Of a stretch of DNA of 64,000 nt, positions 1 to 64,000 are shown piece by piece; within the stretch, counting starts at the first letter, position 1, and each line of letters starts with the position of its first letter. The notes under the pieces were generated by a model. That model saw only the letters and a list, made by a program, of their open reading frames with translations. It ran no database searches and was not told the origin of the DNA. A program made the translations under genes and the position numbers. The stretch comes from Candidatus Hydrogenedens sp. (lineage in GTDB: Bacteria > Hydrogenedentota > Hydrogenedentia > Hydrogenedentales > JAEUWI01): NCBI GenBank assembly GCA_016125095.1, contig WGMK01000010.1, positions 438,149-502,148 on the forward strand, written 5' to 3'.

Positions 1-108
1 CGCCGGGGTGGAGGAGTAGGTAGCCCCCTTCCTGCGCATGGCCCGGTGTAAAGTCGACCCGCCCTGCTGGAGCTTTGCTATACTACAGGGCTGGAGGCGA
101 AGTTCCGG

Positions 109-681
109 ATGAACCGATGTGCCTGGTGTCTGCAGGGCGATGAGCAGTATGTACGCTACCACGATGAAGAGTGGGGCGTGCCGGTGCATGACGACCGCAA
201 GCAGTTCGAGTTCTTGATGCTGGAAGGCGCGCAGGCCGGGCTGAGTTGGGCCACGGTGTTGAAGAAGCGCGAGAACTACCGGAAGGCATTCGCCGATTGG
301 GACTGGGAGAAGGTGGCGCGGTTCACGCCGGCGCGGCTGGAAAAGCTGCTGCTGGATCCGGGGATCATCCGGAACCGGCTGAAGGTGGAATCGGCGGTGA
401 AGAACGCGCGGGCGTTTATCGCCGTGCGCGAAGAGTTCGGCACTTTCGACGCCTATATCTGGCGTTTCGTGGACGGGCGCCCGAAGCGGAATGCCTGGCG
501 CGCGATGAAGGAGATACCGGCGACGACGACGGAGTCGGACGCGCTGAGCAAGGACCTGAAGAAGCGCGGGTTCAAGTTCGTGGGAAGCACGATTGTGTAT
601 GCCCACATGCAGGCGACGGGGATGGTGAATGACCATACGGTGGATTGTTACCGCCACCGCGAGGTGGCGAAGCTGAAATAA
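109..681 (+). CDS. tag: DNA-3-methyladenine glycosylase I
   Basis: The 190 aa product aligns along its full length with E. coli Tag (YHDEEWGVP, EGAQAGLSW, RENYRKAF, GFKFVGSTIVYA.MQA.G.VNDH). Confidence 0.9.
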   Translation: MNRCAWCLQGDEQYVRYHDEEWGVPVHDDRKQFEFLMLEGAQAGLSWATVLKKRENYRKAFADWDWEKVARFTPARLEKLLLDPGIIRNRLKVESAVKNARAFIAVREEFGTFDAYIWRFVDGRPKRNAWRAMKEIPATTTESDALSKDLKKRGFKFVGSTIVYAHMQATGMVNDHTVDCYRHREVAKLK

Positions 682-735
682 CGCGGACCGCGGCCGCACG
701 GCGCGCGGGCGAGGCACGATACCGGAGTAGAAACG

Positions 736-2148
736 ATGGCGAAGAACATTTACGAGAAGATCTGGGACGCGCATGTGGTGGCGCAGCCCGAGGGCCAGTC
801 GGCGATTCTTTATATCGACCGGCACTACGTGCACGAGGTGACCTCGCCGCAGGCCTTCGAGGGCCTCCGCCTGGCCGGCCGCAAGCTCCGCCGCCCGGAG
901 CTGACCTACGCCACGATGGACCACAACATCCCCACGACGGACCGCAGCCTCCCCATCCGCGATGCGCTTTCGAAGCAGCAGGTGGAAACCCTCAAGGCCA
1001 ACTGCGATGAATTCGGCGTGACCTGTTTCGACATGCACGACCGCCGCAACGGCATCGTGCACGTGGTGGGGCCCGAGCAGGGCCTGACCGAGCCGGGCAT
1101 GACGATTGTGTGCGGCGATTCGCACACCTCGACCCACGGCGCCTTCGGCGCGCTCGCCTTCGGCATTGGCACCAGCGAAGTGGAGCACGTGCTCGCCACG
1201 CAGACGCTTTTGCAGAACAAGTCGAAGACGATGGAGGTGCGCGTCGAGGGCGAACTCCCCACCGGCATCACCGCCAAGGACATCGTGCTCGCCATCATCG
1301 GCAAGATCGGCACCGCCGGCGGCACGGGCTACGTCATCGAATACACCGGCGAAGCCATCCGCGGCCTCAGCATGGAAGGCCGGATGACCGTGTGCAACAT
1401 GAGCATCGAGGGCGGCGCGCGCGCAGGCCTCATTTCGCCCGATGAAAAGACCTTCGCCTACCTCGAGGGCCGTCCCTATTTGCAGAACGGCATCAGCCAT
1501 GCCGACCGCGTGGCGAAGTGGAAGACCTTCGCCAGCGACCCCGGCTGCACCTACGACGCGACCGTGGTGCTGCAGGCCAGCGAAATCGAGCCGCAGGTGA
1601 CCTGGGGCACGTCGCCCGGCATGGTAACCGGCGTAAGCGGCCGCGCGCCCAAACTGGACGAGGCGCGCGACGACAGCGAGCGCAAGACCTACAAGAACGC
1701 CCTCGAGTACATGGGCCTCAGCGAAGGTCAGGCCATCCAGGACATCACCATCAACAAGATGTTCTTCGGCTCCTGCACCAACGGCCGCCTCGAAGACCTG
1801 CAAGCCGCCGCCAAGGTGGTGAAGGGCCACAAGGTGAACCCGTCCATCGAACAGGCGCTCGTCGTGCCCGGCAGCCACGAAGTGAAAGAACAGGCCGAAG
1901 CGCTCGGCCTCGACCAGATCTTCAAGGACGCGGGCTTCGAATGGCGCGAGGCCGGCTGCTCCATGTGCCTCGCCATGAACGACGACAAGCTCAACCCCGG
2001 CGACCGTTGCGCCTCCACCTCGAACCGCAACTTCGAAGGCCGCCAGGGCAAAGGCGGACGCACCCACCTCGTCAGCCCCGCCATGGCCGTCGCCGCCGCC
2101 ATCAAGGGCCACTTCGTCGACATCCGCGACTGGGAGTTTAAGGCCTAG
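736..2148 (+). CDS. leuC: 3-isopropylmalate dehydratase large subunit
   Basis: 470 aa; the N-terminus [15 protein letters not shown] and the aconitase-family Fe-S ligand region ([28 protein letters not shown]) are typical of LeuC. Confidence 0.93.
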
Positions 2149-2171
2149 ACCATCCAATAGACGCTTCCAAA

Positions 2172-2206
2172 CCGCCGCGGTCCGCAAGGGTCGCGGCGTT
2201 TTTTAC
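2172..2206 (+). terminator. putative rho-independent terminator downstream of leuC
   Basis: GC stem cgccgcg...cgcggcg followed by the T-run ttttttac, immediately after the leuC stop. Confidence 0.45.
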
Positions 2207-2271
2207 TTTGGGCTTCGCTAGCGAGGACTTCCTCGATCTCCGGGAGGAATCTCCGATTCAATATGCCCTGG

Positions 2272-2301
2272 TTGACAAAGTTTGCCAACTAGGATGATAC
2301 T
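2272..2301 (+). promoter_or_regulatory. putative sigma70 promoter with palindromic operator upstream of parD
   Basis: TTGACA, a 17-18 nt spacer and GATACT. The near-palindrome gttgacaaa-g-tttgccaac overlaps the -35 element. RBS AGGAGA lies 7 nt before the parD ATG. Confidence 0.4.
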
Positions 2302-2322
2302 AACGCTGTAAGGAGAAATCCG

Positions 2323-2607
2323 ATGCCGACACAGAATGTGAATCTTACCGCGCATCAGAGCAAGTTCATCCAGCGGGTGGTCGAACAGGGGGCCTACAAC
2401 AACGCCAGCGAGGTCGTTCGCGACGCGCTGCGCTTGTTAGAACAGCGGCATCAAGAGGACTTGCTCAAACTGGAGCACCTGCGCGTGATCGCCAAAGAGG
2501 CATTCGACGCTCTGGACCGCGGCGAGGGCGTCAGTATTCCGCTGGATGAAGTGGGGGCATACCTGGCACGCTTGAAGGACGAGGCGCTTGGGCGCACACG
2601 CGTGTGA
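2323..2607 (+). CDS. parD: type II antitoxin, ParD/RHH family
   Basis: 94 aa; the ParD-like N-terminus (NVNLTAHQSKFIQRVVEQGAYNNASEVVRDALRLLEQ) fits a ribbon-helix-helix antitoxin. Its stop overlaps the downstream toxin start (GTGA). Confidence 0.8.
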   Translation: MPTQNVNLTAHQSKFIQRVVEQGAYNNASEVVRDALRLLEQRHQEDLLKLEHLRVIAKEAFDALDRGEGVSIPLDEVGAYLARLKDEALGRTRV

Positions 2608-2942
2608 GACGAGTTGTCCGGTTTTCATCCGCTGCTTCGGGAGACATCAAATCGGTCTTCGCATGGACCCTTGAGCACTTCGGGCCAGCGCAAGTAGACC
2701 GCTATGAAGACTTGATAAAGTTGGCGGTGCTTGAAATTTCCATGCATCCTGATGGGCCGATAGCACGGAAGCATCCCTTGATTCATCCCGATGCCCGCAT
2801 CATTCATCTATCGCGTTCGGGAATGCCTGCAAGCCATTTTATGCTCTTCCGACATACGGAGGACGGCTCAATCGAAGTGGGGCGGCTCCTGCATGACAAC
2901 ATGAACCTACCCATGGGTTTGCCAGAGGAATTTCGCCGGTGA
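2604..2942 (+). CDS. parE: type II toxin, ParE/RelE family
   Basis: 112 aa; small basic protein translationally coupled to parD. The ParE-like core (RFSSAASGDI...LIKLAVLEIS..P..G) is present. Confidence 0.75.
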   Translation: MRRVVRFSSAASGDIKSVFAWTLEHFGPAQVDRYEDLIKLAVLEISMHPDGPIARKHPLIHPDARIIHLSRSGMPASHFMLFRHTEDGSIEVGRLLHDNMNLPMGLPEEFRR

Positions 2943-3223
2943 AGGGTGTCCGAGACCGGGCGATCTTCTGACTGACGGTCTCCACAATATATCCCGCAAA
3001 TCAACCCGAAGATTGGAGACCCTCGGTCAATGGAGTGGAGCGGTCGGCAAACCTCGCCTGAGCGTGATTCTCTTGCGCCATCTAGGTGCCTGCAATAAAG
3101 TTTCTGGCGTGCCGTTTAGATACGCGCGACGAGTGGAATCTTGGCACACCAGTCCTTATTATTGCGGGATAGTGGTTAGTCTATTGCAGCGCACTATCGC
3201 GCCGATCTTCGGGGAGGGAAGGG

Positions 3224-3958
3224 ATGTCTGAGGAAATCTTGCCGGTGAATCCGCAAGAGCGGGTAATACGATTCATGTTGCCGCCCGCGGCCACTGGCTC
3301 TCCGCTTCGAACGGTATGGTTCTCACCCTACGCGACCGGGCTGCGGATTCGTGAAAAGGCGAGCATGCCGGAGGTGGCGATCATATTGTGCCTCCTGCCG
3401 GGCGTTGCTGCGGCGGCTGCCGCGTTCTCGAGCATGGGTTTTGGGGGCGCTTCCGGCGGACTCGCCATCGGGCTTGCGGTCGGCGCGTTCTTCTCGGCGC
3501 TCCTAGTCGAGCTGGTAGCCTTGGCCCCCTACGCCTTTATCGCGCACCTCTTGCAGGCTGGCATGAAAGGTACGTCGAATTTCTGGACGACCTTTACGGC
3601 TTGCGTGTTCGGCATGCTTCCCTTGCTCTTTGCGGCCATATTCATGATTGCCGCGACGGGACTCATGGGTAGGTTTGCCGGGTTACGAGTCATGGACAGT
3701 TATGCGGCAGATCCCTATATGGCATTTCTGCCATTCTTTGGCGGGCTTCTGACCGTTCCCGTGTTCTTGATCGCATCCATTTGGAACCTCGTGGCCCTCT
3801 CCAATACCCTTGCCGGTGCGGCCCAGTTGCCCCCTTGGACGGGGTTTGGTATCTATACCGGTAGCTACGCGTTGGCCGCGTTCCTGCTTCCCTTCATTTT
3901 GCCGTTGCTGATGTTTCTTCCGTTCTTGTCGATGCTGCCGATGATGGCCCAATTCTAA
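3224..3958 (+). CDS. multi-pass membrane protein (5-6 TM), unknown family; paralog of 4067..4789
   Basis: 244 aa, very hydrophobic. A cytoplasmic N-terminus carries the motif VWFSPYATGLRIRE, which is shared with the downstream paralog. Confidence 0.6.
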   Translation: MSEEILPVNPQERVIRFMLPPAATGSPLRTVWFSPYATGLRIREKASMPEVAIILCLLPGVAAAAAAFSSMGFGGASGGLAIGLAVGAFFSALLVELVALAPYAFIAHLLQAGMKGTSNFWTTFTACVFGMLPLLFAAIFMIAATGLMGRFAGLRVMDSYAADPYMAFLPFFGGLLTVPVFLIASIWNLVALSNTLAGAAQLPPWTGFGIYTGSYALAAFLLPFILPLLMFLPFLSMLPMMAQF

Positions 3959-4066
3959 CCGCCAGCGGCGTTCAGGATTAGACGGGCCGCCGCCTTCGGC
4001 CGGGAGCACGATCTTTGCGATTGTGGTCTAGGCGCGGAGGGCTGCGGAACGGAGTGAGGTTGTCGA

Positions 4067-4789
4067 TTGCCCGAAGACGCGCCAAAGAGTTCCGCCGAAA
4101 CGGCAGAGACCCCTAGCCGATATTGGCCTATCGTGGGGCTTTGGTTCGAGCCCTACAAGACGGGGCTTCGGCTGCGCAGCGTGGGTAGCGTGCCGTTTGC
4201 GGCGCTCGTCTTCGTCCTGGATCTTATCGTCTTGGCGGCTCCGCTGGTGCTGGTTTTGTCGTTCGCCTATCGTGAGCTCGAATATAGCAGGCTCGGGCAT
4301 ACGGGTCCGGTTGCCATCTCGACGCTGCCTCTCGGAGGGATACTAATTGCAGCGATTGTTATGGCAATCGCCTCCATCGATCTCCTGCAACGTCTGCTTG
4401 GTGGTGTCGGCAGCCTTCGCAGCGTCTTTATGGCGATCACCTACGGGATACTGCCGGCGCCGACCTGGGCGTGCATCGCGGCGGTGTGGCTGATGGGGAT
4501 GCATCTCCAAGATAAGTGGTATCTTGAAGAACATCCTGAAGTGCGCATGATTCGGGAAGATATGCCAATGGCCGGGGCAGTAGTGGTCTTTAATTTTCTT
4601 ACGCTTTGGGCGCCGCTATTCGCCTTCATCGGGCTGGCTTCTACCGCCATCACATCGACGCAACTCCTTCGCGGCGTGACCGGGTTGCGCATGCCGTGGG
4701 TGCTCACGATGATGGGGGTGGGGGCGTTGTTGGCCCTGGGAGTCGTCGTGTTGAGCCTCCAGTATGCCGTGATTCCCATCGAACGCTAG
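4067..4789 (+). CDS. multi-pass membrane protein, paralog of 3224..3958
   Basis: 240 aa, with a TTG start per the ORF track. The N-terminal motif LWFEPYKTGLRLRS matches the upstream paralog, and there are 5-6 TM helices. Confidence 0.55.
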   Translation: MPEDAPKSSAETAETPSRYWPIVGLWFEPYKTGLRLRSVGSVPFAALVFVLDLIVLAAPLVLVLSFAYRELEYSRLGHTGPVAISTLPLGGILIAAIVMAIASIDLLQRLLGGVGSLRSVFMAITYGILPAPTWACIAAVWLMGMHLQDKWYLEEHPEVRMIREDMPMAGAVVVFNFLTLWAPLFAFIGLASTAITSTQLLRGVTGLRMPWVLTMMGVGALLALGVVVLSLQYAVIPIER

Positions 4790-4897
4790 ATACGCGGTCG
4801 TCGAAATGGGAATGCAGGTGGGCCGCGGCCCGCCTACAAGTGCGCTTATTCCGGTGTAGGGCTGACAGGCGGGTCTGGTAGGGCTTATACTGAGACG

Positions 4898-5320
4898 GTG
4901 AAAGACGGCTTTCCCCCGAAATCAAAAGCCTCCACTTGGAAGAAGGAAATCGGTTTCGCCGTGAGCAACACCGCGCGACAGACGTCCATCGAATCCGGCC
5001 AGATAACGGCACTGGTGAAGGCCGCGGTGCTCGGCATCGCGCCGGACGCGGAGGTGTATCTCTACGGCTCCCGCGCGCGGGGCGATTTTCAGCCGGACTC
5101 GGATTGGGATTTTCTCGTGCTGTGTGATGAGGGTGAGCGCCGCGAAGTGAGAGAGAAAGTCCGGAGCGCCGTGCATGAGGTCGTCTTTGAGGTCGGTGCC
5201 GCTTGCGGGACATGGCACAGCATTTCGACGATTGTGCATTCGCGCGACCATTGGCTGCGCCCCCTGATTCAAGCCACTCCGTTTCACCGTGAAGTCTCTC
5301 GTGACGGTATCGCATTGTGA
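4898..5320 (+). CDS. minimal Pol-beta-type nucleotidyltransferase (MNT/SMODS-like)
   Basis: 140 aa; the motif [22 protein letters not shown] matches GS-x9-DxD of the Pol-beta NTase superfamily. The size is typical of minimal NTases. Confidence 0.7.
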   Translation: MKDGFPPKSKASTWKKEIGFAVSNTARQTSIESGQITALVKAAVLGIAPDAEVYLYGSRARGDFQPDSDWDFLVLCDEGERREVREKVRSAVHEVVFEVGAACGTWHSISTIVHSRDHWLRPLIQATPFHREVSRDGIAL

Positions 5321-5524
5321 GCCCCGAGGAGCACAACGTCGCAGGCCAAAGGCGGAAGCCTTTGTAGCAGAGGTCGGCGACTTGGTGAGACGGTTGAAGT
5401 AATTTTCACACTCGTGCAGGAACTTGATGGGCAGGTGCGTTTACTCCGGTGTTGGTGCAATCAGGTCCGCGCTATCTGTGAGGTATTATTTTGGCCATGG
5501 AACCGAAGGAGACATTAGCCCGTC

Positions 5525-6385
5525 GTGAGTGATTTTGTACGAGGTTCGCTAGCCAGTACGCATGCAATTCCGTCGTTGGTAAAGGTGGCAGTACAAAAGC
5601 TCATACCGGATGCGGACGTATACTTGATTGGTTCCCGTGCTCGGGGAGATTTCGAGTCAAATTCCAATTGGGATTTTCTGGTGCTAACGCCCCGTGTTCT
5701 CGACTGCGACGAACTGGAAATACTCGAAGCCGCGATTTCTGACGCAGCGTCTGACTGGCGCCTGACTGCGAACGAGTGGCACGAGATCGATCCCAAGGTG
5801 TATTCGAATGAATACTGGAGCCGTACTGCTGTAAGGATGACGCCATTTCATCGGTGGATTTCCAATGAGGCGATCCACGTATCAGATGGTCTTCCGCTCA
5901 GTGAGGCTTTTCCAGCAGGAGCCCCCTTGCCGGAGCCGTTGCCGGGATCGGAACTTTCGCCGGTGGAGAAGTTGCTGGCAAGGCGGTGGGCAGAACGTGC
6001 ACTCCGAACCGCCCGTTATCTCGAAATGCAGTGCGACGAATCTAACTCGCCCTGCGCGATCGAGGTCGGGAGCTACGCATTCTTTGAGTTAAAGCGCGCG
6101 CTGTTGCATACCGACAGAATTCGTTTCTGCCGGGATGCCCTGAGATGGGAAAGCGCTGCCGAGAGGTATCTCGACTCCGGCATCGTTTCTCCGGAAAGCG
6201 CGAGCGTTTTCCGCGCCATTTACGAGGCGAGTGATGAGGGTACGGTCGATCTTGGAGGAGTAGTCTATGATGGACGCGCCCCCCGATTAGTGCGGTTGGT
6301 GCGGGCCGCAGTCGATGAAGTCGCCGCAATTGTATATAATAGGACGCCTCCGCCGTGGGCGGACCCCGAAGAACTCAAGGAATAA
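5525..6385 (+). CDS. Pol-beta-type nucleotidyltransferase paralog with a ~170 aa C-terminal extension; catalytic DxD replaced by NxD
   Basis: 286 aa; [22 protein letters not shown] is paralogous to the upstream NTase but has N-S-N-W-D in place of D-S-D-W-D. It ends 4 nt before the leuD ATG. Confidence 0.7.
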
Positions 6386-6389
6386 GACG

Positions 6390-6992
6390 ATGCAGAAGTT
6401 TACGACGTTGGAAGGCGTGGCGGTGCCGCTTGAGGCGCAGAACGTGGATACGGACCAGATCATCCCGAAGCAGTTCCTGAAGCGGATCGAGCGGACGGGG
6501 TATGAGGACATGCTGTTCTTCGACTGGCGCTACCAGGAAGACGGCGTGACGCCGAATCCGGAGTTCGAGCCGAACCAGCCGCGCTATCAGGGCGCCTCGA
6601 TTCTACTCACGCTGGACAATTTCGGCTGCGGGTCGAGCCGCGAGCATGCCCCGTGGGCGCTGGACAACTACGGCATCCGCTGCATCATGGCCCCGAGCTA
6701 TGCCGACATCTTCTACAACAACTGCTTCAACAACGGCATGCTTCCCATCGTGTTGCCGGGCGACGTGGTGCGCGGGCTGATCGCGGACTGCCGCGCGGCC
6801 GAGGGCTACACGCTTTCGGTGGACCTGCCCTCGCAGACGATTACGAAGCCGGACGGCGGCACGATTCCCTTCGAGCTCGACGGCTTCCTGAAGGAGCGCC
6901 TGCTCAACGGCTGGGATCAGGTCGGGCTGACGCTCCTGCACGAGGACAAGATCGCGGCCTACGAAGCGGCGCGCGGCATGGCGGCCGTATAG
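6390..6992 (+). CDS. leuD: 3-isopropylmalate dehydratase small subunit
   Basis: [37 protein letters not shown] is the canonical LeuD N-terminus. The ORF-track start at 6315 is probably too far upstream. Confidence 0.9.
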
Positions 6993-7003
6993 GGAGCCCG
7001 GCG

Positions 7004-7303
7004 ATGCCGAACTACACCTATCAGGTTATCCACGAGGACGGCAGCGAGGGGGAGTACTTCGAGTACACCCAGCGCATGAGCGAGCCGCCGCTGACCGAGC
7101 ACCCCGACACCGGCGAGAAGGTGGTGCGCGTGTTCAGCGTGCCGCACATCGCCGGCACGGCGAACGAGCGCATCCAGAAGCAGATCATGCACGACAAGAA
7201 TCTGGACCGCCTGGGTTTCACCAAATACGTGAAGAACGGCAAGGGCCAGTACGAGAAACACGTCGGCGACAGCAAGGCCCCGGACACGCTGTCGGCCGAT
7301 TGA
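7004..7303 (+). CDS. FmdB-family (zinc-ribbon regulatory protein) homolog lacking the Cys ligands
   Basis: MPNYTYQ...FEYTQRMSEPPLTEHPDTGEKVVRVFS aligns with the FmdB consensus MPIYEYRC..CGHRFEVLQKMSD.PLTACPECGGEVRRLIS. All four Cys positions are substituted (V/H/T etc.). Confidence 0.55.
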   Translation: MPNYTYQVIHEDGSEGEYFEYTQRMSEPPLTEHPDTGEKVVRVFSVPHIAGTANERIQKQIMHDKNLDRLGFTKYVKNGKGQYEKHVGDSKAPDTLSAD

Positions 7304-7330
7304 TGCGCGTTCTCGCGCCAAAAGGCCAAC

Positions 7331-7352
7331 GTGGCTCGCGGGTACGCTCGCC
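7331..7352 (+). repeat. dispersed copy of the motif gtggctcgcgggtacgctcgcc between convergent genes
   Basis: Identical 22-mer to the terminal motif of the 57-bp inverted elements at 38459-38515 (reverse) and 38776-38832. Confidence 0.45.
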
Positions 7353-7358
7353 CTCCCG

Positions 7359-8336
7359 TCAGACCTTCACGTAGATGTTGTTGCGCTTGAGGTAGAGCGC
7401 GACGACGTAGCAGACCGTGTAAAAGGCGGCGAAGGAAAGCAGGGCCCAGGCGGCGCTGGCGCTTTCGTCTACCAGGAACGCGCCGTGCAGGCCGATGAGC
7501 GCGTATTGCAGCACGTAGAGCACCAGCGGATTCGAGCCGAGGGTCGTCAGGTGGGGCAGCTGGATGCGGGCGCGGTCGCAAAGCAGGTGGAACGCGGCAT
7601 AGGCCAGGAACGCCATCCCCGTCGAGAGCAGCGCGTAGGGCGAGGTCATGTAGTACTGGCTCTGCGGCCAATGCGGCTTGATGCCGGGCCACGTCGCCTC
7701 GAGTCCCCAGCCCAGGGCGCACAGGCCCAGGCCCCATCCGAAGAGTCCCAGCGCCACGCGGCGCGCGTCGGGGCGTTCCGCGATATCCTGGCAGAGCGTG
7801 CCGAAGAGCAGGATACCGGCCCAGCTGAGAATGCCCAGCGGTCCGCCATTGAAGCTGTTGTGCATCACCCATTCGCCGTAGGGCGTGAGGCTGAAGACGG
7901 CTTGATACGCGCCGATACAGCCGAAGGCGGCCAGCGCCCGGGCGCGGGTGCCCAGCGCGATGAAGGGCAGCGCCACGAGGCCGCCCGCGCCGATATCCAC
8001 CAGCGCGTCCCACCAGTTCTCATAGTCGATCGGGTTGTAGAGCACGATGCCGATGAGCACGAGGATAGCGTAGCGTCGCGCGGCCGAGCCCAGCGCGCCG
8101 AGCAGGCCCATCGCTTCCACGCGCCGCCGCAGCGAAAGCCGGAAGCCCATGCCCACCACGAAGATGAACGCGGGCGCGATGGTGTCGGCGTAGCTGAAGC
8201 CTTCGCGGTGGTGCTTGAACTGCCACGGCATCACCTCGAACTGCCCCAGGAAATTCACAAGGATCATGCCGAAGATGGCATAGCCCCGGAACTGGTCGAT
8301 AGAGGCGATGCGGCGCGGGGGAGACGTCGCTTCCAC
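7359..8336 (-). CDS. DUF1624/DUF5009 membrane acyltransferase-like protein (heparan-alpha-glucosaminide N-acetyltransferase-like)
   Basis: 325 aa; the motif DQFRGYAIFGMILVNF with multiple TM helices is typical of this family. Confidence 0.65.
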   Translation of the reverse strand: MEATSPPRRIASIDQFRGYAIFGMILVNFLGQFEVMPWQFKHHREGFSYADTIAPAFIFVVGMGFRLSLRRRVEAMGLLGALGSAARRYAILVLIGIVLYNPIDYENWWDALVDIGAGGLVALPFIALGTRARALAAFGCIGAYQAVFSLTPYGEWVMHNSFNGGPLGILSWAGILLFGTLCQDIAERPDARRVALGLFGWGLGLCALGWGLEATWPGIKPHWPQSQYYMTSPYALLSTGMAFLAYAAFHLLCDRARIQLPHLTTLGSNPLVLYVLQYALIGLHGAFLVDESASAAWALLSFAAFYTVCYVVALYLKRNNIYVKV

Positions 8337-8343
8337 GCCGGGG

Positions 8344-9765
8344 CTACTTCTTCTTGGGGCGGTAGATGTGGGTGGCCGTGCCGAAGATGGAACCGGCCGC
8401 CTCCATGAGCGCCTCGCTCAGCGTGGGGTGCGCATGGATGGTCAGGTCGATATCGCTGGCGGTGGCGCCCATTTCGATGGCGAGCGTGGCCTCGGCGATG
8501 AGTTCGCCCGCGCCGGCCCCCGTGATACCCACGCCCAGCACTTGGTGCGTGTCGGGATCGCTGATGATCTTGGTCACGCCCTCGGTACGGTTCAGCGTGG
8601 TGGCGCGTCCCGAGGCAGCCCAGGGGAACCGCGCCACGTCGACCTTGCGGCCAGCCTTTTTGGCCTCGCCCTCGGTAATACCGACCCACGCGATTTCCGG
8701 ATCGGTAAACACGACGCAGGGAATGGCTTGCGGCTCGAAGGCCGCGTTGTGTCCCGCGATGACTTCCGCCGCCACGCGGCCCTCGTGCGAGGCCTTGTGG
8801 GCGAGCGCCGGGCCTTCCACGATATCGCCGATGGCGAAGATGTTGGGGTCCGACGTGCGGCGCTGAATATCCACCTCGACAAAGCCGCGGTCGTTCACCT
8901 TCACCTTGGTGTTGTCTAGCCCGAGGCCGCTCGAGTTCGGCTTGCGGCCGATGCAGATGAGTACCTTGTCGAACACACGCTTGGGCTTCTTGATGCCCTC
9001 GCCCTCCAGCGTCACCTTGAGCCCGTTCTTCTGGTGCTCCATGTTCGTGACCTTGGTGTTCAGCAGGATCTCCTCGAAAATGCCCTCGACGCGCTTGGCC
9101 AGCGGACGCACAAGATCGCGGTCGCAGCCGGGCAGCAGGCCGTCGGTCGCTTCCACCATCGTGATCTTCGATCCCAGCGCGGCGTAGACCGTGCCGAGTT
9201 CGAGGCCGATATAGCCGCCGCCGACCACCAGCAGGTTCTCGGGCACGTCGTCCAGGCGGAGCGCGCCGGTGCTGTTCATGATGTAGGGCGACTGGATAAG
9301 CGGCGGCAGCAGTGTGGGCCGCGAGCCCGCCGCGAGGATGCTCTGCTGAAACTTGACGATCGTGGTGGCGCCGCCGACGGCGGTCACGCTGATGGTCTTC
9401 GAGTCGTCATAGGCGCCTCGGCCGCGTACGAAGCGGACGCCGCGCGCCTTGCAGAGCTGGCCCAGGCCGCCGGTCATCTGCTGCACCACTTCCTTCGTGG
9501 CGGCGCGCACGCGGTCTACGTCGATTTCCGGCTCGGCGAATTTCACGCCGAAGTGCGCGGCCTCGCGCGCGGCGGTAATCACATGCGCCACGTGCAGCAT
9601 CGCCTTCGAGGGGATGCAGCCCTTGTACAGGCAGGTGCCGCCGGGATTCTCCTCCGTGTCGATCAGCGTCACATCGAGGCCCAGATCGGCCGCCATGAAC
9701 GCGGCCGCATAGCCCCCGGGGCCGCCGCCCAATACCGCTACCTGTGTTTCAATCGTCTCGCTCAT
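8344..9765 (-). CDS. lpdA: dihydrolipoyl dehydrogenase (E3)
   Basis: 473 aa; FAD motif VLGGGPGGY, redox-active disulfide GGTCLYKGCIPSK and the C-terminal HAHPTLSE motif are present. Confidence 0.92.
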   Translation of the reverse strand: MSETIETQVAVLGGGPGGYAAAFMAADLGLDVTLIDTEENPGGTCLYKGCIPSKAMLHVAHVITAAREAAHFGVKFAEPEIDVDRVRAATKEVVQQMTGGLGQLCKARGVRFVRGRGAYDDSKTISVTAVGGATTIVKFQQSILAAGSRPTLLPPLIQSPYIMNSTGALRLDDVPENLLVVGGGYIGLELGTVYAALGSKITMVEATDGLLPGCDRDLVRPLAKRVEGIFEEILLNTKVTNMEHQKNGLKVTLEGEGIKKPKRVFDKVLICIGRKPNSSGLGLDNTKVKVNDRGFVEVDIQRRTSDPNIFAIGDIVEGPALAHKASHEGRVAAEVIAGHNAAFEPQAIPCVVFTDPEIAWVGITEGEAKKAGRKVDVARFPWAASGRATTLNRTEGVTKIISDPDTHQVLGVGITGAGAGELIAEATLAIEMGATASDIDLTIHAHPTLSEALMEAAGSIFGTATHIYRPKKK

Positions 9766-9820
9766 CGAAGGATCCCTACGGAGTTAATCACTAAAGGCTG
9801 GAGTGGAAAAAGGTGCGCAC

Positions 9821-11140
9821 TCAGGCGTCGAGCCAGAGCGTCCACGGCTGCTCGAGCGTCTGCGTGTACCACTTCATGAAGCGCGCGGCGTCGGCGCCGT
9901 CGATGAGGCGGTGGTCGTACGAGAGCGTCATCGGCATCATGAGGCGCGGGGCGAAGCCGCCGTTCTCAAACACTGGTTCCACGGCCGCGCGCGACACGCC
10001 GAGGATGGCCACCTCGGGCGCATTGATGATGGGCGTGAAGCCCTGGAAACCCGGGCCGCCCACGCCGCCGAGGTTGGTAATCGTCATACACGCGCCCTGC
10101 ATCTCGTCCAGCGAAAGTTTGCGGTCGCGCGCCTTGGCGGCCAGCTGCGGCACTTCGATGGCGATATCGAGCAGGCTCTTCTGGTCGGCGTCCTTGATGA
10201 CGGGCACTAACAAGCCGGCGGGGGTATCTACCGCGACGCCGATGTTCACGTAGTCCTTCATCAGGACTTCCTGCTTCTCGACATCGAAGCTGGCGTTGAA
10301 CTTGTGGAAGCGGCGGAGCGCCTCGGCCATCACCTTAATCAGGAAGACGGTTACCGTCAGCTTGCCGCCGCCGGATTCGAACTGCTTGCCGTATTGCTTG
10401 CGGATGTCCTCGAGCTTGGTAATGTCGGCCTTCTCGAAGTGGGTGACGTGGGGGATGGTCGACCAGCAATAGGCCATGTGCTCCACGGTCTTCTTGCGGA
10501 CGGCGTTCATCGTCTCGCGGCGCACAGGGCCCCACTTGCCCGATTCGACCGGGCCGGATGGCGCGGGGGCCGGGGCGGCCTTGGCGGCCGGGGCGGCCGG
10601 AGCAGCCGCCGCCGGGGCAGGCGCGCCGCCCTTGGCGAAGGCCATCACATCCTGCGCGGTCACGCGGCCCGAGGGATCTGCCGTGGGCACTTCGTTCAAT
10701 TCCACGCCAAGTTCGCGCGCGAGTTTGCGCACCGAGGGTGAGGCCAGCACGGGCGTACCGGCAGCGCGCGGCGCGGCGGCCGGTCGCTCCAGCACTTGCA
10801 GGCTGGGCTTCGGGGCCGGTGCGGGCGCTTGCTTGGGCTGTTCGGGCTCCGATTCGGGGGCGGCCTCCTTGGCTGGGGCGGGTTCCGACTTCGCCGGGGC
10901 CGCGCCGCCTTCATACGAAAACAGCGGCTGGCCCACCTTCACCACGTCGCCTTCCTTCACGGAGATCTCGGTGATCTTCGCATCGGCGGGGGCGGTGATC
11001 TCGGTCACGGCCTTGTCGGTCTCGATTTCCAGCACCGCCTGGTTCTTGCTGACGGAATCGCCCGCCTTCACCAGTAGACGCCCAATGGTTCCGGAGGCGA
11101 TGTTCTCGCCCAGCTCGGGAAGTTTGAATACGGTGGCCAT
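9821..11140 (-). CDS. aceF: dihydrolipoamide acetyltransferase (E2) of pyruvate dehydrogenase complex
   Basis: 439 aa; an N-terminal lipoyl domain (IETDKA), an Ala/Pro-rich linker, an E3-binding domain and the catalytic domain (DHRLIDG). Confidence 0.9.
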   Translation of the reverse strand: MATVFKLPELGENIASGTIGRLLVKAGDSVSKNQAVLEIETDKAVTEITAPADAKITEISVKEGDVVKVGQPLFSYEGGAAPAKSEPAPAKEAAPESEPEQPKQAPAPAPKPSLQVLERPAAAPRAAGTPVLASPSVRKLARELGVELNEVPTADPSGRVTAQDVMAFAKGGAPAPAAAAPAAPAAKAAPAPAPSGPVESGKWGPVRRETMNAVRKKTVEHMAYCWSTIPHVTHFEKADITKLEDIRKQYGKQFESGGGKLTVTVFLIKVMAEALRRFHKFNASFDVEKQEVLMKDYVNIGVAVDTPAGLLVPVIKDADQKSLLDIAIEVPQLAAKARDRKLSLDEMQGACMTITNLGGVGGPGFQGFTPIINAPEVAILGVSRAAVEPVFENGGFAPRLMMPMTLSYDHRLIDGADAARFMKWYTQTLEQPWTLWLDA

Positions 11141-11182
11141 GCTGCCTTCCTCTGGTCGGGTCCTTGCGGTCCGCGGAACGGA

Positions 11183-13813
11183 CTAGCTGTACATCGGGTT
11201 GGGTTTGTTCACGGAAATCTTGAGGTGCTTGATGGCGCCCTTCACCACGTCCGCCGTGATGCTGCCGTCCTGCAGCAGGGCGTTGAGCGTGGCGAGCACG
11301 ATGAAGCGGGCGTCGACCTCGAAGTGGTTGCGCAGCGCCTCGCGCGATTCGCTCCGGCCGAAGCCGTCGGTGCCCAGGCTGTGGATGCCGCCGGGCACCC
11401 ACTTCGAGAGGCCATCGGGCAGAATCTTCATGTAGTCCGACGAGGCGACCACGGGGCCGGGCTCGGATTCGAGCATGCGGGTGACGAAGGGCACCTTCGG
11501 CTTCGAGCCGGGATGCAGCAGGTTCCAGCGCTCGGCGTCCAGCGCGTCGCGCCGGAGTTCGGTGTAGCTGGTCACGCTCCAGGCATCGGCCGCGACGCCG
11601 TATTCCTCGAGCATCTCCTGCGCCTTGAGCACCTCGTTCATGATGGCGCCGCTGCCCAGCAGTTGCGCGTGCAGCTTGGCGTTCTTCAGCTTCGACGGGC
11701 GGAACTTGTACAGGCCCTTGAGAATGCCCTCGCGCACGCGCTTGGAATCCTGCAGCGCAGGCATGGCGTAGTTCTCGTTCTCTACCGTCAGGTAGTAAAA
11801 AATGTCTTCCTGCTCGTGGTACATGCGGCGGATGCCGTCCTGCACCACGATGGCGAGTTCGTAGGCGAAGGCGACGTCGTAGCAGACGAGGTTGGGCACG
11901 CAGCTGCCGAACACGTGGCTGTGGCCGTCCTGGTGCTGAAGGCCTTCGCCGTTGAGCGTGGTGCGTCCGGCCGTGCCGCCGCAGAGGAAGCCCTTGCACC
12001 GGCTGTCGCCCGCGGCCCACACCAGATCGCCCACGCGTTGCATGCCGAACATGGAGTAGAACACGAAGAAGGGGATGGTATTTACGCCGTGGCTGGCGTA
12101 GGCCGTACCCGCGGCGATGAAGGACGACATTGAGCCGGCCTCGTTGATGCCTTCCTCGAGCAGCTGTCCGTCCTTCGCCTCGCGGTAATACATGAGGCTG
12201 TTCGAGTCGACCGGTTCATAGGTCTGGCCGAGGGACGAATAGATGCCGACCTGCTTGAACAGGCCGTCCATGCCAAAGGTGCGGGCCTCGTCGGGCACGA
12301 TGGGCACGATCAGCTTGCCGAATTCCTTGTCCTGCAGCAGCGTGCGGATGACCTGCACGAGCGCCATGGTCGTCGATACGGGGCGCTCGCTGCCGGCGTA
12401 GATGGACTTGAAGAGATCGTCCTTCGGGGCCTTCACCGGAGCGGCGTGCACCTTGCGGTCGGGCAGATAGCCGCCGAGCGCCTGGCGCCGCTCGTGCAGA
12501 TACTTCATGTTCGGCGCGTCGTCGTCGGGCTTGTAGAAGGGCGCGAACGCAATCTCGTCGTCGGATACGGGAATGCCGAAGCGGCCGCGGAATTCGCGCA
12601 GCTCTTCTTCGTTCAGCTTTTTCTGCTGATGGGTGATGTTCTTGCCTTCGCCGCTCTCGCCCAGGCCGTAGCCCTTCACCGTCTTTGCGAGGATCACCGT
12701 GGGCGCGCCCTTGGTATTAACCGCGCGGTCGTAAGCAGCATAGACCTTTTTCGGGTCGTGGCCGCCGCGCTTGATCTTCTTGATCTCGGTGTCGCTCAAC
12801 TGGTCGAGGAATTTCTTGATACGCGGGTCCACGGCAATCAGGCGCTTGCGGATGTACTCCGGCGTCTCCACCGTGAACTTCTGGAACTCGCCGTCGGGCA
12901 GGGACGCGAACACGCTCTCGAGCACGTTCTCGGAATCCTGTGCGAAGAGCTTGTCCCAGTCGCTGCCCCAGATGACTTTGATGACGTTCCAGCCCGCGCC
13001 GCGGAAGATGCCCTCGAGTTCCTGGATGATCTTGCTGTTACCGCGCACGGGACCATCCAGGCGCTGCAGGTTGCAGTTGATGACGAAGATAAGGTTGTCC
13101 AGCTTTTCGCGTGCGGCCATGCCGATGGCGCCGAGCGTCTCGGGCTCGTCGCATTCGCCGTCGCCCAGGTACGCCCACACGCGCCCGCCATTCGCCGGCT
13201 TCAGTCCACGATTCTCCAGGTACCGCATGAAGCGCGCCTGATAGATGGACATGATGGGACCAAGGCCCATGGATACCGTCGGGAATTGCCAGAAGTTCGG
13301 CATGAGCCACGGGTGCGGATACGAACTTAAGCCGCCGCCCTTGGCCAGTTCGCGGCGGAAGTTGTTCAGTTCCTGAATCGAGATGCGCCCTTCGAGGAAG
13401 GCGCGCGCGTAGATACCCGGCGCGGCGTGCCCCTGGAAATACACCAGGTCGCCGCCGTAGTCCTTGGTCTTGGCATGGAAGAAGTGATTGAAGCCCACCT
13501 CGTACAACGTTGCCGCCGAGGCGTAGGTGGAGATATGGCCGCCGATACCGTCCGATTCGCGGTTCGCCCGCACCACCATCGCCATCGCATTCCACCGGAT
13601 GAGGGACTTGTTCACGCGGCCCAGCTGCCCGTCGGTCGGGTATTCGGGCTCTTCCTCCACCGGGATCGTGTTCACATACGGCGTGTTCTGGCTGAAGTTG
13701 CCCCGGACTCCCCGCATGTAGGCATAGGTCTGCAATTCCTTCAGCAGCCGCTCCGCCGCGCCGCGGCCTTGCGCCTGCAATACGCCCTCGAGCGAATCGA
13801 GCCATTCGCTCAT
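11183..13813 (-). CDS. aceE: pyruvate dehydrogenase E1 component, homodimeric type
   Basis: ~876 aa, AceE-like throughout. Start chosen at MSEWLDSLEG, which resembles the E. coli AceE N-terminus; the ORF track allows 13900. Confidence 0.88.
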   Translation of the reverse strand: MSEWLDSLEGVLQAQGRGAAERLLKELQTYAYMRGVRGNFSQNTPYVNTIPVEEEPEYPTDGQLGRVNKSLIRWNAMAMVVRANRESDGIGGHISTYASAATLYEVGFNHFFHAKTKDYGGDLVYFQGHAAPGIYARAFLEGRISIQELNNFRRELAKGGGLSSYPHPWLMPNFWQFPTVSMGLGPIMSIYQARFMRYLENRGLKPANGGRVWAYLGDGECDEPETLGAIGMAAREKLDNLIFVINCNLQRLDGPVRGNSKIIQELEGIFRGAGWNVIKVIWGSDWDKLFAQDSENVLESVFASLPDGEFQKFTVETPEYIRKRLIAVDPRIKKFLDQLSDTEIKKIKRGGHDPKKVYAAYDRAVNTKGAPTVILAKTVKGYGLGESGEGKNITHQQKKLNEEELREFRGRFGIPVSDDEIAFAPFYKPDDDAPNMKYLHERRQALGGYLPDRKVHAAPVKAPKDDLFKSIYAGSERPVSTTMALVQVIRTLLQDKEFGKLIVPIVPDEARTFGMDGLFKQVGIYSSLGQTYEPVDSNSLMYYREAKDGQLLEEGINEAGSMSSFIAAGTAYASHGVNTIPFFVFYSMFGMQRVGDLVWAAGDSRCKGFLCGGTAGRTTLNGEGLQHQDGHSHVFGSCVPNLVCYDVAFAYELAIVVQDGIRRMYHEQEDIFYYLTVENENYAMPALQDSKRVREGILKGLYKFRPSKLKNAKLHAQLLGSGAIMNEVLKAQEMLEEYGVAADAWSVTSYTELRRDALDAERWNLLHPGSKPKVPFVTRMLESEPGPVVASSDYMKILPDGLSKWVPGGIHSLGTDGFGRSESREALRNHFEVDARFIVLATLNALLQDGSITADVVKGAIKHLKISVNKPNPMYS

Positions 13814-14230
13814 GCCATCGTCATAGGATTCTTCAGACTGGTAGTCCACACTCACGGAATCGTTCCTCGTACTGTTGCAGCGCGGGCGCCCCGGCCGCAT
13901 CAGGGGTCTTCACAGGCGCACCCTGCCAGTCTACCGAAACGAGAGCGGGGGTACACCTACTTATCGTTAGGTACGCCGCCCTCCGGGCTTCGCACCGTCC
14001 TTGCGGGGGAACACTTTACGTGGGGAAAGCATTTCTGCTGGGGGAACGAAGACTGCTGGCGACTCCCAGGCTTGAACAGGCGTACATCGACTGGGGCAAA
14101 CCCGACGTCGGCTCCGTCCTGCGGGCGTTGACTGGGGCTTGGCAAAGAGCCTAGTCTGGAATTTCGTAGTATAGTGGCACCTTGGGACAACCATGGGTGT
14201 GGTCAAGAAATCGTCTTGGGAGGACGTACC

Positions 14231-15532
14231 ATGCGAAGCTTCCGATGGTGCCACGTTTCAAAGTTGTTCGCGGTGCTCCTGCTCCCCTTGTGTTCCGGCT
14301 GTAAGGAAATGGCGCAGGTTTCCGTGCCGGTGACTTTCAATGATGCGGCGCTGGAGCATGCGGTCAAGGCCGCGCTTCGATTGCCCGACGACACCGTCCT
14401 TACGTCGGACCTAATGCTCGAACTTACTGATTTGGCCATCTGGGAATATGGGACCGACGTTTCCGACCTTACCGGCCTGGAGTATGCCTTTAATCTCGAC
14501 TGGCTCGACATTTCAGGGGGGCACATCCGGTCGCTGGCGCCAATTGAGCGCCTGCCGAGGCTACAGACCCTACGTCTGGGTGGGTGTCCGCTGGACGAAT
14601 CGGGTACGTTTTCGAATTGGCCTGCCTTGGAAGAACTGTGGCTGGTCGGTACGCGGGCGCAGCAGTTCAAGGTCATCGACATGCCCAAGCTGCGGACGGT
14701 TTGGAACAAGAATCGATCCGGGCCGGGCACGGACGAGACGATCTCGGTAGAAGTAATCGGATGCCCCGTTTTGGAAGAGGTCATGATGGAGGACTACGGC
14801 GCTACCGCACTTATCGTTGAGGACTGCGCATCGCTCCGAAAGTTGGATATCGGAGGCCTGCCCCTAATCGGTGTAAGGCTATCCAATCTGCCTGCCCTAA
14901 AGTCGCTGTCTCTGACTGAAGGTGCCTTGTCGTACATCGACCTCAGCGGTCTGACATCCCTGACTGGTCTCAACCTGCGGGGAAACCAGCTGATGGCAAT
15001 CGACTTGGAGCCTGTGCCGCTTCTGAAGTTCTTGATTTTGTCAGGTAATAACTTCTCGGAGATCGACCTTTCCCCGGTGCCGGATCTCAAGAACCTTCAG
15101 CTGGGGGGCAATCCGCTCAATGCGATCAATCTCGAGGGGAATCCCCTCTTGAGTGAGCTCTATTTGCAAGACACGACGCTAACTTCGCTGGATCTCACGC
15201 ATCAGGCATACCTGACCAGGCTCGATCTGACTTCCAGCCCCGTTGGAGAGGTCAATCTGGACTCGAATCCGGAACTGCAATATCTGTTTCTGGATGACAC
15301 GGAAATTTCCACACTAAATCACGCCGCGGGATTGGAACACGTCATCGCGCTACTCGCGAGGCGGAATCAAATCGAATACCTAACGCCGCTTTTCGCGTGG
15401 CCGAATCTGGCGGATGCGTACATCGACGTAACGCAGAATCCCCTGTCGCTGGAGTCGCTCTGCGAAGAGATTCCCGAGATGCGTGCACTCGGCACCAGAG
15501 TGATAGTATCTGGGCAGGAATGGTGCCGATAG
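14231..15532 (+). CDS. leucine-rich repeat protein with N-terminal signal/lipoprotein-like peptide
   Basis: Signal region FAVLLLPLCSGC followed by many LxxLxLxxN-type repeats (LTGLNLRGNQL, LKFLILSGNNFSEIDLS, LKNLQLGGNPL). Confidence 0.72.
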   Translation: MRSFRWCHVSKLFAVLLLPLCSGCKEMAQVSVPVTFNDAALEHAVKAALRLPDDTVLTSDLMLELTDLAIWEYGTDVSDLTGLEYAFNLDWLDISGGHIRSLAPIERLPRLQTLRLGGCPLDESGTFSNWPALEELWLVGTRAQQFKVIDMPKLRTVWNKNRSGPGTDETISVEVIGCPVLEEVMMEDYGATALIVEDCASLRKLDIGGLPLIGVRLSNLPALKSLSLTEGALSYIDLSGLTSLTGLNLRGNQLMAIDLEPVPLLKFLILSGNNFSEIDLSPVPDLKNLQLGGNPLNAINLEGNPLLSELYLQDTTLTSLDLTHQAYLTRLDLTSSPVGEVNLDSNPELQYLFLDDTEISTLNHAAGLEHVIALLARRNQIEYLTPLFAWPNLADAYIDVTQNPLSLESLCEEIPEMRALGTRVIVSGQEWCR

Positions 15533-15779
15533 CAGGCGTAGCGGCCGACTGCATCCAACGCGTGGGGGTGAGTTGAGAGGCGCCGGCCGCCTTGCCACGC
15601 CAGAAGCCTTAGTTCCCTTACCGTCCGACACTTAATGAAGTGCAAGGGCGCGCCCGCCGGTCGACCACGAAGATCGCTTTCCGCGGAGCTAATTGGGGCT
15701 TGCGCATTCCGGCAATCTGTGTTACCCTCGACCTTTGTTGTTCTTAACTAGTCGGGCAATAAGGATGGAGGACGGCGTG

Positions 15780-16802
15780 ATGAAGCGAGAGATTGGGCTG
15801 TGTGTGCTGGCGCTGGCTCTGGTGGCCGGGACGGCGCATGCGGGTACGACGACGATCGATTTTACGCAGGGACTGGGCAACCTGGTGCAACTGGGGGGCT
15901 CAGGCAGTTTGTCGGTGGATTCGAATTGCGATGCGGTGTTCACCGGCACGCCGACGTATCTGATCGGCAACGGCAGTTCGGGGGTTATCACGAGCGGGAC
16001 GGTATCGATCACGATGAACATCGTACCGGCGACCGATGTGGGGGTGTCGGACGAGCCGGGGCTGACCCTAATCGACGACAACGACGGCTCCTTTGTGACC
16101 GCAACGGTGGACAGCACGGGGCTGGTGACGCTGACGAACGGCTCGACGACGGACACGATGCAGTTCGGCGCGCCGGCCGCGGCGGGCACGTCGATGACGC
16201 TGACCTACAACCCCAACACCGACACGACGACGCTGACGCAGAGCGGGTCGTTTTCGGATAACGCGACGATTCCCAACAGCTTCCCGCTGCAGATCGACAC
16301 GCCGGCCGTGAAGGTGGGCGTGGTCTCGTTTGGCGGCGGCAAGTTCGAATCGCTTTCGGCCACCGGCACGGGCATTCCGAACCTGGACAGCACGGGCGTG
16401 TGCGGCGGCAGCGAGGGCGAGGGCGAAGGGGGCGGCGGCACCGAGGGCGAGGTGGACCCGATCGTGACCATCTCCGGCGGGGGCTATATCGTCGCGGGCG
16501 AGGACGATCTGGTCCTGAGCCTGAACGGCGCTGACGGCGCGGTCGGCTATCAGTGGCGCAAGAACGGCGCGGATCTCTCCGGCGAGACGGGCGCGACGCT
16601 GGTCCGTGCGCCGGTGCTGGAGGCCGACGAGGGCAACTACCGCTGCGCCGTCGATTTCGGCGCGAAGCAGGTCGTGCTGTCCAACATCGTAACCGTGACC
16701 GTGTTTGGTCCGAACGAATTGCCCGCGATGGGCGGCAGTGGCCTTGTCCTGTTGGGTGCCGCACTGGCCGGCGCGATGCTCGCGCGTTCGCGCAAGCGCT
16801 AA
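15780..16802 (+). CDS. secreted Ig-like domain protein with PEP-CTERM-like C-terminal sorting signal
   Basis: Signal peptide MKREIGLCVLALALVAGTAHA. A GGSEGEGEGGGG linker, an Ig-like segment (GNYRCAVDFGAKQVVLSNIVTVTV) and the C-terminus ELPAMGGSGLVLLGAALAGAMLARSRKR (PEP-like motif, TM helix, basic tail). Confidence 0.55.
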   Translation: MKREIGLCVLALALVAGTAHAGTTTIDFTQGLGNLVQLGGSGSLSVDSNCDAVFTGTPTYLIGNGSSGVITSGTVSITMNIVPATDVGVSDEPGLTLIDDNDGSFVTATVDSTGLVTLTNGSTTDTMQFGAPAAAGTSMTLTYNPNTDTTTLTQSGSFSDNATIPNSFPLQIDTPAVKVGVVSFGGGKFESLSATGTGIPNLDSTGVCGGSEGEGEGGGGTEGEVDPIVTISGGGYIVAGEDDLVLSLNGADGAVGYQWRKNGADLSGETGATLVRAPVLEADEGNYRCAVDFGAKQVVLSNIVTVTVFGPNELPAMGGSGLVLLGAALAGAMLARSRKR

Positions 16803-16822
16803 GTAGTTCCGAAAGTGTGTAT

Positions 16823-16858
16823 CGGCGGCGGCTCCCAACGGGCCGCCGCCGTTTTTTT
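16823..16858 (+). terminator. rho-independent terminator
   Basis: cggcggcggc-tcccaac-gggccgccgccg followed by ttttttt. Confidence 0.65.
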
Positions 16859-16990
16859 GGAATGCGGGTGTTCCGCCGGATGTTTCATCTACGCAAAGTG
16901 CATGTTTACTTGCGGTTAAGTCGCTTCGCCTTGATTGGGTCTGGGGGCCGTGTTAAGGTGTGGCGATTGCAGTACGGCAGGAGCGTTTGA

Positions 16991-18100
16991 ATGGCCCGCG
17001 CAAAGAAGAAAGACCGCATCTTTACCGACCGGGAGCGCAAGCTGTTCCGGAAGCGTATCCCCTCGACCGAATCGATTTTCGGCGCGGGGTTCCTCGCGTT
17101 TGTTATCGGCATGGGCAGTTGGTTCTTCGCGCAGAAGAACAACTTCGACCCTTCCGAGCGCGACATATCGAATGAATTGATGGTCGCGGATTCCGTGGAA
17201 GACAAACTCTTCCGCATGCCCTTGGAGCGTTGGACCGAGCCGGGCCAGGGCGGGGTGGTTTCTGCGGCCGCCGATACCGGCTATTTCCCCGAGGCGATTC
17301 TCGAGCACGGCTGGCAGCCCTCCACCCGTCCGCAAGAATTCGTCGCCGACAACCTCTACGAGAAAATCAACGGCGCGGCGCCCCAGTACATCGACTTCGG
17401 CTTTCAGAAGCTCTACTACATCGGGCTGGTGCAGCCCGCCACGAATGCCGAAATCAGCATTGAGATGTACGACATGGGCGAGTTTCAGAATGCGCTCGGC
17501 ATCTTTGCGGCCCAGCGCGACGCCAGCCGCGACGTCATCAACCGCGGACACGCCTATTTCTACGAGACCTCGCTCGGCGCGATCGGCATCGCCGGAACCT
17601 ATTATTTCAAGATTGCCGGTGCCGAGCCCGGGCCCGAGATTGAGAAGAAGACGCAGTACCTGATTGACGCACTTTGCGGGCTAAAGCAGGCTCAGATTGG
17701 AACGCCGACCGCGTTCCAGGCTTTCGCCGGTACGATGGGCATTCCATTCCAGAACATCCAATACCAGCGCACGGATGTATTCCAGTACGATTTCGCCAAG
17801 GATTTCTGGTTTGCCGCGCCTGCCGACGGCGACGGCATGCGGTACTACGTACACGAGACGCCCGACGAATCTGCGGCGGGTGACCTATATAACAAGCTTC
17901 TCGAGAATCACTTAATGGACTACGAACAGACGGCGGAGCGGGAAGGCGGGGTGGTACTGAAGCATAAGTACCTCGACGAGTACTTGGTGCTGGAGAAGCG
18001 CGGTTCGATGATTTATGGACTCGATGGCGCCCCGTCGATCGATTCGGTCGATGGCAGCCTGTCGAAACTGGAAACGGTGATCTTCCATGAAGAAAGCTAA
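16991..18100 (+). CDS. membrane-anchored hypothetical protein (N-terminal TM, large extracytoplasmic domain)
   Basis: 369 aa; a basic N-terminus then the TM helix FGAGFLAFVIGMGSWFF. It overlaps the downstream DUF362 gene by 14 nt. Confidence 0.5.
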   Translation: MARAKKKDRIFTDRERKLFRKRIPSTESIFGAGFLAFVIGMGSWFFAQKNNFDPSERDISNELMVADSVEDKLFRMPLERWTEPGQGGVVSAAADTGYFPEAILEHGWQPSTRPQEFVADNLYEKINGAAPQYIDFGFQKLYYIGLVQPATNAEISIEMYDMGEFQNALGIFAAQRDASRDVINRGHAYFYETSLGAIGIAGTYYFKIAGAEPGPEIEKKTQYLIDALCGLKQAQIGTPTAFQAFAGTMGIPFQNIQYQRTDVFQYDFAKDFWFAAPADGDGMRYYVHETPDESAAGDLYNKLLENHLMDYEQTAEREGGVVLKHKYLDEYLVLEKRGSMIYGLDGAPSIDSVDGSLSKLETVIFHEES

Positions 18101-19142
18101 AGACGGCATCCAGCATCCCGATTACGAAAAGGCGCCGATGAGCCGACGCGCGCTGCTGGGCAAGATTGCCGCGACGGGCGGCATCGCCGGTGCTGCGGGC
18201 TACGCGGCCTGGGCGCCCGAGGGCGCGCCTGGTTCGCTCCGGGACACCTCCGGCCTGCGCAGCGTGCCCAAGGTGACGCCGCTTCGACTGCCCGACTTCC
18301 GCGTAGAGAAGCCGGCGGGTGCGGCCGACGTCGGCATCGGACGCCACAGTGATCCGCTGCAGAACGACGCATCGATGTTGCGCGCGGCGCTGGACGCCAT
18401 CGGTGGCCTGCAGCACTATGTGAAGCGAGGCGACATCGTGATGGTGAAGCCCAACGTGGCCTTCGACCGTGCCCCGGCGCTGGGCGCCACTTCAAATCCG
18501 CGGTTGCTGAAAGAACTCATCCACATGCTGATTGTCGATTGCGGCGCGCAGGAAGTGCGCGTGGCCGACAATCCCATCGAGTCGCCGCCCGACTGCTTCG
18601 CCAAAAGCCGCATCGGCGAGGCGAGCCAGACGGCGGGCGGCCGCGTGTATCTGCCGGATTCCAACGCCTTCAAGATGCTGCACACGCCGGGGGCCAAGCT
18701 CATCGAGAACTGGTGGTTTTTCCACCGCCCCTTCACCAATGTGGACAAGGTGATCGGGCTGGCGCCCATCAAGGATCACAACCTGTGCAGCGCCTCGATG
18801 GGCATGAAGAACTGGTACGGGCTGCTGGGCGGCACGCGCAACCAGTTCCATCAAGACATCCACGGCATCGTGTCCGATCTCTCAGTGATGATGCGGCCGA
18901 CGCTGACGATTCTCGATGGCACCCATGTGCTCATGCAAAACGGTCCCACCGGCGGCGACCCTTCGAACGTGAAGATGGGCGATGCGGTGATTGCGGCGGT
19001 CGATCCGGTCGCTTGCGACGCCTGGGCCTTCGAGTATCTGCTCGAGCGCGGCCGCGATTACCCGAGCTATCTCTACATGGCCGAAGAGAAGGGCAGCGGG
19101 AAAGTGGATTGGGCGGGTCGCGTGAAGGAAATTCAGGCCTAG
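18087..19142 (+). CDS. Tat-exported DUF362 domain protein
   Basis: Twin-arginine motif [25 protein letters not shown]. The DUF362-like core ([45 protein letters not shown]) is present. Confidence 0.72.
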
Positions 19143-19188
19143 GCGGCACGGGCGAAGCAGTCAACGAACGCAGGAACATCGGAGCCGA

Positions 19189-20838
19189 ATGATTCAGAAG
19201 CTACAGCGAACCATCGCGGAATTGTCGTGGAAGAAGGTTCTCCGCCTCACGAACGTCCGCATTGTGTCCCAAGCGTTTTTCTTCGCGGTGTTCCTCTTCA
19301 GCGTATGGGCCACCTGGACCACCCGCCTCGGCGGCTATCCGGTGTCGCGCATCCTCGAGATGGACCCGCTCGTGATGGTCGCGAACATTCTTTCGACCGG
19401 GCACGTCTACCGCTATCTCGGCTGGGGGCTGGTGATAATCGTCGTCACGCTGCTGTTCGGCCGCGTCTTCTGTAACTGGATATGCCCCTACGGCACGCTG
19501 CACCAGTTCATCGGCTGGTTGTTCAATGTGCGCAACGGCAAGGAACGCATCGACAGCAACCGTTACGCCGACTTCTATTTCGTGAAGTACGCGATCCTTA
19601 CCGTGTTTCTGATCATGGCATTCATGGGCTCGCTTCAAATCGGCCTGCTCGACCCCATCTGCCTGATGTACCGCACCTTTGCCACGGTGGTCGCGCCCAT
19701 GTCCGACATGGGGATTGACCAGCTGTCGAACGGGCTGCGGCTGTTGAATGCCGATACACATTTCCTCGACAACCTCAAGTTCGGTCCGGGCGTGGAAGAG
19801 CGCTTCTTCGTTGGCTCGTTCTGGATTGGCGTGATGATCGTGTTCCTCGTGGGCATGAATATCGTCATTCCGCGGTTCTTCTGCCGGGTGCTCTGTCCGC
19901 TCGGCGCCTTCCTCGGCACGCTGTCGCGCTTCGCGGTCTTCCGTATTAACCGCGACGTGCACAAGTGCACGGACTGCAACCTGTGCCTCACGCGTTGCGA
20001 AGGCGCGGCGGACCCGCAGGGCGCGGTGCGGCAGTCCGAATGCTTCTCGTGCATGAACTGCATCGACGACTGCCCGGAAGACGCGCTGTCTTTCACGATG
20101 ACCGGGCTCGATACCAAGCAGGTGGTGGCCTCGCCGGATCTCGGCCGCCGCCGCTTCTTCTTCGCCTCGCTCGCCGGCGTGATGGCGGTGCCCTTCGTAA
20201 AGACCCACGGTGTGAACGTCGACCACCATTTCTCGCCCGAGCTTATCCGTCCGCCGGGTTCGGTGGAAGAAGCCGAGTTCCTGAAAAAATGCATCAAGTG
20301 CGACCAGTGCATCAATTCCTGCCCCACCAATGTGCTTCAGCCGGCATCCACCCACCAAGGCGGTATAGAGGCTTTGTGGACCCCCGTGATGGATTTCCGC
20401 ATGGGACACTGCCAGCTCAAGTGCACCATGTGTTCCGAAGTCTGCCCGACCGGCGCGATCCGCAAAATCACGGTGGAGGAGAAGATGGGCAAGGGCGACT
20501 ATCTCGAAGAGGGGCCCGTGCGTTTGGGTACCGCGTTCTTCGACAAGGGCCGTTGTCTGCCGCACGCCATGGAGATTCCCTGCGTAGTGTGCGAGGAAGT
20601 GTGCCCGGTTTCGCCCAAGGCTATCCAGACCAAGGATGTCGAGGCGAAGGACGTTTATGGCAATATCGTCGTGCTGAACAAGCCCTTCATGGTGCCCGAT
20701 TTGTGCATTGGCTGCGGCATCTGCGAGCATGAGTGCCCGGTGAAGGATGATCGCGCCGTCTATGTGACGGCCGTGGGTGAGAGCCGTTCGAAGGAGCGCA
20801 GACTGCTCTTGCGGCAGCGCGAACTGAAAGACGCCTGA
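19189..20838 (+). CDS. NapH/MauN-like membrane polyferredoxin with multiple 4Fe-4S motifs
   Basis: 549 aa; TM-embedded FCNWICPYG and FCRVLCPLG motifs are characteristic of NapH. At least four CxxCxxCxxxCP ferredoxin motifs follow, and an internal Tat-like motif [11 protein letters not shown] is present. Confidence 0.8.
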
Positions 20839-20868
20839 GGGGCGCCAACGACCTGAGGAGGGTCAACC

Positions 20869-22089
20869 ATGAAGCACAAGGATCTGGCGAGACGCGACTT
20901 CATGAAGGGGGCCGTGCTGGGAGGCGCGGGGCTGGGCATGGCGGGCGGCGCTTCGGCACTGCATGCGCCGATGCAACTGGCCGAGGGGGACGCTGCGGCC
21001 GCCACGACGGTGCCGCGCAAAAAGCTGGGCAGCACCGGCGAGGAGATTCCGATTCTGCTGATGGGCGGATCGCAGACTTTTGACCCCAAGTACGACAAGA
21101 TGCTGCACCGCGCCTACCGCATGGGCGTCAACTACATCGACACGGCGCAGGTATACGCGGGCGGTCAGTCGCACAAGACCATCGCGCCGTTCCTGCAGCA
21201 GGTAGGCCGCAAGAACCTTTGGATTACGTCCAAGGTGAAACTGGCCGGCAGCAAGGCGACCCCCGACAATTTCAAGAGCTATCTGCAGACGGCCTGCTTG
21301 GACCAGTTGGAAACGGACTATCTCGACATGTACTTCATGCACATGATCGACGATCTGGCCCTGCTTGAGCCCGAATTCATCAAGATGGGCGACGACCTCA
21401 AGAAAGAGGGCAAGATCAAGTACTTCGGCTTTTCCTGCCACGATGGCCTGGTGGCCGAGCTGATCGACAAGGCCGCGGACGTGGGCGGTATCGACGCCAT
21501 CATGTTCCGCTACAACTTCCGCCAGTACGGCGAGAAGAAGCTGAACGACGCGATGGACAAGGCCAAGAAGGCAGGCATCGGCCTGATTGCCATGAAGACC
21601 CAGGCCTCGGTGCCGGACGACCTGGAGAAGGTGGCGGAGTTCCAATCGAAGAACTTCACGTTGCCGCAGGCGAAGCTGAAATCCGTGTGGGCCGACGAGC
21701 GTATCGACGCCGCCGTATCGCAGATCAACAACCTGCAGATTCTGGAAGAGAATGCCGGCGCCGCCATGTCGCCCGCTCAGCTCAGCATGAACGAGTATCA
21801 CCAGCTGAATAAGCTGGCCCGCATGACACGTTCGCACCACTGCCTCGGTTGCAACCAGATCTGCGAGTCGCGCGTGGCGGGACAGCTCAAGATTTCCGAC
21901 GCGCTGCGCTACCTCATGTACCACGAGAGCTACGGCGACGCCGAGACGGCCCGCCTGTTGTACAACGCGCTTTCGGATGGCGAGCGCGACTTCGATTCGG
22001 TGGACCTGACCGAGGCAATCAAGGCCTGTCCGCAGGACATCCAGATCGGCGAGCGTCTGGCGAAGGCCCGTCAGGTACTCAGCGCCTAA
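20869..22089 (+). CDS. Tat-exported aldo/keto reductase family oxidoreductase with C-terminal Cys cluster
   Basis: Twin-arginine signal ARRDFMKGAVLGGAGLGMAGGASALHA. The AKR core (GVNYIDTAQVYAGGQSHK) is present, and the C-terminus carries C-x2-C-x3-C...C-P (HHCLGCNQIC...KACP). Confidence 0.78.
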   Translation: MKHKDLARRDFMKGAVLGGAGLGMAGGASALHAPMQLAEGDAAAATTVPRKKLGSTGEEIPILLMGGSQTFDPKYDKMLHRAYRMGVNYIDTAQVYAGGQSHKTIAPFLQQVGRKNLWITSKVKLAGSKATPDNFKSYLQTACLDQLETDYLDMYFMHMIDDLALLEPEFIKMGDDLKKEGKIKYFGFSCHDGLVAELIDKAADVGGIDAIMFRYNFRQYGEKKLNDAMDKAKKAGIGLIAMKTQASVPDDLEKVAEFQSKNFTLPQAKLKSVWADERIDAAVSQINNLQILEENAGAAMSPAQLSMNEYHQLNKLARMTRSHHCLGCNQICESRVAGQLKISDALRYLMYHESYGDAETARLLYNALSDGERDFDSVDLTEAIKACPQDIQIGERLAKARQVLSA

Positions 22090-22109
22090 TCACTGCAATC
22101 GTTACCGAG

Positions 22110-22147
22110 GCGGCGGGATTCTTCGGAATTCCGCCGCTTCTGCTTTT
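22110..22147 (+). terminator. putative bidirectional terminator between convergent genes
   Basis: 12-bp stem gcggcgggattc / gaattccgccgc around a ttcg loop, followed by ttctgctttt. Confidence 0.45.
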
Positions 22148-24842
22148 ACCGGGGCGCCGCCATGAGCAGGGCCGCGAGGGCGCGCAGCAAGACGCCCCGG
22201 TCCACCGGCTTCGACAGCAGTTCCGTTCCCGGCTGGGCAAGGAGTTCGTCGGTTACCTGATCGGCGGAGTACCCCGTAAGGAACATGACCGGAATACCCG
22301 GGCGCACTTCCCGTATGCGGGCGAGGGCCTCGGTGCCATTGAGGCGTGGCATCACGACATCGAACAACAGAAAATCGAAGCTGTCGGGTGCAGCCTCGAA
22401 CAGCTCTACCGCCTCGAGTCCGTCCGTGGCGACCGTAACGTCGTAACCGGCTACCGCGAGAATCTGCGTCATGGCCTCGCGTACCAGTTTCTCGTCCTCC
22501 GCGAAGAGTAAGCGGGCAGCGCCGGAGATGGCGACCGCCTCGGCCGGGTGCCGCTCTGCGACCGGGTCCGTTGCGGCCGCGATGGGCAGGCGCACAAGGA
22601 AAGTCGAGCCTTTTCCTGGTTCGCTTTCCACCTGGATGCTGCCGCCATACTGCGTCACGATTCCGTAGACCGTCGAGAGCCCCAGCCCCGTGCCTTCATT
22701 GAGTGGCTTCGTAGTGAAGAAGGGCTCGAAGATATGCGGCAGTACGTCGGGTGGGATGCCTGCCCCGGTGTCGCGGATGCAAATGGCGACATGCGTCGGC
22801 CGGGCGCCCTCGGACAGCGCAATCGTCGGGTCTGCGGGCCCCTCCTGCTCTTGGAGCGAGACATCCAGCACGCCGCCCTGCGGCATGGCATCGCGGGCAT
22901 TGAGCGCCAGGTTCAGCAATACCTGCTGCAGCTGGGTTTCGTCGCAGCGTACGCGCGGCAGGTGTGGCATGGCCTGTAGACGCAGGTCGATACGTTCGCC
23001 CAGCAAGGGGCCGATAAGCTCGGCAGTCCCCTCGGCCACCTCAAGGGCATCGACCGAATGAACGGCGGCCGGCTCATTCCGGCTGAAGGCGAGCAGCTGA
23101 TTGACGATACCTGCTGCGCGCTGGGCGGCCGTGTTGATTCTCAGGAAATAGCCAGCGGGAGTCGCCGGCACATCGCCGCGGCTCATGCCCATCTCAGAAT
23201 ATCCGAGAATTCCCTGCAGCACATTGTTGAAGTCGTGCGCGATGCCGCCCGCGAGCTGCCCGATGGCCTCCAGCTTCTGGGCCTGCAGCAGGTGCTGCTC
23301 ATTGCGGCGCACCGCAGCCTCGGCTTCCTTGCGCGCGGTGATATCGAAGATGACACCCTCAATGAGACGATCGTCTCCCGACTCCAGCACGATGCCCTTG
23401 TCGGCCACCCAGCGAAAGCCGCCGTCGCGGTGGTTGGCGCGGTATTCGAGCGCATAAGCGCGGCGGTTGGCCGCGGCCGTCTCGACCGCAGCGCGCACCA
23501 TGGCCAGGTCTTCCGGGTATACCATCTCCTGCCAGAAATCTATCGCCGGCTCCAGGATTTCATCGGCCGATTTACCCGTGATGCGTTCGAACCAGGGACT
23601 GAGGTAGGTGGCCTGTACCGATTCGCCCAGCGTGCCGCGATAGACCGCGCCGGGTATATTGCGCACGAGTGCGCGGTAGCGCTCCTGGGCCTCTTCGCGC
23701 GCGGCCTCGGCCTTGTGCCGCTCGGTGATATCTCTGAAACTGCCCCAGACGCGGATGATCTGGCGCCCGGCGATGATGCCTTGCGCGCTGTTCTCGAACA
23801 CGCGCGGGCTGCCATCGGTTCCCTCGCCCGAGGTGGGGGCATCCTGCAGCTGGTATCCGCCGACCACGAATTGCCGGCAGATTTCATGGAGCGTGCGGTG
23901 GGTGGGCCGGCCCGTGATGTCGGCAAACCGCACGCCCAGCGCGTCCTCGCGGCGCTTGAATCCGTATTGACGCGCGCATACGTCGTTGCATTCCACCAGC
24001 ACGCCGTTCATCAAGCCCTGAATCTGCTCTTCCTGCGGCAGCTTGGTTGATATGGGCGGGTCGAACTCGTAGCACCAGATGGCATCCGAGGTGCTTTCGA
24101 TCAGGGACTTGTAGCGTTGTTCCCGATCGCGCAGCGCCGCCTCGATGGTCTGGCGCTCGGCAAATTCCTGCTCGCGGCGCATCAGCAATTCGGCATTGCC
24201 CTCGGCCACCTGAATCAGGCGGCGCGTCACTTGACGGCGGCTTTCGAGACCGGCCAGTGCCAGGAAAGCCAGCGCGAATACATAGGTGAGCCAGGCGAGC
24301 GGATCGAGCGACAAGTTCTGCTCGATATACAAAATGGGAATGAGGTCGGTGGCGAGGTAGAGATAGGCGTAGATGGCGTAGGTAACGAGCATGGCACAGA
24401 GCACGGCGAACCCGACGGGATAGCCGACCAGGCCGCCCGCGAAAAACACCGAGCAGAGGAACAGCGGCGGATTCATGCTGCCGAGGCCGTAGAAGTGCAA
24501 CTCGACCACGCCGATGCCGAACATGACCGCGAGGAGGGTGATGGCGCGCACCTGGTAGGGAATCCGCGGATAGAGGTTGGCCGCCAAGACGGAGAAGTAG
24601 CCGATCAGGTATAACGCGGCGCGCAGGTATTCCTCATTGCCGAACCGCCGCGAGACGGTAACATAGACCGCGAAGCCGCCCACGACCGCGAAGATGAGCA
24701 GCATGGCGCGCAGGCTGCGCTCCTGCAACTCCGCCAGCAACTTGCGGGCATCCTGCGGATAATCCGTCGCGCTCATCTTGATGTACTCGCGGAATTGCCC
24801 ACGGTTATGCTCTCCTCCGTCTCCCCGGCTAAACCTTAGCAC
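22146..24842 (-). CDS. hybrid sensor histidine kinase (multi-TM N-terminus, PAS domains, HisKA, HATPase, C-terminal receiver)
   Basis: 898 aa; H-box HDFNNVL, N/G boxes (NLALNARDAM, RDTGAGI, GTGLGLS) and a receiver domain (LLFAEDE...DVVMP). Confidence 0.85.
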   Translation of the reverse strand: MLRFSRGDGGEHNRGQFREYIKMSATDYPQDARKLLAELQERSLRAMLLIFAVVGGFAVYVTVSRRFGNEEYLRAALYLIGYFSVLAANLYPRIPYQVRAITLLAVMFGIGVVELHFYGLGSMNPPLFLCSVFFAGGLVGYPVGFAVLCAMLVTYAIYAYLYLATDLIPILYIEQNLSLDPLAWLTYVFALAFLALAGLESRRQVTRRLIQVAEGNAELLMRREQEFAERQTIEAALRDREQRYKSLIESTSDAIWCYEFDPPISTKLPQEEQIQGLMNGVLVECNDVCARQYGFKRREDALGVRFADITGRPTHRTLHEICRQFVVGGYQLQDAPTSGEGTDGSPRVFENSAQGIIAGRQIIRVWGSFRDITERHKAEAAREEAQERYRALVRNIPGAVYRGTLGESVQATYLSPWFERITGKSADEILEPAIDFWQEMVYPEDLAMVRAAVETAAANRRAYALEYRANHRDGGFRWVADKGIVLESGDDRLIEGVIFDITARKEAEAAVRRNEQHLLQAQKLEAIGQLAGGIAHDFNNVLQGILGYSEMGMSRGDVPATPAGYFLRINTAAQRAAGIVNQLLAFSRNEPAAVHSVDALEVAEGTAELIGPLLGERIDLRLQAMPHLPRVRCDETQLQQVLLNLALNARDAMPQGGVLDVSLQEQEGPADPTIALSEGARPTHVAICIRDTGAGIPPDVLPHIFEPFFTTKPLNEGTGLGLSTVYGIVTQYGGSIQVESEPGKGSTFLVRLPIAAATDPVAERHPAEAVAISGAARLLFAEDEKLVREAMTQILAVAGYDVTVATDGLEAVELFEAAPDSFDFLLFDVVMPRLNGTEALARIREVRPGIPVMFLTGYSADQVTDELLAQPGTELLSKPVDRGVLLRALAALLMAAPR

Positions 24843-24932
24843 GAATCCGCACCGGGCCTAAAGAACAATCGAAACGGCGAGGCCCCCCCGGCGGAACCGG
24901 GGGGGCCTCTATGAGAAGGGAGGGGAGGGGTC

Positions 24933-26873
24933 TTACGACTCAGTCGAAGCCTGCTGCAATTCGCGGTCTTCGCTGTTCGCAAGCGAGGGCGTTTTCTGCG
25001 CCCAGTCGCGATACTTGGGGGGAAGGTCGCCGAACACGTCGGAGGCCATCCAGTTGTACTTGCCTTCCATCATCGCCTTCGCCACCTTGTTGTAGTCCGA
25101 ATTGTGGTTGTGCTTGACCTTGCGGAAGTGGTCTTCGATGCGCTCGCGGGCGCCCTTGCACCACAGGTCGGCCAGTTCCACCGGCGTCTTGTCCTTCGGG
25201 TTCTTGTCGAGCAGCTGCTCGGCCTTCGCCAGGCAGCAGCCCATCACGAACAGGTCCACGCCGATTTCCACAAAGTGGCTCAGGAGGATCTGTTCGAACT
25301 CGAGCTTCGGACCGAACTTGGCCATGGTGTGGAAGAGCGAGCGGGCCAGACGCTTGCTGGTGCGCGCCGCATAGGCCAGGTGTTCCTGGCAGGCGCCGTC
25401 GAGGTGCTTCACGTTGAAGTCGGTGCTCGAGGGCATGTACAGCGACGGGTACCAGGTGGAGTAGAACTTGAAGGCGTTCCAGATGAGCGAAAGCTTGCTC
25501 TCCTTCTGGCCCGGCTTCGGCATCATCAGCGGCATCACCAGCTTGAAGTGCGTGTCCATGGCTTCGCGCGCCATGATCAGGTGCATCACTTCGCTGGAGC
25601 CCTCGAAGATGCGGCCCACGCGGCCGTCGCGTGCGAAACGATTCACCGGCATCGGGCGCTCGCCGCGGTTGTAGAGCGAGGTGTCGGTTTCGAAGCCGCG
25701 GCCGCCGCGCACCTGGATCAGTTCATCCAGCACACGGTGCGAAGTCTCGGTGCAGAAATACTTGGCCGCGGCGGCTTCCAGGCGGATATCGGCATTCGCG
25801 CGGTCGGCGAAGCTGCACGCCAGGTAAACAAGCGCGTCCATCGCGAAGATGTCGGCCACCATGCCGGCGATCTTCTTGGAGATGGACTGGTGACGGCCGA
25901 TCGGCACGCCCCACTGCACGCGCGAGGTGACCCAGTCCTGGATGGGCTCGATGAGGCCGGCCAGGGTGCCGGTGCTGGCCGCGGGAATGCCCAGGCGGCC
26001 GGCGTTCAGCGTGGTGAGCGCGATCTTGAGACCCATGCCCGGCTTGCCGATCATGTTCTCGGCGGGCACCTTCACGTTCGTGAACTTGATCAGGCCGTTG
26101 CTCAGGCCGTGCAGGCCCATGAAGTTGCAGCGGTGCAGCAGCTCGACGCCTTCGCTCTCGGTTTCTACCACGAAGGTCGAGATCTGCTTGATTTCCTTGC
26201 CGTTCTTCTGCAGCGGCGGGGTCTGCGCCATCACCACCATCAGCTTCGAATCGGGGCCGTTGGTGCACCACAGCTTCGTGCCGTTGATGAGGTAGTGGCT
26301 GCCGTCTTCCGTCGGCGTCGCCGAGGTGGACATCTTGGCCGGGTCCGAACCCACATCCGGCTCGGTCAGTGCGAAGGCGCTGATTTCGCCCGCGGCCAGG
26401 CGCGGCAGGAACTTCTGCTTCTGTTCCTTGGTACCGAACAGCTTGAGCGGCTGCGGCACGCCGATCGACTGGTGCGCCGATACATACGTAACCGTGGTCT
26501 GGCAGTAGCTGCCCATGAAACGCAGCAGGCGGGCGTAGTTCCACTGGGTCAGGCCCAGGCCGCCGTATTCCTTGCTGATCTTCATGCCGAAGAGGCCGAT
26601 CTTCGCCAAGCCGTCGAGCGTGGCCTGCGGGAACACGCCCGTCTCGTCCAGGAGGATCGGGTCGTGCTGTTCCATCACCTCGCGCGTCTTCTCAATCAGC
26701 TCATCGCCGATGCGCTTGTCTTCCGGATCCTGCTCGGGATACGGGTGCAGCAGGTCCCAGCGGAAGTTTCCGCGGAACATTTCGGCGGTGAAACTCGGGA
26801 ACTTCCATTCCGTTTCACGCGCAGACTCGGCCATTTCCATGGCGGCATCTTTGGCGGCATTGTTTTCAGCCAT
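24933..26873 (-). CDS. acyl-CoA dehydrogenase, long FadE-like form
   Basis: 646 aa; ACAD N-terminal, middle and C-terminal domain signatures (FGMKISKEYGG, TEPDVGSD, YLINGTKLWCTNG, IFEGSSEV). Confidence 0.85.
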   Translation of the reverse strand: MAENNAAKDAAMEMAESARETEWKFPSFTAEMFRGNFRWDLLHPYPEQDPEDKRIGDELIEKTREVMEQHDPILLDETGVFPQATLDGLAKIGLFGMKISKEYGGLGLTQWNYARLLRFMGSYCQTTVTYVSAHQSIGVPQPLKLFGTKEQKQKFLPRLAAGEISAFALTEPDVGSDPAKMSTSATPTEDGSHYLINGTKLWCTNGPDSKLMVVMAQTPPLQKNGKEIKQISTFVVETESEGVELLHRCNFMGLHGLSNGLIKFTNVKVPAENMIGKPGMGLKIALTTLNAGRLGIPAASTGTLAGLIEPIQDWVTSRVQWGVPIGRHQSISKKIAGMVADIFAMDALVYLACSFADRANADIRLEAAAAKYFCTETSHRVLDELIQVRGGRGFETDTSLYNRGERPMPVNRFARDGRVGRIFEGSSEVMHLIMAREAMDTHFKLVMPLMMPKPGQKESKLSLIWNAFKFYSTWYPSLYMPSSTDFNVKHLDGACQEHLAYAARTSKRLARSLFHTMAKFGPKLEFEQILLSHFVEIGVDLFVMGCCLAKAEQLLDKNPKDKTPVELADLWCKGARERIEDHFRKVKHNHNSDYNKVAKAMMEGKYNWMASDVFGDLPPKYRDWAQKTPSLANSEDRELQQASTES

Positions 26874-27156
26874 GACACACCTCTCTTAGGGTTGCGGTTG
26901 AGTACCGGTTTTTCTGCTACCTAACGACCGGTAGGTATTCTAACACGCAGGCAATCATCGGTCAAGCAAAACCTGCGCAAGCCACACAGGCAACAGCCAT
27001 TAGACCTGCCATAAAGACACCCGGTTCCAAGGCGGCTATTCCGGAGGGGTATGCATCGCAGCTCAGCGCCATAATTCGTATAATTATTAGCCGTGCGATT
27101 GACCGAGAGCCCGAGGGGGAGTAGGGTAGAGCATCGACAACGGAGGTACCAGAACC

Positions 27157-27417
27157 ATGACCGAAGCCGACCGGGCCGATTTCAGCAGCACCGACTACGA
27201 CCATCTGGCCCCGGGCATGAGTTACGGCGAGGTGGCCTCCCGCCTGAACGGCGAGGGCCTGCTGCTCTCCAACAACGTGGCCCAGCTCGAACCCGGTTTC
27301 TGGCTCTGCAGCATGACCACCCAAGTCTACGAATGGCACAACGCCGAAGGCGCGATCATCCGCGTCATGTTCGGCGACGACGGCCTGCGCGACAAATCGC
27401 AGTGCGGCCTGGGGTGA
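27157..27417 (+). CDS. small hypothetical protein (BamE/SmpA_OmlA-like fold suspected)
   Basis: 86 aa; GGAGG RBS 9 nt upstream. PGMSYGEVASRLNGEG and the C-terminal RVMFGDDG resemble the BamE-like fold. Its 3' end lies within a 47-bp direct repeat. Confidence 0.5.
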   Translation: MTEADRADFSSTDYDHLAPGMSYGEVASRLNGEGLLLSNNVAQLEPGFWLCSMTTQVYEWHNAEGAIIRVMFGDDGLRDKSQCGLG

Positions 27418-27422
27418 GGGGG
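27376..27422 (+). repeat. left copy of 47-bp direct repeat (1 mismatch to the copy at 28604..28650)
   Basis: gacgacggcctgcgcgacaaatcgcagtgcGgcctggggtgaggggg. Confidence 0.8.
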
Positions 27423-27491
27423 CCCTGGGGGCGCGGTTCGACGCGCTGGGTGTGATGAGTGTGGGAACACAACAAGTGGAGGAAGCGATAG

Positions 27492-28463
27492 ATGAACTTA
27501 TCCAATAAGTTGGATTTCGTCTTTGTTACGCTGATTACTGCGACCTTGGCGCTGTTGATTCCGCAGCCATGCGTGGCCAGCGGGCTGGGGGATGATAGAA
27601 ACGCGCAAATCGCAACAAACGAAATTGCAACTTCGGATGCCTCCACGTTTCCGCTTAACATTGCACAAGTGTCTCCAATCGACGCCCAGCGTGAATCCGG
27701 TGATGCCTATCCAGACTATTTTTTGAAGATGGTCCAGTATTGTTATGACATCCAGGGCCGCGTGGACCAAATAGGCGAATTGGAACGTGAATACTTGCGT
27801 CGGAGACTAAACGATCCGGAGATGCGGGAGTATTGGGGGTGTATGGCGGTCTTGCTTGCATTACATGATAGGTCGGAACAAACTGCTGAGGAGTTGCTAG
27901 CCTTCGTAATTAGGACCTACGGACCATGCGACGAGGATCGCGGTGACTTCAACTTGATGATGACGAAGGCTTGGGCAGTGACGATGTTGGGTTTTATAGA
28001 CTACCCGATAAGTCGGCAGGCACTGATGAGAATTGCGGCATCGATAAATGTCTCCAGTTTGTTTCAGAATTGGGAAGATGATGATTTTGTATCTGCAGTT
28101 GCTGCGTCGCCTTACTCGGCATTTCAAGATGTAATTCGCGGAGCAGCGTATAAGGGGCTTGCGATTATGGGGGGGCGTGAAAACAATGAATACTTGCGAA
28201 GCGAATTCGCTCGTATTAGAAGCGATCCGGGAGAGCTCTTATCCGGCGCCGGGCCTATGCTAAAAGGGCATGTGTATTTGTTAAAGGAGGCTCTGGCAAT
28301 CGCGGATTTTGTGGTGGATTCTGGTACGGATGCATATGTAAAGGTCTTGAGCAGCAAGGATGAATGGGGTAAAGTGTATAATAAGTATTCTCCAAGATAC
28401 GATATACCGGATGAGGAGAGAGAATCTAAAATGAAGCAGCTGGCCGAGGAGAGGGCTAAGTAG
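27492..28463 (+). CDS. secreted hypothetical protein encoded on a low-GC insert
   Basis: 323 aa; signal peptide MNLSNKLDFVFVTLITATLALLIPQPCVA. GC content is much lower than in flanking DNA. Confidence 0.6.
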   Translation: MNLSNKLDFVFVTLITATLALLIPQPCVASGLGDDRNAQIATNEIATSDASTFPLNIAQVSPIDAQRESGDAYPDYFLKMVQYCYDIQGRVDQIGELEREYLRRRLNDPEMREYWGCMAVLLALHDRSEQTAEELLAFVIRTYGPCDEDRGDFNLMMTKAWAVTMLGFIDYPISRQALMRIAASINVSSLFQNWEDDDFVSAVAASPYSAFQDVIRGAAYKGLAIMGGRENNEYLRSEFARIRSDPGELLSGAGPMLKGHVYLLKEALAIADFVVDSGTDAYVKVLSSKDEWGKVYNKYSPRYDIPDEERESKMKQLAEERAK

Positions 28464-28603
28464 ATCTTTGGATACTGTCTCGCGTGATACTTGAAGCATC
28501 GGAAAAATTCAGGCCTCAGGTAAGGGGGCTCTGTGTTTTTTTGTCTATGCTGCCTGCCTGTTTTCGACTTGGCTTTTCATGTTTTGTGGTCGTTGCTACC
28601 TCT

Positions 28604-28650
28604 GACGACGGCCTGCGCGACAAATCGCAGTGCAGCCTGGGGTGAGGGGG
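28604..28650 (+). repeat. right copy of 47-bp direct repeat
   Basis: gacgacggcctgcgcgacaaatcgcagtgcAgcctggggtgaggggg. Confidence 0.8.
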
Positions 28651-28664
28651 AGATACGACTAGGT

Positions 28665-30155
28665 CTACTGTACAGAAACGAGTACCTGCTCGAGGCTTTC
28701 GGCGACGGTGTCGGCCATGGATTCGAGGGCGGGGAGGCGCATGTGGCACATGTCCATGAAGTACGGGATGCCTCCGCGCACGTTTTCGGCGACGGGAATA
28801 TAGATCGCGCCTTCCGCCTCGCAGAACCGCTTGAGTTCGTCGTTGCACAGGTCGACCACCTTGCCGTAGCTGAGGCTGTCGAGGTCGGTGCATCGCGGGT
28901 CGAATCTGGTGTAGAGGATGTAGTCGGGTTCGGATGTGTCGAGGGTGGGGTAGGCGAAGCTGGCGAAAGCGACCCGGGCGCCGGCGGAGCGGCAGGCCTC
29001 GAGCGTCGCCTTGAAATTGTCCAGGGTCGCATCGCGATACCCGCGGCGGATGGCCTCTTTGCCGGGCAGCAGCCAGGCATTGAAGTGCAGCCGCACGAAG
29101 GTAGAGCGCGCGAGGAAGGCCTTGATAAGGTCCGTAATCGACGCCCCGTACCAGCCGCGGTGGCTTGGCAGGAAGTCGTTGATGAAATTGTATTGGACGA
29201 CGATGTCGGGCTGCAGGGCGAGGATGTCGGGCAGGAGCTTGCGCACGGTATCGCTGCCCGCGGCGTATACCCCGCAATTCACCACCTCGATACGGTCGTC
29301 GCCCAGGGCGGTGCGCAGACGCTGCTCGGTCAGGTTGGGGTAGGTCAGGTCGCCGCGAGGTCCGCCTGCGGTGGTCGAGCCGCCGATACAGACGATGCGG
29401 CGCACGCCGTCCGGCTTGGGCACTTCCATGGGGTCGTCGCGCCAGCCTTGGGCGTTGGTGCGCAGCCGGGTGGGGGCGCCCCATTGTTCAAGCGGATTGG
29501 TCACATCGATATTCGCACGGTAGCGGAGCCCGAATTGTTCCCACAGGCTGAGACCGACGCGCAAGGGGAGCGTGCCGCTCGCATGGTCCACCGTGCCGAT
29601 ATGCCATTCGCTGAGGCACGATGAGCCATCCGGCAGGGACAGATTGTAAAATCGCGCCGGGGCGGCGTTTCCTTGCCTTGCCGATTCCAGCGCAGAGTGG
29701 AAGTCTGCCGCCTCGGCCGGATTGAGCAGCGAAAGCACCGATTCGTCCGGCCGCACGCGTTCGGCTGTGGTCGCAAGCTTTTCGTCGGAGTGTCGGTCGG
29801 GCGGAAAGCTTGCGTGTATTACGCCGGCCGCATCCACCCGCACCAGCCAATACCCCGTGCGGCCGGCCAGAGCCGCACACGCTGCGTCATCCCCCGAATT
29901 CAACACGGCCTCCCATGCGGCAGCGTCTTTGTCAGGTTCTGGCGCCGCCGACGGATCGGGGATCCCCGACACCCGCTGCAGGTCCCGCGCGCGTGCTTCC
30001 TCCGCGAGGGGAGTGCCGTAGGCGATTGCCTGTTCCCGCACCTGCGGCAGTTCCATGCGCGCCCAGAGTTCCAACGCCAGGCACGCGACAACCGCCACGC
30101 CCAGGGCGCTTGCCACGTAGAAGCATACGATTCCCGCTCGCCGTACTATCCGCAT
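28665..30155 (-). CDS. membrane-anchored SGNH/GDSL-family hydrolase-like protein
   Basis: 496 aa; an N-terminal TM helix, and a C-terminal region (RRIVCIGGSTTAGG...DIVVQYNFINDF) that resembles SGNH hydrolases. Confidence 0.55.
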   Translation of the reverse strand: MRIVRRAGIVCFYVASALGVAVVACLALELWARMELPQVREQAIAYGTPLAEEARARDLQRVSGIPDPSAAPEPDKDAAAWEAVLNSGDDAACAALAGRTGYWLVRVDAAGVIHASFPPDRHSDEKLATTAERVRPDESVLSLLNPAEAADFHSALESARQGNAAPARFYNLSLPDGSSCLSEWHIGTVDHASGTLPLRVGLSLWEQFGLRYRANIDVTNPLEQWGAPTRLRTNAQGWRDDPMEVPKPDGVRRIVCIGGSTTAGGPRGDLTYPNLTEQRLRTALGDDRIEVVNCGVYAAGSDTVRKLLPDILALQPDIVVQYNFINDFLPSHRGWYGASITDLIKAFLARSTFVRLHFNAWLLPGKEAIRRGYRDATLDNFKATLEACRSAGARVAFASFAYPTLDTSEPDYILYTRFDPRCTDLDSLSYGKVVDLCNDELKRFCEAEGAIYIPVAENVRGGIPYFMDMCHMRLPALESMADTVAESLEQVLVSVQ

Positions 30156-30220
30156 GGCCGGGATGATAGCAGCTACAGTGTGGATGCGGGGTAGCCCGCG
30201 TCGGGGCTAACCCGATGCCA

Positions 30221-30270
30221 ACGCGCCAAGGAGGTCGCCGCGCTTCGCTCGCGATAACGAGGTTGGGTGG
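30221..30270 (+). repeat. partial dispersed copy (~80% identity) of the right arm of the 38.5 kb repeat unit
   Basis: acgcgccaaggaggtcgccgcgcttcgctcgcgataacgaggttgggtgg compared with the unit segment caaagaggttgccgcgctccgctcgcaatgacgatgttggcgg. Confidence 0.4.
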
Positions 30271-30412
30271 CTGAGGCTCCGAGACAAGGCCTATCGAGTA
30301 CGATCAAACGCATCCGGTATCGCCCTTGCGAGGAGTGAGTCTTCGAGCGACGCCGCAATCTCTCTGGCGCGCGGGCGTAGGTACCAGCCGGGTCAAACCC
30401 AGTGCAGTGGAA

Positions 30413-30985
30413 TCAGTCCTCGATCAGGATGAACCGAGTGGTTGCGGCAAAGAGATACCCCGTCGAGGAAATGCGCCGTTCCAACGGCAGGCACGTATCG
30501 GCGCAAAAGGTCCAGCGCGTCCGCGTACCGATGAAATACGACCGGAACCGCCGTTTTGGTTCACTGGTGCCCAGTAGGTATAGGGTCTGGCCTGCAGCCG
30601 TACGCCTTATCCTGCTGGAAAGTTTCGGATTCTCTCGAAGCGACTGAAAGAACACGGGCGACGGATAGTTGTCGCGATACTTTGTCAGCGGTTCCCGTTT
30701 CTTTTTCCCCGGGTCATCTCCGATTTGCATGCGCTTCGTCAGCGTTCGACCATTGCATTGGTACTCGATTCTCGTACGAAAACCGCTCCTGCCGTAACCC
30801 CGTGTGTCGTAATCCTCGACAGCCTCGTACCCCCATTTCTTTCCGTCGTTAAAGAACTCGAAAGTGCCGGTGCACTTCATCCACGGCGGCATTGCCCGCG
30901 TTTCAATGTGGAAACGATATCGGCACGGGCCGGTCCAGTGCGCTTCCAGTTGGTCGAGTATTTGTTCGGTAGAACGTGCTTGCAC
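30413..30985 (-). CDS. hypothetical protein, lower GC than surroundings
   Basis: 190 aa ORF with no signal peptide and no recognisable motifs; GC is about 54%. Confidence 0.45.
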   Translation of the reverse strand: MQARSTEQILDQLEAHWTGPCRYRFHIETRAMPPWMKCTGTFEFFNDGKKWGYEAVEDYDTRGYGRSGFRTRIEYQCNGRTLTKRMQIGDDPGKKKREPLTKYRDNYPSPVFFQSLRENPKLSSRIRRTAAGQTLYLLGTSEPKRRFRSYFIGTRTRWTFCADTCLPLERRISSTGYLFAATTRFILIED

Positions 30986-31138
30986 GAGACCTTTCCTCTA
31001 ACGCTGGCCGGCGGTTGCCCCTGCCTCGCTTTCCAACAATCCATTCAGCAGCCCGGATAGAACTCCGTCCTACGGCGGAAATTCGATGGCGGCGGTACCG
31101 GCCTTGCCGTTCCCGCCGCCATTGGTTTTTATTCCCGT

Positions 31139-32863
31139 TTATCCCTTCGCCGGGGGCTCGGGCTTTTGCTCAGCGGGCTTGGGGGCCTCGGGTTTCGCGG
31201 CGGCCGGTTTGGACTCCGCGGCCTTCGGTTCGGGCTGGGCCGCTTCGTCTTCGTTGATGCGGACGAGGTATTCGGGCAGCTCGATGCCGGCGATGTCTTT
31301 CATGGTGTGCAGCATGGGGGGGAGGACGTTGGCCATGCCGCTAAGGAAGTTGGCGGTGTTGCTTTTGCCGTTGGCGCCTGCGCCGCCGTTTTCCCACACG
31401 ACGACCTTGTCGAACTTGATCTTCGAGATGGCCTCGGCGGAGGTCTTCGCAAGCTGGTCGATGTGCTCGAGCATGAGCATGCGGAAGGCTGCGTCGGCGT
31501 TGCCGCAGGCGTTCACAATTTCGCGGAGGCCTTCGCCCTTCTGGCGCAGCTTTTCGTATTCGCCGCGGGCCTCGGCCTCGAGCCGCGCGAAGATGGCCTT
31601 GGCCTCGCCTTCCGCCTCAATGCGGCGCTTCTCGGCCTCGGCTTCTGCTTCCACGATCGTCTTGGCCTTTTCGGCCTTGGCCGGGGCTTCCAGCTCGGCG
31701 CGGCGCTGGGCCTCGACGCGCTCGGCATCGGCCAGGGCGGCCTTGGCCAGCGCGAGGTTGCGCGCTTCCAACACGGCGGCCTTCGATTGCTCGGTCTTGG
31801 TTTCGGCCAGCTGATAGGCAGTCGCTTCCTGCACCTTCAGTTCCGCCTGAGACTTGGCGACGGCGGCCTTCGAGGTGTTTTCGCCCTCGATGGCGCGGGC
31901 GTCGGCCTCGGCCACGCGGATGCGCTTGTCGCGCTCGGCGTCATTCACTTCCATTTCGCGCTGGAAGGCCGCCTTCTGTTCGCCGATTTTCGCCTGGGCG
32001 TCGGCATTGGCCACCGACACGCGCATCTCGCGCTCTGCTTCCTTCACCGCGATGTCGCGCCCGAAGGCGGCGCGCTCTTCGCCGACCTTCTGCTCCTTCT
32101 CGAATTCGGCGATACGGATGGCCTGCTCGCGCTCGGCGGCCTTAATGCCCACGGCTTGGTTCTTGTGCGCCTCGGCGACCTGCACCTCCTTCTCGCGCAC
32201 GTTCTCCGCCACCTTTATCTCGCCCATCTTTTCCTGCTCGGCCACGTCGGCGCGCGCCTGCTGCACGGCCTCCGAAGCGGCCTTCTTGCCGATGGCCTCG
32301 ATATAGCCCGAATTGTCGGTGATATCGGTGATGTTCACGTTGATCAGCACGAGGCCGATCTTGCGCAGCTCGGGCTCGAGCGAGTTGAGGATCTTCGAGA
32401 GGAAGTTGTCGCGGTCGCGGTTGATTTCCTCGATGCGCATCGAGGCGATCACCTGGCGCAGCTGGCCGAAGATGATGTCTTCCGACTGCTTCTTGATGGC
32501 GGCGACCGGCAGCCCGAGCAGACGGATGGCGGCGTTGTTCATGGTGACGGCGTCGGTGCCGATGGCCACGGTGAACACGCTGGGCACGTTTACGCGGATG
32601 TTCTCCATTGAGAGGGCATCGCGCAGCGGCACTTCAATCTGGATGGGCTCGAGGCTCAGGAAGGCGTGGTCCTGGATGAGCGGCACGATGAAGGCCGCGC
32701 CGCCGTGGATGCAGCGCGAACTGCTGCCGCCGCCCACCTTGCCATAGATCACCATGATATTGTTGCTGGGGCAGCGCTTGTAGCGCGTGGCCAGCAGCAT
32801 GAGAAAGCTCGCCAGCACAATGGCAATGACGACGGCGATAATCGATGCGGTGATTCCAAACAT
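31139..32863 (-). CDS. flotillin / SPFH-domain protein (YqiK/FloA-like)
   Basis: 574 aa; an N-terminal TM helix, an SPFH/band-7 domain, a long E/A/K-rich coiled coil and a PAPKPAEQKPEPP tail. Confidence 0.85.
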   Translation of the reverse strand: MFGITASIIAVVIAIVLASFLMLLATRYKRCPSNNIMVIYGKVGGGSSSRCIHGGAAFIVPLIQDHAFLSLEPIQIEVPLRDALSMENIRVNVPSVFTVAIGTDAVTMNNAAIRLLGLPVAAIKKQSEDIIFGQLRQVIASMRIEEINRDRDNFLSKILNSLEPELRKIGLVLINVNITDITDNSGYIEAIGKKAASEAVQQARADVAEQEKMGEIKVAENVREKEVQVAEAHKNQAVGIKAAEREQAIRIAEFEKEQKVGEERAAFGRDIAVKEAEREMRVSVANADAQAKIGEQKAAFQREMEVNDAERDKRIRVAEADARAIEGENTSKAAVAKSQAELKVQEATAYQLAETKTEQSKAAVLEARNLALAKAALADAERVEAQRRAELEAPAKAEKAKTIVEAEAEAEKRRIEAEGEAKAIFARLEAEARGEYEKLRQKGEGLREIVNACGNADAAFRMLMLEHIDQLAKTSAEAISKIKFDKVVVWENGGAGANGKSNTANFLSGMANVLPPMLHTMKDIAGIELPEYLVRINEDEAAQPEPKAAESKPAAAKPEAPKPAEQKPEPPAKG

Positions 32864-32878
32864 GTTGGTGTCCTTCCC

Positions 32879-33502
32879 CTATCGGGCGGGCCGCTTAACT
32901 GCGACCGTGTTTTCGTTGAGTATTTCGACGACTTCCACGAGTGCTCCGGTGGGCAGGGCGTCGCCATCGGTCACCGCCTCCAGCTCGACCGAGCGGTCGC
33001 GCGCAGCCACGGTCACTTTGCCCGAGCCGCTGCGGGCCGCCGGTATCGCCAGGTAGACCGTCGCCGGGGCGCCCAGCACGGAAATGATCTGGAAGGTGCC
33101 GTCGTGCTTGAGGGCATAGAGCAGGTGCATGAGCCAGGCCACGGCGAACAGCGCCGCGGCGCCGCTGAGAATGGCGGCGACATAGCTGGCGTAGGGCCCC
33201 GCGCCGATCGATTGCGCCAGCAGCCCGCCCAGGCCGAAGAAAGCCACGCCCGCCACGATGCTGCGGATACTGAGTGCATGGAAAAATACGGTCGAATCGC
33301 CTAGCGGCTCGCCCGCATCGTCCAGCATGTCGAGGTCGGTGCGGGCGTCGGCCTCGCCCGAAAAATCGGTGTGCAGGTCGTGCCCGGCGCCGTCGAGATC
33401 GCCCATGCCGTGGCCGCCGTCGAGCCCCATGAACGTGAGCGCGAACATGATAATCAGCAGCGTGCTGCCGCCCGCCGCGCACACGAGAAATACCGTGAAC
33501 AT
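32879..33502 (-). CDS. NfeD/YqiJ-like membrane protein (flotillin-associated)
   Basis: 207 aa; TM helices plus a C-terminal OB-fold-like segment (GKVTVAARDRSVELEAV...VEVVEILNENTVAVKR). It lies immediately upstream of the flotillin gene, as in yqiJK. Confidence 0.7.
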   Translation of the reverse strand: MFTVFLVCAAGGSTLLIIMFALTFMGLDGGHGMGDLDGAGHDLHTDFSGEADARTDLDMLDDAGEPLGDSTVFFHALSIRSIVAGVAFFGLGGLLAQSIGAGPYASYVAAILSGAAALFAVAWLMHLLYALKHDGTFQIISVLGAPATVYLAIPAARSGSGKVTVAARDRSVELEAVTDGDALPTGALVEVVEILNENTVAVKRPAR

Positions 33503-33622
33503 GATGCCGCCTCCCTTTCCCCGGCAGAGTAGCCTACCGGACTAGGATTAGCTTACGGTGACTCTTACCCCGGAACAAGGCAATTTATTCGGCGGGCGGC
33601 GCGAATGCAAGCGGCGGCGCGG

Positions 33623-34886
33623 CTATTCGGAGGCCGCGAGCGCAGGCATGTCGATCCACACCTGAAACGCCGTGCCGTCGAGCACATCGTTCACCCGCAC
33701 CTCGAATTCGCCGGGGCCCTTCAAAATCAGGTAGCGCTTGTAAAACGGCACGTTGTTGGTCGCGCCCGTAATCAGGTTGCCGGTGGCGGCGTCGTGAATG
33801 GAAATGCGGAACTGACGCGATCCCGCGAGGGCCGGGTCGAGGTACCAGCGGACGCGCCACAAGGGCGTCTCCGTCGAGACCTCCACCCGCCGCCGCGCCC
33901 CCGCCGAAGTCATGCGGTCCAGTTCCACAAACGGAATGCGCGGCTGGTACCCTTCTTTGATGGCTGCCTCCATGCGCTGCTGCAGGTCCATCGTTACGTT
34001 CGCGCGGTACGCGCGATCCTGCGCCGTGAGTTCGGCATGGGTCAGTTCCGACAAGAGCTTCTTGTTCTCCTTGTCGAGTTGAGAAATCTGTTTGCTTAGC
34101 GCCTTCCGCTTCTCCCGCTCTCGCTCCGAAATCTGATAAGCGAGATGATCCGCGCGGGTTCGCTCCCGCTCGTAGGAATTCTCTATGCCTTCGGCGAGGT
34201 AATCGTAGAACACGTAGTCGCGGCCCGATTGCTCGCGTTGTTCACGTCGCTGCAACTCGTCATTGAGTACGTCTTCCCAGAATAGAAGCGACGGGTCTTC
34301 GTACGCGTCCTTCACGCCTTGTTCCTGGACTCTTACGGAACGGTTCTTCTGCGCTTCCCGGTCGGCAATACGGTAGTCCAGTACGCGTCGTTGCGAGGCT
34401 ACATTTCCCGCCTGCTCCACCTTCTCCTCGACCGCCTCGATGCTGCGTTTGGCATCGGCGGACATGACGGCGGAGCGCTGGCTGCGGGTGGCGGTGCGCC
34501 AGAGTTCGAGCGCGGATTCGAAGTCGGCCAGATCGCGCAGGTATTCGTCCTGGAAGTAGCCGGCGGATGCGGTCAGGTTCCGGGTCTCGGGCTCGGGCAG
34601 CGTGCGCCCCGATTCCTCTTGGGCGAGTTCGTCGCGCTTGGCCTGCCAGGCCGCCTTTAGCGCGTCGCGGGCGGACGAGTCGCTGTCGATGGTGACCTGA
34701 ACGTCGCGGCGCTTCGCGCTGACCTTGCGCACTTCGCCGGTTTCCGGAAACAGGATTTGATACTGGCCGGAGGACTCGGCAACGTAGACGTTGTAGTGGC
34801 GTTCGCCGTCGAGCACGACGGTATCGGCCGCCGCTGCCGCGCACAGGGCGCAGAAAGTAAGGATACAAATAAACCGCCGCAGCATG
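33623..34886 (-). CDS. secreted coiled-coil hypothetical protein
   Basis: Start chosen at MLRRFICILTFCALCAAAAAD (signal peptide). The ORF-track start at 35512 lacks coding character and overlaps the next gene. Confidence 0.5.
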
Positions 34887-34977
34887 ATGATGGGCCTCCC
34901 CGGCTCAATCGGGCCAGTGCAATCGTTGGAATGCCGGGGATAATACGGTACTAGCGAGGTCGATGCAACTGCCCGCC

Positions 34978-36855
34978 TCAGCCCATCCAGTAACCCAGCA
35001 GGTTCCAGTGGTAGAGCCAGGCGAAGGACATCAGTGCGCCCGCGCAGGAGGCGATATAGAGGCCGCGGTCGAGGGGGGCGATGCCTTCCCGGGACCAGCG
35101 CGCGGCGAGCAGCAGCAGGGCCGCGAGGACGCAGGCGACTCCTATCAAGGGAAGCACCAGCGAGGCGGCGAGCGCAGGGGAGGGTCCCCAGAAGATGGCG
35201 ATGGGCACCAGGGTGATGAGGGTGTAGCCGACGACGACGACGAACACGGGCATCAGGATCGCGGTCAGCGCGATCAATCGCCACCCCGCGCGCAGGGGCG
35301 AGACGGTGCCGCGGCGTCGGCGGAGCAGCGCGGCGATAGGCTGCGGCAGGATGAGCAGCAGCAGGGCCAGCGCCATGAAAGCCTGCTGGATGGCGGGGGT
35401 ATCCCACGCGGGCACCTGTTCGAAGGCGGTGGTACCGATGGCAAGCACGGGCGGGGTCGCGTCGCCGGCGGGGAGGAAGGCCACGCGGCGTCCACTGCCT
35501 GGCTCTTCCCACAGGTTGTCGCCGATTGCGGCGAAGGTGCCGCCGTTGAAGTGCAGGCTGCCGTCCGCGTCGAGTTCCGCCTGTCGGTCGTCGAGCAAGG
35601 CGCTGACCTTGGCCAGCGAATGACGCGAGAAGCGCATCATGCGGTACGGTCCGGCGATGCCGGGCGCGTGCGCAAAGGTCTGCCCTGCGGGTGGAGCATC
35701 CGCCGGCTGCGGCACGCCCAGCACCTTGCCGAAGAACAGATCGTTAATCGGATAGACGATGCCGCCGGGATTACCCACGGTGGCCTCGTGGTTGCAGGAG
35801 AAGAAATAGCCGGCATTGAAATCCGGCACGAGGACAAACTGGGTGGTGAAGCCCGAGGTCGAGCCGCCGTGTACGAGCATGCGGACGCCCCGCACGCGGT
35901 CTTCCTCGAAGCCGTAGCACCAGCCCACGAGCCCAGGCGCGTGCCGGAAATGCGTTTCCTGCATCAGCGCCGAGGTCTCCGGCTGGAGAATCCCCCCGCC
36001 GTGCTGCAGGTGGGCGAGCATAAACCGGGTCATGGCGTCGCCCGTCACCATAAACGACCCCGCCGGGTAGTCGTTGCTGTAGTCGTAGGGCATCACCTCG
36101 TAGGCGCCGTTACGGTAAACATAGCCGGTGGCCAGGTTCGGCGTGTCGGCGTCCTGCAGCATGAATCCCGCGTGCTCCATGCCCAGCGGCGCGAGGATGT
36201 GCTCGTCCACGTATTGGTGAAAGGGCATGCCGCTCAGCCGCTCGACCAGATAGCCCGCCAGCGTGTAGCCGTAGTTCGAATAACTGAGGATTTTTCCCGG
36301 CGGAATGATCCGCTCCGGGCGCAGCTTCCGCACGGACTCGGCCAGTGTCAGCCGGTCTTCTTGCGTCAGGGTCGACATCCCGATGTAGCGATCATCGAAG
36401 CCTGCCGTGTGGGTGAGCAGATCGTTTAGCGTAATGGGACCGAAGCCCTGGTCCGGCAGGGCGTACTCTCCCAGCCAGGTGTTTACGTCCGAGGTGAAAT
36501 CGAGCTTGCCCGCTTCTGCCAACTGCATCACTGCCGTCGCCGTGAAGAGCTTCGACACCGAAGCGATGCGGAACAAGGTATCGTCCGCGCTCACAGGTTT
36601 CTTAGTGTCGAGATCCGCAACACCGTAGCCCTGCTTGTAGGCGACCTTGCCATCGGCTACGACGACGAACACGGCCCCAGGCAGATGGCGTGCGGCCATC
36701 TCCTTCTCGAACAGCGCGTCGAAATCGGCTGCCCACGCGGGGGCTTCGGGTTGCTTCGTCTGCGCTACCGACGGCAGGGCGAGCAGGAACAGGGCCGCAG
36801 CCAGTGCGATACATTGAAGAGTCTTTCCCAGATACACGACAACCTCCCCGAGCAA
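34978..36855 (-). CDS. serine hydrolase of beta-lactamase/transpeptidase fold with C-terminal multi-TM domain
   Basis: 625 aa; signal peptide, the S-x-x-K motif SVSK, YSN and HGGST motifs, then about 4 TM helices. Confidence 0.8.
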   Translation of the reverse strand: MLGEVVVYLGKTLQCIALAAALFLLALPSVAQTKQPEAPAWAADFDALFEKEMAARHLPGAVFVVVADGKVAYKQGYGVADLDTKKPVSADDTLFRIASVSKLFTATAVMQLAEAGKLDFTSDVNTWLGEYALPDQGFGPITLNDLLTHTAGFDDRYIGMSTLTQEDRLTLAESVRKLRPERIIPPGKILSYSNYGYTLAGYLVERLSGMPFHQYVDEHILAPLGMEHAGFMLQDADTPNLATGYVYRNGAYEVMPYDYSNDYPAGSFMVTGDAMTRFMLAHLQHGGGILQPETSALMQETHFRHAPGLVGWCYGFEEDRVRGVRMLVHGGSTSGFTTQFVLVPDFNAGYFFSCNHEATVGNPGGIVYPINDLFFGKVLGVPQPADAPPAGQTFAHAPGIAGPYRMMRFSRHSLAKVSALLDDRQAELDADGSLHFNGGTFAAIGDNLWEEPGSGRRVAFLPAGDATPPVLAIGTTAFEQVPAWDTPAIQQAFMALALLLLILPQPIAALLRRRRGTVSPLRAGWRLIALTAILMPVFVVVVGYTLITLVPIAIFWGPSPALAASLVLPLIGVACVLAALLLLAARWSREGIAPLDRGLYIASCAGALMSFAWLYHWNLLGYWMG

Positions 36856-36989
36856 TAGATACGATCACGCCACCCAAGCTGCCAGCGGCGCGCCAGGCCG
36901 GTGGGGCACCATGCCCCCCGGGGCGTCCCAATCTCAACTGTGCGCGTATATCGGAACGCGACTTGCGGCAGGCCGTCCTGCCCGCTAGG

Positions 36990-38435
36990 ATGCCCCGCAT
37001 GGCACTAATTACGATACTGCTCAATCTCATGTCACTGGCTGCTTCTCCGGGCGAGGGCATCCCCATCGAAATTGGCAGCAGCCGCGAAGTCTTTTTCGAT
37101 GCCGCGCTGGTGGAAACCTTCGACGGCACGGAACTCCGCCTGGGGCATCCGGAAGAGCAGGGCACCGTATTGCGCTTCGATGCCCCGTGGGAAGGCCGCT
37201 ATTGCGGATACGTCACGGTTTTTCAGGATGCGGACCGCTACCGCATGTACTACCGCGGGCTGCCCCAGGCGGGCAAGGACGGGTCGGATTCGGAAGTGAC
37301 CTGCTATGCCGAAAGCGCCGACGGCCTGACGTGGACCAAGCCGGACTTGGGCGTGGTGGTTCGAGCAGACGCCCCGGCGAACAACATTGTGCTGGCGGAC
37401 CACGCGCCGTTCTCGCACAACTTCGCGCCCTTTCTCGATACGAACCCCGACGCCCCGGCGGAGGAACGCTACAAGGCGCTGGCGGGCACGGCGAAGACGG
37501 GCCTGCATGCCTTCGTGTCGCCGGATGGCATCCACTGGACCCAGCAGGATGGCGCCCGGATTACCGAAGGCGCCTTCGATTCGCAGAACGTTTCCTTCTG
37601 GTCCGAGTCCGAGCAGCAATACCTCTGTTATTTCCGCACGTGGAGCAAGGGCGAGTTTGCGGGTTACCGTTCGGTCAGTCGTGCGACCTCGAAAGACTTC
37701 CGCACGTGGAGCAAGCCCGAGCCGATGACCTTTGGCAACACGCCGATGGAGCACCTCTACACCAACCAGACGGAGCCCTATTACCGCGCGCCGCATGTTT
37801 ACGTCTCACTGGCGGCGCGGTTCATGCCGGGACGGCGCGTGCTCAGCGCGGCGCAGCAGGCCGCTACCGGCGTCGAGGCGCAATACAGCGGCGATTGCAG
37901 CGACAGCGTGTTCATGAGCAGCCGCGGCGGCACGGCCTACGACCGCACGTTCATGGAAGGCTTCATCAAGCCGGGGCTGGATCCGAACGACTGGACCTCG
38001 CGTACGAATTATCCCGCGCGGGGCATTGTGCCGACGGGCGAACACGCCATGTCGTTCTACGTGCAGCGCGACTACGGCCAGCCCACCGCGCACCTCGTGC
38101 GCTACAGCCTCCGGCCCGATGGTTTCGTGTCCGTCTGGGCACCCTACGCGGGAGGAGAAATGCTGACGAAGCCCCTCGTGTTCAGCGGCAATTCGCTGCA
38201 CCTCAACTTCGCCACCTCCGCCGCGGGCGATGTCCGCGTGCAAATCGAGTCCGCCGAAGGCGAACCGCTGCCGGGGTATGCCTTCGAGGACTGCACCGAA
38301 ATCATCGGCAACAACCTCGATCACGCGGTCGAATGGAACGGCAGCACGGACGTATCCAGCCTCGCCGGGCAGGCCATCCGCCTGCATTTCCAGATGAAAG
38401 ACGCCGAACTCTACGCGATTCAGTTTGTGGAGTAA
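36990..38435 (+). CDS. secreted putative glycoside-hydrolase-like protein (beta-propeller-like fold suspected)
   Basis: Start chosen at MPRMALITILLNLMSLAASPGEG (signal peptide). W/Y-rich repeats; no precise family can be assigned. Confidence 0.45.
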   Translation: MPRMALITILLNLMSLAASPGEGIPIEIGSSREVFFDAALVETFDGTELRLGHPEEQGTVLRFDAPWEGRYCGYVTVFQDADRYRMYYRGLPQAGKDGSDSEVTCYAESADGLTWTKPDLGVVVRADAPANNIVLADHAPFSHNFAPFLDTNPDAPAEERYKALAGTAKTGLHAFVSPDGIHWTQQDGARITEGAFDSQNVSFWSESEQQYLCYFRTWSKGEFAGYRSVSRATSKDFRTWSKPEPMTFGNTPMEHLYTNQTEPYYRAPHVYVSLAARFMPGRRVLSAAQQAATGVEAQYSGDCSDSVFMSSRGGTAYDRTFMEGFIKPGLDPNDWTSRTNYPARGIVPTGEHAMSFYVQRDYGQPTAHLVRYSLRPDGFVSVWAPYAGGEMLTKPLVFSGNSLHLNFATSAAGDVRVQIESAEGEPLPGYAFEDCTEIIGNNLDHAVEWNGSTDVSSLAGQAIRLHFQMKDAELYAIQFVE

Positions 38436-38458
38436 GGGGGATAGCGGGCGATCGGTAG

Positions 38459-39088
38459 GGCGAGCGTACCCGCGAGCCACTGGGCCGGAGCGTTCGGCTC
38501 ATGGGGACATTCGCCCCACCCTGCGGCCACGGTGATGCTGGACCGGAGCGATCGTATCGCATCTTCCGTCATTGCGAACGCAGTGCGGCAACCTCCTTGG
38601 CGCGTGGGTGTCCATGCGGAGCAGGGTACCGACACCACCGTGCTGGCGGCGGTCTACATGACATTTCTGCGTCGCCGCATCAAAGAGGTTGCCGCGCTCC
38701 GCTCGCAATGACGATGTTGGCGGCCTGGAGGGAGGAAACCCGCGTGATGACGCTGTAAGCGCGGCGGCATGGTAGGGCGAATGTCCCCATGAGCCGAGCG
38801 CGCCGGTCCAGTGGCTCGCGGGTACGCTCGCCTTACCGTGCGGCCATCGTGATGTGCTGGACCGGAGCGGCTGTATCCCTCTTACCGTCATTGCGAACGA
38901 AGTGCGGCAACCTCCTTGGCGCGTGGGTGTCCATGCGGAGCAGGGTACCGACACCACCGTGCTGGCGGCGGTCTACATGACATTTCTGCGTCGCCGCATC
39001 AAAGAGGTTGCCGCGCTCCGCTTGCAATGATGACGTTGGTGGTCTGGGCTCCGGTCCCATAGGTCCCATAAGCCCCATGGGTCCCATG
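38459..39088. repeat. complex structured repeat array: two ~210-bp units, each preceded by a 57-bp element in opposite orientations, plus (G/A)GYCCCAT heptamer repeats
   Basis: 57-bp inverted repeat at 38459-38515 vs 38776-38832. Units at ~38516-38730 and ~38833-39050 are ~95% identical. Each unit contains a 27-bp internal inverted repeat (38570-38596 vs 38685-38711). Heptamers lie at 39053-39088. Confidence 0.85.
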
Positions 39089-39113
39089 AAATATTGCGCG
39101 CGGCGACGTCGCC

Positions 39114-41645
39114 CTACTTCACGACCAGGTTCACCATCTTGCCGGGGACGTAGATTTCTTTCACCAGCGTGACGCCTTCGAGGTACTTGGCGACGCCTTC
39201 GTCGGCTTTGGCGGCGGCGAGGATGTCGTCTTTGCCGGCGTCGGCGGGCACGGCCACCTTCGCGCGGAGCTTGCCGTTCACCTGCACGGGCAGCTCGATG
39301 GTGGATTCCACCAGCAGCGATTCGTCGTAGGCGGGCCAGGGCTCGTAGGCGAGGGTATCGGCATGGCCGAGGCGCTGCCAGAGTTCTTCCGCGAGATGCG
39401 GCGCGAAGGGCGCGAGCACCAGCACGAATTGCTCCGCAGCGGCGCGGTCGACCGATTCGGCCTTGAGCGCGGCGTTCACGAATTCCATCATGCGGGAGAT
39501 GGCGGTGTTGAACAGCAGGTGCTCGATATCGTGCCCCACGGCCTTGATGGTCTTGTGCAGCTGCTTGGTCACTTCGGCGCTGCCGCTTTCCGCCACTATG
39601 CGCGGGTGCAGGCCGCCGTCTTCCGTCACATAGAGCGACCACACGCGCTTGAGGAAGCGGAACACGCCCTGCACGCCTTCGTCGTTCCACGGCTTCTCGC
39701 GGTCGAGCGGCCCCATGAACATCTCGTACAACCGCATCGAATCCGCGCCGTACTCGCGGATCACGTCGTCGGGATTGACTACGTTAAACCGCGACTTCGA
39801 CATTTTTTCGACCTGGGTATTTACCGGCTCGCTGGATTCCTTGGCATGCCACTGGTCGCCGCGCTTTTCCACCTCGTGCGGGTAGTAATACTTCCCCTTC
39901 GCATCGCGGTACGAATACGCGAGAATCATCCCTTGGTTAAACAGCTTCTGGAAAGGCTCGCTGGTGCTGACGTGTCCGGCGTCGTAGAGGACCTTGTGCC
40001 AGAAGCGCGAGTAGAGCAGGTGGAGCACGGCGTGTTCGGCGCCGCCGATGTAAAGATCGACGGGCATCCAGTATTGCTCGGCCTCCTTGCTCCAGGCCTC
40101 GTCCGGGTTGCGCGGATCGCAGAAGCGCAGGTAGTACCAGCACGAGCCCGCCCACTGCGGCATGGTGTTGGTTTCGCGCTGCGCGGGCGCGCCGGTCTCG
40201 GGGTCCGTGGTATTCAGCCATTCCTCGGCGCGGGCGAGCGGCGGCTGGCCGTCGGCCGTGGGTTTGTAGTCCGTCAGTTCGGGCAGCAGCACCGGCAGGT
40301 CGTTCATCGGCAGCGCCTTCACGGTGCCGTCCTCGAGCCGGACAATCGGGAAGGGCTCGCCCCAATAGCGCTGGCGCGAAAACAGCCAGTCGCGTAGTTT
40401 GTAGTTCACGGTGCCCTTGCCGATGCCCTCGGCCTCGAGCCACGCCGCCATCTTCTTCTTGGCGGTCGGCACGTCGAGTCCGTCGAGGAAGCCGGAATTC
40501 ACGAGCGTGCCGTTGCCGGTCCAGGCCTCTTCCTGCACATCCACCTCGCCGCCGCCGATTACCTCGATGATATCGAGGCCGAACTTCTTCGCGAACTCGT
40601 GGTCGCGGGTGTCGTGCGCGGGCACGGCCATAATCGCGCCGTAGCCGTATTCAGCCAGCACGTAGTCCGCCGTCCAGATGGGCACGAGCTTGCCGTTCAC
40701 CGGATTGATGGCATGCGCCCCGGTGAATACGCCGGTCTTCTGCTGCTCGTCGCGCATGCGTTCCTGCGCGCTCTTCTTCTTCGTAGCCTCGACATAGGCC
40801 AGCACCTCGGCGCGCTGGGCCTCCGAGGCTATCTCGAGCGTGAGGGCGTGGTCGGGCGCGAGCACGCAATAGGTGGCACCGAAGAGCGTATCGGGCCGCG
40901 TGGTGAACACGGTGAACTCGTGCCCGGCATCCGCCACCTTGAAGGTCACGTCCGCGCCTTCGCTGCGGCCGATCCACTCGCGCTGCATGGCCTTGATGCC
41001 TTCCGGCCAGTCCAGATCGTCCAGTCCCGACAGCAACTGCTCGGCGTACTTGGTGATGCGCAGCATCCACTGCCGCATCATCCGCTTCTCCACCGGGTCG
41101 CCCGTCTCCACGTAGACGCCGTCCTTCACCTCTTCATTGGCGAGCACGGTGTTCAGCGCGGGGCACCAGTTCACCGGCGCCTCGATTTCATAGGCCAGCC
41201 CGCGTTCGAGCAGCACGGTGAAAATCCACTGCGTCCACTTGTAGTAATCCGGGTCCGTCGTGTTGATCTCGCGGTCCCAGTCGTAGGAAAGCCCCAGCGA
41301 CTGAATCTGCTGACGGAAGGTGTCGCAGTTCTTGTTGGTAATGATGGCCGGATGCTCGCCCGTGCGCACGGCATGGCGCTCGGCCGGCAGGCCGAAGGCG
41401 TCCCAGCCCATCGGGTGCAGCACGTTGAAGCCCTGCATCCGCTTGTAGCGCGCGACGATGTCGGTGGCGGTGTAGCCTTCCGGATGCCCCACATGCAGCC
41501 CCGCGCCGCTCGGATAGGGGAACATGTCCAGCACGTAGTACTTGGGCCTGGACGTGTCGAGCGTGGTCTTGAAGGTCTTCTTCCCGACCCAGAAGTCCTG
41601 CCATTTCTTCTCAATCGCGTGGAATTCGTACGTGCCGCCGGACAT
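39114..41645 (-). CDS. leuS: leucyl-tRNA synthetase
   Basis: HIGH-region [18 protein letters not shown] and a KMSKS motif ([10 protein letters not shown]). Start chosen at [16 protein letters not shown]. Confidence 0.93.
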
Positions 41646-41834
41646 GGTTATACATACCTCAGAATGCGTGTAATGCGGGGAAAGCGCCAAGGATAGCACA
41701 CGAAAGCCGCGCGTTGCGCCAAGACGGTAAACTCTTTGTGCGGCTGCGCCGCAAGGTGGAGGCTCTCTCTTCGAGAGGATGCCATGCTATCGTATCCACC
41801 TGAACCGCAATTCCTTCCGGAGACGTCCCGTTTC

Positions 41835-42737
41835 ATGTGTCATCTCCTTGCTGTTTTTCTGATGCTGCTGTGCGGAGGCGCCGCCGCCCAGCCCGGCCCG
41901 CCGCCGCGTCCGTCGGTGCCTCCGCGTCCGGTCGCGCCGACTTCCCCTACGCCGGAGGGCGAGGGCCAGGCCGAGTTGCGCATCACCATCGAGCCCGGTC
42001 CCCCGCAGCCTGGCGCGCCGGCGATGCAGGCGGTGGTGCACTATCAGGACCGTGTTGCATGCACACGGGCGCTGCCGGCGGGTGCGAACCTGGCGCTGCC
42101 GTTGAGCGACGGCGTGGATGTCACGGGCGATGGCGTGCCCGACGCGGTCATCGAGCTCTATACCGGCGGGGCGCACTGCTGCTACAACTACCTGATTCTC
42201 GGCGGCGACAACCCCTGCATCCCGGCGGCCACGCTGAACGCGGCCAACAGCGGCGTGGAAATCCAGAACATCGACGACGACCCGGCGGCGGAATTCCTCG
42301 CGGCGGACTGGACGCTCGAGTATTGGAACGCCGACTACGCCGACAGCCTGTCGTTCTACGCCATCCTTGAGTTCAAGGACGGGGCGCTTGTACCGGACCA
42401 GCAGGCGATGCAGTTGCCTGCGCCGGAACCCGAGGATAAGGAGAAGCTCGAGGCAATTTTCGCGGAAACCTGGAACGAACCCGACCCGCCCGGGTGGCAT
42501 TGCGAGCCCCGGGTGCCGCGCGCGTGGTACGAGCGCGCGGGCAAGCTGGTTTACGGCGGCAACGGCGAAGTCGCTCTCGCGCTCATGCGGGCCACCTTCC
42601 AAGGCACCGAAGCCGAGGCAAAGGCCGCCTGCGAGGGGTTCTTCGCCCAGTTGTCCAAGAGCCCTTGGTGGCCCGGCATCGCCGCCATGAACGGCTGGGA
42701 AGGCGAAACCCCGGAAACCATCTGCGCCGAACGATAG
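41835..42737 (+). CDS. secreted hypothetical protein
   Basis: Start chosen at MCHLLAVFLMLLCGGAAAQP (signal peptide). A Pro-rich linker follows, and no known motifs are recognisable. Confidence 0.45.
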   Translation: MCHLLAVFLMLLCGGAAAQPGPPPRPSVPPRPVAPTSPTPEGEGQAELRITIEPGPPQPGAPAMQAVVHYQDRVACTRALPAGANLALPLSDGVDVTGDGVPDAVIELYTGGAHCCYNYLILGGDNPCIPAATLNAANSGVEIQNIDDDPAAEFLAADWTLEYWNADYADSLSFYAILEFKDGALVPDQQAMQLPAPEPEDKEKLEAIFAETWNEPDPPGWHCEPRVPRAWYERAGKLVYGGNGEVALALMRATFQGTEAEAKAACEGFFAQLSKSPWWPGIAAMNGWEGETPETICAER

Positions 42738-43100
42738 AGATGGATGGCATATTCCGGCCTAACCACGGCAGTGGTTAATTGATTGTAGCCCCGGGTCGGT
42801 CGGCGTCTTCGACGACCCACCCGGGGTAAAGCGGCCGCCATGACAACCGCGGAAGCGGTTGATGAAATTCTCGCTTGGCCAAGCCGGTTCAGCAACCGCT
42901 GCCGCGGTTGGTTGTGGACCGCGTTTGTCCCCGGGTAGCTCCGCGAAGCGCGGCGCAACCCGGGCTTCGATAAATCAACTGCTGCCGCAGTTGGGAAGAG
43001 CGGACCGTTACGCCTGCACGATACTTCCGCCGTCGGGACGCTGGCGCGCCCTCGTAAGTGGTTGCTATACTTCCGGCTTCGTATTCACCGGGAGCCGTAC

Positions 43101-44342
43101 ATGAGCCACGAAACCACCATTACCGTCGAGGTCCGCGAGGACCATTTGGACCTGTTGGCGCGCACGAAGCCGATGACGGCGCTGGCGGAACTGATCTGGA
43201 ACGCGCTGGACGCCGAGGCGACCGAGGTGCGGGTGGTCTTCGAGGAGAACGAACTGGGCGGGCTGGAGGCGGTGCGTATCGTGGACAACGGCACGGGCCT
43301 GCGGCACGACGACGCGCTCATCGTCTTCCGGAACCTGGGTGGCTCTTGGAAGCGCCAGGGGCCGCGCACGACGGACCGCCCGCGCGCACTGCACGGCAAG
43401 TTCGGCAAGGGCCGATTCCGCGCGTTTTCGCTGGGACACGACGTGCGCTGGAATTCGGTGTTCGAAGACCAGGGCCAGCGCCGTACCTTCACCGTGAGCG
43501 GCAAGGCCTCGCGCCTGGGCGAGTTCGTGGTGAGCGATGCCGAGGGGGCCGATGCCGCTGCCGGCATGCAGGTGGAAATCACCAACGTGTCGAACGCCGC
43601 AAACCTGTTGCGCGGCGTGAAGGCGAACCAGGAAGTGACCGACACCTTCGCGCTCTACCTGCGCCAATACCCGGGCGTGCGGATTATCTACGACAACACC
43701 CCGCTCGACCCCGCGAATTCGGAGCGGCACTTTACCGAGTACGCCTTGGAGCCGATGGTGACCGAGAACGGCGATCCGGTGACGGCAGCGCTGACGGTGG
43801 TCGAGTGGAACATTTCCGGCAAGCGTGGCGTGTTCCTGTGCGACGCCGAGGGTTTCGCATTGCACAACGGGCTGCCCCGGCTGCATTTCCGGGGCTTCAG
43901 TTATACCGCGTACATCAAGTCGTCGCACATCGAGGCGCTCGAGCGGCAGGGCCTGCTGCAGGCGGGAGAGCTTTCGGCCGATGTGCGACAATTGCTCGAC
44001 GCAGCGCGCGCCAAGCTGCGCGAGCACTTCGCGCTGCGCGAAGCCGAGCGCGCCCAGGACGTGCTCGCCGACTGGCGGGAGATGGGATTATACCCCTACG
44101 CAGGCGAGCCTCGGGATGAAAATGAATCCAACGAGCGCCGCATCTTCGATATCTACGCCACCCACTTGAACCAGATCTCGCCCGATTTCGCTTCGTGGCC
44201 ACTACAGAACAAGCGTCTGGTCCTTCAGCTCATCCAGGAACTCGTGCGCACCGAGCCGACCCGGGTCGCCCATATTCTCGACAGCGTCATCGAATTTCCG
44301 GAAGAGAAGGAGGGGGAAATTCTGGAGTTGGTACAGTCATGA
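43101..44342 (+). CDS. GHKL-superfamily ATPase (HATPase_c_3/MORC-like Bergerat fold) with ~250 aa C-terminal domain of unknown function
   Basis: Bergerat-fold motifs ELIWNALDA (ExxxNxxD), VDNGTGL (DxGxG) and GKFGKGRF (GxxGxG). The stop overlaps the downstream gene start (ATGA). Confidence 0.65.
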   Translation: MSHETTITVEVREDHLDLLARTKPMTALAELIWNALDAEATEVRVVFEENELGGLEAVRIVDNGTGLRHDDALIVFRNLGGSWKRQGPRTTDRPRALHGKFGKGRFRAFSLGHDVRWNSVFEDQGQRRTFTVSGKASRLGEFVVSDAEGADAAAGMQVEITNVSNAANLLRGVKANQEVTDTFALYLRQYPGVRIIYDNTPLDPANSERHFTEYALEPMVTENGDPVTAALTVVEWNISGKRGVFLCDAEGFALHNGLPRLHFRGFSYTAYIKSSHIEALERQGLLQAGELSADVRQLLDAARAKLREHFALREAERAQDVLADWREMGLYPYAGEPRDENESNERRIFDIYATHLNQISPDFASWPLQNKRLVLQLIQELVRTEPTRVAHILDSVIEFPEEKEGEILELVQS

Positions 44343-46243
44343 TTCTCACCACGTCCCTTGCTTTCGTCGCTGCCACGCTCGCCGCCGATTCGCTTCCGGA
44401 ATCCATCCGGCTGCCGTACAACCATCCGGGGCTGGTGGTCGACCTCGGCGTGGGGCTGTGGGCTTCGCCCTTCCCGATGGATTTCGACGGCGATGGCGAC
44501 CCGGACTTGCTGGTGGCCTGTGCCGACACGCCGAGCAACGGCATCTACTTCTTCGAGAACCCCGGCGGCTCGGACACGCCGGTGTTCAAGCCCGGGGTGC
44601 GCATCGGCGAGGCGGTGCACAACACCACAATTTCCTATACCGGCGGCAAGCCGATCATGGCACGTCCGAAGGAAGTCTATCCGGACTTCGGCCCGGACGG
44701 CTGGGGCAAGCGCGAAAAGATAGACTTTGTGTTCAAGGAGGATCTCGGCAAGACGCGGGCGAACCAATGGAAGTTCGCCGACTACGACGGCAACGGCGCG
44801 CGCGACCTGGTCCTCGGCATTGGCGTGTGGGCGGACTACGGCTGGGACGACGCCTGGAACGAACGCGGCGAATGGCAGAACGGGCCGCTGCACGGCTATG
44901 TGTACGTGGTGCCGAATACGGGAACGAATGACGCGCCGGAATACGGCGAGCCTTTCCGTGTGCAGGCGGGCGGCAGCGATGTCGATACCTACGGCTGCCC
45001 CTCGCCCAACTTCGCGGACTTCGACAACGATGGCGACCTCGACCTGTTGACCGGGGAGTTTCTGGACCGGCTGACCTACTTCGAGAACACCGGTACGCGC
45101 TCCGAGCCGGTTTATGCCGCCGGGCGGTTCATCCAGCAGGACCGGAAGACCCTGCATCTCGACCTGCAAATGCTCCAGGTGGTGGCCTTCGATTGGAACC
45201 AGGACGGCCACACGGACGTCATCGTCGGCAAGGAAGACGGTCGTGTGGTGTACCTGCGCCACACGGGCTGGCAGCAAGGTGGCGTGCCCTTGTTCGATCC
45301 GCCGGTGTATTTCCAGCAGGAGGCGGTGCATGTGAAAACCGGCGCACTATCGACGCCGTATGGCATCGACTGGGACGGCGATGGCGACGACGATATTCTC
45401 TCCGGCGACACGGCGGGCTACCTCAACTTCGTTGAAAATCTCGGGGGCGATCCGCCGCAGTGGGCGGCACCGGTTTACCTGAAGGCCGACGGCGAGACGA
45501 TCCGCATCCAGGCCGGTCCGAACGGCAGCATCCAGGGGCCAGCCGAGGCGAAGTGGGGCTACACCGTGCTGAACGCCGCCGACTGGAACCACGACGGCCT
45601 GCCAGACCTCGTCATCAACTCCATCTGGGGGCGCGTCGAGTGGTTCGAGAACATCGGCACGCGCACCGAGCCGAAGCTCAAGGCCGCCCAACCCATCGAG
45701 GTGGAATGGAAGGGGAAGACGCCCAAGCCCGCATGGACCTGGTGGAAGCCGAAGGGCGACGAACTGGTGACGCAATGGCGCACGACGCCCATCGTCTACG
45801 ACTGGAACGGAGACGGCCTGAACGACCTCGCCATGCTCGACACCGAGGGGTACTTTTCCCTGTACGAGCGCGCGAAGAAGCGGCGCAAGCTGGTGCTGCT
45901 GCCGCCGCAGCGCGTGTTTCTAGACGAAGCCGGCCAGCCGCTGCGCCTGAACGAGCGCACCGCGGGCGGCAGCGGACGCCGCAAAATCGCCGTGACCGAC
46001 TGGGATGGCGACGGCCTGCCCGATTTGCTACTGAACAGTTCCAGCGCGGACTGGATGCGCTGCGTGTCGGCGGAAGGCGGCACCTGGCGTTTCGCCGCGC
46101 CGCAATTGCTCGACGGCCGCAAGGTGGCCGGCCACACCAGTTGCCCCGCCACGGTGGATTGGGACCAGAACGGCATTCCGGATCTGCTGGTAGGGGCCGA
46201 AGACGGCTTCTTCTACTACCTGAAGAATCCGCGTTCGAAGTAG
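44339..46243 (+). CDS. secreted FG-GAP/VCBS-repeat beta-propeller protein
   Basis: Signal peptide MILTTSLAFVAATLAA. Nine or more FG-GAP-like repeats (DFDGDGDPDLLV, DYDGNGARDLVLG, DWDGDGDDDILSGD, DWNGDGLNDLAMLD ...). Confidence 0.75.
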   Translation: MILTTSLAFVAATLAADSLPESIRLPYNHPGLVVDLGVGLWASPFPMDFDGDGDPDLLVACADTPSNGIYFFENPGGSDTPVFKPGVRIGEAVHNTTISYTGGKPIMARPKEVYPDFGPDGWGKREKIDFVFKEDLGKTRANQWKFADYDGNGARDLVLGIGVWADYGWDDAWNERGEWQNGPLHGYVYVVPNTGTNDAPEYGEPFRVQAGGSDVDTYGCPSPNFADFDNDGDLDLLTGEFLDRLTYFENTGTRSEPVYAAGRFIQQDRKTLHLDLQMLQVVAFDWNQDGHTDVIVGKEDGRVVYLRHTGWQQGGVPLFDPPVYFQQEAVHVKTGALSTPYGIDWDGDGDDDILSGDTAGYLNFVENLGGDPPQWAAPVYLKADGETIRIQAGPNGSIQGPAEAKWGYTVLNAADWNHDGLPDLVINSIWGRVEWFENIGTRTEPKLKAAQPIEVEWKGKTPKPAWTWWKPKGDELVTQWRTTPIVYDWNGDGLNDLAMLDTEGYFSLYERAKKRRKLVLLPPQRVFLDEAGQPLRLNERTAGGSGRRKIAVTDWDGDGLPDLLLNSSSADWMRCVSAEGGTWRFAAPQLLDGRKVAGHTSCPATVDWDQNGIPDLLVGAEDGFFYYLKNPRSK

Positions 46244-46349
46244 CCCGCCGCCGGTAGGCATGGCTCGGAAACGCCGCTCGGAGTGCGCATCGTTTACTTG
46301 CCCATAGGGCGGGCTTTATAATCCGCAGTCTTTGGCGCAAGGAGTCGAT

Positions 46350-47363
46350 ATGATACGCGTAGGGATAGTGGGAGCGACGGGATACGGCGGCCGGGAAATC
46401 ATCCGGGTGCTGCTGGGACATGCCGGGTCGAAGCTGACGATGCTGGCCTCGACGAGCCGCGTCGGCCAGCACGCCGACGAGGTGCTGCCCGCTTTCCGCG
46501 GCGCGACCGATCTGACCTTCGAGGCCTACGACGCGAAAAAGCTGGCGTCGGAATGCGACGTCGTGTTCATCGCCGTGCCGAGCAAGGAATCCATGGAACC
46601 GGCGGCGGAACTGGTGGCCGAGGGCGCGCGGGTTATCGACATCGGCCCGGATTTCCGGCTGAAAGATCCCCACGCCTGGGAGTTGTACTACGGCACGCCG
46701 CACCGGGTACGCGACCTGCTGCCGGACGCCGTATACGGGCTCGTGCCCTGGTACCGCGAGGCCATCAAGAATGCCAGCCTCGTGGCGGTGCCGGGTTGTT
46801 ACCCCATTAGCATTATCCTCGCGCTGCGGCCCATCCTGGACGCCGGCCTGTCCGACGTCCCGATCGTCATCGACGCGATCTCCGGCGCATCGGGCGCGGG
46901 GCGCGGCCTGGCAGAAGGGCTGCATTTCGCGGAATTGAACGAAAACGTCCGGGCCTACAAGCTGGGCGTGCATCAGCATGTGCCCGAAATCGAGCAGGAA
47001 TTGCAGTACAAGACCGTGGTGCAGTTCACGCCGCACGTGGGGCCCTACACCCGGGGCATTCTGTCCACCATCACCGTGCGGCCGAAGCACCTGTTCGACC
47101 CCGCGCCGTACTTCGAGGTGTATAAGAACGAGCCTTTCGTGCGCGTGCTGGGCGAGGGCACCCTGCCCGAGCTGAACCACGTGCGCGGCTCGAATTACAC
47201 CGACGTGGGCTGGAAGCGCGACGAGCGCACAGGCAACCTGCTGCTCGTGAGCGCGGTAGACAACCTGATGGGCGGCACTGCGGGCATGGCCGTGCAGTGC
47301 ATGAACCTTATGTTCGGCCTGGACGAAGCCGAGGGCCTGCGGATTGGAGCGCTGTCGCCATGA
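46350..47363 (+). CDS. argC: N-acetyl-gamma-glutamyl-phosphate reductase
   Basis: GATGYGG Rossmann motif and the active-site region AVPGCYP. Confidence 0.9.
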   Translation: MIRVGIVGATGYGGREIIRVLLGHAGSKLTMLASTSRVGQHADEVLPAFRGATDLTFEAYDAKKLASECDVVFIAVPSKESMEPAAELVAEGARVIDIGPDFRLKDPHAWELYYGTPHRVRDLLPDAVYGLVPWYREAIKNASLVAVPGCYPISIILALRPILDAGLSDVPIVIDAISGASGAGRGLAEGLHFAELNENVRAYKLGVHQHVPEIEQELQYKTVVQFTPHVGPYTRGILSTITVRPKHLFDPAPYFEVYKNEPFVRVLGEGTLPELNHVRGSNYTDVGWKRDERTGNLLLVSAVDNLMGGTAGMAVQCMNLMFGLDEAEGLRIGALSP

Positions 47364-48571
47364 GTAAGGCCATCGAAGGCGGCGTCTGCGCCCCCATGGG
47401 ATTCCGGGCTGCCGGTGTCGCCGCAGGCATCAAGAAGCCCGGCAGCGAAAAGAAGGACTGCGCGCTGATCGTTTCGGACACCGAGGCGACGGCGGCGGGG
47501 CTGTTCACCACGAACCTGTTCAAGGCCGCGCCCGTGCGATGGACCGAGGGGGTGTGTATCCGGGGCAAGGCTCGGGCCGTGTTCTGCAACAGCGGCGTGG
47601 CCAACGCGGTCACCGGCAGCATTGGGCTCGAGAACGCCCAGCGCATGGCCGAGGTCGTCGCGGCGGGAATCGATGCGCCCATCATCCAGGTCTGCGTGGC
47701 CAGCACCGGGGTCATCGGCATGCAGCTGCCCATGGACCGGATTGAAAAGGGCATCGCGGGCTGCCTCGAGGCTTTGCGCCCCGACGGCGGAGCCGATGCC
47801 GCGCGCGCTATCATGACCACCGATACCGTGCCGAAGGAGATGGCGGTCGAGGTGGAGTTGAGCCTCGGTTCGGTGCGTATTGGCGCCATCGCCAAGGGCT
47901 CCGGCATGATCAATCCGAACATGGCGACGATGCTCGCGTATATCACCACGGATGCCGCCCTGAGCAGCGAGGCGCTCGATGCCGCGCTCCGGCCTGCCGT
48001 GGATAATTCATTTAACTGTATCTGCGTCGACAACGACATGAGCACGAGCGACATGGTCGTGTGCCTCGCCAACGGCGCGGCGGGCCTGCCGTCGCTCAAG
48101 CCGGGCACGCCCGATTTTGCCGTCTTTGCCGAGGCGCTGCACGAGGTCTGCACCGCGATGGCGCAGGCGCTGGTGCGCGACGGTGAAGGCGCGAGCAAGT
48201 TTATCGAGATAGCGGTGGCGGGCGCGGCGGACGACGCGACGGCCAAGCAGATCGCGCGGGCCATTGCGCAGTCGCAACTCTGCAAGACGGCCTTCGCGGG
48301 TGAAGACGCCAACTGGGGCCGCATCGCCTGCGCGGCGGGCTATTCCGGCGCGGCCTTCAATCCGGAGCGCGTGTCCATTTCGCTGAGCGGACTCGAGGTC
48401 GTGCACGAGGGCCTGCCGACCGGCTACGCCGAGACGGATGCCGCGGCCCGCATGAAGGAGCACGACATCCGCATCGATATCCGCGTGGGTGACGGCGCCG
48501 GTTCGTGCGTATTCTGGACCTCCGACCTCACGCACGAGTACGTTTCTATCAACGCCGACTACAGGTCCTGA
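47360..48571 (+). CDS. argJ: bifunctional ornithine acetyltransferase / N-acetylglutamate synthase
   Basis: ArgJ-like throughout (GFRAAGVAAGIKK, MTTDT, ATMLAYITTDA); ATGA overlap with argC. Confidence 0.9.
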   Translation: MSKAIEGGVCAPMGFRAAGVAAGIKKPGSEKKDCALIVSDTEATAAGLFTTNLFKAAPVRWTEGVCIRGKARAVFCNSGVANAVTGSIGLENAQRMAEVVAAGIDAPIIQVCVASTGVIGMQLPMDRIEKGIAGCLEALRPDGGADAARAIMTTDTVPKEMAVEVELSLGSVRIGAIAKGSGMINPNMATMLAYITTDAALSSEALDAALRPAVDNSFNCICVDNDMSTSDMVVCLANGAAGLPSLKPGTPDFAVFAEALHEVCTAMAQALVRDGEGASKFIEIAVAGAADDATAKQIARAIAQSQLCKTAFAGEDANWGRIACAAGYSGAAFNPERVSISLSGLEVVHEGLPTGYAETDAAARMKEHDIRIDIRVGDGAGSCVFWTSDLTHEYVSINADYRS

Positions 48572-48575
48572 AGCG

Positions 48576-49448
48576 ATGGCGATTCAACACGCGATTGACA
48601 AGGCGCAGGTGCTCATCGACGCCCTGCCGTACATCCGGGATTTCGAGGGCAAAACGGTCGTCATCAAGTACGGCGGCGCGGCCATGCTCGATCCCGAGCT
48701 CCGGCGCAGCACGGCGGAAGACATCGTGCTGATGAAATACGTCGGCATGAATCCGGTCGTCGTGCACGGCGGCGGACCGTCGATTAACCAGTACCTCAAG
48801 CGCCTCGACATCCAGTCGCAGTTCAACAGCCAGGGCCTGCGCATCACCGACGACGCCACCATCGAGGTGGTCGAGATGGTGCTCGCCGGCCAGGTGAACA
48901 AGGACATCGTGAGTCTGCTGAACCTGCACGGCGGCGATGCCGTCGGCCTATGCGGCAAGGACGGCAACCTGCTGTTCGCGCGCAAGATCGACACCGAGGA
49001 CGGCAGCGACATCGGCCACGTGGGCCGCATCACGGGCGTGCACACCCGCGTGGTCAATACGCTCACCAAGGCGGGATTCGTGCCCGTGATCGCGCCGATC
49101 GCCACCGACGGCGAGGGCGGCACCTGGAACATCAACGCCGACACCGCGGCGGGCGAAGTGGCCGCCGCGCTGAACGCAGAGAAGCTGGTATTCCTTACGG
49201 ATACCCCCGGCCTGCTGCGCGACGTGAAGGACGTCGGATCGCTTATCCACCAGGTGCGTTCCAGCGACGTGGCAGAACTCCGCGCCGCGGGCGTCATCGC
49301 CGGGGGCATGATTCCCAAGCTCGAGGCCTGCCTCCGCGCGCTCGACTTCGGGGTACGCAAAACCCATATCATAGACGGGCGGGTTCCCCATAGCCTGCTG
49401 CTCGAGATTTTCACCAAAGAGGGGCTCGGCACCCTCGTCAGCCACTAG
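48576..49448 (+). CDS. argB: acetylglutamate kinase
   Basis: VIKYGGAAM, VVHGGGP and the AAK-family fold; the start lies 4 nt after the argJ stop. Confidence 0.9.
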   Translation: MAIQHAIDKAQVLIDALPYIRDFEGKTVVIKYGGAAMLDPELRRSTAEDIVLMKYVGMNPVVVHGGGPSINQYLKRLDIQSQFNSQGLRITDDATIEVVEMVLAGQVNKDIVSLLNLHGGDAVGLCGKDGNLLFARKIDTEDGSDIGHVGRITGVHTRVVNTLTKAGFVPVIAPIATDGEGGTWNINADTAAGEVAAALNAEKLVFLTDTPGLLRDVKDVGSLIHQVRSSDVAELRAAGVIAGGMIPKLEACLRALDFGVRKTHIIDGRVPHSLLLEIFTKEGLGTLVSH

Positions 49449-49475
49449 TCCGATTCCGGAAACGAAAGGTTCGTC

Positions 49476-50120
49476 GTGGACGTATCGTCTATCATTGCAT
49501 TCGATTTCATGCAGCAGGGCGGCATTCTCATGTGGCCCATCCTGCTGTGCTCCATCATCGGGCTGGGCATCGCCATCGAGCGCTTCATCGCGCTGCGCCG
49601 CGCCAGCATCGACACGCAGGAATTCATGGACACCATGCGCCAGGTGCTGCGCCAGCACCGCATGCAGGAAGCCATCGAAATCTGCGACAAGACCGACGCC
49701 CCGGTGGCCCGCATCCTGCGCGCGGGCGTGCTCAAGCACGACCGTCCCAAGGAGGACATCCGCGAGGCCATCCAGGACGCCGGCAACCTCGAGATTCCGC
49801 GGCTGGAGCGCTACCTCTCGGCGCTGGCCACCTGCGCCAACATCGCGCCGCTGCTCGGTCTGCTGGGCACCGTGTCCGGCATGATCACCGCCTTCGCCCA
49901 GATTCAGAACAAGCGCGGGCAAGTGAACCCCTCCGACCTCGCCGAGGGCATCGGCAACGCGCTCGTCACCACGGCCTTCGGCCTCACGGTCGCCATCCCC
50001 ATGCTCGTGCTCTACAATTATTTCACCACGCGCGTGGACAACATGATCATCGAAATGGAAATCAGTTCCTCCGAACTGGTGGAACTGCTGACCCAGAACC
50101 AGAACAGCCGCGAAATCTAG
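49476..50120 (+). CDS. exbB: MotA/TolQ/ExbB proton-channel family protein
   Basis: Three TM helices and the conserved C-terminal TM region (ANIAPLLGLLGTVSGMI..F; LVTTAFGL.VAIP). Confidence 0.8.
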   Translation: MDVSSIIAFDFMQQGGILMWPILLCSIIGLGIAIERFIALRRASIDTQEFMDTMRQVLRQHRMQEAIEICDKTDAPVARILRAGVLKHDRPKEDIREAIQDAGNLEIPRLERYLSALATCANIAPLLGLLGTVSGMITAFAQIQNKRGQVNPSDLAEGIGNALVTTAFGLTVAIPMLVLYNYFTTRVDNMIIEMEISSSELVELLTQNQNSREI

Positions 50121-50123
50121 GCC

Positions 50124-50564
50124 ATGAAGTTCATCCGGCACCGCCAGCGCAAGGTTACCGCGAACGTCGAAATGACCCCGCTCATCGACGTCGTGTTTCA
50201 GTTGCTCATCTTCTTCATGCTCTCGTCCACCTTCGTGGTGCAGTCGTCCATCCCGATTCAGGACCCGATTTCCGAGAACGCGGGCGCGATGGAAGCGAAG
50301 GATGTGACGGTCACCATCCAGAACAATACGGGTGGCCCCGGTGGCCTGGGCTCCATTTATATCGACGACGTCGAGATCCAGGAGATGGAAGAACTCGTCG
50401 CGACCCTGGCCGAACTGCATCGCGAGAATCCCGAGGCGATGGTCCTGATACGTGCCGACGCCAATGTAACCACCCAGCGGCTTATCCAGGTGCTCGAGCA
50501 AGTGACCGCGTCCGGCATCGAGAAATACGGCATTGGTGCCATAAGTCCGTCCGGAAGCTCGTAA
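50124..50564 (+). CDS. exbD: biopolymer transport protein ExbD/TolR
   Basis: N-terminal motif EMTPLIDVVFQLLIFFM with a single TM helix; 146 aa. Confidence 0.8.
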   Translation: MKFIRHRQRKVTANVEMTPLIDVVFQLLIFFMLSSTFVVQSSIPIQDPISENAGAMEAKDVTVTIQNNTGGPGGLGSIYIDDVEIQEMEELVATLAELHRENPEAMVLIRADANVTTQRLIQVLEQVTASGIEKYGIGAISPSGSS

Positions 50565-50565
50565 C

Positions 50566-51399
50566 GTGGCGATGAAGGCGCCGGACCACGCACGCGAGGC
50601 GCGCCAGCGCGAGGCCATCGAGCGGGGGTTCCGGCCGAAGCGGCAGTGGAAGAACGTGTTCACCTTTGGCCTGGCGGTGAGCGCCGTGCTGCACCTGAGC
50701 GCCGTGACCCTCTTCCGCATCGTCATCTACTTTCCGCGTGAGGATATCCACTACTACGACTTCAGCGTGGTCGAGGTAGCGGCGCCGGTAGCGGTCGCCG
50801 AGTCCACGGAAGCCTCGGTCGACCCTGCAACGGGCGATAACCCGCTGAAGCTGGCCGACCGCCTGCCCGCTATCAATCTGCCGACCCTTGAGTTCGCGGA
50901 ACTCGAGCGGCTGCGTGTGCGCCAGACAGGCTACGAGGAAGCGTCGCTCTACGACCAGCTCTATGGTCGCGATCGTTCGCCGCTCGAGGTGGTGGGGGAG
51001 GGGCTGGCGAAACTCGGCAGCGAAGTGCGCCGCCTGACCCTGGGCGAGCCGCTGGATCTGAAACTGAGCAAGCCCGCCTCGGCCGTCGGCACCTTCAGTC
51101 CGGCGCGGGGATACGAGGGGCGGCTGGTCTGGATAGAGCGAAACGCGCCCCGGGCGCTGCTGTTCTCACCACCGCTGCAGGCCCTTTATAACCTGCGTGG
51201 AAACGAGACCCTGGAGATGGTGCTCAAGGTGGATGCGTCCGGCAAGGTGACCAGCGCCTACAGCGCGGAGACGAGCGAGAGCGAGGTATTCGATGCCGTA
51301 CAGGCCTCGCTCTTCCAGTTCCGTTTCGAGGCCGACGACAACCTGTTGCTGCCGGAGAGCGTGAACCTGATCATCCGTCCGGAAACGGTGAGCCCATGA
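50566..51399 (+). CDS. TonB/TolA-like energy-transducer family protein (tentative)
   Basis: N-terminal TM anchor, a linker and a C-terminal beta-rich domain. It follows directly after exbB-exbD. Confidence 0.45.
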   Translation: MAMKAPDHAREARQREAIERGFRPKRQWKNVFTFGLAVSAVLHLSAVTLFRIVIYFPREDIHYYDFSVVEVAAPVAVAESTEASVDPATGDNPLKLADRLPAINLPTLEFAELERLRVRQTGYEEASLYDQLYGRDRSPLEVVGEGLAKLGSEVRRLTLGEPLDLKLSKPASAVGTFSPARGYEGRLVWIERNAPRALLFSPPLQALYNLRGNETLEMVLKVDASGKVTSAYSAETSESEVFDAVQASLFQFRFEADDNLLLPESVNLIIRPETVSP

Positions 51400-51758
51400 T
51401 CGAGATCTCGCTCAGCTGGGCGCTGCTGATGTACAGCGTCATTCTCTCCGCAGGCGGCTTCGCGCTCTGGCTGTATACTGAACTCACGGAACGCAAGGTG
51501 CACCGTGTGCTCGAGAATCAGCACCTGTGGCGCTGCACCTTCTGCGCCTTTGTCTACCTCGACGAGGAGGCGCAGGATTTCAGCGAATGCCCGCGCTGCC
51601 ACAGCCTGAACCGCATCGACGACGCCAACGTGAAGCCCTACCGCGTGAAGTACGCAGAGCAGCCGGTCGATCATTCCGAGGGCCGGAAGAACACCTCGAA
51701 GCAGAAACGGGGACGCGCCACCACCCGCGGCCCCCGCCGCCGCGGCGGACGCCGGTAG
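51396..51758 (+). CDS. small membrane protein with zinc-ribbon (CxxC...CxxC) and basic tail
   Basis: TM helix, then CTFCAF...CPRCHS; ATGA overlap with the upstream gene. Confidence 0.5.
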   Translation: MIEISLSWALLMYSVILSAGGFALWLYTELTERKVHRVLENQHLWRCTFCAFVYLDEEAQDFSECPRCHSLNRIDDANVKPYRVKYAEQPVDHSEGRKNTSKQKRGRATTRGPRRRGGRR

Positions 51759-51771
51759 GGGGCAGGGTCGC

Positions 51772-52011
51772 CTACCCTTCGGCAGGCCTCGGTTGCGTTA
51801 GTTCAAGCAGCCGGCCCTGCACGGACTCCATCACCGAGTCCCGAATAAATGCGCTGGCATCCAGAATTTCGATTCCGATGAGCGCTCCGGCGCTATTTAA
51901 TTCCGCCGTGATATTCGGGCTGATTTCAACGCTGCCCGCTTCAGGCTCGTCGGAGATCGAGAGGTGCAGTATGTCTTCCTGTTCGAAGTAAGAGAGATGC
52001 GGATTATTCAT
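51772..52011 (-). CDS. DUF2283 domain protein (putative antitoxin partner)
   Basis: 79 aa; resembles DUF2283, and its start overlaps the stop of the upstream DUF4258-like gene. Confidence 0.6.
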   Translation of the reverse strand: MNNPHLSYFEQEDILHLSISDEPEAGSVEISPNITAELNSAGALIGIEILDASAFIRDSVMESVQGRLLELTQPRPAEG

Positions 52012-52291
52012 GGCGGTACCGTCCGGCTTTGATACGGGCCTCTATTTGGGTCCGGTTCGTGGCATGCACAGTCACGGGGCGAATGAAGCGTCCGTCGAAC
52101 TCGTACGGTACAAGCACCAGTTGTCCTTGGCACTTACCGACAGCGAGTAGTCGACCGGTCGTGTCATCTACGTAGCGCTCTGGTGAGTGTCGCACAAGAT
52201 CGGCAATACGGACAAGGTCGAAGCCTCGAAGGGACGCGCGGTATTGCATGTATTCGGTCCATTCGAGTTCTAACTCGTTCATCGAAAACAT
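52004..52291 (-). CDS. DUF4258 domain protein (putative toxin partner)
   Basis: 95 aa; 8-nt overlap with the DUF2283-like gene; this gene pair commonly occurs as a TA-like module. Confidence 0.6.
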   Translation of the reverse strand: MFSMNELELEWTEYMQYRASLRGFDLVRIADLVRHSPERYVDDTTGRLLAVGKCQGQLVLVPYEFDGRFIRPVTVHATNRTQIEARIKAGRYRHE

Positions 52292-52379
52292 CCTTGAGGA
52301 AACGCTATGATCAAGATCCTTTCTACTCGGGTGTGATACGCCCTGCTGTACTCATTATGCAAACTTCGGGAGTCTCCCC

Positions 52380-53537
52380 ATGCATCCAGGCCGCATTGTA
52401 AAACTGTGCTACGGCGGCATGATGTGCGTGGCGTTGGGCGCGGGCACGTTGCCCGTGTACCTGACGACCTTCTCGGAAACCTTCGGTGGGCTGGGCAAGG
52501 CACAGTTGGGGCAGCTGCCGGGCGTGCTCTTTGCGGGCTTCGTGCTGGGCATCCTGATCAGCGGCCCCTTGGCGGACCGGTTCGGGGCCCGGCCCTTCGC
52601 GCTGCTCGGCTTCGCGCTGAGCGCGGGCGGGCTGCTGCTGGCGGCTTCGGCCCCGGTCTTCGGGGTGCTGCTGGCCGGGGCGGGCATTCTCGGGCTCGGC
52701 GGCGGCGTGCTCGATATGCTCATGAGTCCCATCGTCAGCGCGGTCAGTGGCGACCGCCGGTCCTCCGCGCTGAATAAACTGCATGCCTTCTACAGCATCG
52801 GCGCGGTGAGCAGCGTGATTATCACGTCGGCCGGTATCGCGCTGGGGCTGCCCTGGCGCGGGGTGCTGGCGGGGCTGACCCTGCTGCCGCTGATCTGTTT
52901 CGCGGGGTTTCTGGCCGAGCCCCTGCCGCCGCTCGTGCATCCGGGCGAATCGCGCCACCGGCTGCGCGAACTCCTCCGACTACCGCGGTTTCTCGTCGCG
53001 CTCGCCATCATCTTCTTCATCGGCGCTTCCGAAGAGGGCATGTCGCAATGGCTGCCGGCCTACGCGGAAGACAGCCTCGGCTTCAGCAAAGCCGTCGCCG
53101 GCGGCACGCTCGCGGCCTATGCCACGCTTCAGGCGCTCGGCCGCCTGCTGGGCTCCACGCACATCGCCCGCATGGGCGCCCATGGGTTGCTGGCTGCAGG
53201 CGCTGCCTGCACCGCGGTGTGCTATGCCGTCTGCGCCTGGGCACCCGTCCCCGTGGCAGGCCTGGCGGCCGGGGCGGCTTGCGGGCTGGCGGTCAGCGTG
53301 CTCTGGCCCACGAACCTTGGTATTACGGCGGACCGCATGCCGCGCGGCGGGGCCTCCATGTTCGGGCTTATGGCGGCCATGGGTAACTTGGGGTGTACCG
53401 TTGCACCTTGGGCCGTCGGGCATCTGGCCGACGCCATGGACCTCCATCGGGCGCTGTTCATCGCAGCGGCCTGTCCGGCGGTAGTCGCCCTGTTGGCTGT
53501 CGCCATCCGGCGCTACGACGCGACCGAGGTGGGTTGA
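52380..53537 (+). CDS. MFS transporter
   Basis: 385 aa with 12 predicted TM helices and an MFS-like loop (GPLADRFGARP). Confidence 0.8.
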   Translation: MHPGRIVKLCYGGMMCVALGAGTLPVYLTTFSETFGGLGKAQLGQLPGVLFAGFVLGILISGPLADRFGARPFALLGFALSAGGLLLAASAPVFGVLLAGAGILGLGGGVLDMLMSPIVSAVSGDRRSSALNKLHAFYSIGAVSSVIITSAGIALGLPWRGVLAGLTLLPLICFAGFLAEPLPPLVHPGESRHRLRELLRLPRFLVALAIIFFIGASEEGMSQWLPAYAEDSLGFSKAVAGGTLAAYATLQALGRLLGSTHIARMGAHGLLAAGAACTAVCYAVCAWAPVPVAGLAAGAACGLAVSVLWPTNLGITADRMPRGGASMFGLMAAMGNLGCTVAPWAVGHLADAMDLHRALFIAAACPAVVALLAVAIRRYDATEVG

Positions 53538-53773
53538 GTCCGCGCACCCTGCATGACTGTTTAACGGCGCTAACGTCGTGATGGACGTTCAGAGAGCCCG
53601 TCATCTTCTCGTAATATTACCGTTCCTATACTTCCGCGCATGGTCATCCCGCTACCGGGGTACGACCGTTCTGGTAGGATGCGCGGCGGCAGGGAGCCGA
53701 GGGCTCGGCCCCGGGCTCGAATAGGCAGCAGCGCTGCCTCGACCGCCTTCGATGCAGTAAAGGACCCCGTGGC

Positions 53774-55285
53774 ATGAGCATGCCGTCTAAGCAAGAACGC
53801 TGGATTGTCTACGCGCGCTGGTTTCTCGCCAGCGGCGGGTTGTTGGCCGTATTGGCTTCGGCAGGCACGGCCATCGCCGCCTACTACGTCGCACCGGCTA
53901 GCGATATGGAAGCGGGACTGAATCCGATCTGGAACGAGGCCAAGTACTTCGTGCTCGACGTACAGACCGGCATGGTGTTTACCGCCGCGGCCACGCTCAT
54001 TCTGTGGGGCATGCTGCGCGTGCTTACCTGGCGGTTGGATGCCCGGGCGGTACCGGTGCGCGGCCGTGCGATAGCAACCATCCTCGGATTGCTCGCGGTC
54101 TGCGTGTTCGCCCGCGTCATCGTCAAAAACCATCCGGTCTTCGTTGAGACCCTGCGTGTAACGGCATTCCCTTCGTCCGAAGCACCCGACCAAATTACCC
54201 TCACCTGGGCCGATTCACCCGATACGACGCAGTCCATCCAGTGGCGCACGGCCCCCGGCAGCCCTGCGGTCACGGTGCGCTATCGAACGCAAGGCGCCAC
54301 CGACTGGCAGACCGCAGACTCGACCAACGAGTCGTTTATGGCCGAGAACATGGCGAACGACGACAAGATTGAGTGGCACACGGCGCGGCTGGCTGACCTC
54401 CAGCCGGGCACCGGCTATGAATACGAGGTGGGCAGCGAGACGGCGTGGAGCGAGACGCGCAAGTTCACCACCGCCCCCGCGGCGAGCGAGGCCTTCTCGT
54501 TCATGTACCTGGGCGACTCGCAGATCGGGCTGCAGGATTACGGCAACCTGCTGGACGTGGGCTATGAGGCGCACCCCGAGGCGGCCTTCGTCATTCATGC
54601 GGGCGACCTGGTCAACCGCGGCTGCGACCGCGACGACTGGGACCTGTTCTTCCATGCCTCGCGGAACGTGTTCGACCAGTACCCCATCATGCCGACGATT
54701 GGCAACCACGACGACTGCGGGGTCGAGGATCCGCGCCTGTACATCATGTACTTCGACCTGCCGAAGAACGGCTCGGACGTCCTGTCGAAGGAGCAGACCT
54801 ATGCCTTCACCTACGGCAACGCGCTCTTCGTAACGCTCAACAGCAACCTGAAGGTCGAAGAACAGACCCCTTGGCTGGAAGAACAGCTGGCGCATAGCGA
54901 CGCGGAGTGGAAATTCCTGCTGTGGCATCACCCGGCCTATGCCTCGCGCTCTGTTCGTGACAACCCTGATGTCCGAAAATACTGGGGCGCGCTCGCCGAC
55001 AAGTACGGCGTGGATATCGTCTTCCAGGGGCACGACCACGCCTACGCCCGCTCGAAGCCCATCCACGACGGCCAAGTGGCCGACGGCACGATTCCCGGTG
55101 TCATCTATGTGCTGGCGGTATCGGGCACCAAGTTTTACGACCAGGATCCGAACGAGCTGTTCGAGGTGGGCTACGAGAAAATGCCGACCTACCAGATCAT
55201 CCACGTCGACGGGAAGACCCTGCGCTACGAGGCCTACGACATCCACAACAAGCTGGTCGACGATTTCTCGCTCACCAAGAAGTAG
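53774..55285 (+). CDS. membrane-anchored purple-acid-phosphatase-like metallophosphoesterase with FN3-like N-domain
   Basis: Metallophosphoesterase motifs GDSQIG, GDLVNRG, GNHD, HHPAY and GHDHAY; N-terminal TM helices. Confidence 0.8.
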   Translation: MSMPSKQERWIVYARWFLASGGLLAVLASAGTAIAAYYVAPASDMEAGLNPIWNEAKYFVLDVQTGMVFTAAATLILWGMLRVLTWRLDARAVPVRGRAIATILGLLAVCVFARVIVKNHPVFVETLRVTAFPSSEAPDQITLTWADSPDTTQSIQWRTAPGSPAVTVRYRTQGATDWQTADSTNESFMAENMANDDKIEWHTARLADLQPGTGYEYEVGSETAWSETRKFTTAPAASEAFSFMYLGDSQIGLQDYGNLLDVGYEAHPEAAFVIHAGDLVNRGCDRDDWDLFFHASRNVFDQYPIMPTIGNHDDCGVEDPRLYIMYFDLPKNGSDVLSKEQTYAFTYGNALFVTLNSNLKVEEQTPWLEEQLAHSDAEWKFLLWHHPAYASRSVRDNPDVRKYWGALADKYGVDIVFQGHDHAYARSKPIHDGQVADGTIPGVIYVLAVSGTKFYDQDPNELFEVGYEKMPTYQIIHVDGKTLRYEAYDIHNKLVDDFSLTKK

Positions 55286-55294
55286 GGGGGTGGG

Positions 55295-56086
55295 TTACTC
55301 GCCTCGGAACACGGGGGGGCGGCGCTCGACAAACGAGTCCACCCCCTCCTGGGCGTCCGCCGAGGCGCTGAGCTGCTGGGTGATTTCGGTGAACCCGGCA
55401 ATGGCCGCCGCCTCGCCCTGCTCGGCATAGGTCAGCGACGACCGCTTGGTGGCCTGGATGGCCAGCGGGGCGTTGGCGCAGATGGCCTCGGCGATTTCCA
55501 GAGCCCGGCCCAGCTGCGCGCCCGGCTCGACGATTTCCTGCACCAGCCCGATACGCCGGGCTTCCTCGGCGGTGAACTCGTCGGCAGTAAGTAAATGATA
55601 CATGGCATTGCCCCAACCGCAGCGCTCGACAAACCGGATGGTCGCGCCCCCGAAGGCCATGATGCCCCGCTTGGGCTCCAGCTGCGAAAACCGGCAATCA
55701 GAGGCCGCCACGACGATGTCTCCCGCCAGCATCAGCTCGATGGCGACGGTATAGCAGATGCCCTGCACGGCGAATACCAGGGGCTTGCAGCACTTGGACT
55801 TGAGCGCGAAAACGTCCACGATCCCCGGGGCGAAGGGGTCGCTGCCCTCCTGCATGGCGGCGGTGAACTTGGGCAGGTCGAGGCCGGCCGTAAAGTGCTT
55901 GCCCTCGGCGTACACCACCCCGCACCAGAGCTCCGGGTCGGTGTGCAGTTCATCGTACGCCGCCGTCAGTTCGGCGAACATCTTGGGGGTGAAGCCGTTG
56001 TACTTTTCCGCCCGGTCGATGCCGATAAGAAACACGCGGCCCCGCCGCTCCGTGACCACCTGTCCCTCGGGATGACGCTCGCTCAT
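55295..56086 (-). CDS. enoyl-CoA hydratase/isomerase (crotonase family)
   Basis: 263 aa; the oxyanion-hole region (HFTAGLDL) is in a crotonase-fold context. Confidence 0.85.
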   Translation of the reverse strand: MSERHPEGQVVTERRGRVFLIGIDRAEKYNGFTPKMFAELTAAYDELHTDPELWCGVVYAEGKHFTAGLDLPKFTAAMQEGSDPFAPGIVDVFALKSKCCKPLVFAVQGICYTVAIELMLAGDIVVAASDCRFSQLEPKRGIMAFGGATIRFVERCGWGNAMYHLLTADEFTAEEARRIGLVQEIVEPGAQLGRALEIAEAICANAPLAIQATKRSSLTYAEQGEAAAIAGFTEITQQLSASADAQEGVDSFVERRPPVFRGE

Positions 56087-56124
56087 GGGTACCCTTCCGC
56101 AAAGCTAGTGCGCTGAAAAATTCT

Positions 56125-56153
56125 CTTGCCAAAATTCAGGGGCTAGAGTATCA
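56125..56153 (+). promoter_or_regulatory. putative sigma70 promoter for the RRM protein gene
   Basis: TTGCCA, 17 nt, TATCAT; this leaves a ~170-nt 5' UTR. Confidence 0.4.
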
Positions 56154-56326
56154 TAGCGCCGTGCAATGGTTGCACTTCGGTTAGAGCTAGGTGACCTTTA
56201 GAGCCTTATGTGTACCGCTTCCTGCCTCGATGTCTCTCTTCGACGACTTCTTGTTTGCTCCGGATTGGTTGGTATCCATTCTGAGGGCCACGCTCTAATC
56301 TCCCCCCAATCCACAAAGGAGTCGGT

Positions 56327-56695
56327 ATGAACATCTATGTCGGGAACATTTCCTACAACACGACGAATGACGATCTCCGTCAGGCTTTCGAGTCTTACGG
56401 CACCGTCACGGACGCCCATGTGATCATGGACCGCGAAACCGGCCGCTCGCGCGGTTTCGGTTTCGTCGAAATGGCCAACGACGACGAGGCGCGCATCGCC
56501 ATCGAGAAGCTCAATGGCAACGAAATCGCCGGTCGTAACGTCACCGTGAACGAAGCGCGTCCGCGTCAGCCCCGTCCGGGCGGCGGTGGCGGCGGCGGCG
56601 GTTACGGCGGCGGCGGCGGCGGCGGTCGCGGCGGCTACGGCGGCGGCGGCGGTGGCGGCCGTGGTGGCTACGGCGGCGGCGGCGGTCGCTACTAG
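56327..56695 (+). CDS. rbp: glycine-rich RNA-binding protein with RRM domain
   Basis: RNP2 (IYVGNIS) and RNP1 (RGFGFVEM) motifs, and a C-terminal (GGGGYGGGGGGGR)n tail. Confidence 0.88.
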   Translation: MNIYVGNISYNTTNDDLRQAFESYGTVTDAHVIMDRETGRSRGFGFVEMANDDEARIAIEKLNGNEIAGRNVTVNEARPRQPRPGGGGGGGGYGGGGGGGRGGYGGGGGGGRGGYGGGGGRY

Positions 56696-56727
56696 ACCCC
56701 ACGCAAAACGCATCAGCGTCATCTTCA

Positions 56728-56763
56728 ACCGGAGAGGCCTCGGCCTCTCCGGTTGTTCTTTTT
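56728..56763 (+). terminator. rho-independent terminator
   Basis: accggagaggcc-tcg-ggcctctccggt followed by tgttcttttt. Confidence 0.7.
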
Positions 56764-56848
56764 CGCGGCATCTCGCTAAGACGCTTGCATCGCGGGCCGC
56801 TTCATGCAACGATAGGCGCTTGGCAACGGGCTGACGGGAGGAGACGCG

Positions 56849-59077
56849 ATGGCATCGACGCTGGCGCTGTCCATGACGAAATGGGCGCTGGACGTGGGCA
56901 CGAAGATGATCAAGGCGGATGTGCGCCTGCACAACGCCGAGGTGGTGAAGGATCAGACATCCATCATCTTCGTCATCAATCACTTCACCCGTCTCGAGAC
57001 GATGCTGCTGCCCTACACCATCCACAAGCACACGGGGCTCGAGGTGTGGAGCCTTGCCTACGCCGGGCTGTTCAAGGGGCGTATCGGCAGCTACCTGCGG
57101 TCCACCGGCACCGTATCAACCGAGGACCCCGACCGGGACAAGGTCATCGTCAACTCGCTGCTGCGCGGTGCACACCCCTGGATTATCTTTCCAGAGGGCC
57201 GGCTGGTAAAGGACAAGAAGGTCGTCGACGATACCGGCGAGTTCGAGGTCTATTCCGACGAAGGCCGCCGCCCGCCGCATACCGGTGCCGCCGCGCTCGC
57301 CCTCCGCACGGAGTTCTTCCGCCACAAGATTCAATGCATCCATGATCGGCCCGGACAAAAGGGCCTGCAGGAGGCCCTCGACAAGTTCGGTCTCCAGTCC
57401 GCCGAGGAGGTGCTCAACAAACGCACCGTCATTGTGCCCGTGAATATCACCTACTTTCCCATCCGCGCCTCCGAAAACATCGTATTGCGCATGGCGACAC
57501 GCTTCGCGAAGGACCTGAACAAGCGCGCGCTCGAGGAGCTTTCGGTCGAGGGCACCGTGCTCTCCAAGGATACGGACATCGACATCACGCTGGGCCAGCC
57601 CATCGATGTGCGCACCTATCTGGAAGCGCCCGAGTACGCCGACATGATGGCCTGCGGGCTGGGCGATCTCGAGGCGCTCGAGGAAGACGACCGTTCCCGC
57701 TTCAACGATGCCGCCCGCCTGTTGATGCAGGACTACATGCGCGAGATCTACCAGCTGACGACGGTGAACTACGACCACCTTTTCGCGACCATCATCCGCT
57801 TTCAGGACGCGCGCACCTTTACCGAGCGCGCCTACCGCAACCGCATCTATCTCTGCGCGCGCATGCTCCACGAAACGCGCCGCTACCGCATGCATTCTAT
57901 TCTCGACCAGACCTTCCAGGGAATCGTCTATGAGGATTCCAGCCCGAAGTTTCACAACTTTATGGCGCTCTGTATGAAGGAGGGCGTCATCAAGCGCGAT
58001 GGCGATACCTACATCAAAAACTTCGCGCTTCATCGCGGCGATGTGCCCTTCCACTCCGTGCGGTGGGAAGAGATGACCGAGGTTATCGCCAACGAGATCG
58101 AGCCGCTCAACGACCTCGTCGAGGAAATCCGGCGCGTTACCCGTATGCCGCGGTTCCTGCTTTCGAAGCGCATCCGCGATATCTTCGTCGATGAGGACCA
58201 GCAGCTGTTCGAGTGCGATTACGCCCGCTACTACAACGCGGAATTGAGCAAGGGCCCGGATGTCGGGCGCCCTTTCCTGCTCAAGCCGATGAAGGTGCGT
58301 GGCGGGGTGGTGCTCGCCCATGGCTACATGTCCGCGCCGCTGGAAGTCCGCGCCCTGGCCGAATACCTCTATCAGCACGGCTACGCGGTCTACGGCGTCC
58401 GGCTGGCCGGCCATGGCACCTCGCCGGAGGATCTCGCACAGACGCCGTGGGAGCAGTGGTACGAATCCTTCAACCGCGGCTATGCCGTCATTAAGACCCT
58501 GACCGACAACATCATCTTGGGCGGATTCAGTACAGGCGGTTGCATGGCGCTTATCGGCGCCGCCCGCAAGGCGAACAAGGTACAGTCCGTGTTTTCCATC
58601 TGCGCACCGCTGCACATCCGGAACTACGGCTTCCGCCTCGCCCCGTCTGTGGTGTCATTGAACAAGCTGCTCCGGGGCATGGGTCGAGAGGGCTGGGAGT
58701 ACGTCGTCAACAACCCCGAAAATGCGCATATCAATTACAACCGCAATCCGATGGCCGCCATGAACGAGCTGGCGAAGGTCATCGCCGAGATGCAGCGCAG
58801 CCTGAGCTCGGTTCAGGTGCCGTCGCTGGTGGTGCAGGCGTCGAAAGACGTGACCGTCCATCCCACCAGCGGTCAGGAGATTTTCGATGGACTCGGGGCG
58901 GCGCACAAAAAGCTGGTGGTGATGGAGCGCGACCGGCACGGAATCATCAATGGACTGGGCCGGGAAGACGTGTTCGCCGAGGTCGTGCACTTCCTGGAGC
59001 GGGCACCGCAGCACAGTATCGCCGAGCGGGTCTCGCTCCACGAGGACCTCGATATGCAGGAACAGGCCGCCAGTTGA
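56849..59077 (+). CDS. fusion protein: PlsC-type lysophospholipid acyltransferase domain plus alpha/beta-hydrolase (GxSxG) domain
   Basis: N-terminal region with INHFTRLE and FPEGR motifs (acyltransferase HX4D/E plus PEGT-like). C-terminal region with GGFSTGG (nucleophile elbow) and catalytic D/H positions. Confidence 0.7.
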   Translation: MASTLALSMTKWALDVGTKMIKADVRLHNAEVVKDQTSIIFVINHFTRLETMLLPYTIHKHTGLEVWSLAYAGLFKGRIGSYLRSTGTVSTEDPDRDKVIVNSLLRGAHPWIIFPEGRLVKDKKVVDDTGEFEVYSDEGRRPPHTGAAALALRTEFFRHKIQCIHDRPGQKGLQEALDKFGLQSAEEVLNKRTVIVPVNITYFPIRASENIVLRMATRFAKDLNKRALEELSVEGTVLSKDTDIDITLGQPIDVRTYLEAPEYADMMACGLGDLEALEEDDRSRFNDAARLLMQDYMREIYQLTTVNYDHLFATIIRFQDARTFTERAYRNRIYLCARMLHETRRYRMHSILDQTFQGIVYEDSSPKFHNFMALCMKEGVIKRDGDTYIKNFALHRGDVPFHSVRWEEMTEVIANEIEPLNDLVEEIRRVTRMPRFLLSKRIRDIFVDEDQQLFECDYARYYNAELSKGPDVGRPFLLKPMKVRGGVVLAHGYMSAPLEVRALAEYLYQHGYAVYGVRLAGHGTSPEDLAQTPWEQWYESFNRGYAVIKTLTDNIILGGFSTGGCMALIGAARKANKVQSVFSICAPLHIRNYGFRLAPSVVSLNKLLRGMGREGWEYVVNNPENAHINYNRNPMAAMNELAKVIAEMQRSLSSVQVPSLVVQASKDVTVHPTSGQEIFDGLGAAHKKLVVMERDRHGIINGLGREDVFAEVVHFLERAPQHSIAERVSLHEDLDMQEQAAS

Positions 59078-59168
59078 GCCGCTGGTAAACCTTTGACAGT
59101 TTCCGGGGCCTTATGTTAGTGTCGCAGCGGGATTTACGGGGACTCGCCGAATTCGAGGGTGTCTACAC

Positions 59169-60836
59169 ATGAAGCGTACAGCTTTTCTCTTGTCCGTGAT
59201 GCTTGGCGTGGGGGCGTTGTTGACGCCGCACGAGGCAGCTGCCTGGGGCGAACGTGCCCGCCAGAGCCTGAGCATCATGGGGCTCCAGGTGGTAAAGCAG
59301 GACTATACCCGCGCGTTTCAGGCCACTGATTCGAACTACGAACGGGATGTCATCAAGGGTGCGCTGGCCGGGGCCGAGGCCCTGTCCGAGAATTTCTCGA
59401 TGGCCAGCCCCCAGGCAGCGATTGCCAGCATCGGCGCGGAAATCGAACTGCTGCGTTCCGCCCGCGATTTCGGCGCGGGTTCCTATTTCGCCTATCGCAT
59501 GGGCGCGCTGGGCACCGTGGCCGCGCAGCTGATGCTGCCCTACGGCATTCCCGCGACCGTGGAAGAACAGCGTCTTGCCAACATGATGGACCGCGACATC
59601 GATGAACACCTCGAGTCGTTCAAGTTCGTCAGCACGCAGCGTGACCGGGAGTTCATCCGCGATATCCAGAGTTACTTCGAGCGTCGGCGCTCCTTCATGC
59701 GCGACGACCGCCGCATCATTGCTGAGGACTACGGCAAAGGTTCCGGCTACCAGAAGTTTCTGAAAGAGGCGGGCGATGCCTATTTCTCGCGTGCCGTGGA
59801 GACCATGGCCGACGTGTGGCACACCGTCCTGCGGATCGAGTCGGACCCGAGCCTGCGCCCCGCGTCGCGCGAGATGCTGGCGTGGTACTTCGTAGATGAA
59901 ATCGCCTATCTAGCCGGCGAGAAGCGCAACATGACCGCGGCCGAGCGCGCCTACAACGATTTCTCGAAGGTGAATCCCGATATCGCGCGCGCCTATGAAG
60001 AAATCGGCGACGTGTATTACGGGCTGGGCACCGACGAGGGCGTGGAGCGCGGCGTGCGCGAATGGCGCGTGGCCCACAATATTGGCGGCCCCGATCGCGA
60101 TCGCGTGGCGAAGATGTTGAGCAAGCATTTCCTCGATCAGGGCTACCTGTTCTTTGCAAAGACCAAGGAAGCCGGCGCGGACGAGCAGGACTACACCAAC
60201 GCCCTGCGTTCCTTCGAGCAGGCCCTCGAGTTCGACCGCATGAGTGAAGAGGCCGCCAAGGAAATCCAGGTGGTCAACGTGGCGATTCAGGAGCGCAACG
60301 AGCGTTTCCAGACGACGCTCGACTTCATCGCCAAGGGCGAGCAGGTGCGCGAGCGCGCCGACAACATGCGCAATGCCGAGGACTATGGCAACGCCATCCA
60401 GACCTACCGCGCTGCGCTCATTCCCTACGAGGCCGTGAGCGAGGAATTCACCGACCAGTTCCAGCTGGCCCAGAGCGCCATCGACAGCATCAAGACCGAG
60501 GTGAGCACCGTAATCAGCCGCGTGCTGACACGCGCCAGCGAGCTGATTGAAGAAGGCGACCGCGCCGTCGAGGAGTTCAAGTTCGAGGAAGGCATCAGCG
60601 CCTACGAGCGCGTGCCGGGCATCCTCGCGGTGATTTCAGACGAAGAGCGTCAGCAGTCCGTGGAACGCCGCAATGAACTGCGCGATCTCGCCGGCGAGAA
60701 GATTGAAGACGCCAAGCGCCAAAAGCTGCAGTACGAGGACCAGAAGCGTCCGGGCGGTGCGGGTGCTCCGGCCTTCGGTGCGAACCGTCCGGCGGGTGCT
60801 GCGGGTGCCCAGCAGGGAGCCGCGGCCGCGCAATAG
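59169..60836 (+). CDS. secreted hypothetical protein (helical/TPR-like C-terminal half)
   Basis: Signal peptide MKRTAFLLSVMLGVGALLTPHEAAA; 555 aa; no catalytic motifs are recognisable. Confidence 0.5.
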   Translation: MKRTAFLLSVMLGVGALLTPHEAAAWGERARQSLSIMGLQVVKQDYTRAFQATDSNYERDVIKGALAGAEALSENFSMASPQAAIASIGAEIELLRSARDFGAGSYFAYRMGALGTVAAQLMLPYGIPATVEEQRLANMMDRDIDEHLESFKFVSTQRDREFIRDIQSYFERRRSFMRDDRRIIAEDYGKGSGYQKFLKEAGDAYFSRAVETMADVWHTVLRIESDPSLRPASREMLAWYFVDEIAYLAGEKRNMTAAERAYNDFSKVNPDIARAYEEIGDVYYGLGTDEGVERGVREWRVAHNIGGPDRDRVAKMLSKHFLDQGYLFFAKTKEAGADEQDYTNALRSFEQALEFDRMSEEAAKEIQVVNVAIQERNERFQTTLDFIAKGEQVRERADNMRNAEDYGNAIQTYRAALIPYEAVSEEFTDQFQLAQSAIDSIKTEVSTVISRVLTRASELIEEGDRAVEEFKFEEGISAYERVPGILAVISDEERQQSVERRNELRDLAGEKIEDAKRQKLQYEDQKRPGGAGAPAFGANRPAGAAGAQQGAAAAQ

Positions 60837-60880
60837 CGTGGGGGTACTCGCTGGCTAAACCGGGAGAGGGGACGCCAGTC

Positions 60881-61857
60881 TCAGGCGCCCCGTACGAGCA
60901 CGAAGTCGATGATGCCGTCCATGGCATCGCGGTACGGGCTCTCCGGAAGCTGCGTCAGCGCCGCGCGAGCACGGTCCGCAAAATCCCGGGTCAGCGCCTC
61001 GGCGCGTTCCTGGGCTCCGGTTTCGTGCGCCTGTTCGATAATCCACGCGCGGTCCGCATCGGTTATCTCGGCGTTTTCCATCGCATCCAGACGCTCGCGA
61101 TCCGCTCCCGTCAGGGCGTCGCGCAGATACATGATCGGAATCGTGCGCTTGCCTTCCAACACGTCGCCGCAGGCCGGCTTGCCCAGCTTCTCGGTGGGCT
61201 GGGTCACGTCGAGGATATCATCGACCAGCTGAAACGCGATGCCGAGCTGATCGCCAAACTCGAAGAGCGGCTCCCGATAGGCCTCATCTACCACATAACT
61301 CGGCGCGGAGCACGCCTCGGCGAAAAGGCTGGCGGTTTTCTGGCGCGCCAGCATGATGCAGTCTTCGTGTGTGATGGCATCGCGGTCGCGGTTGAAGAAG
61401 AAAAGCTCGCCCTCCGCCATGCGACGCACCGACCGGATGGCCTTGGCAATCACCGTGCAGGAGTCGTATTCGGCCAGCATTTCGACCGCGCGCGCCACCA
61501 GATAGTCGCCGCCCAACACGGCCGCGTGGTTGTCCCACAGGCCGCTGAGCGACGCCGCGCCGCGGCGCAGCAGGGCCCGGTCCAGCACGTCGTCGTGCGC
61601 CAGGCTGGCGATATGCAGCGACTCGAACGACGCGGCGAGGCGCACATAACGCTTCAGGTCGGTGGCACCAATCGCCCCGGCCGCCATCAGGCAGAGCGCG
61701 GGCCGCAGCAGCTTGCCGCCGGCGCGCGTCGCCCCGGCGCCATCTACGCCGACCAGCTCGAGCGCATCCAGCCACAGCCGATCCATCGTCGCGCGCACAT
61801 CGGCCAGCGGCGTTTGGATTGGGCGATAAAGTTCGTCTAGGGTAAGGGTGGTACTCA
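60881..61857 (-). CDS. polyprenyl diphosphate synthase (IspB/trans-isoprenyl diphosphate synthase family)
   Basis: First DDxxD motif (LAHDDVLD) and second DDxxD motif (FQLVDDILD). GTG start chosen; the ORF-track start at 62605 is an overextension. Confidence 0.8.
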
Positions 61858-61924
61858 CGCGGCGGATTGTAGCACAGCGGCCGATGCCGATTGAACGCCG
61901 CGCACCTCCCACAAGGTCGCAACC

Positions 61925-62650
61925 GTGAACCCATCGACACTGGAAAATCACGCGCAGGTTTTCCACGAGATCGCCGATTCCCGGCGGTCCGTGCGCAAGT
62001 TTCTGGACGAGGCGATTCCAGAGGACGTCGTGCGGGCCTGCCTCGAAGAGGCCCTGCTCGCGCCGAACAGCAGCAACCTGCAGACCTGGTATTTCCGCTG
62101 GGTGCGCAGCGCCGGGCCGCGCAAGGAACTGGCCCGCGCCTGCATGGGGCAGAACGCCGCCAAGACCGCCAGCGACCTCATCGTCATCACCGTGCGTCCG
62201 CACGTCTGGCGGCAGCATTGCGACTGGAACCTGGCGCACTACCCGGTGGACCCGGCCCCGAAGATCGTCGGCACCTATTACCGCAAACTCGCGAAGATGC
62301 TGTATGCCATCGGGCCATTCGGCGTGCTGTCGCCGGTCAAGCGCCTCGCCTTCGCGCTGATTGGTCTGCGCCAGCCCATGATACGCGGCCTGTATTCCGT
62401 CGCCGACCGGCGCGTGTGGGCCGTGAAGTCCGCGGCGCTCGCTTCGGAGAATCTGATGCTGGCCTTCAGCGCGCACGGCTATGACACCTGCCCCATGGAG
62501 GGTTTCGACAAGGTTCTCGTGCACCGGCAGCTCAATATTCCCCACAGCGAGGAAATCGTGATGATCGTCGCGGCCGGCCGCCGCGCCCCCGAAGGCGTCT
62601 ACCACGAGAGTTACCGCATTCCCCTCGACGAGTTGCTGGAGAAGTTCTGA
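61925..62650 (+). CDS. nitroreductase family protein
   Basis: RRSVRKF motif and the nitroreductase fold; 241 aa. Confidence 0.75.
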   Translation: MNPSTLENHAQVFHEIADSRRSVRKFLDEAIPEDVVRACLEEALLAPNSSNLQTWYFRWVRSAGPRKELARACMGQNAAKTASDLIVITVRPHVWRQHCDWNLAHYPVDPAPKIVGTYYRKLAKMLYAIGPFGVLSPVKRLAFALIGLRQPMIRGLYSVADRRVWAVKSAALASENLMLAFSAHGYDTCPMEGFDKVLVHRQLNIPHSEEIVMIVAAGRRAPEGVYHESYRIPLDELLEKF

Positions 62651-62700
62651 CGCGCGCGTGCTATGCTGCGGGTTTGGGCCAAGGATAAGGAGAGAGCGCC

Positions 62701-63717
62701 ATGCGTCAGGTCTGGATTTCCAGGAAGGGCACGCCCGATGTGCTGCAGGTGCGGGAAGCGCCGGATCCCGTAGCCAAAGCGGGCGAACTGCGTATCCGGG
62801 TGGCGAACGCCGGCATCAACTTCGCCGACATCCAGGCCCGCATGGGGCAATACCCCGATGCGCCACCCATTCCCTGCGTTGTGGGGTATGAAGTTTCCGG
62901 TACCGTGGACCAAGTCGGCGCGAGTGTGACCGGCTTCAAGGAAGGTGATCGCGTCGTTTCGCTCACGCGCTTTGGCGGCTACAGCGATGTCGTGACCGTG
63001 CTGCCCGAGTGGGCGCAGGTGATGCCGGAACACCTGCCCTTCGAGACCTGCGCCGCGATTCCCGTGAACTATGCCACCGCCTGGATCATGCTGGTGCGGC
63101 AGGGCAACCTGAAAGCGGGCGAGACGGTGCTGGTGCACTCGGCGGGCGGGGGCGTGGGCATTGCCGCGCTCCAAATCATCAAGCACTTCGGCGCGCGCGC
63201 CATCGGCACGGCCAGCAAGGGCAAGCACGCGCGCCTCAAGGAAATGGGCTATGAGCACTGCATCGACTATCGCACCGAAGACTTCGAGCAGGCGGTGATG
63301 GACTACACGAAGGGACGCGGCGTCGATATCGTGCTCGACGCTCAGGGCGGCAAATCGTTCCGCAAGAGCTACCAGTGCCTCGCGCCGCTGGGCCGGCTGT
63401 TTCTCTTCGGCGCCGCCAGTTTCTCGCCCGACAAGAAAATGAACATTTTCGCGCTGGTGAAGGGCCTGCTCGCCATGCCGCGCTGGGGCACGCTCGATCT
63501 GCTCGACAAGAACCTCGGCGTGTTCGGCACCAACATGGGCCATCTCTGGGACCAGATGAAGGACCTGCAGCCGGAGTTCGAAAAGATCTTGCAGCTCGCC
63601 GCCGATGGCACCTTCGACCCGATTGTCGATTCGGTCTTCGCCTTCGACCAGGCCGCCCAGGCGCACGACTACATTCAGGATCGAAAGAACTTCGGCAAGG
63701 TGCTGCTGAAGCCTTAA
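62701..63717 (+). CDS. quinone oxidoreductase / MDR-family NAD(P)H-dependent oxidoreductase
   Basis: GINFADI and the Rossmann motif AGGGVGIAALQI; 338 aa. Confidence 0.85.
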   Translation: MRQVWISRKGTPDVLQVREAPDPVAKAGELRIRVANAGINFADIQARMGQYPDAPPIPCVVGYEVSGTVDQVGASVTGFKEGDRVVSLTRFGGYSDVVTVLPEWAQVMPEHLPFETCAAIPVNYATAWIMLVRQGNLKAGETVLVHSAGGGVGIAALQIIKHFGARAIGTASKGKHARLKEMGYEHCIDYRTEDFEQAVMDYTKGRGVDIVLDAQGGKSFRKSYQCLAPLGRLFLFGAASFSPDKKMNIFALVKGLLAMPRWGTLDLLDKNLGVFGTNMGHLWDQMKDLQPEFEKILQLAADGTFDPIVDSVFAFDQAAQAHDYIQDRKNFGKVLLKP

Positions 63718-63730
63718 GAAATTGGACGGC

Positions 63731-63757
63731 CCGGCGGGCGTTTCCACCCGCCGGGCC
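63731..63757. terminator. GC-rich hairpin shared by convergent oxidoreductase gene and rnpB
   Basis: cccggcgggcg-tttcca-cccgccggg. Confidence 0.45.
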
Positions 63758-63767
63758 GGCGGAATCA

Positions 63768-64000
63768 AGCGTCGAGCAGGCCTGTAAGCCGGGTTCTGTC
63801 TAGGGGCCGGAGCCCCCGAGACGGCCATTCATCTGGGATACGCGTCGCCGCGCACCTCAAGCTTCCTACCCGGGAGCAACGCGGGCCGCGCCATAGCTCC
63901 CCTATTTGGAATTGCACCGGGTGGGGTTTAGCGAGCCGCCGTGTCGCCACGGCGCTGGTGCGCTCTTACCGCACCTTTTCAACCTTGCCTGTGCCTTACG
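63768..64000 (-). ncRNA. rnpB: RNase P RNA (type A), 3' ~230 nt; gene continues beyond window end
   Basis: The minus strand reads ...GGUGCGGUAAGAGCGCACC...CCACCCGGUGCAAUUCCAAAUAGGGG...CCCGGGUAGGAAGCUUGAG...CCAGAUGAAUGG...ACAGAACCCGGCUUA, which is collinear with E. coli M1 RNA. Confidence 0.85.

Follow-up and report, generated by a model that had tools for sequence, protein, structure and literature searches.

The 64,000-nucleotide stretch of a Candidatus Hydrogenedens sp. genome analysed here (the window) carries a GHKL ATPase gene whose stop codon overlaps the start codon of an FG-GAP/VCBS beta-propeller gene. The features of the locus, numbered from the first base of the window, are the following.

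39114..41699, minus strand: leuS (leucyl-tRNA synthetase; Pfam tRNA-synt_1_2, tRNA-synt_1 and Anticodon_1), divergent from the GHKL gene
41781..42737, plus strand: gene for a 318-aa hypothetical protein starting with the ATG at 41781; its N-terminus is hydrophobic and lipobox-like, and it has a Pro-rich linker
42738..43100, no strand: spacer of 363 bp 5' of the GHKL gene, read from the sequence
43101..44342, plus strand: GHKL ATPase gene, 413 aa (ATG at 43101, TGA at 44340-44342)
43188..43211, plus strand: GHKL motif I, E30-x3-N34-x2-D37 (ExxxNxxD), with the catalytic Glu and the Mg-binding Asn
43284..43298, plus strand: GHKL motif II, D62-N-G-T-G66 (DxGxG), read from the sequence
43395..43412, plus strand: GHKL motif III, G99-K-F-G-K-G104 (GxxGxG), the ATP lid, read from the sequence
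44339..44342, plus strand: ATGA overlap of the GHKL stop and the FG-GAP start, 4 shared bases, sequence cagtcATGAttctc
44339..46243, plus strand: FG-GAP/VCBS beta-propeller gene, 634 aa, predicted exported
46293..46322, plus strand: terminator-like hairpin (46297-46313) and promoter-like site from a consensus scan, between the FG-GAP gene and argC

The initial annotation had assigned a Bergerat ATP-binding fold to the first gene of the overlapping pair, and this holds: the three motifs are present, Pfam HATPase_c_3 matches the protein above its cutoff (E=8.7e-15, 55.4 bits, cutoff 25), and the fold model agrees (AF2, pLDDT 85.4). The motif residues E30/N34/D37, D62/G64/G66 and G99/G102/G104 are invariant across 57 homologues, and the ATPase motifs of the window protein are intact. 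The 250-aa stretch previously described as an uncharacterised C-terminal domain is there as a region, but the model and Foldseek resolve it into two parts, so that the protein comprises a GHKL domain (~aa 1-190), an Hsp90/MORC-like middle domain (~aa 191-285) and a helical bundle (aa 293-412). The best Foldseek matches of the model are the N+M domains of TRAP1/Hsp90, and the ATPase modules of MORC2/3/4 also match, over ~400 columns and with E down to 2e-13. Judged by substitution rates relative to homologous genes, the GHKL and FG-GAP genes are both under purifying selection, with dN/dS of 0.17-0.23 for the GHKL gene and 0.13-0.23 for the two together; these values and their GC3 of 0.84-0.85 support both as coding genes.

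Comparison with characterised GHKL proteins did not place the window protein among MutL, Hsp90/HtpG or the BbrUII/HgiDII-type enzymes. The fold of residues 1-~400 resembles TRAP1, Hsp90, HtpG and MORC2/3/4 (Foldseek E 1e-13 to 1e-10), whereas TM-scores are only 0.35-0.42, likeness at the sequence level is confined to motifs I-II (in the PDB, MutL/Mlh1 at E=2.7e-06 and MORC2 at E=0.035), and the CW, coiled-coil and Hsp90 C-terminal domains are all missing. Profiles of the BbrUII/HgiDII restriction enzymes and of MutL match weakly over the first ~130 residues and leave the rest of the protein unmatched; BbrUII scores 33.5 against a cutoff of 550. Identity with MutL was rejected, as TIGR00585 covers residues 23-77 only and scores 37.8 bits (cutoff 180), and identity with Hsp90/HtpG was rejected at 26.2 bits for NF010683 against a cutoff of 455, in a protein of 413 aa with no C-terminal dimerisation domain. 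All of the PADLOC and NCBIfam candidates for membership (REase_II, BbrUII, MutL, Hsp90) fell below threshold and matched the GHKL domain only.

Full-length relatives were found outside Hydrogenedentota. The search with the GHKL protein returned 507 representatives at E<1e-30, and of the 150 listed most have lengths of 640-700 aa and alignments to residues 6-412. These homologues, of ~660 aa, align over residues 1-411 of the window protein (hundreds of them over 6-412 at E 1e-64 to 1e-95; 30-41% identity) and continue into a C-terminal PD-(D/E)xK nuclease. The additional C-terminus contains an invariant D...ExK motif, matches Pfam HSDR_N_2 weakly in 19/21 cases, and is modelled by AlphaFold at pLDDT 91, with MspJI, EcoO109I, EndoMS, HamA and McrC as the best Foldseek matches in the PDB; the domain has a PD-(D/E)xK fold. 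No DUF4263 match to this domain was found in Pfam, and no Shedu chain was among its best 50 Foldseek matches. When the long-form C-terminus was used in a word-indexed search, only fragments lacking Pfam annotation came back, a search of PDB sequences with the nuclease domain profile gave nothing meaningful, and PADLOC produced REase_II matches only, over the GHKL region of the long proteins.

The architecture of the long forms corresponds to that of the paraMORC3 family, which was described, with its stand-alone habit, by Iyer, Abhiman & Aravind in 2008 (PMC2292703), and to the GHKL-type Shedu of Gu et al. (bioRxiv 10.1101/2023.08.10.552793). One such protein, Vibrio cholerae VcSduA (A1552VC_00276), protects against phages, and its E27A and K557A mutants show that defence needs E27 and K557, ATPase and nuclease both being required (PMC12137116); its likeness to the long relatives was assessed by description, from its reported architecture. 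As in paraMORC3/GHKL-Shedu (type I-D), the GHKL domain of the window protein lies at the very N-terminus, with the motif I Glu at position 30 (26-31 in the long relatives, 27 in VcSduA), and is followed by the S5/middle 'clamp' domain and then a helical linker. The long relatives also resemble the published systems in being stand-alone, sporadic and plasmid-borne: they have no conserved neighbours, occur in variable contexts and are found on 42 plasmid records. One plasmid neighbourhood was examined for defence context, and there the long-form gene lies beside Drt2 and an R-M pair.

The window protein differs from these systems in that it ends at residue 413, before the nuclease, leaving the effector absent. 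Searches with the nuclease domain profile detect this domain in 36/36 long-form loci, but neither the six-frame translated window nor any of the Hydrogenedentota loci gives a match. In cluster c6, the Hydrogenedentota loci that diverge most, the GHKL gene is followed by a ~245-aa gene; this was considered as a split-off nuclease and rejected, as it has no profile match and looks exported. Since the window protein aligns with the long forms and lacks the nuclease, it can be read, from sequence comparison, as a nuclease-less relative of paraMORC3/GHKL-Shedu.

The short forms also differ from paraMORC3/GHKL-Shedu in their mode of inheritance, being vertical with leuS and not mobile. They constitute a single clade in a neighbour-joining tree, and among 1.84 billion representatives this clade has a single full-length cluster at 50% identity (P0081) and a 299-aa fragment (P0121). 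The survey of short forms covered ~40 species-level genomes, and on this count the gene is at most a candidate core gene of the phylum. The Hydrogenedentota GHKL loci encode proteins 45-83% identical to the window protein. In 17 of them leuS adjoins the GHKL gene, in some lineages recA lies directly 3' of it, and a search of the 1,242 ORFs of 83 GHKL loci showed no conserved neighbour besides leuS. Across 13 genomes, pairwise identities of the GHKL protein and of leuS are strongly correlated (r=0.95, Mantel p=0.0005); the divergence of the GHKL gene thus tracks that of leuS, which fits vertical inheritance. The sporadic, mobile distribution is a property of the long relatives and not of the Hydrogenedentota clade. 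The link of this kind of ATPase to defence, as first proposed, applies to the wider family, with its nuclease, its plasmids and, in one neighbourhood, Drt2 and an R-M pair.

Taken together, we propose that the product of the first gene is a cytoplasmic ATPase with GHKL and middle domains, which would have arisen from the stand-alone ATPase-nucleases of the paraMORC3/GHKL-type Shedu family. Loss of the nuclease would date to the base of the Hydrogenedentota clade or earlier, the tree behind this being a simple neighbour-joining one. The remaining ATPase-clamp module, its ATP site intact, would since have passed down vertically, in most cases beside leuS and under purifying selection. By analogy with related proteins, the short form would act as an ATP-driven dimeric clamp, probably on DNA; in this role, or as a dimerising clamp on a partner protein, it would serve the host and not function as a self-contained restriction enzyme. 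A more specific and tentative scenario, which we hold possible but less probable than its opposite, is that an immune ATPase-nuclease was domesticated at the root of Hydrogenedentota, losing its nuclease, travelling vertically with leuS (with recA next to it in some lineages) and becoming a host DNA clamp. If true, this domestication would mirror, in bacteria, the origin from prokaryotic conflict systems that has been proposed for eukaryotic MORCs. What is added here is modest: to a family known as a prediction since 2008, with anti-phage activity demonstrated for one GHKL-nuclease of this architecture, it adds the effector-less, vertically inherited clade with its fully conserved ATPase. Such nuclease-less derivatives offer test cases for what a GHKL clamp senses or does alone, and for the recruitment of immune modules to host functions.

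The short protein might instead have remained immune, sensing phage, as proposed for VcSduA-type proteins, and acting through an unlinked nuclease or other effector in the manner of a split Shedu-like system, with the propeller unrelated to it. The closest relatives outside Hydrogenedentota do have defence-type architecture and context, the ATPase motifs are intact, and unlinked partners for paraMORC3 were raised as a possibility in PMC2292703; moreover, a DRT defence gene lies right beside the GHKL gene in locus L085, and a HEPN/MNT pair lies near the copy in L001. We nevertheless regard this as unlikely, because neither the window nor any Hydrogenedentota locus holds a nuclease remnant or partner, no neighbour save leuS is conserved, and both the co-divergence with leuS and the 45-83% identity to the window protein are unlike the patchy, fast-turning behaviour of defence genes.

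The second gene was correctly recognised from the outset as encoding a 634-aa FG-GAP protein, to which the initial annotation also ascribed a signal peptide. Pfam FG-GAP_3 (PF13517) matches it at E=5.2e-32 (110.7 bits, cutoff 26.9) and PF01839 at 50.4 bits (cutoff 22.1), and the likeness to FG-GAP/VCBS propellers extends over five repeat stretches above the Pfam threshold. The N-terminus is hydrophobic and signal-peptide-like over ~aa 1-16 (MILTTSLAFVAATLAA, followed by DS); alignments to relatives, which carry typical signal peptides, start at ~residue 24. More than 6,800 homologues were found, some with fused BNR sialidase or LamG domains, and the identical NCBI protein is named 'VCBS repeat-containing protein'. 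No match was obtained in a sequence search of solved structures or in NCBIfam. Genes for sulfatase, DUF1501, SSF transporter and DHDPS-family proteins recur near members of the family. The product is best described as a putatively Sec-exported FG-GAP/VCBS propeller of a very large ~640-aa family, which may have sulfated or sialylated glycans as its extracytoplasmic targets. These ~640-aa exported propellers represent a very large and well-conserved family; none of its relatives has a solved structure, and its members recur in contexts of glycan utilisation.

The overlap between the two genes is as first described, with the ATG at 44339 sharing 4 bases with the GHKL stop codon. Such junctions are not unusual in the window genome or in locus L084: within the window, in a count that misses short genes, argC and argJ also meet at an ATGA and another 4-base overlap lies at 51396-51399, and the L084 locus has four ATGA-type junctions, e.g. 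MaoC-like/OYE.

The pairing itself proved to be confined to a narrow lineage. Only in the window and in loci L084, L087 and L085 is the GHKL gene followed by a propeller gene; the GHKL proteins of these three loci are 76-83% identical to that of the window. The ATGA junction, the conservation of which had been put forward as a check, is kept in the window, L084 and L087 but is interrupted in L085, and the pair is absent from L086 and L088. In L085, an insert of 2.4 kb separates the two genes, both intact, and abolishes the ATGA; it encodes an AbiP2-type DRT (reverse transcriptase; PADLOC E=1.4e-187) and a 139-aa ORF, and an Rfam scan found no group II intron in it. Elsewhere, an FG-GAP match was found in 0/83 GHKL loci (80 in the genome scan plus 3 look-ups), with a propeller within 10 kb in 0/80. 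Reciprocally, tblastn and profile searches of 664 kb found a GHKL match in 0/80 FG-GAP loci, 47 of the 69 tabulated having at least 1.3 kb of upstream sequence.

A conserved two-gene GHKL plus FG-GAP system is therefore not supported. The initial annotation had seen in the ATPase and the propeller a possible system or chaperone-client pair, which finds no co-occurrence beyond four closely related genomes; it had also held that a housekeeping clade with unrelated conserved neighbours would speak against the pairing, and the GHKL gene indeed belongs to a vertically inherited clade beside the unrelated housekeeping gene leuS. The idea that the GHKL protein chaperones or assembles the propeller in Hsp90-like fashion could draw on the TRAP1/Hsp90 N+M domains at the top of the Foldseek matches, and on the speculation of Gu et al. 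that the N-terminal domains of GHKL-type Shedu sense misfolded proteins. A propeller with a signal-peptide-like N-terminus would, however, cross the membrane unfolded, the Hsp90 profile score and missing C-terminal dimerisation domain noted above speak against such a protein, propeller homologues number in the thousands with the ATPase near none of the loci examined, and GHKL orthologues occur without a propeller neighbour. The chaperone reading, which we consider highly improbable, is largely refuted by this lack of co-occurrence, and the pair should be dropped from the candidates for a defence or chaperone system.

A lineage-specific functional link between the two genes is possible, given that the ATGA is kept in three distinct genomes and that both genes are under purifying selection. 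It could take the form of a young operon of the GHKL and FG-GAP genes, perhaps with the 318-aa protein, in which, for example, the ATPase regulates exported proteins. The block of hypothetical, GHKL and FG-GAP genes does keep together between differing flanks in the window, L084 and L087, and the consensus scan placed no terminator-like site between the two overlapping genes. Yet the block is restricted to relatives with at least 76% GHKL identity, the insertion in L085 splits it and leaves both genes intact, the two families are otherwise independent in 160 loci, and ATGA overlaps are common among unrelated genes in these genomes; we judge such an operon very unlikely. We favour, with a probability of roughly 0.7, the reading that the GHKL and propeller genes are functionally independent and that the GHKL protein is a vertically inherited, nuclease-less derivative of the paraMORC3 type. 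Their adjacency and overlap would go back to a recent ancestor shared by a small lineage of Hydrogenedentota, and the ATGA would reflect genome compaction, not a shared pathway. The overlap itself makes co-transcription of the two genes likely in the window lineage.

This transcript probably has its promoter in the spacer at 42738-43100, where the consensus scan found no sigma-70 site and Rfam no family; the counts of the sigma-70/terminator scan, which also gave the sites at 46293-46322, are no better than in shuffled sequence. Around the GHKL and FG-GAP genes, scans for Rfam families and tRNAs gave no match. The propeller gene is followed 3' by argC, argJ and argB, as identified by Pfam. On the 5' side, the 318-aa hypothetical protein has no match in Pfam or PADLOC, and its gene accompanies the GHKL and FG-GAP genes solely in the closest relatives: L084 and L087 have a 300-aa gene immediately 5' of their GHKL gene, and the comparison with the L084 counterpart gives a dN/dS of 0.26.

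The two genes under study lie in the following local order in the window.

First in the order (-): beta-lactamase-family gene
36690-38435, upstream of leuS: ORF of 581 aa, unknown, no Pfam match
39114-41699 (-): leuS
41781-42737 (+): 318-aa protein with a hydrophobic, lipobox-like N-terminus
43101 (ATG) to TGA 44340-44342 (+): GHKL gene, 413 aa
44339 (ATG within ATGA) to 46243 (+): FG-GAP propeller gene, 634 aa
Thereafter (all +): argC, argJ, argB, exbB and onward

The gene coordinates, three ATP-binding motifs and Pfam matches bear out the gene pair, domains and ATGA overlap described in the initial annotation. The GHKL protein, identical to NCBI GC168_07625, carries ExxxNxxD (E30-D37), DxGxG (D62-G66) and GxxGxG (G99-G104) and matches HATPase_c_3 (8.7e-15); the 634-aa protein has a hydrophobic N-terminus and matches FG-GAP_3 (5.2e-32). 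In this Candidatus Hydrogenedens MAG, where the GC content of the window is about 63%, both frames show a GC3 of 0.84-0.85 and a codon-position GC profile typical of genuine genes. The surroundings are a housekeeping neighbourhood, with no defence island. The 4-base overlap is not distinctive: an ATGA overlap also joins argC and argJ within the window, another 4-base overlap lies at 51396-51399, and L084, a locus from a close relative, has four such junctions, some joining unrelated genes.

The order hypothetical-GHKL-ATGA-FG-GAP is kept in two distinct genomes (loci L084 and L087), in which the GHKL products are identical to homologue P0002 and 83% identical to the window protein. In L084 the flanks of this three-gene block differ from those in the window; in L087 the block again adjoins leuS (-), but a beta-lactamase-family gene replaces argC downstream. 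Altogether, the units [leuS], [argC-argJ-argB-exbB-exbD-two ORFs], [hypothetical-GHKL-FG-GAP] and [beta-lactamase-family gene] differ in order and orientation among these three close relatives (window 34978-51758), which indicates recent local rearrangement around the gene pair. In a further relative (L085, GHKL 76% identical), the propeller gene is still downstream, separated from the GHKL gene by an insert placed exactly between the two (L085:3046-5183) and comprising a 139-aa ORF and an opposite-strand gene for a 457-aa AbiP2-type defence-associated reverse transcriptase (PADLOC E=1.4e-187); Rfam detected no group II intron in it. The junction may be a small insertion hotspot, and since both flanking genes are intact in L085, the coupling is dispensable. 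The propeller is absent from L086 (GHKL 68% identical), and L088 likewise lacks the pair.

A genome scan with one genome per GTDB species provided 80 GHKL loci with flanks of up to 10 kb on either side, and in these plus three look-up loci (83 in all) tblastn found no match to the window's propeller, 318-aa protein or argC/argJ. Conversely, neither tblastn nor the family profile detected a GHKL homologue in any of 80 metagenomic loci with propeller relatives (26-61% identity, 664 kb in total; upstream sequence reaches at least 1.3 kb in 47 of the 69 that were tabulated, L091-L159). The pairing is therefore restricted to close relatives, and the two families do not co-occur elsewhere in these surveys, an outcome that the initial annotation had itself named as counting against its proposal. 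The gene pair is real, and its proposed reading as a new two-gene system is not supported. A young, lineage-specific functional operon would fit the order shared with L084 and L087, and is improbable given the interrupted arrangement in L085 and the lack of pairing in the wider surveys.

Among 1,242 ORFs clustered from the GHKL loci, leuS alone recurs as a neighbour of the GHKL gene; it was found at 17 Hydrogenedentota loci, usually directly downstream on the same strand; at a few loci recA follows instead. Pairwise identities of the GHKL protein and leuS are tightly correlated across the 13 genomes with both genes (r=0.95, Mantel p=0.0005). More than 120 of the closest homologues are all 409-460 aa long, 62-83% identical and labelled mostly Hydrogenedentota, and in a library of 1.84 billion representatives the clade amounts to one full-length 50% cluster (P0081) and a 299-aa fragment (P0121). 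This synteny, co-divergence and distribution, together with a dN/dS of about 0.2, give the GHKL gene the signature of vertical inheritance.

Where recA directly follows the GHKL gene (L005 and L016), the two genes share a strand and are 28-60 bp apart, and in L054 recA lies two genes upstream; two of these three loci are labelled 'uncultured Nitrospirales' and one Kiritimatiellae. MAGs labelled 'uncultured Nitrospirales' or 'Nitrospiraceae' (L005, L008, L016, L026, L033, L035 and L029) encode Hydrogenedentota-type short GHKL proteins of 47-67% identity (47-48% for L033 and L035, 56% for L029) that group within the Hydrogenedentota clade in the tree, and these bins may be mislabelled or carry placeholder names. 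A groundwater Hydrogenedentota MAG has a HEPN/nucleotidyltransferase (Polbeta) toxin-antitoxin-like pair immediately downstream of leuS (L001:13435-14122).

Beyond the Hydrogenedentota clade, HMMER retrieved 507 representatives with E<1e-30. Of the 150 matches listed, most are 640-700 aa long and align to residues 6-412 of the window protein. Such long forms occurred in Actinomycetota, Planctomycetota and Verrucomicrobiota in the genome scan, and 42 plasmid records carry them. Their extra ~250 residues contain an invariant D...ExK (D near 510, K near 526-545), give weak HSDR_N_2 matches in 19 of 21 C-termini, and have a confidently predicted fold (pLDDT 91), matched best in the PDB by the PD-(D/E)xK nucleases MspJI, EcoO109I, EndoMS, HamA and McrC. 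The long forms match the architecture and behaviour of paraMORC3, a GHKL, S5 and RE-fold nuclease protein often standing alone without conserved neighbours (PMC2292703) and since reclassified as Shedu type I-D (PMC12137116; Gu et al.), of which VcSduA protects against T1-like phages and requires both ATPase Glu27 and nuclease Lys557 (PMC12137116). Since Pfam, PADLOC and Foldseek did not recognise the long-form nuclease as DUF4263/SduA, and VcSduA itself lies outside the alignments, the putative 'Shedu' assignment rests on architecture. The 651-aa long form of Psychrobacter plasmid pP62BP1 (L089; NC_019274.1 9533-11488), annotated only as 'ATP-binding protein' and located beside Drt2 and a Dcm/LlaMI R-M pair, is likely an unannotated GHKL-nuclease defence gene.

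The window protein stops at residue 413, within the helical linker that in the long forms leads into the nuclease, and the nuclease-domain profile matched no frame of the window and no Hydrogenedentota locus. In a neighbour-joining tree all Hydrogenedentota short forms make up one clade, which branches from within the long forms of Planctomycetota and Verrucomicrobiota, a placement that is indicative only. The ATP-binding motifs are all invariant among 57 homologues, and the protein is a nuclease-less derivative whose ATP site is conserved. Four other short forms (386-435 aa; L039, L054, L059 and L060) come from Opitutales, Kiritimatiellae, Fibrobacteria and a beta-proteobacterial MAG, that of L039 with a marginal nuclease-profile match (E=0.004); nuclease loss may have occurred repeatedly, or there may be pseudogenes among these forms. 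No conserved neighbours were found in the genome scan at the long-form or these four short-form loci. A defence system split between this protein and an effector encoded elsewhere would accommodate this kinship with nuclease-bearing proteins, and is unlikely for a vertically inherited gene with leuS as its only conserved neighbour.

In the AlphaFold model of the window protein (pLDDT 85), a Bergerat-fold domain is followed by a mixed alpha/beta middle domain and then a helical bundle. Structural matches to the model are the N+M domains of TRAP1/Hsp90 and the ATPase modules of MORC2/3/4. The Hsp90 likeness recalls the suggestion that the protein is a chaperone for the propeller, which is very improbable with no GHKL homologue at the propeller loci surveyed. 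We favour a short GHKL protein that would retain ATP-driven dimerising clamp activity, probably on DNA, in a host role. The novelty that remains is that a known defence ATPase family has a variant lacking the nuclease and inherited vertically.

The propeller family is very large (more than 6,800 homologues) and well conserved; the nearest relatives, from Hydrogenedentota and Planctomycetota, are ~640 aa long and 57-66% identical (most of 120 listed). Fusions to BNR sialidase-like or LamG domains occur in some homologues, recurrent neighbours are sulfatases, DUF1501 proteins, sodium:solute symporters (SSF) and DHDPS-family lyases, and no related solved structure is detectable by sequence. These associations suggest that the propeller works outside the cytoplasm in sulfated or sialylated glycan use, and the ~640-aa propellers (window 44339-46243 and L091-L170) may be an uncharacterised glycan-active family. 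The propeller would act on glycans outside the cell, and the ATGA overlap would reflect compaction and co-transcription without shared function. In one metagenomic locus a homologue of the 581-aa ORF (L116:2079-3413, 43% identical) lies 2.6 kb ahead of a propeller paralogue on its upstream side, a single case that could be chance. The window end cuts off a bacterial class A RNase P RNA (Rfam RF00010, 173 bits) at 63769-64000 (-).
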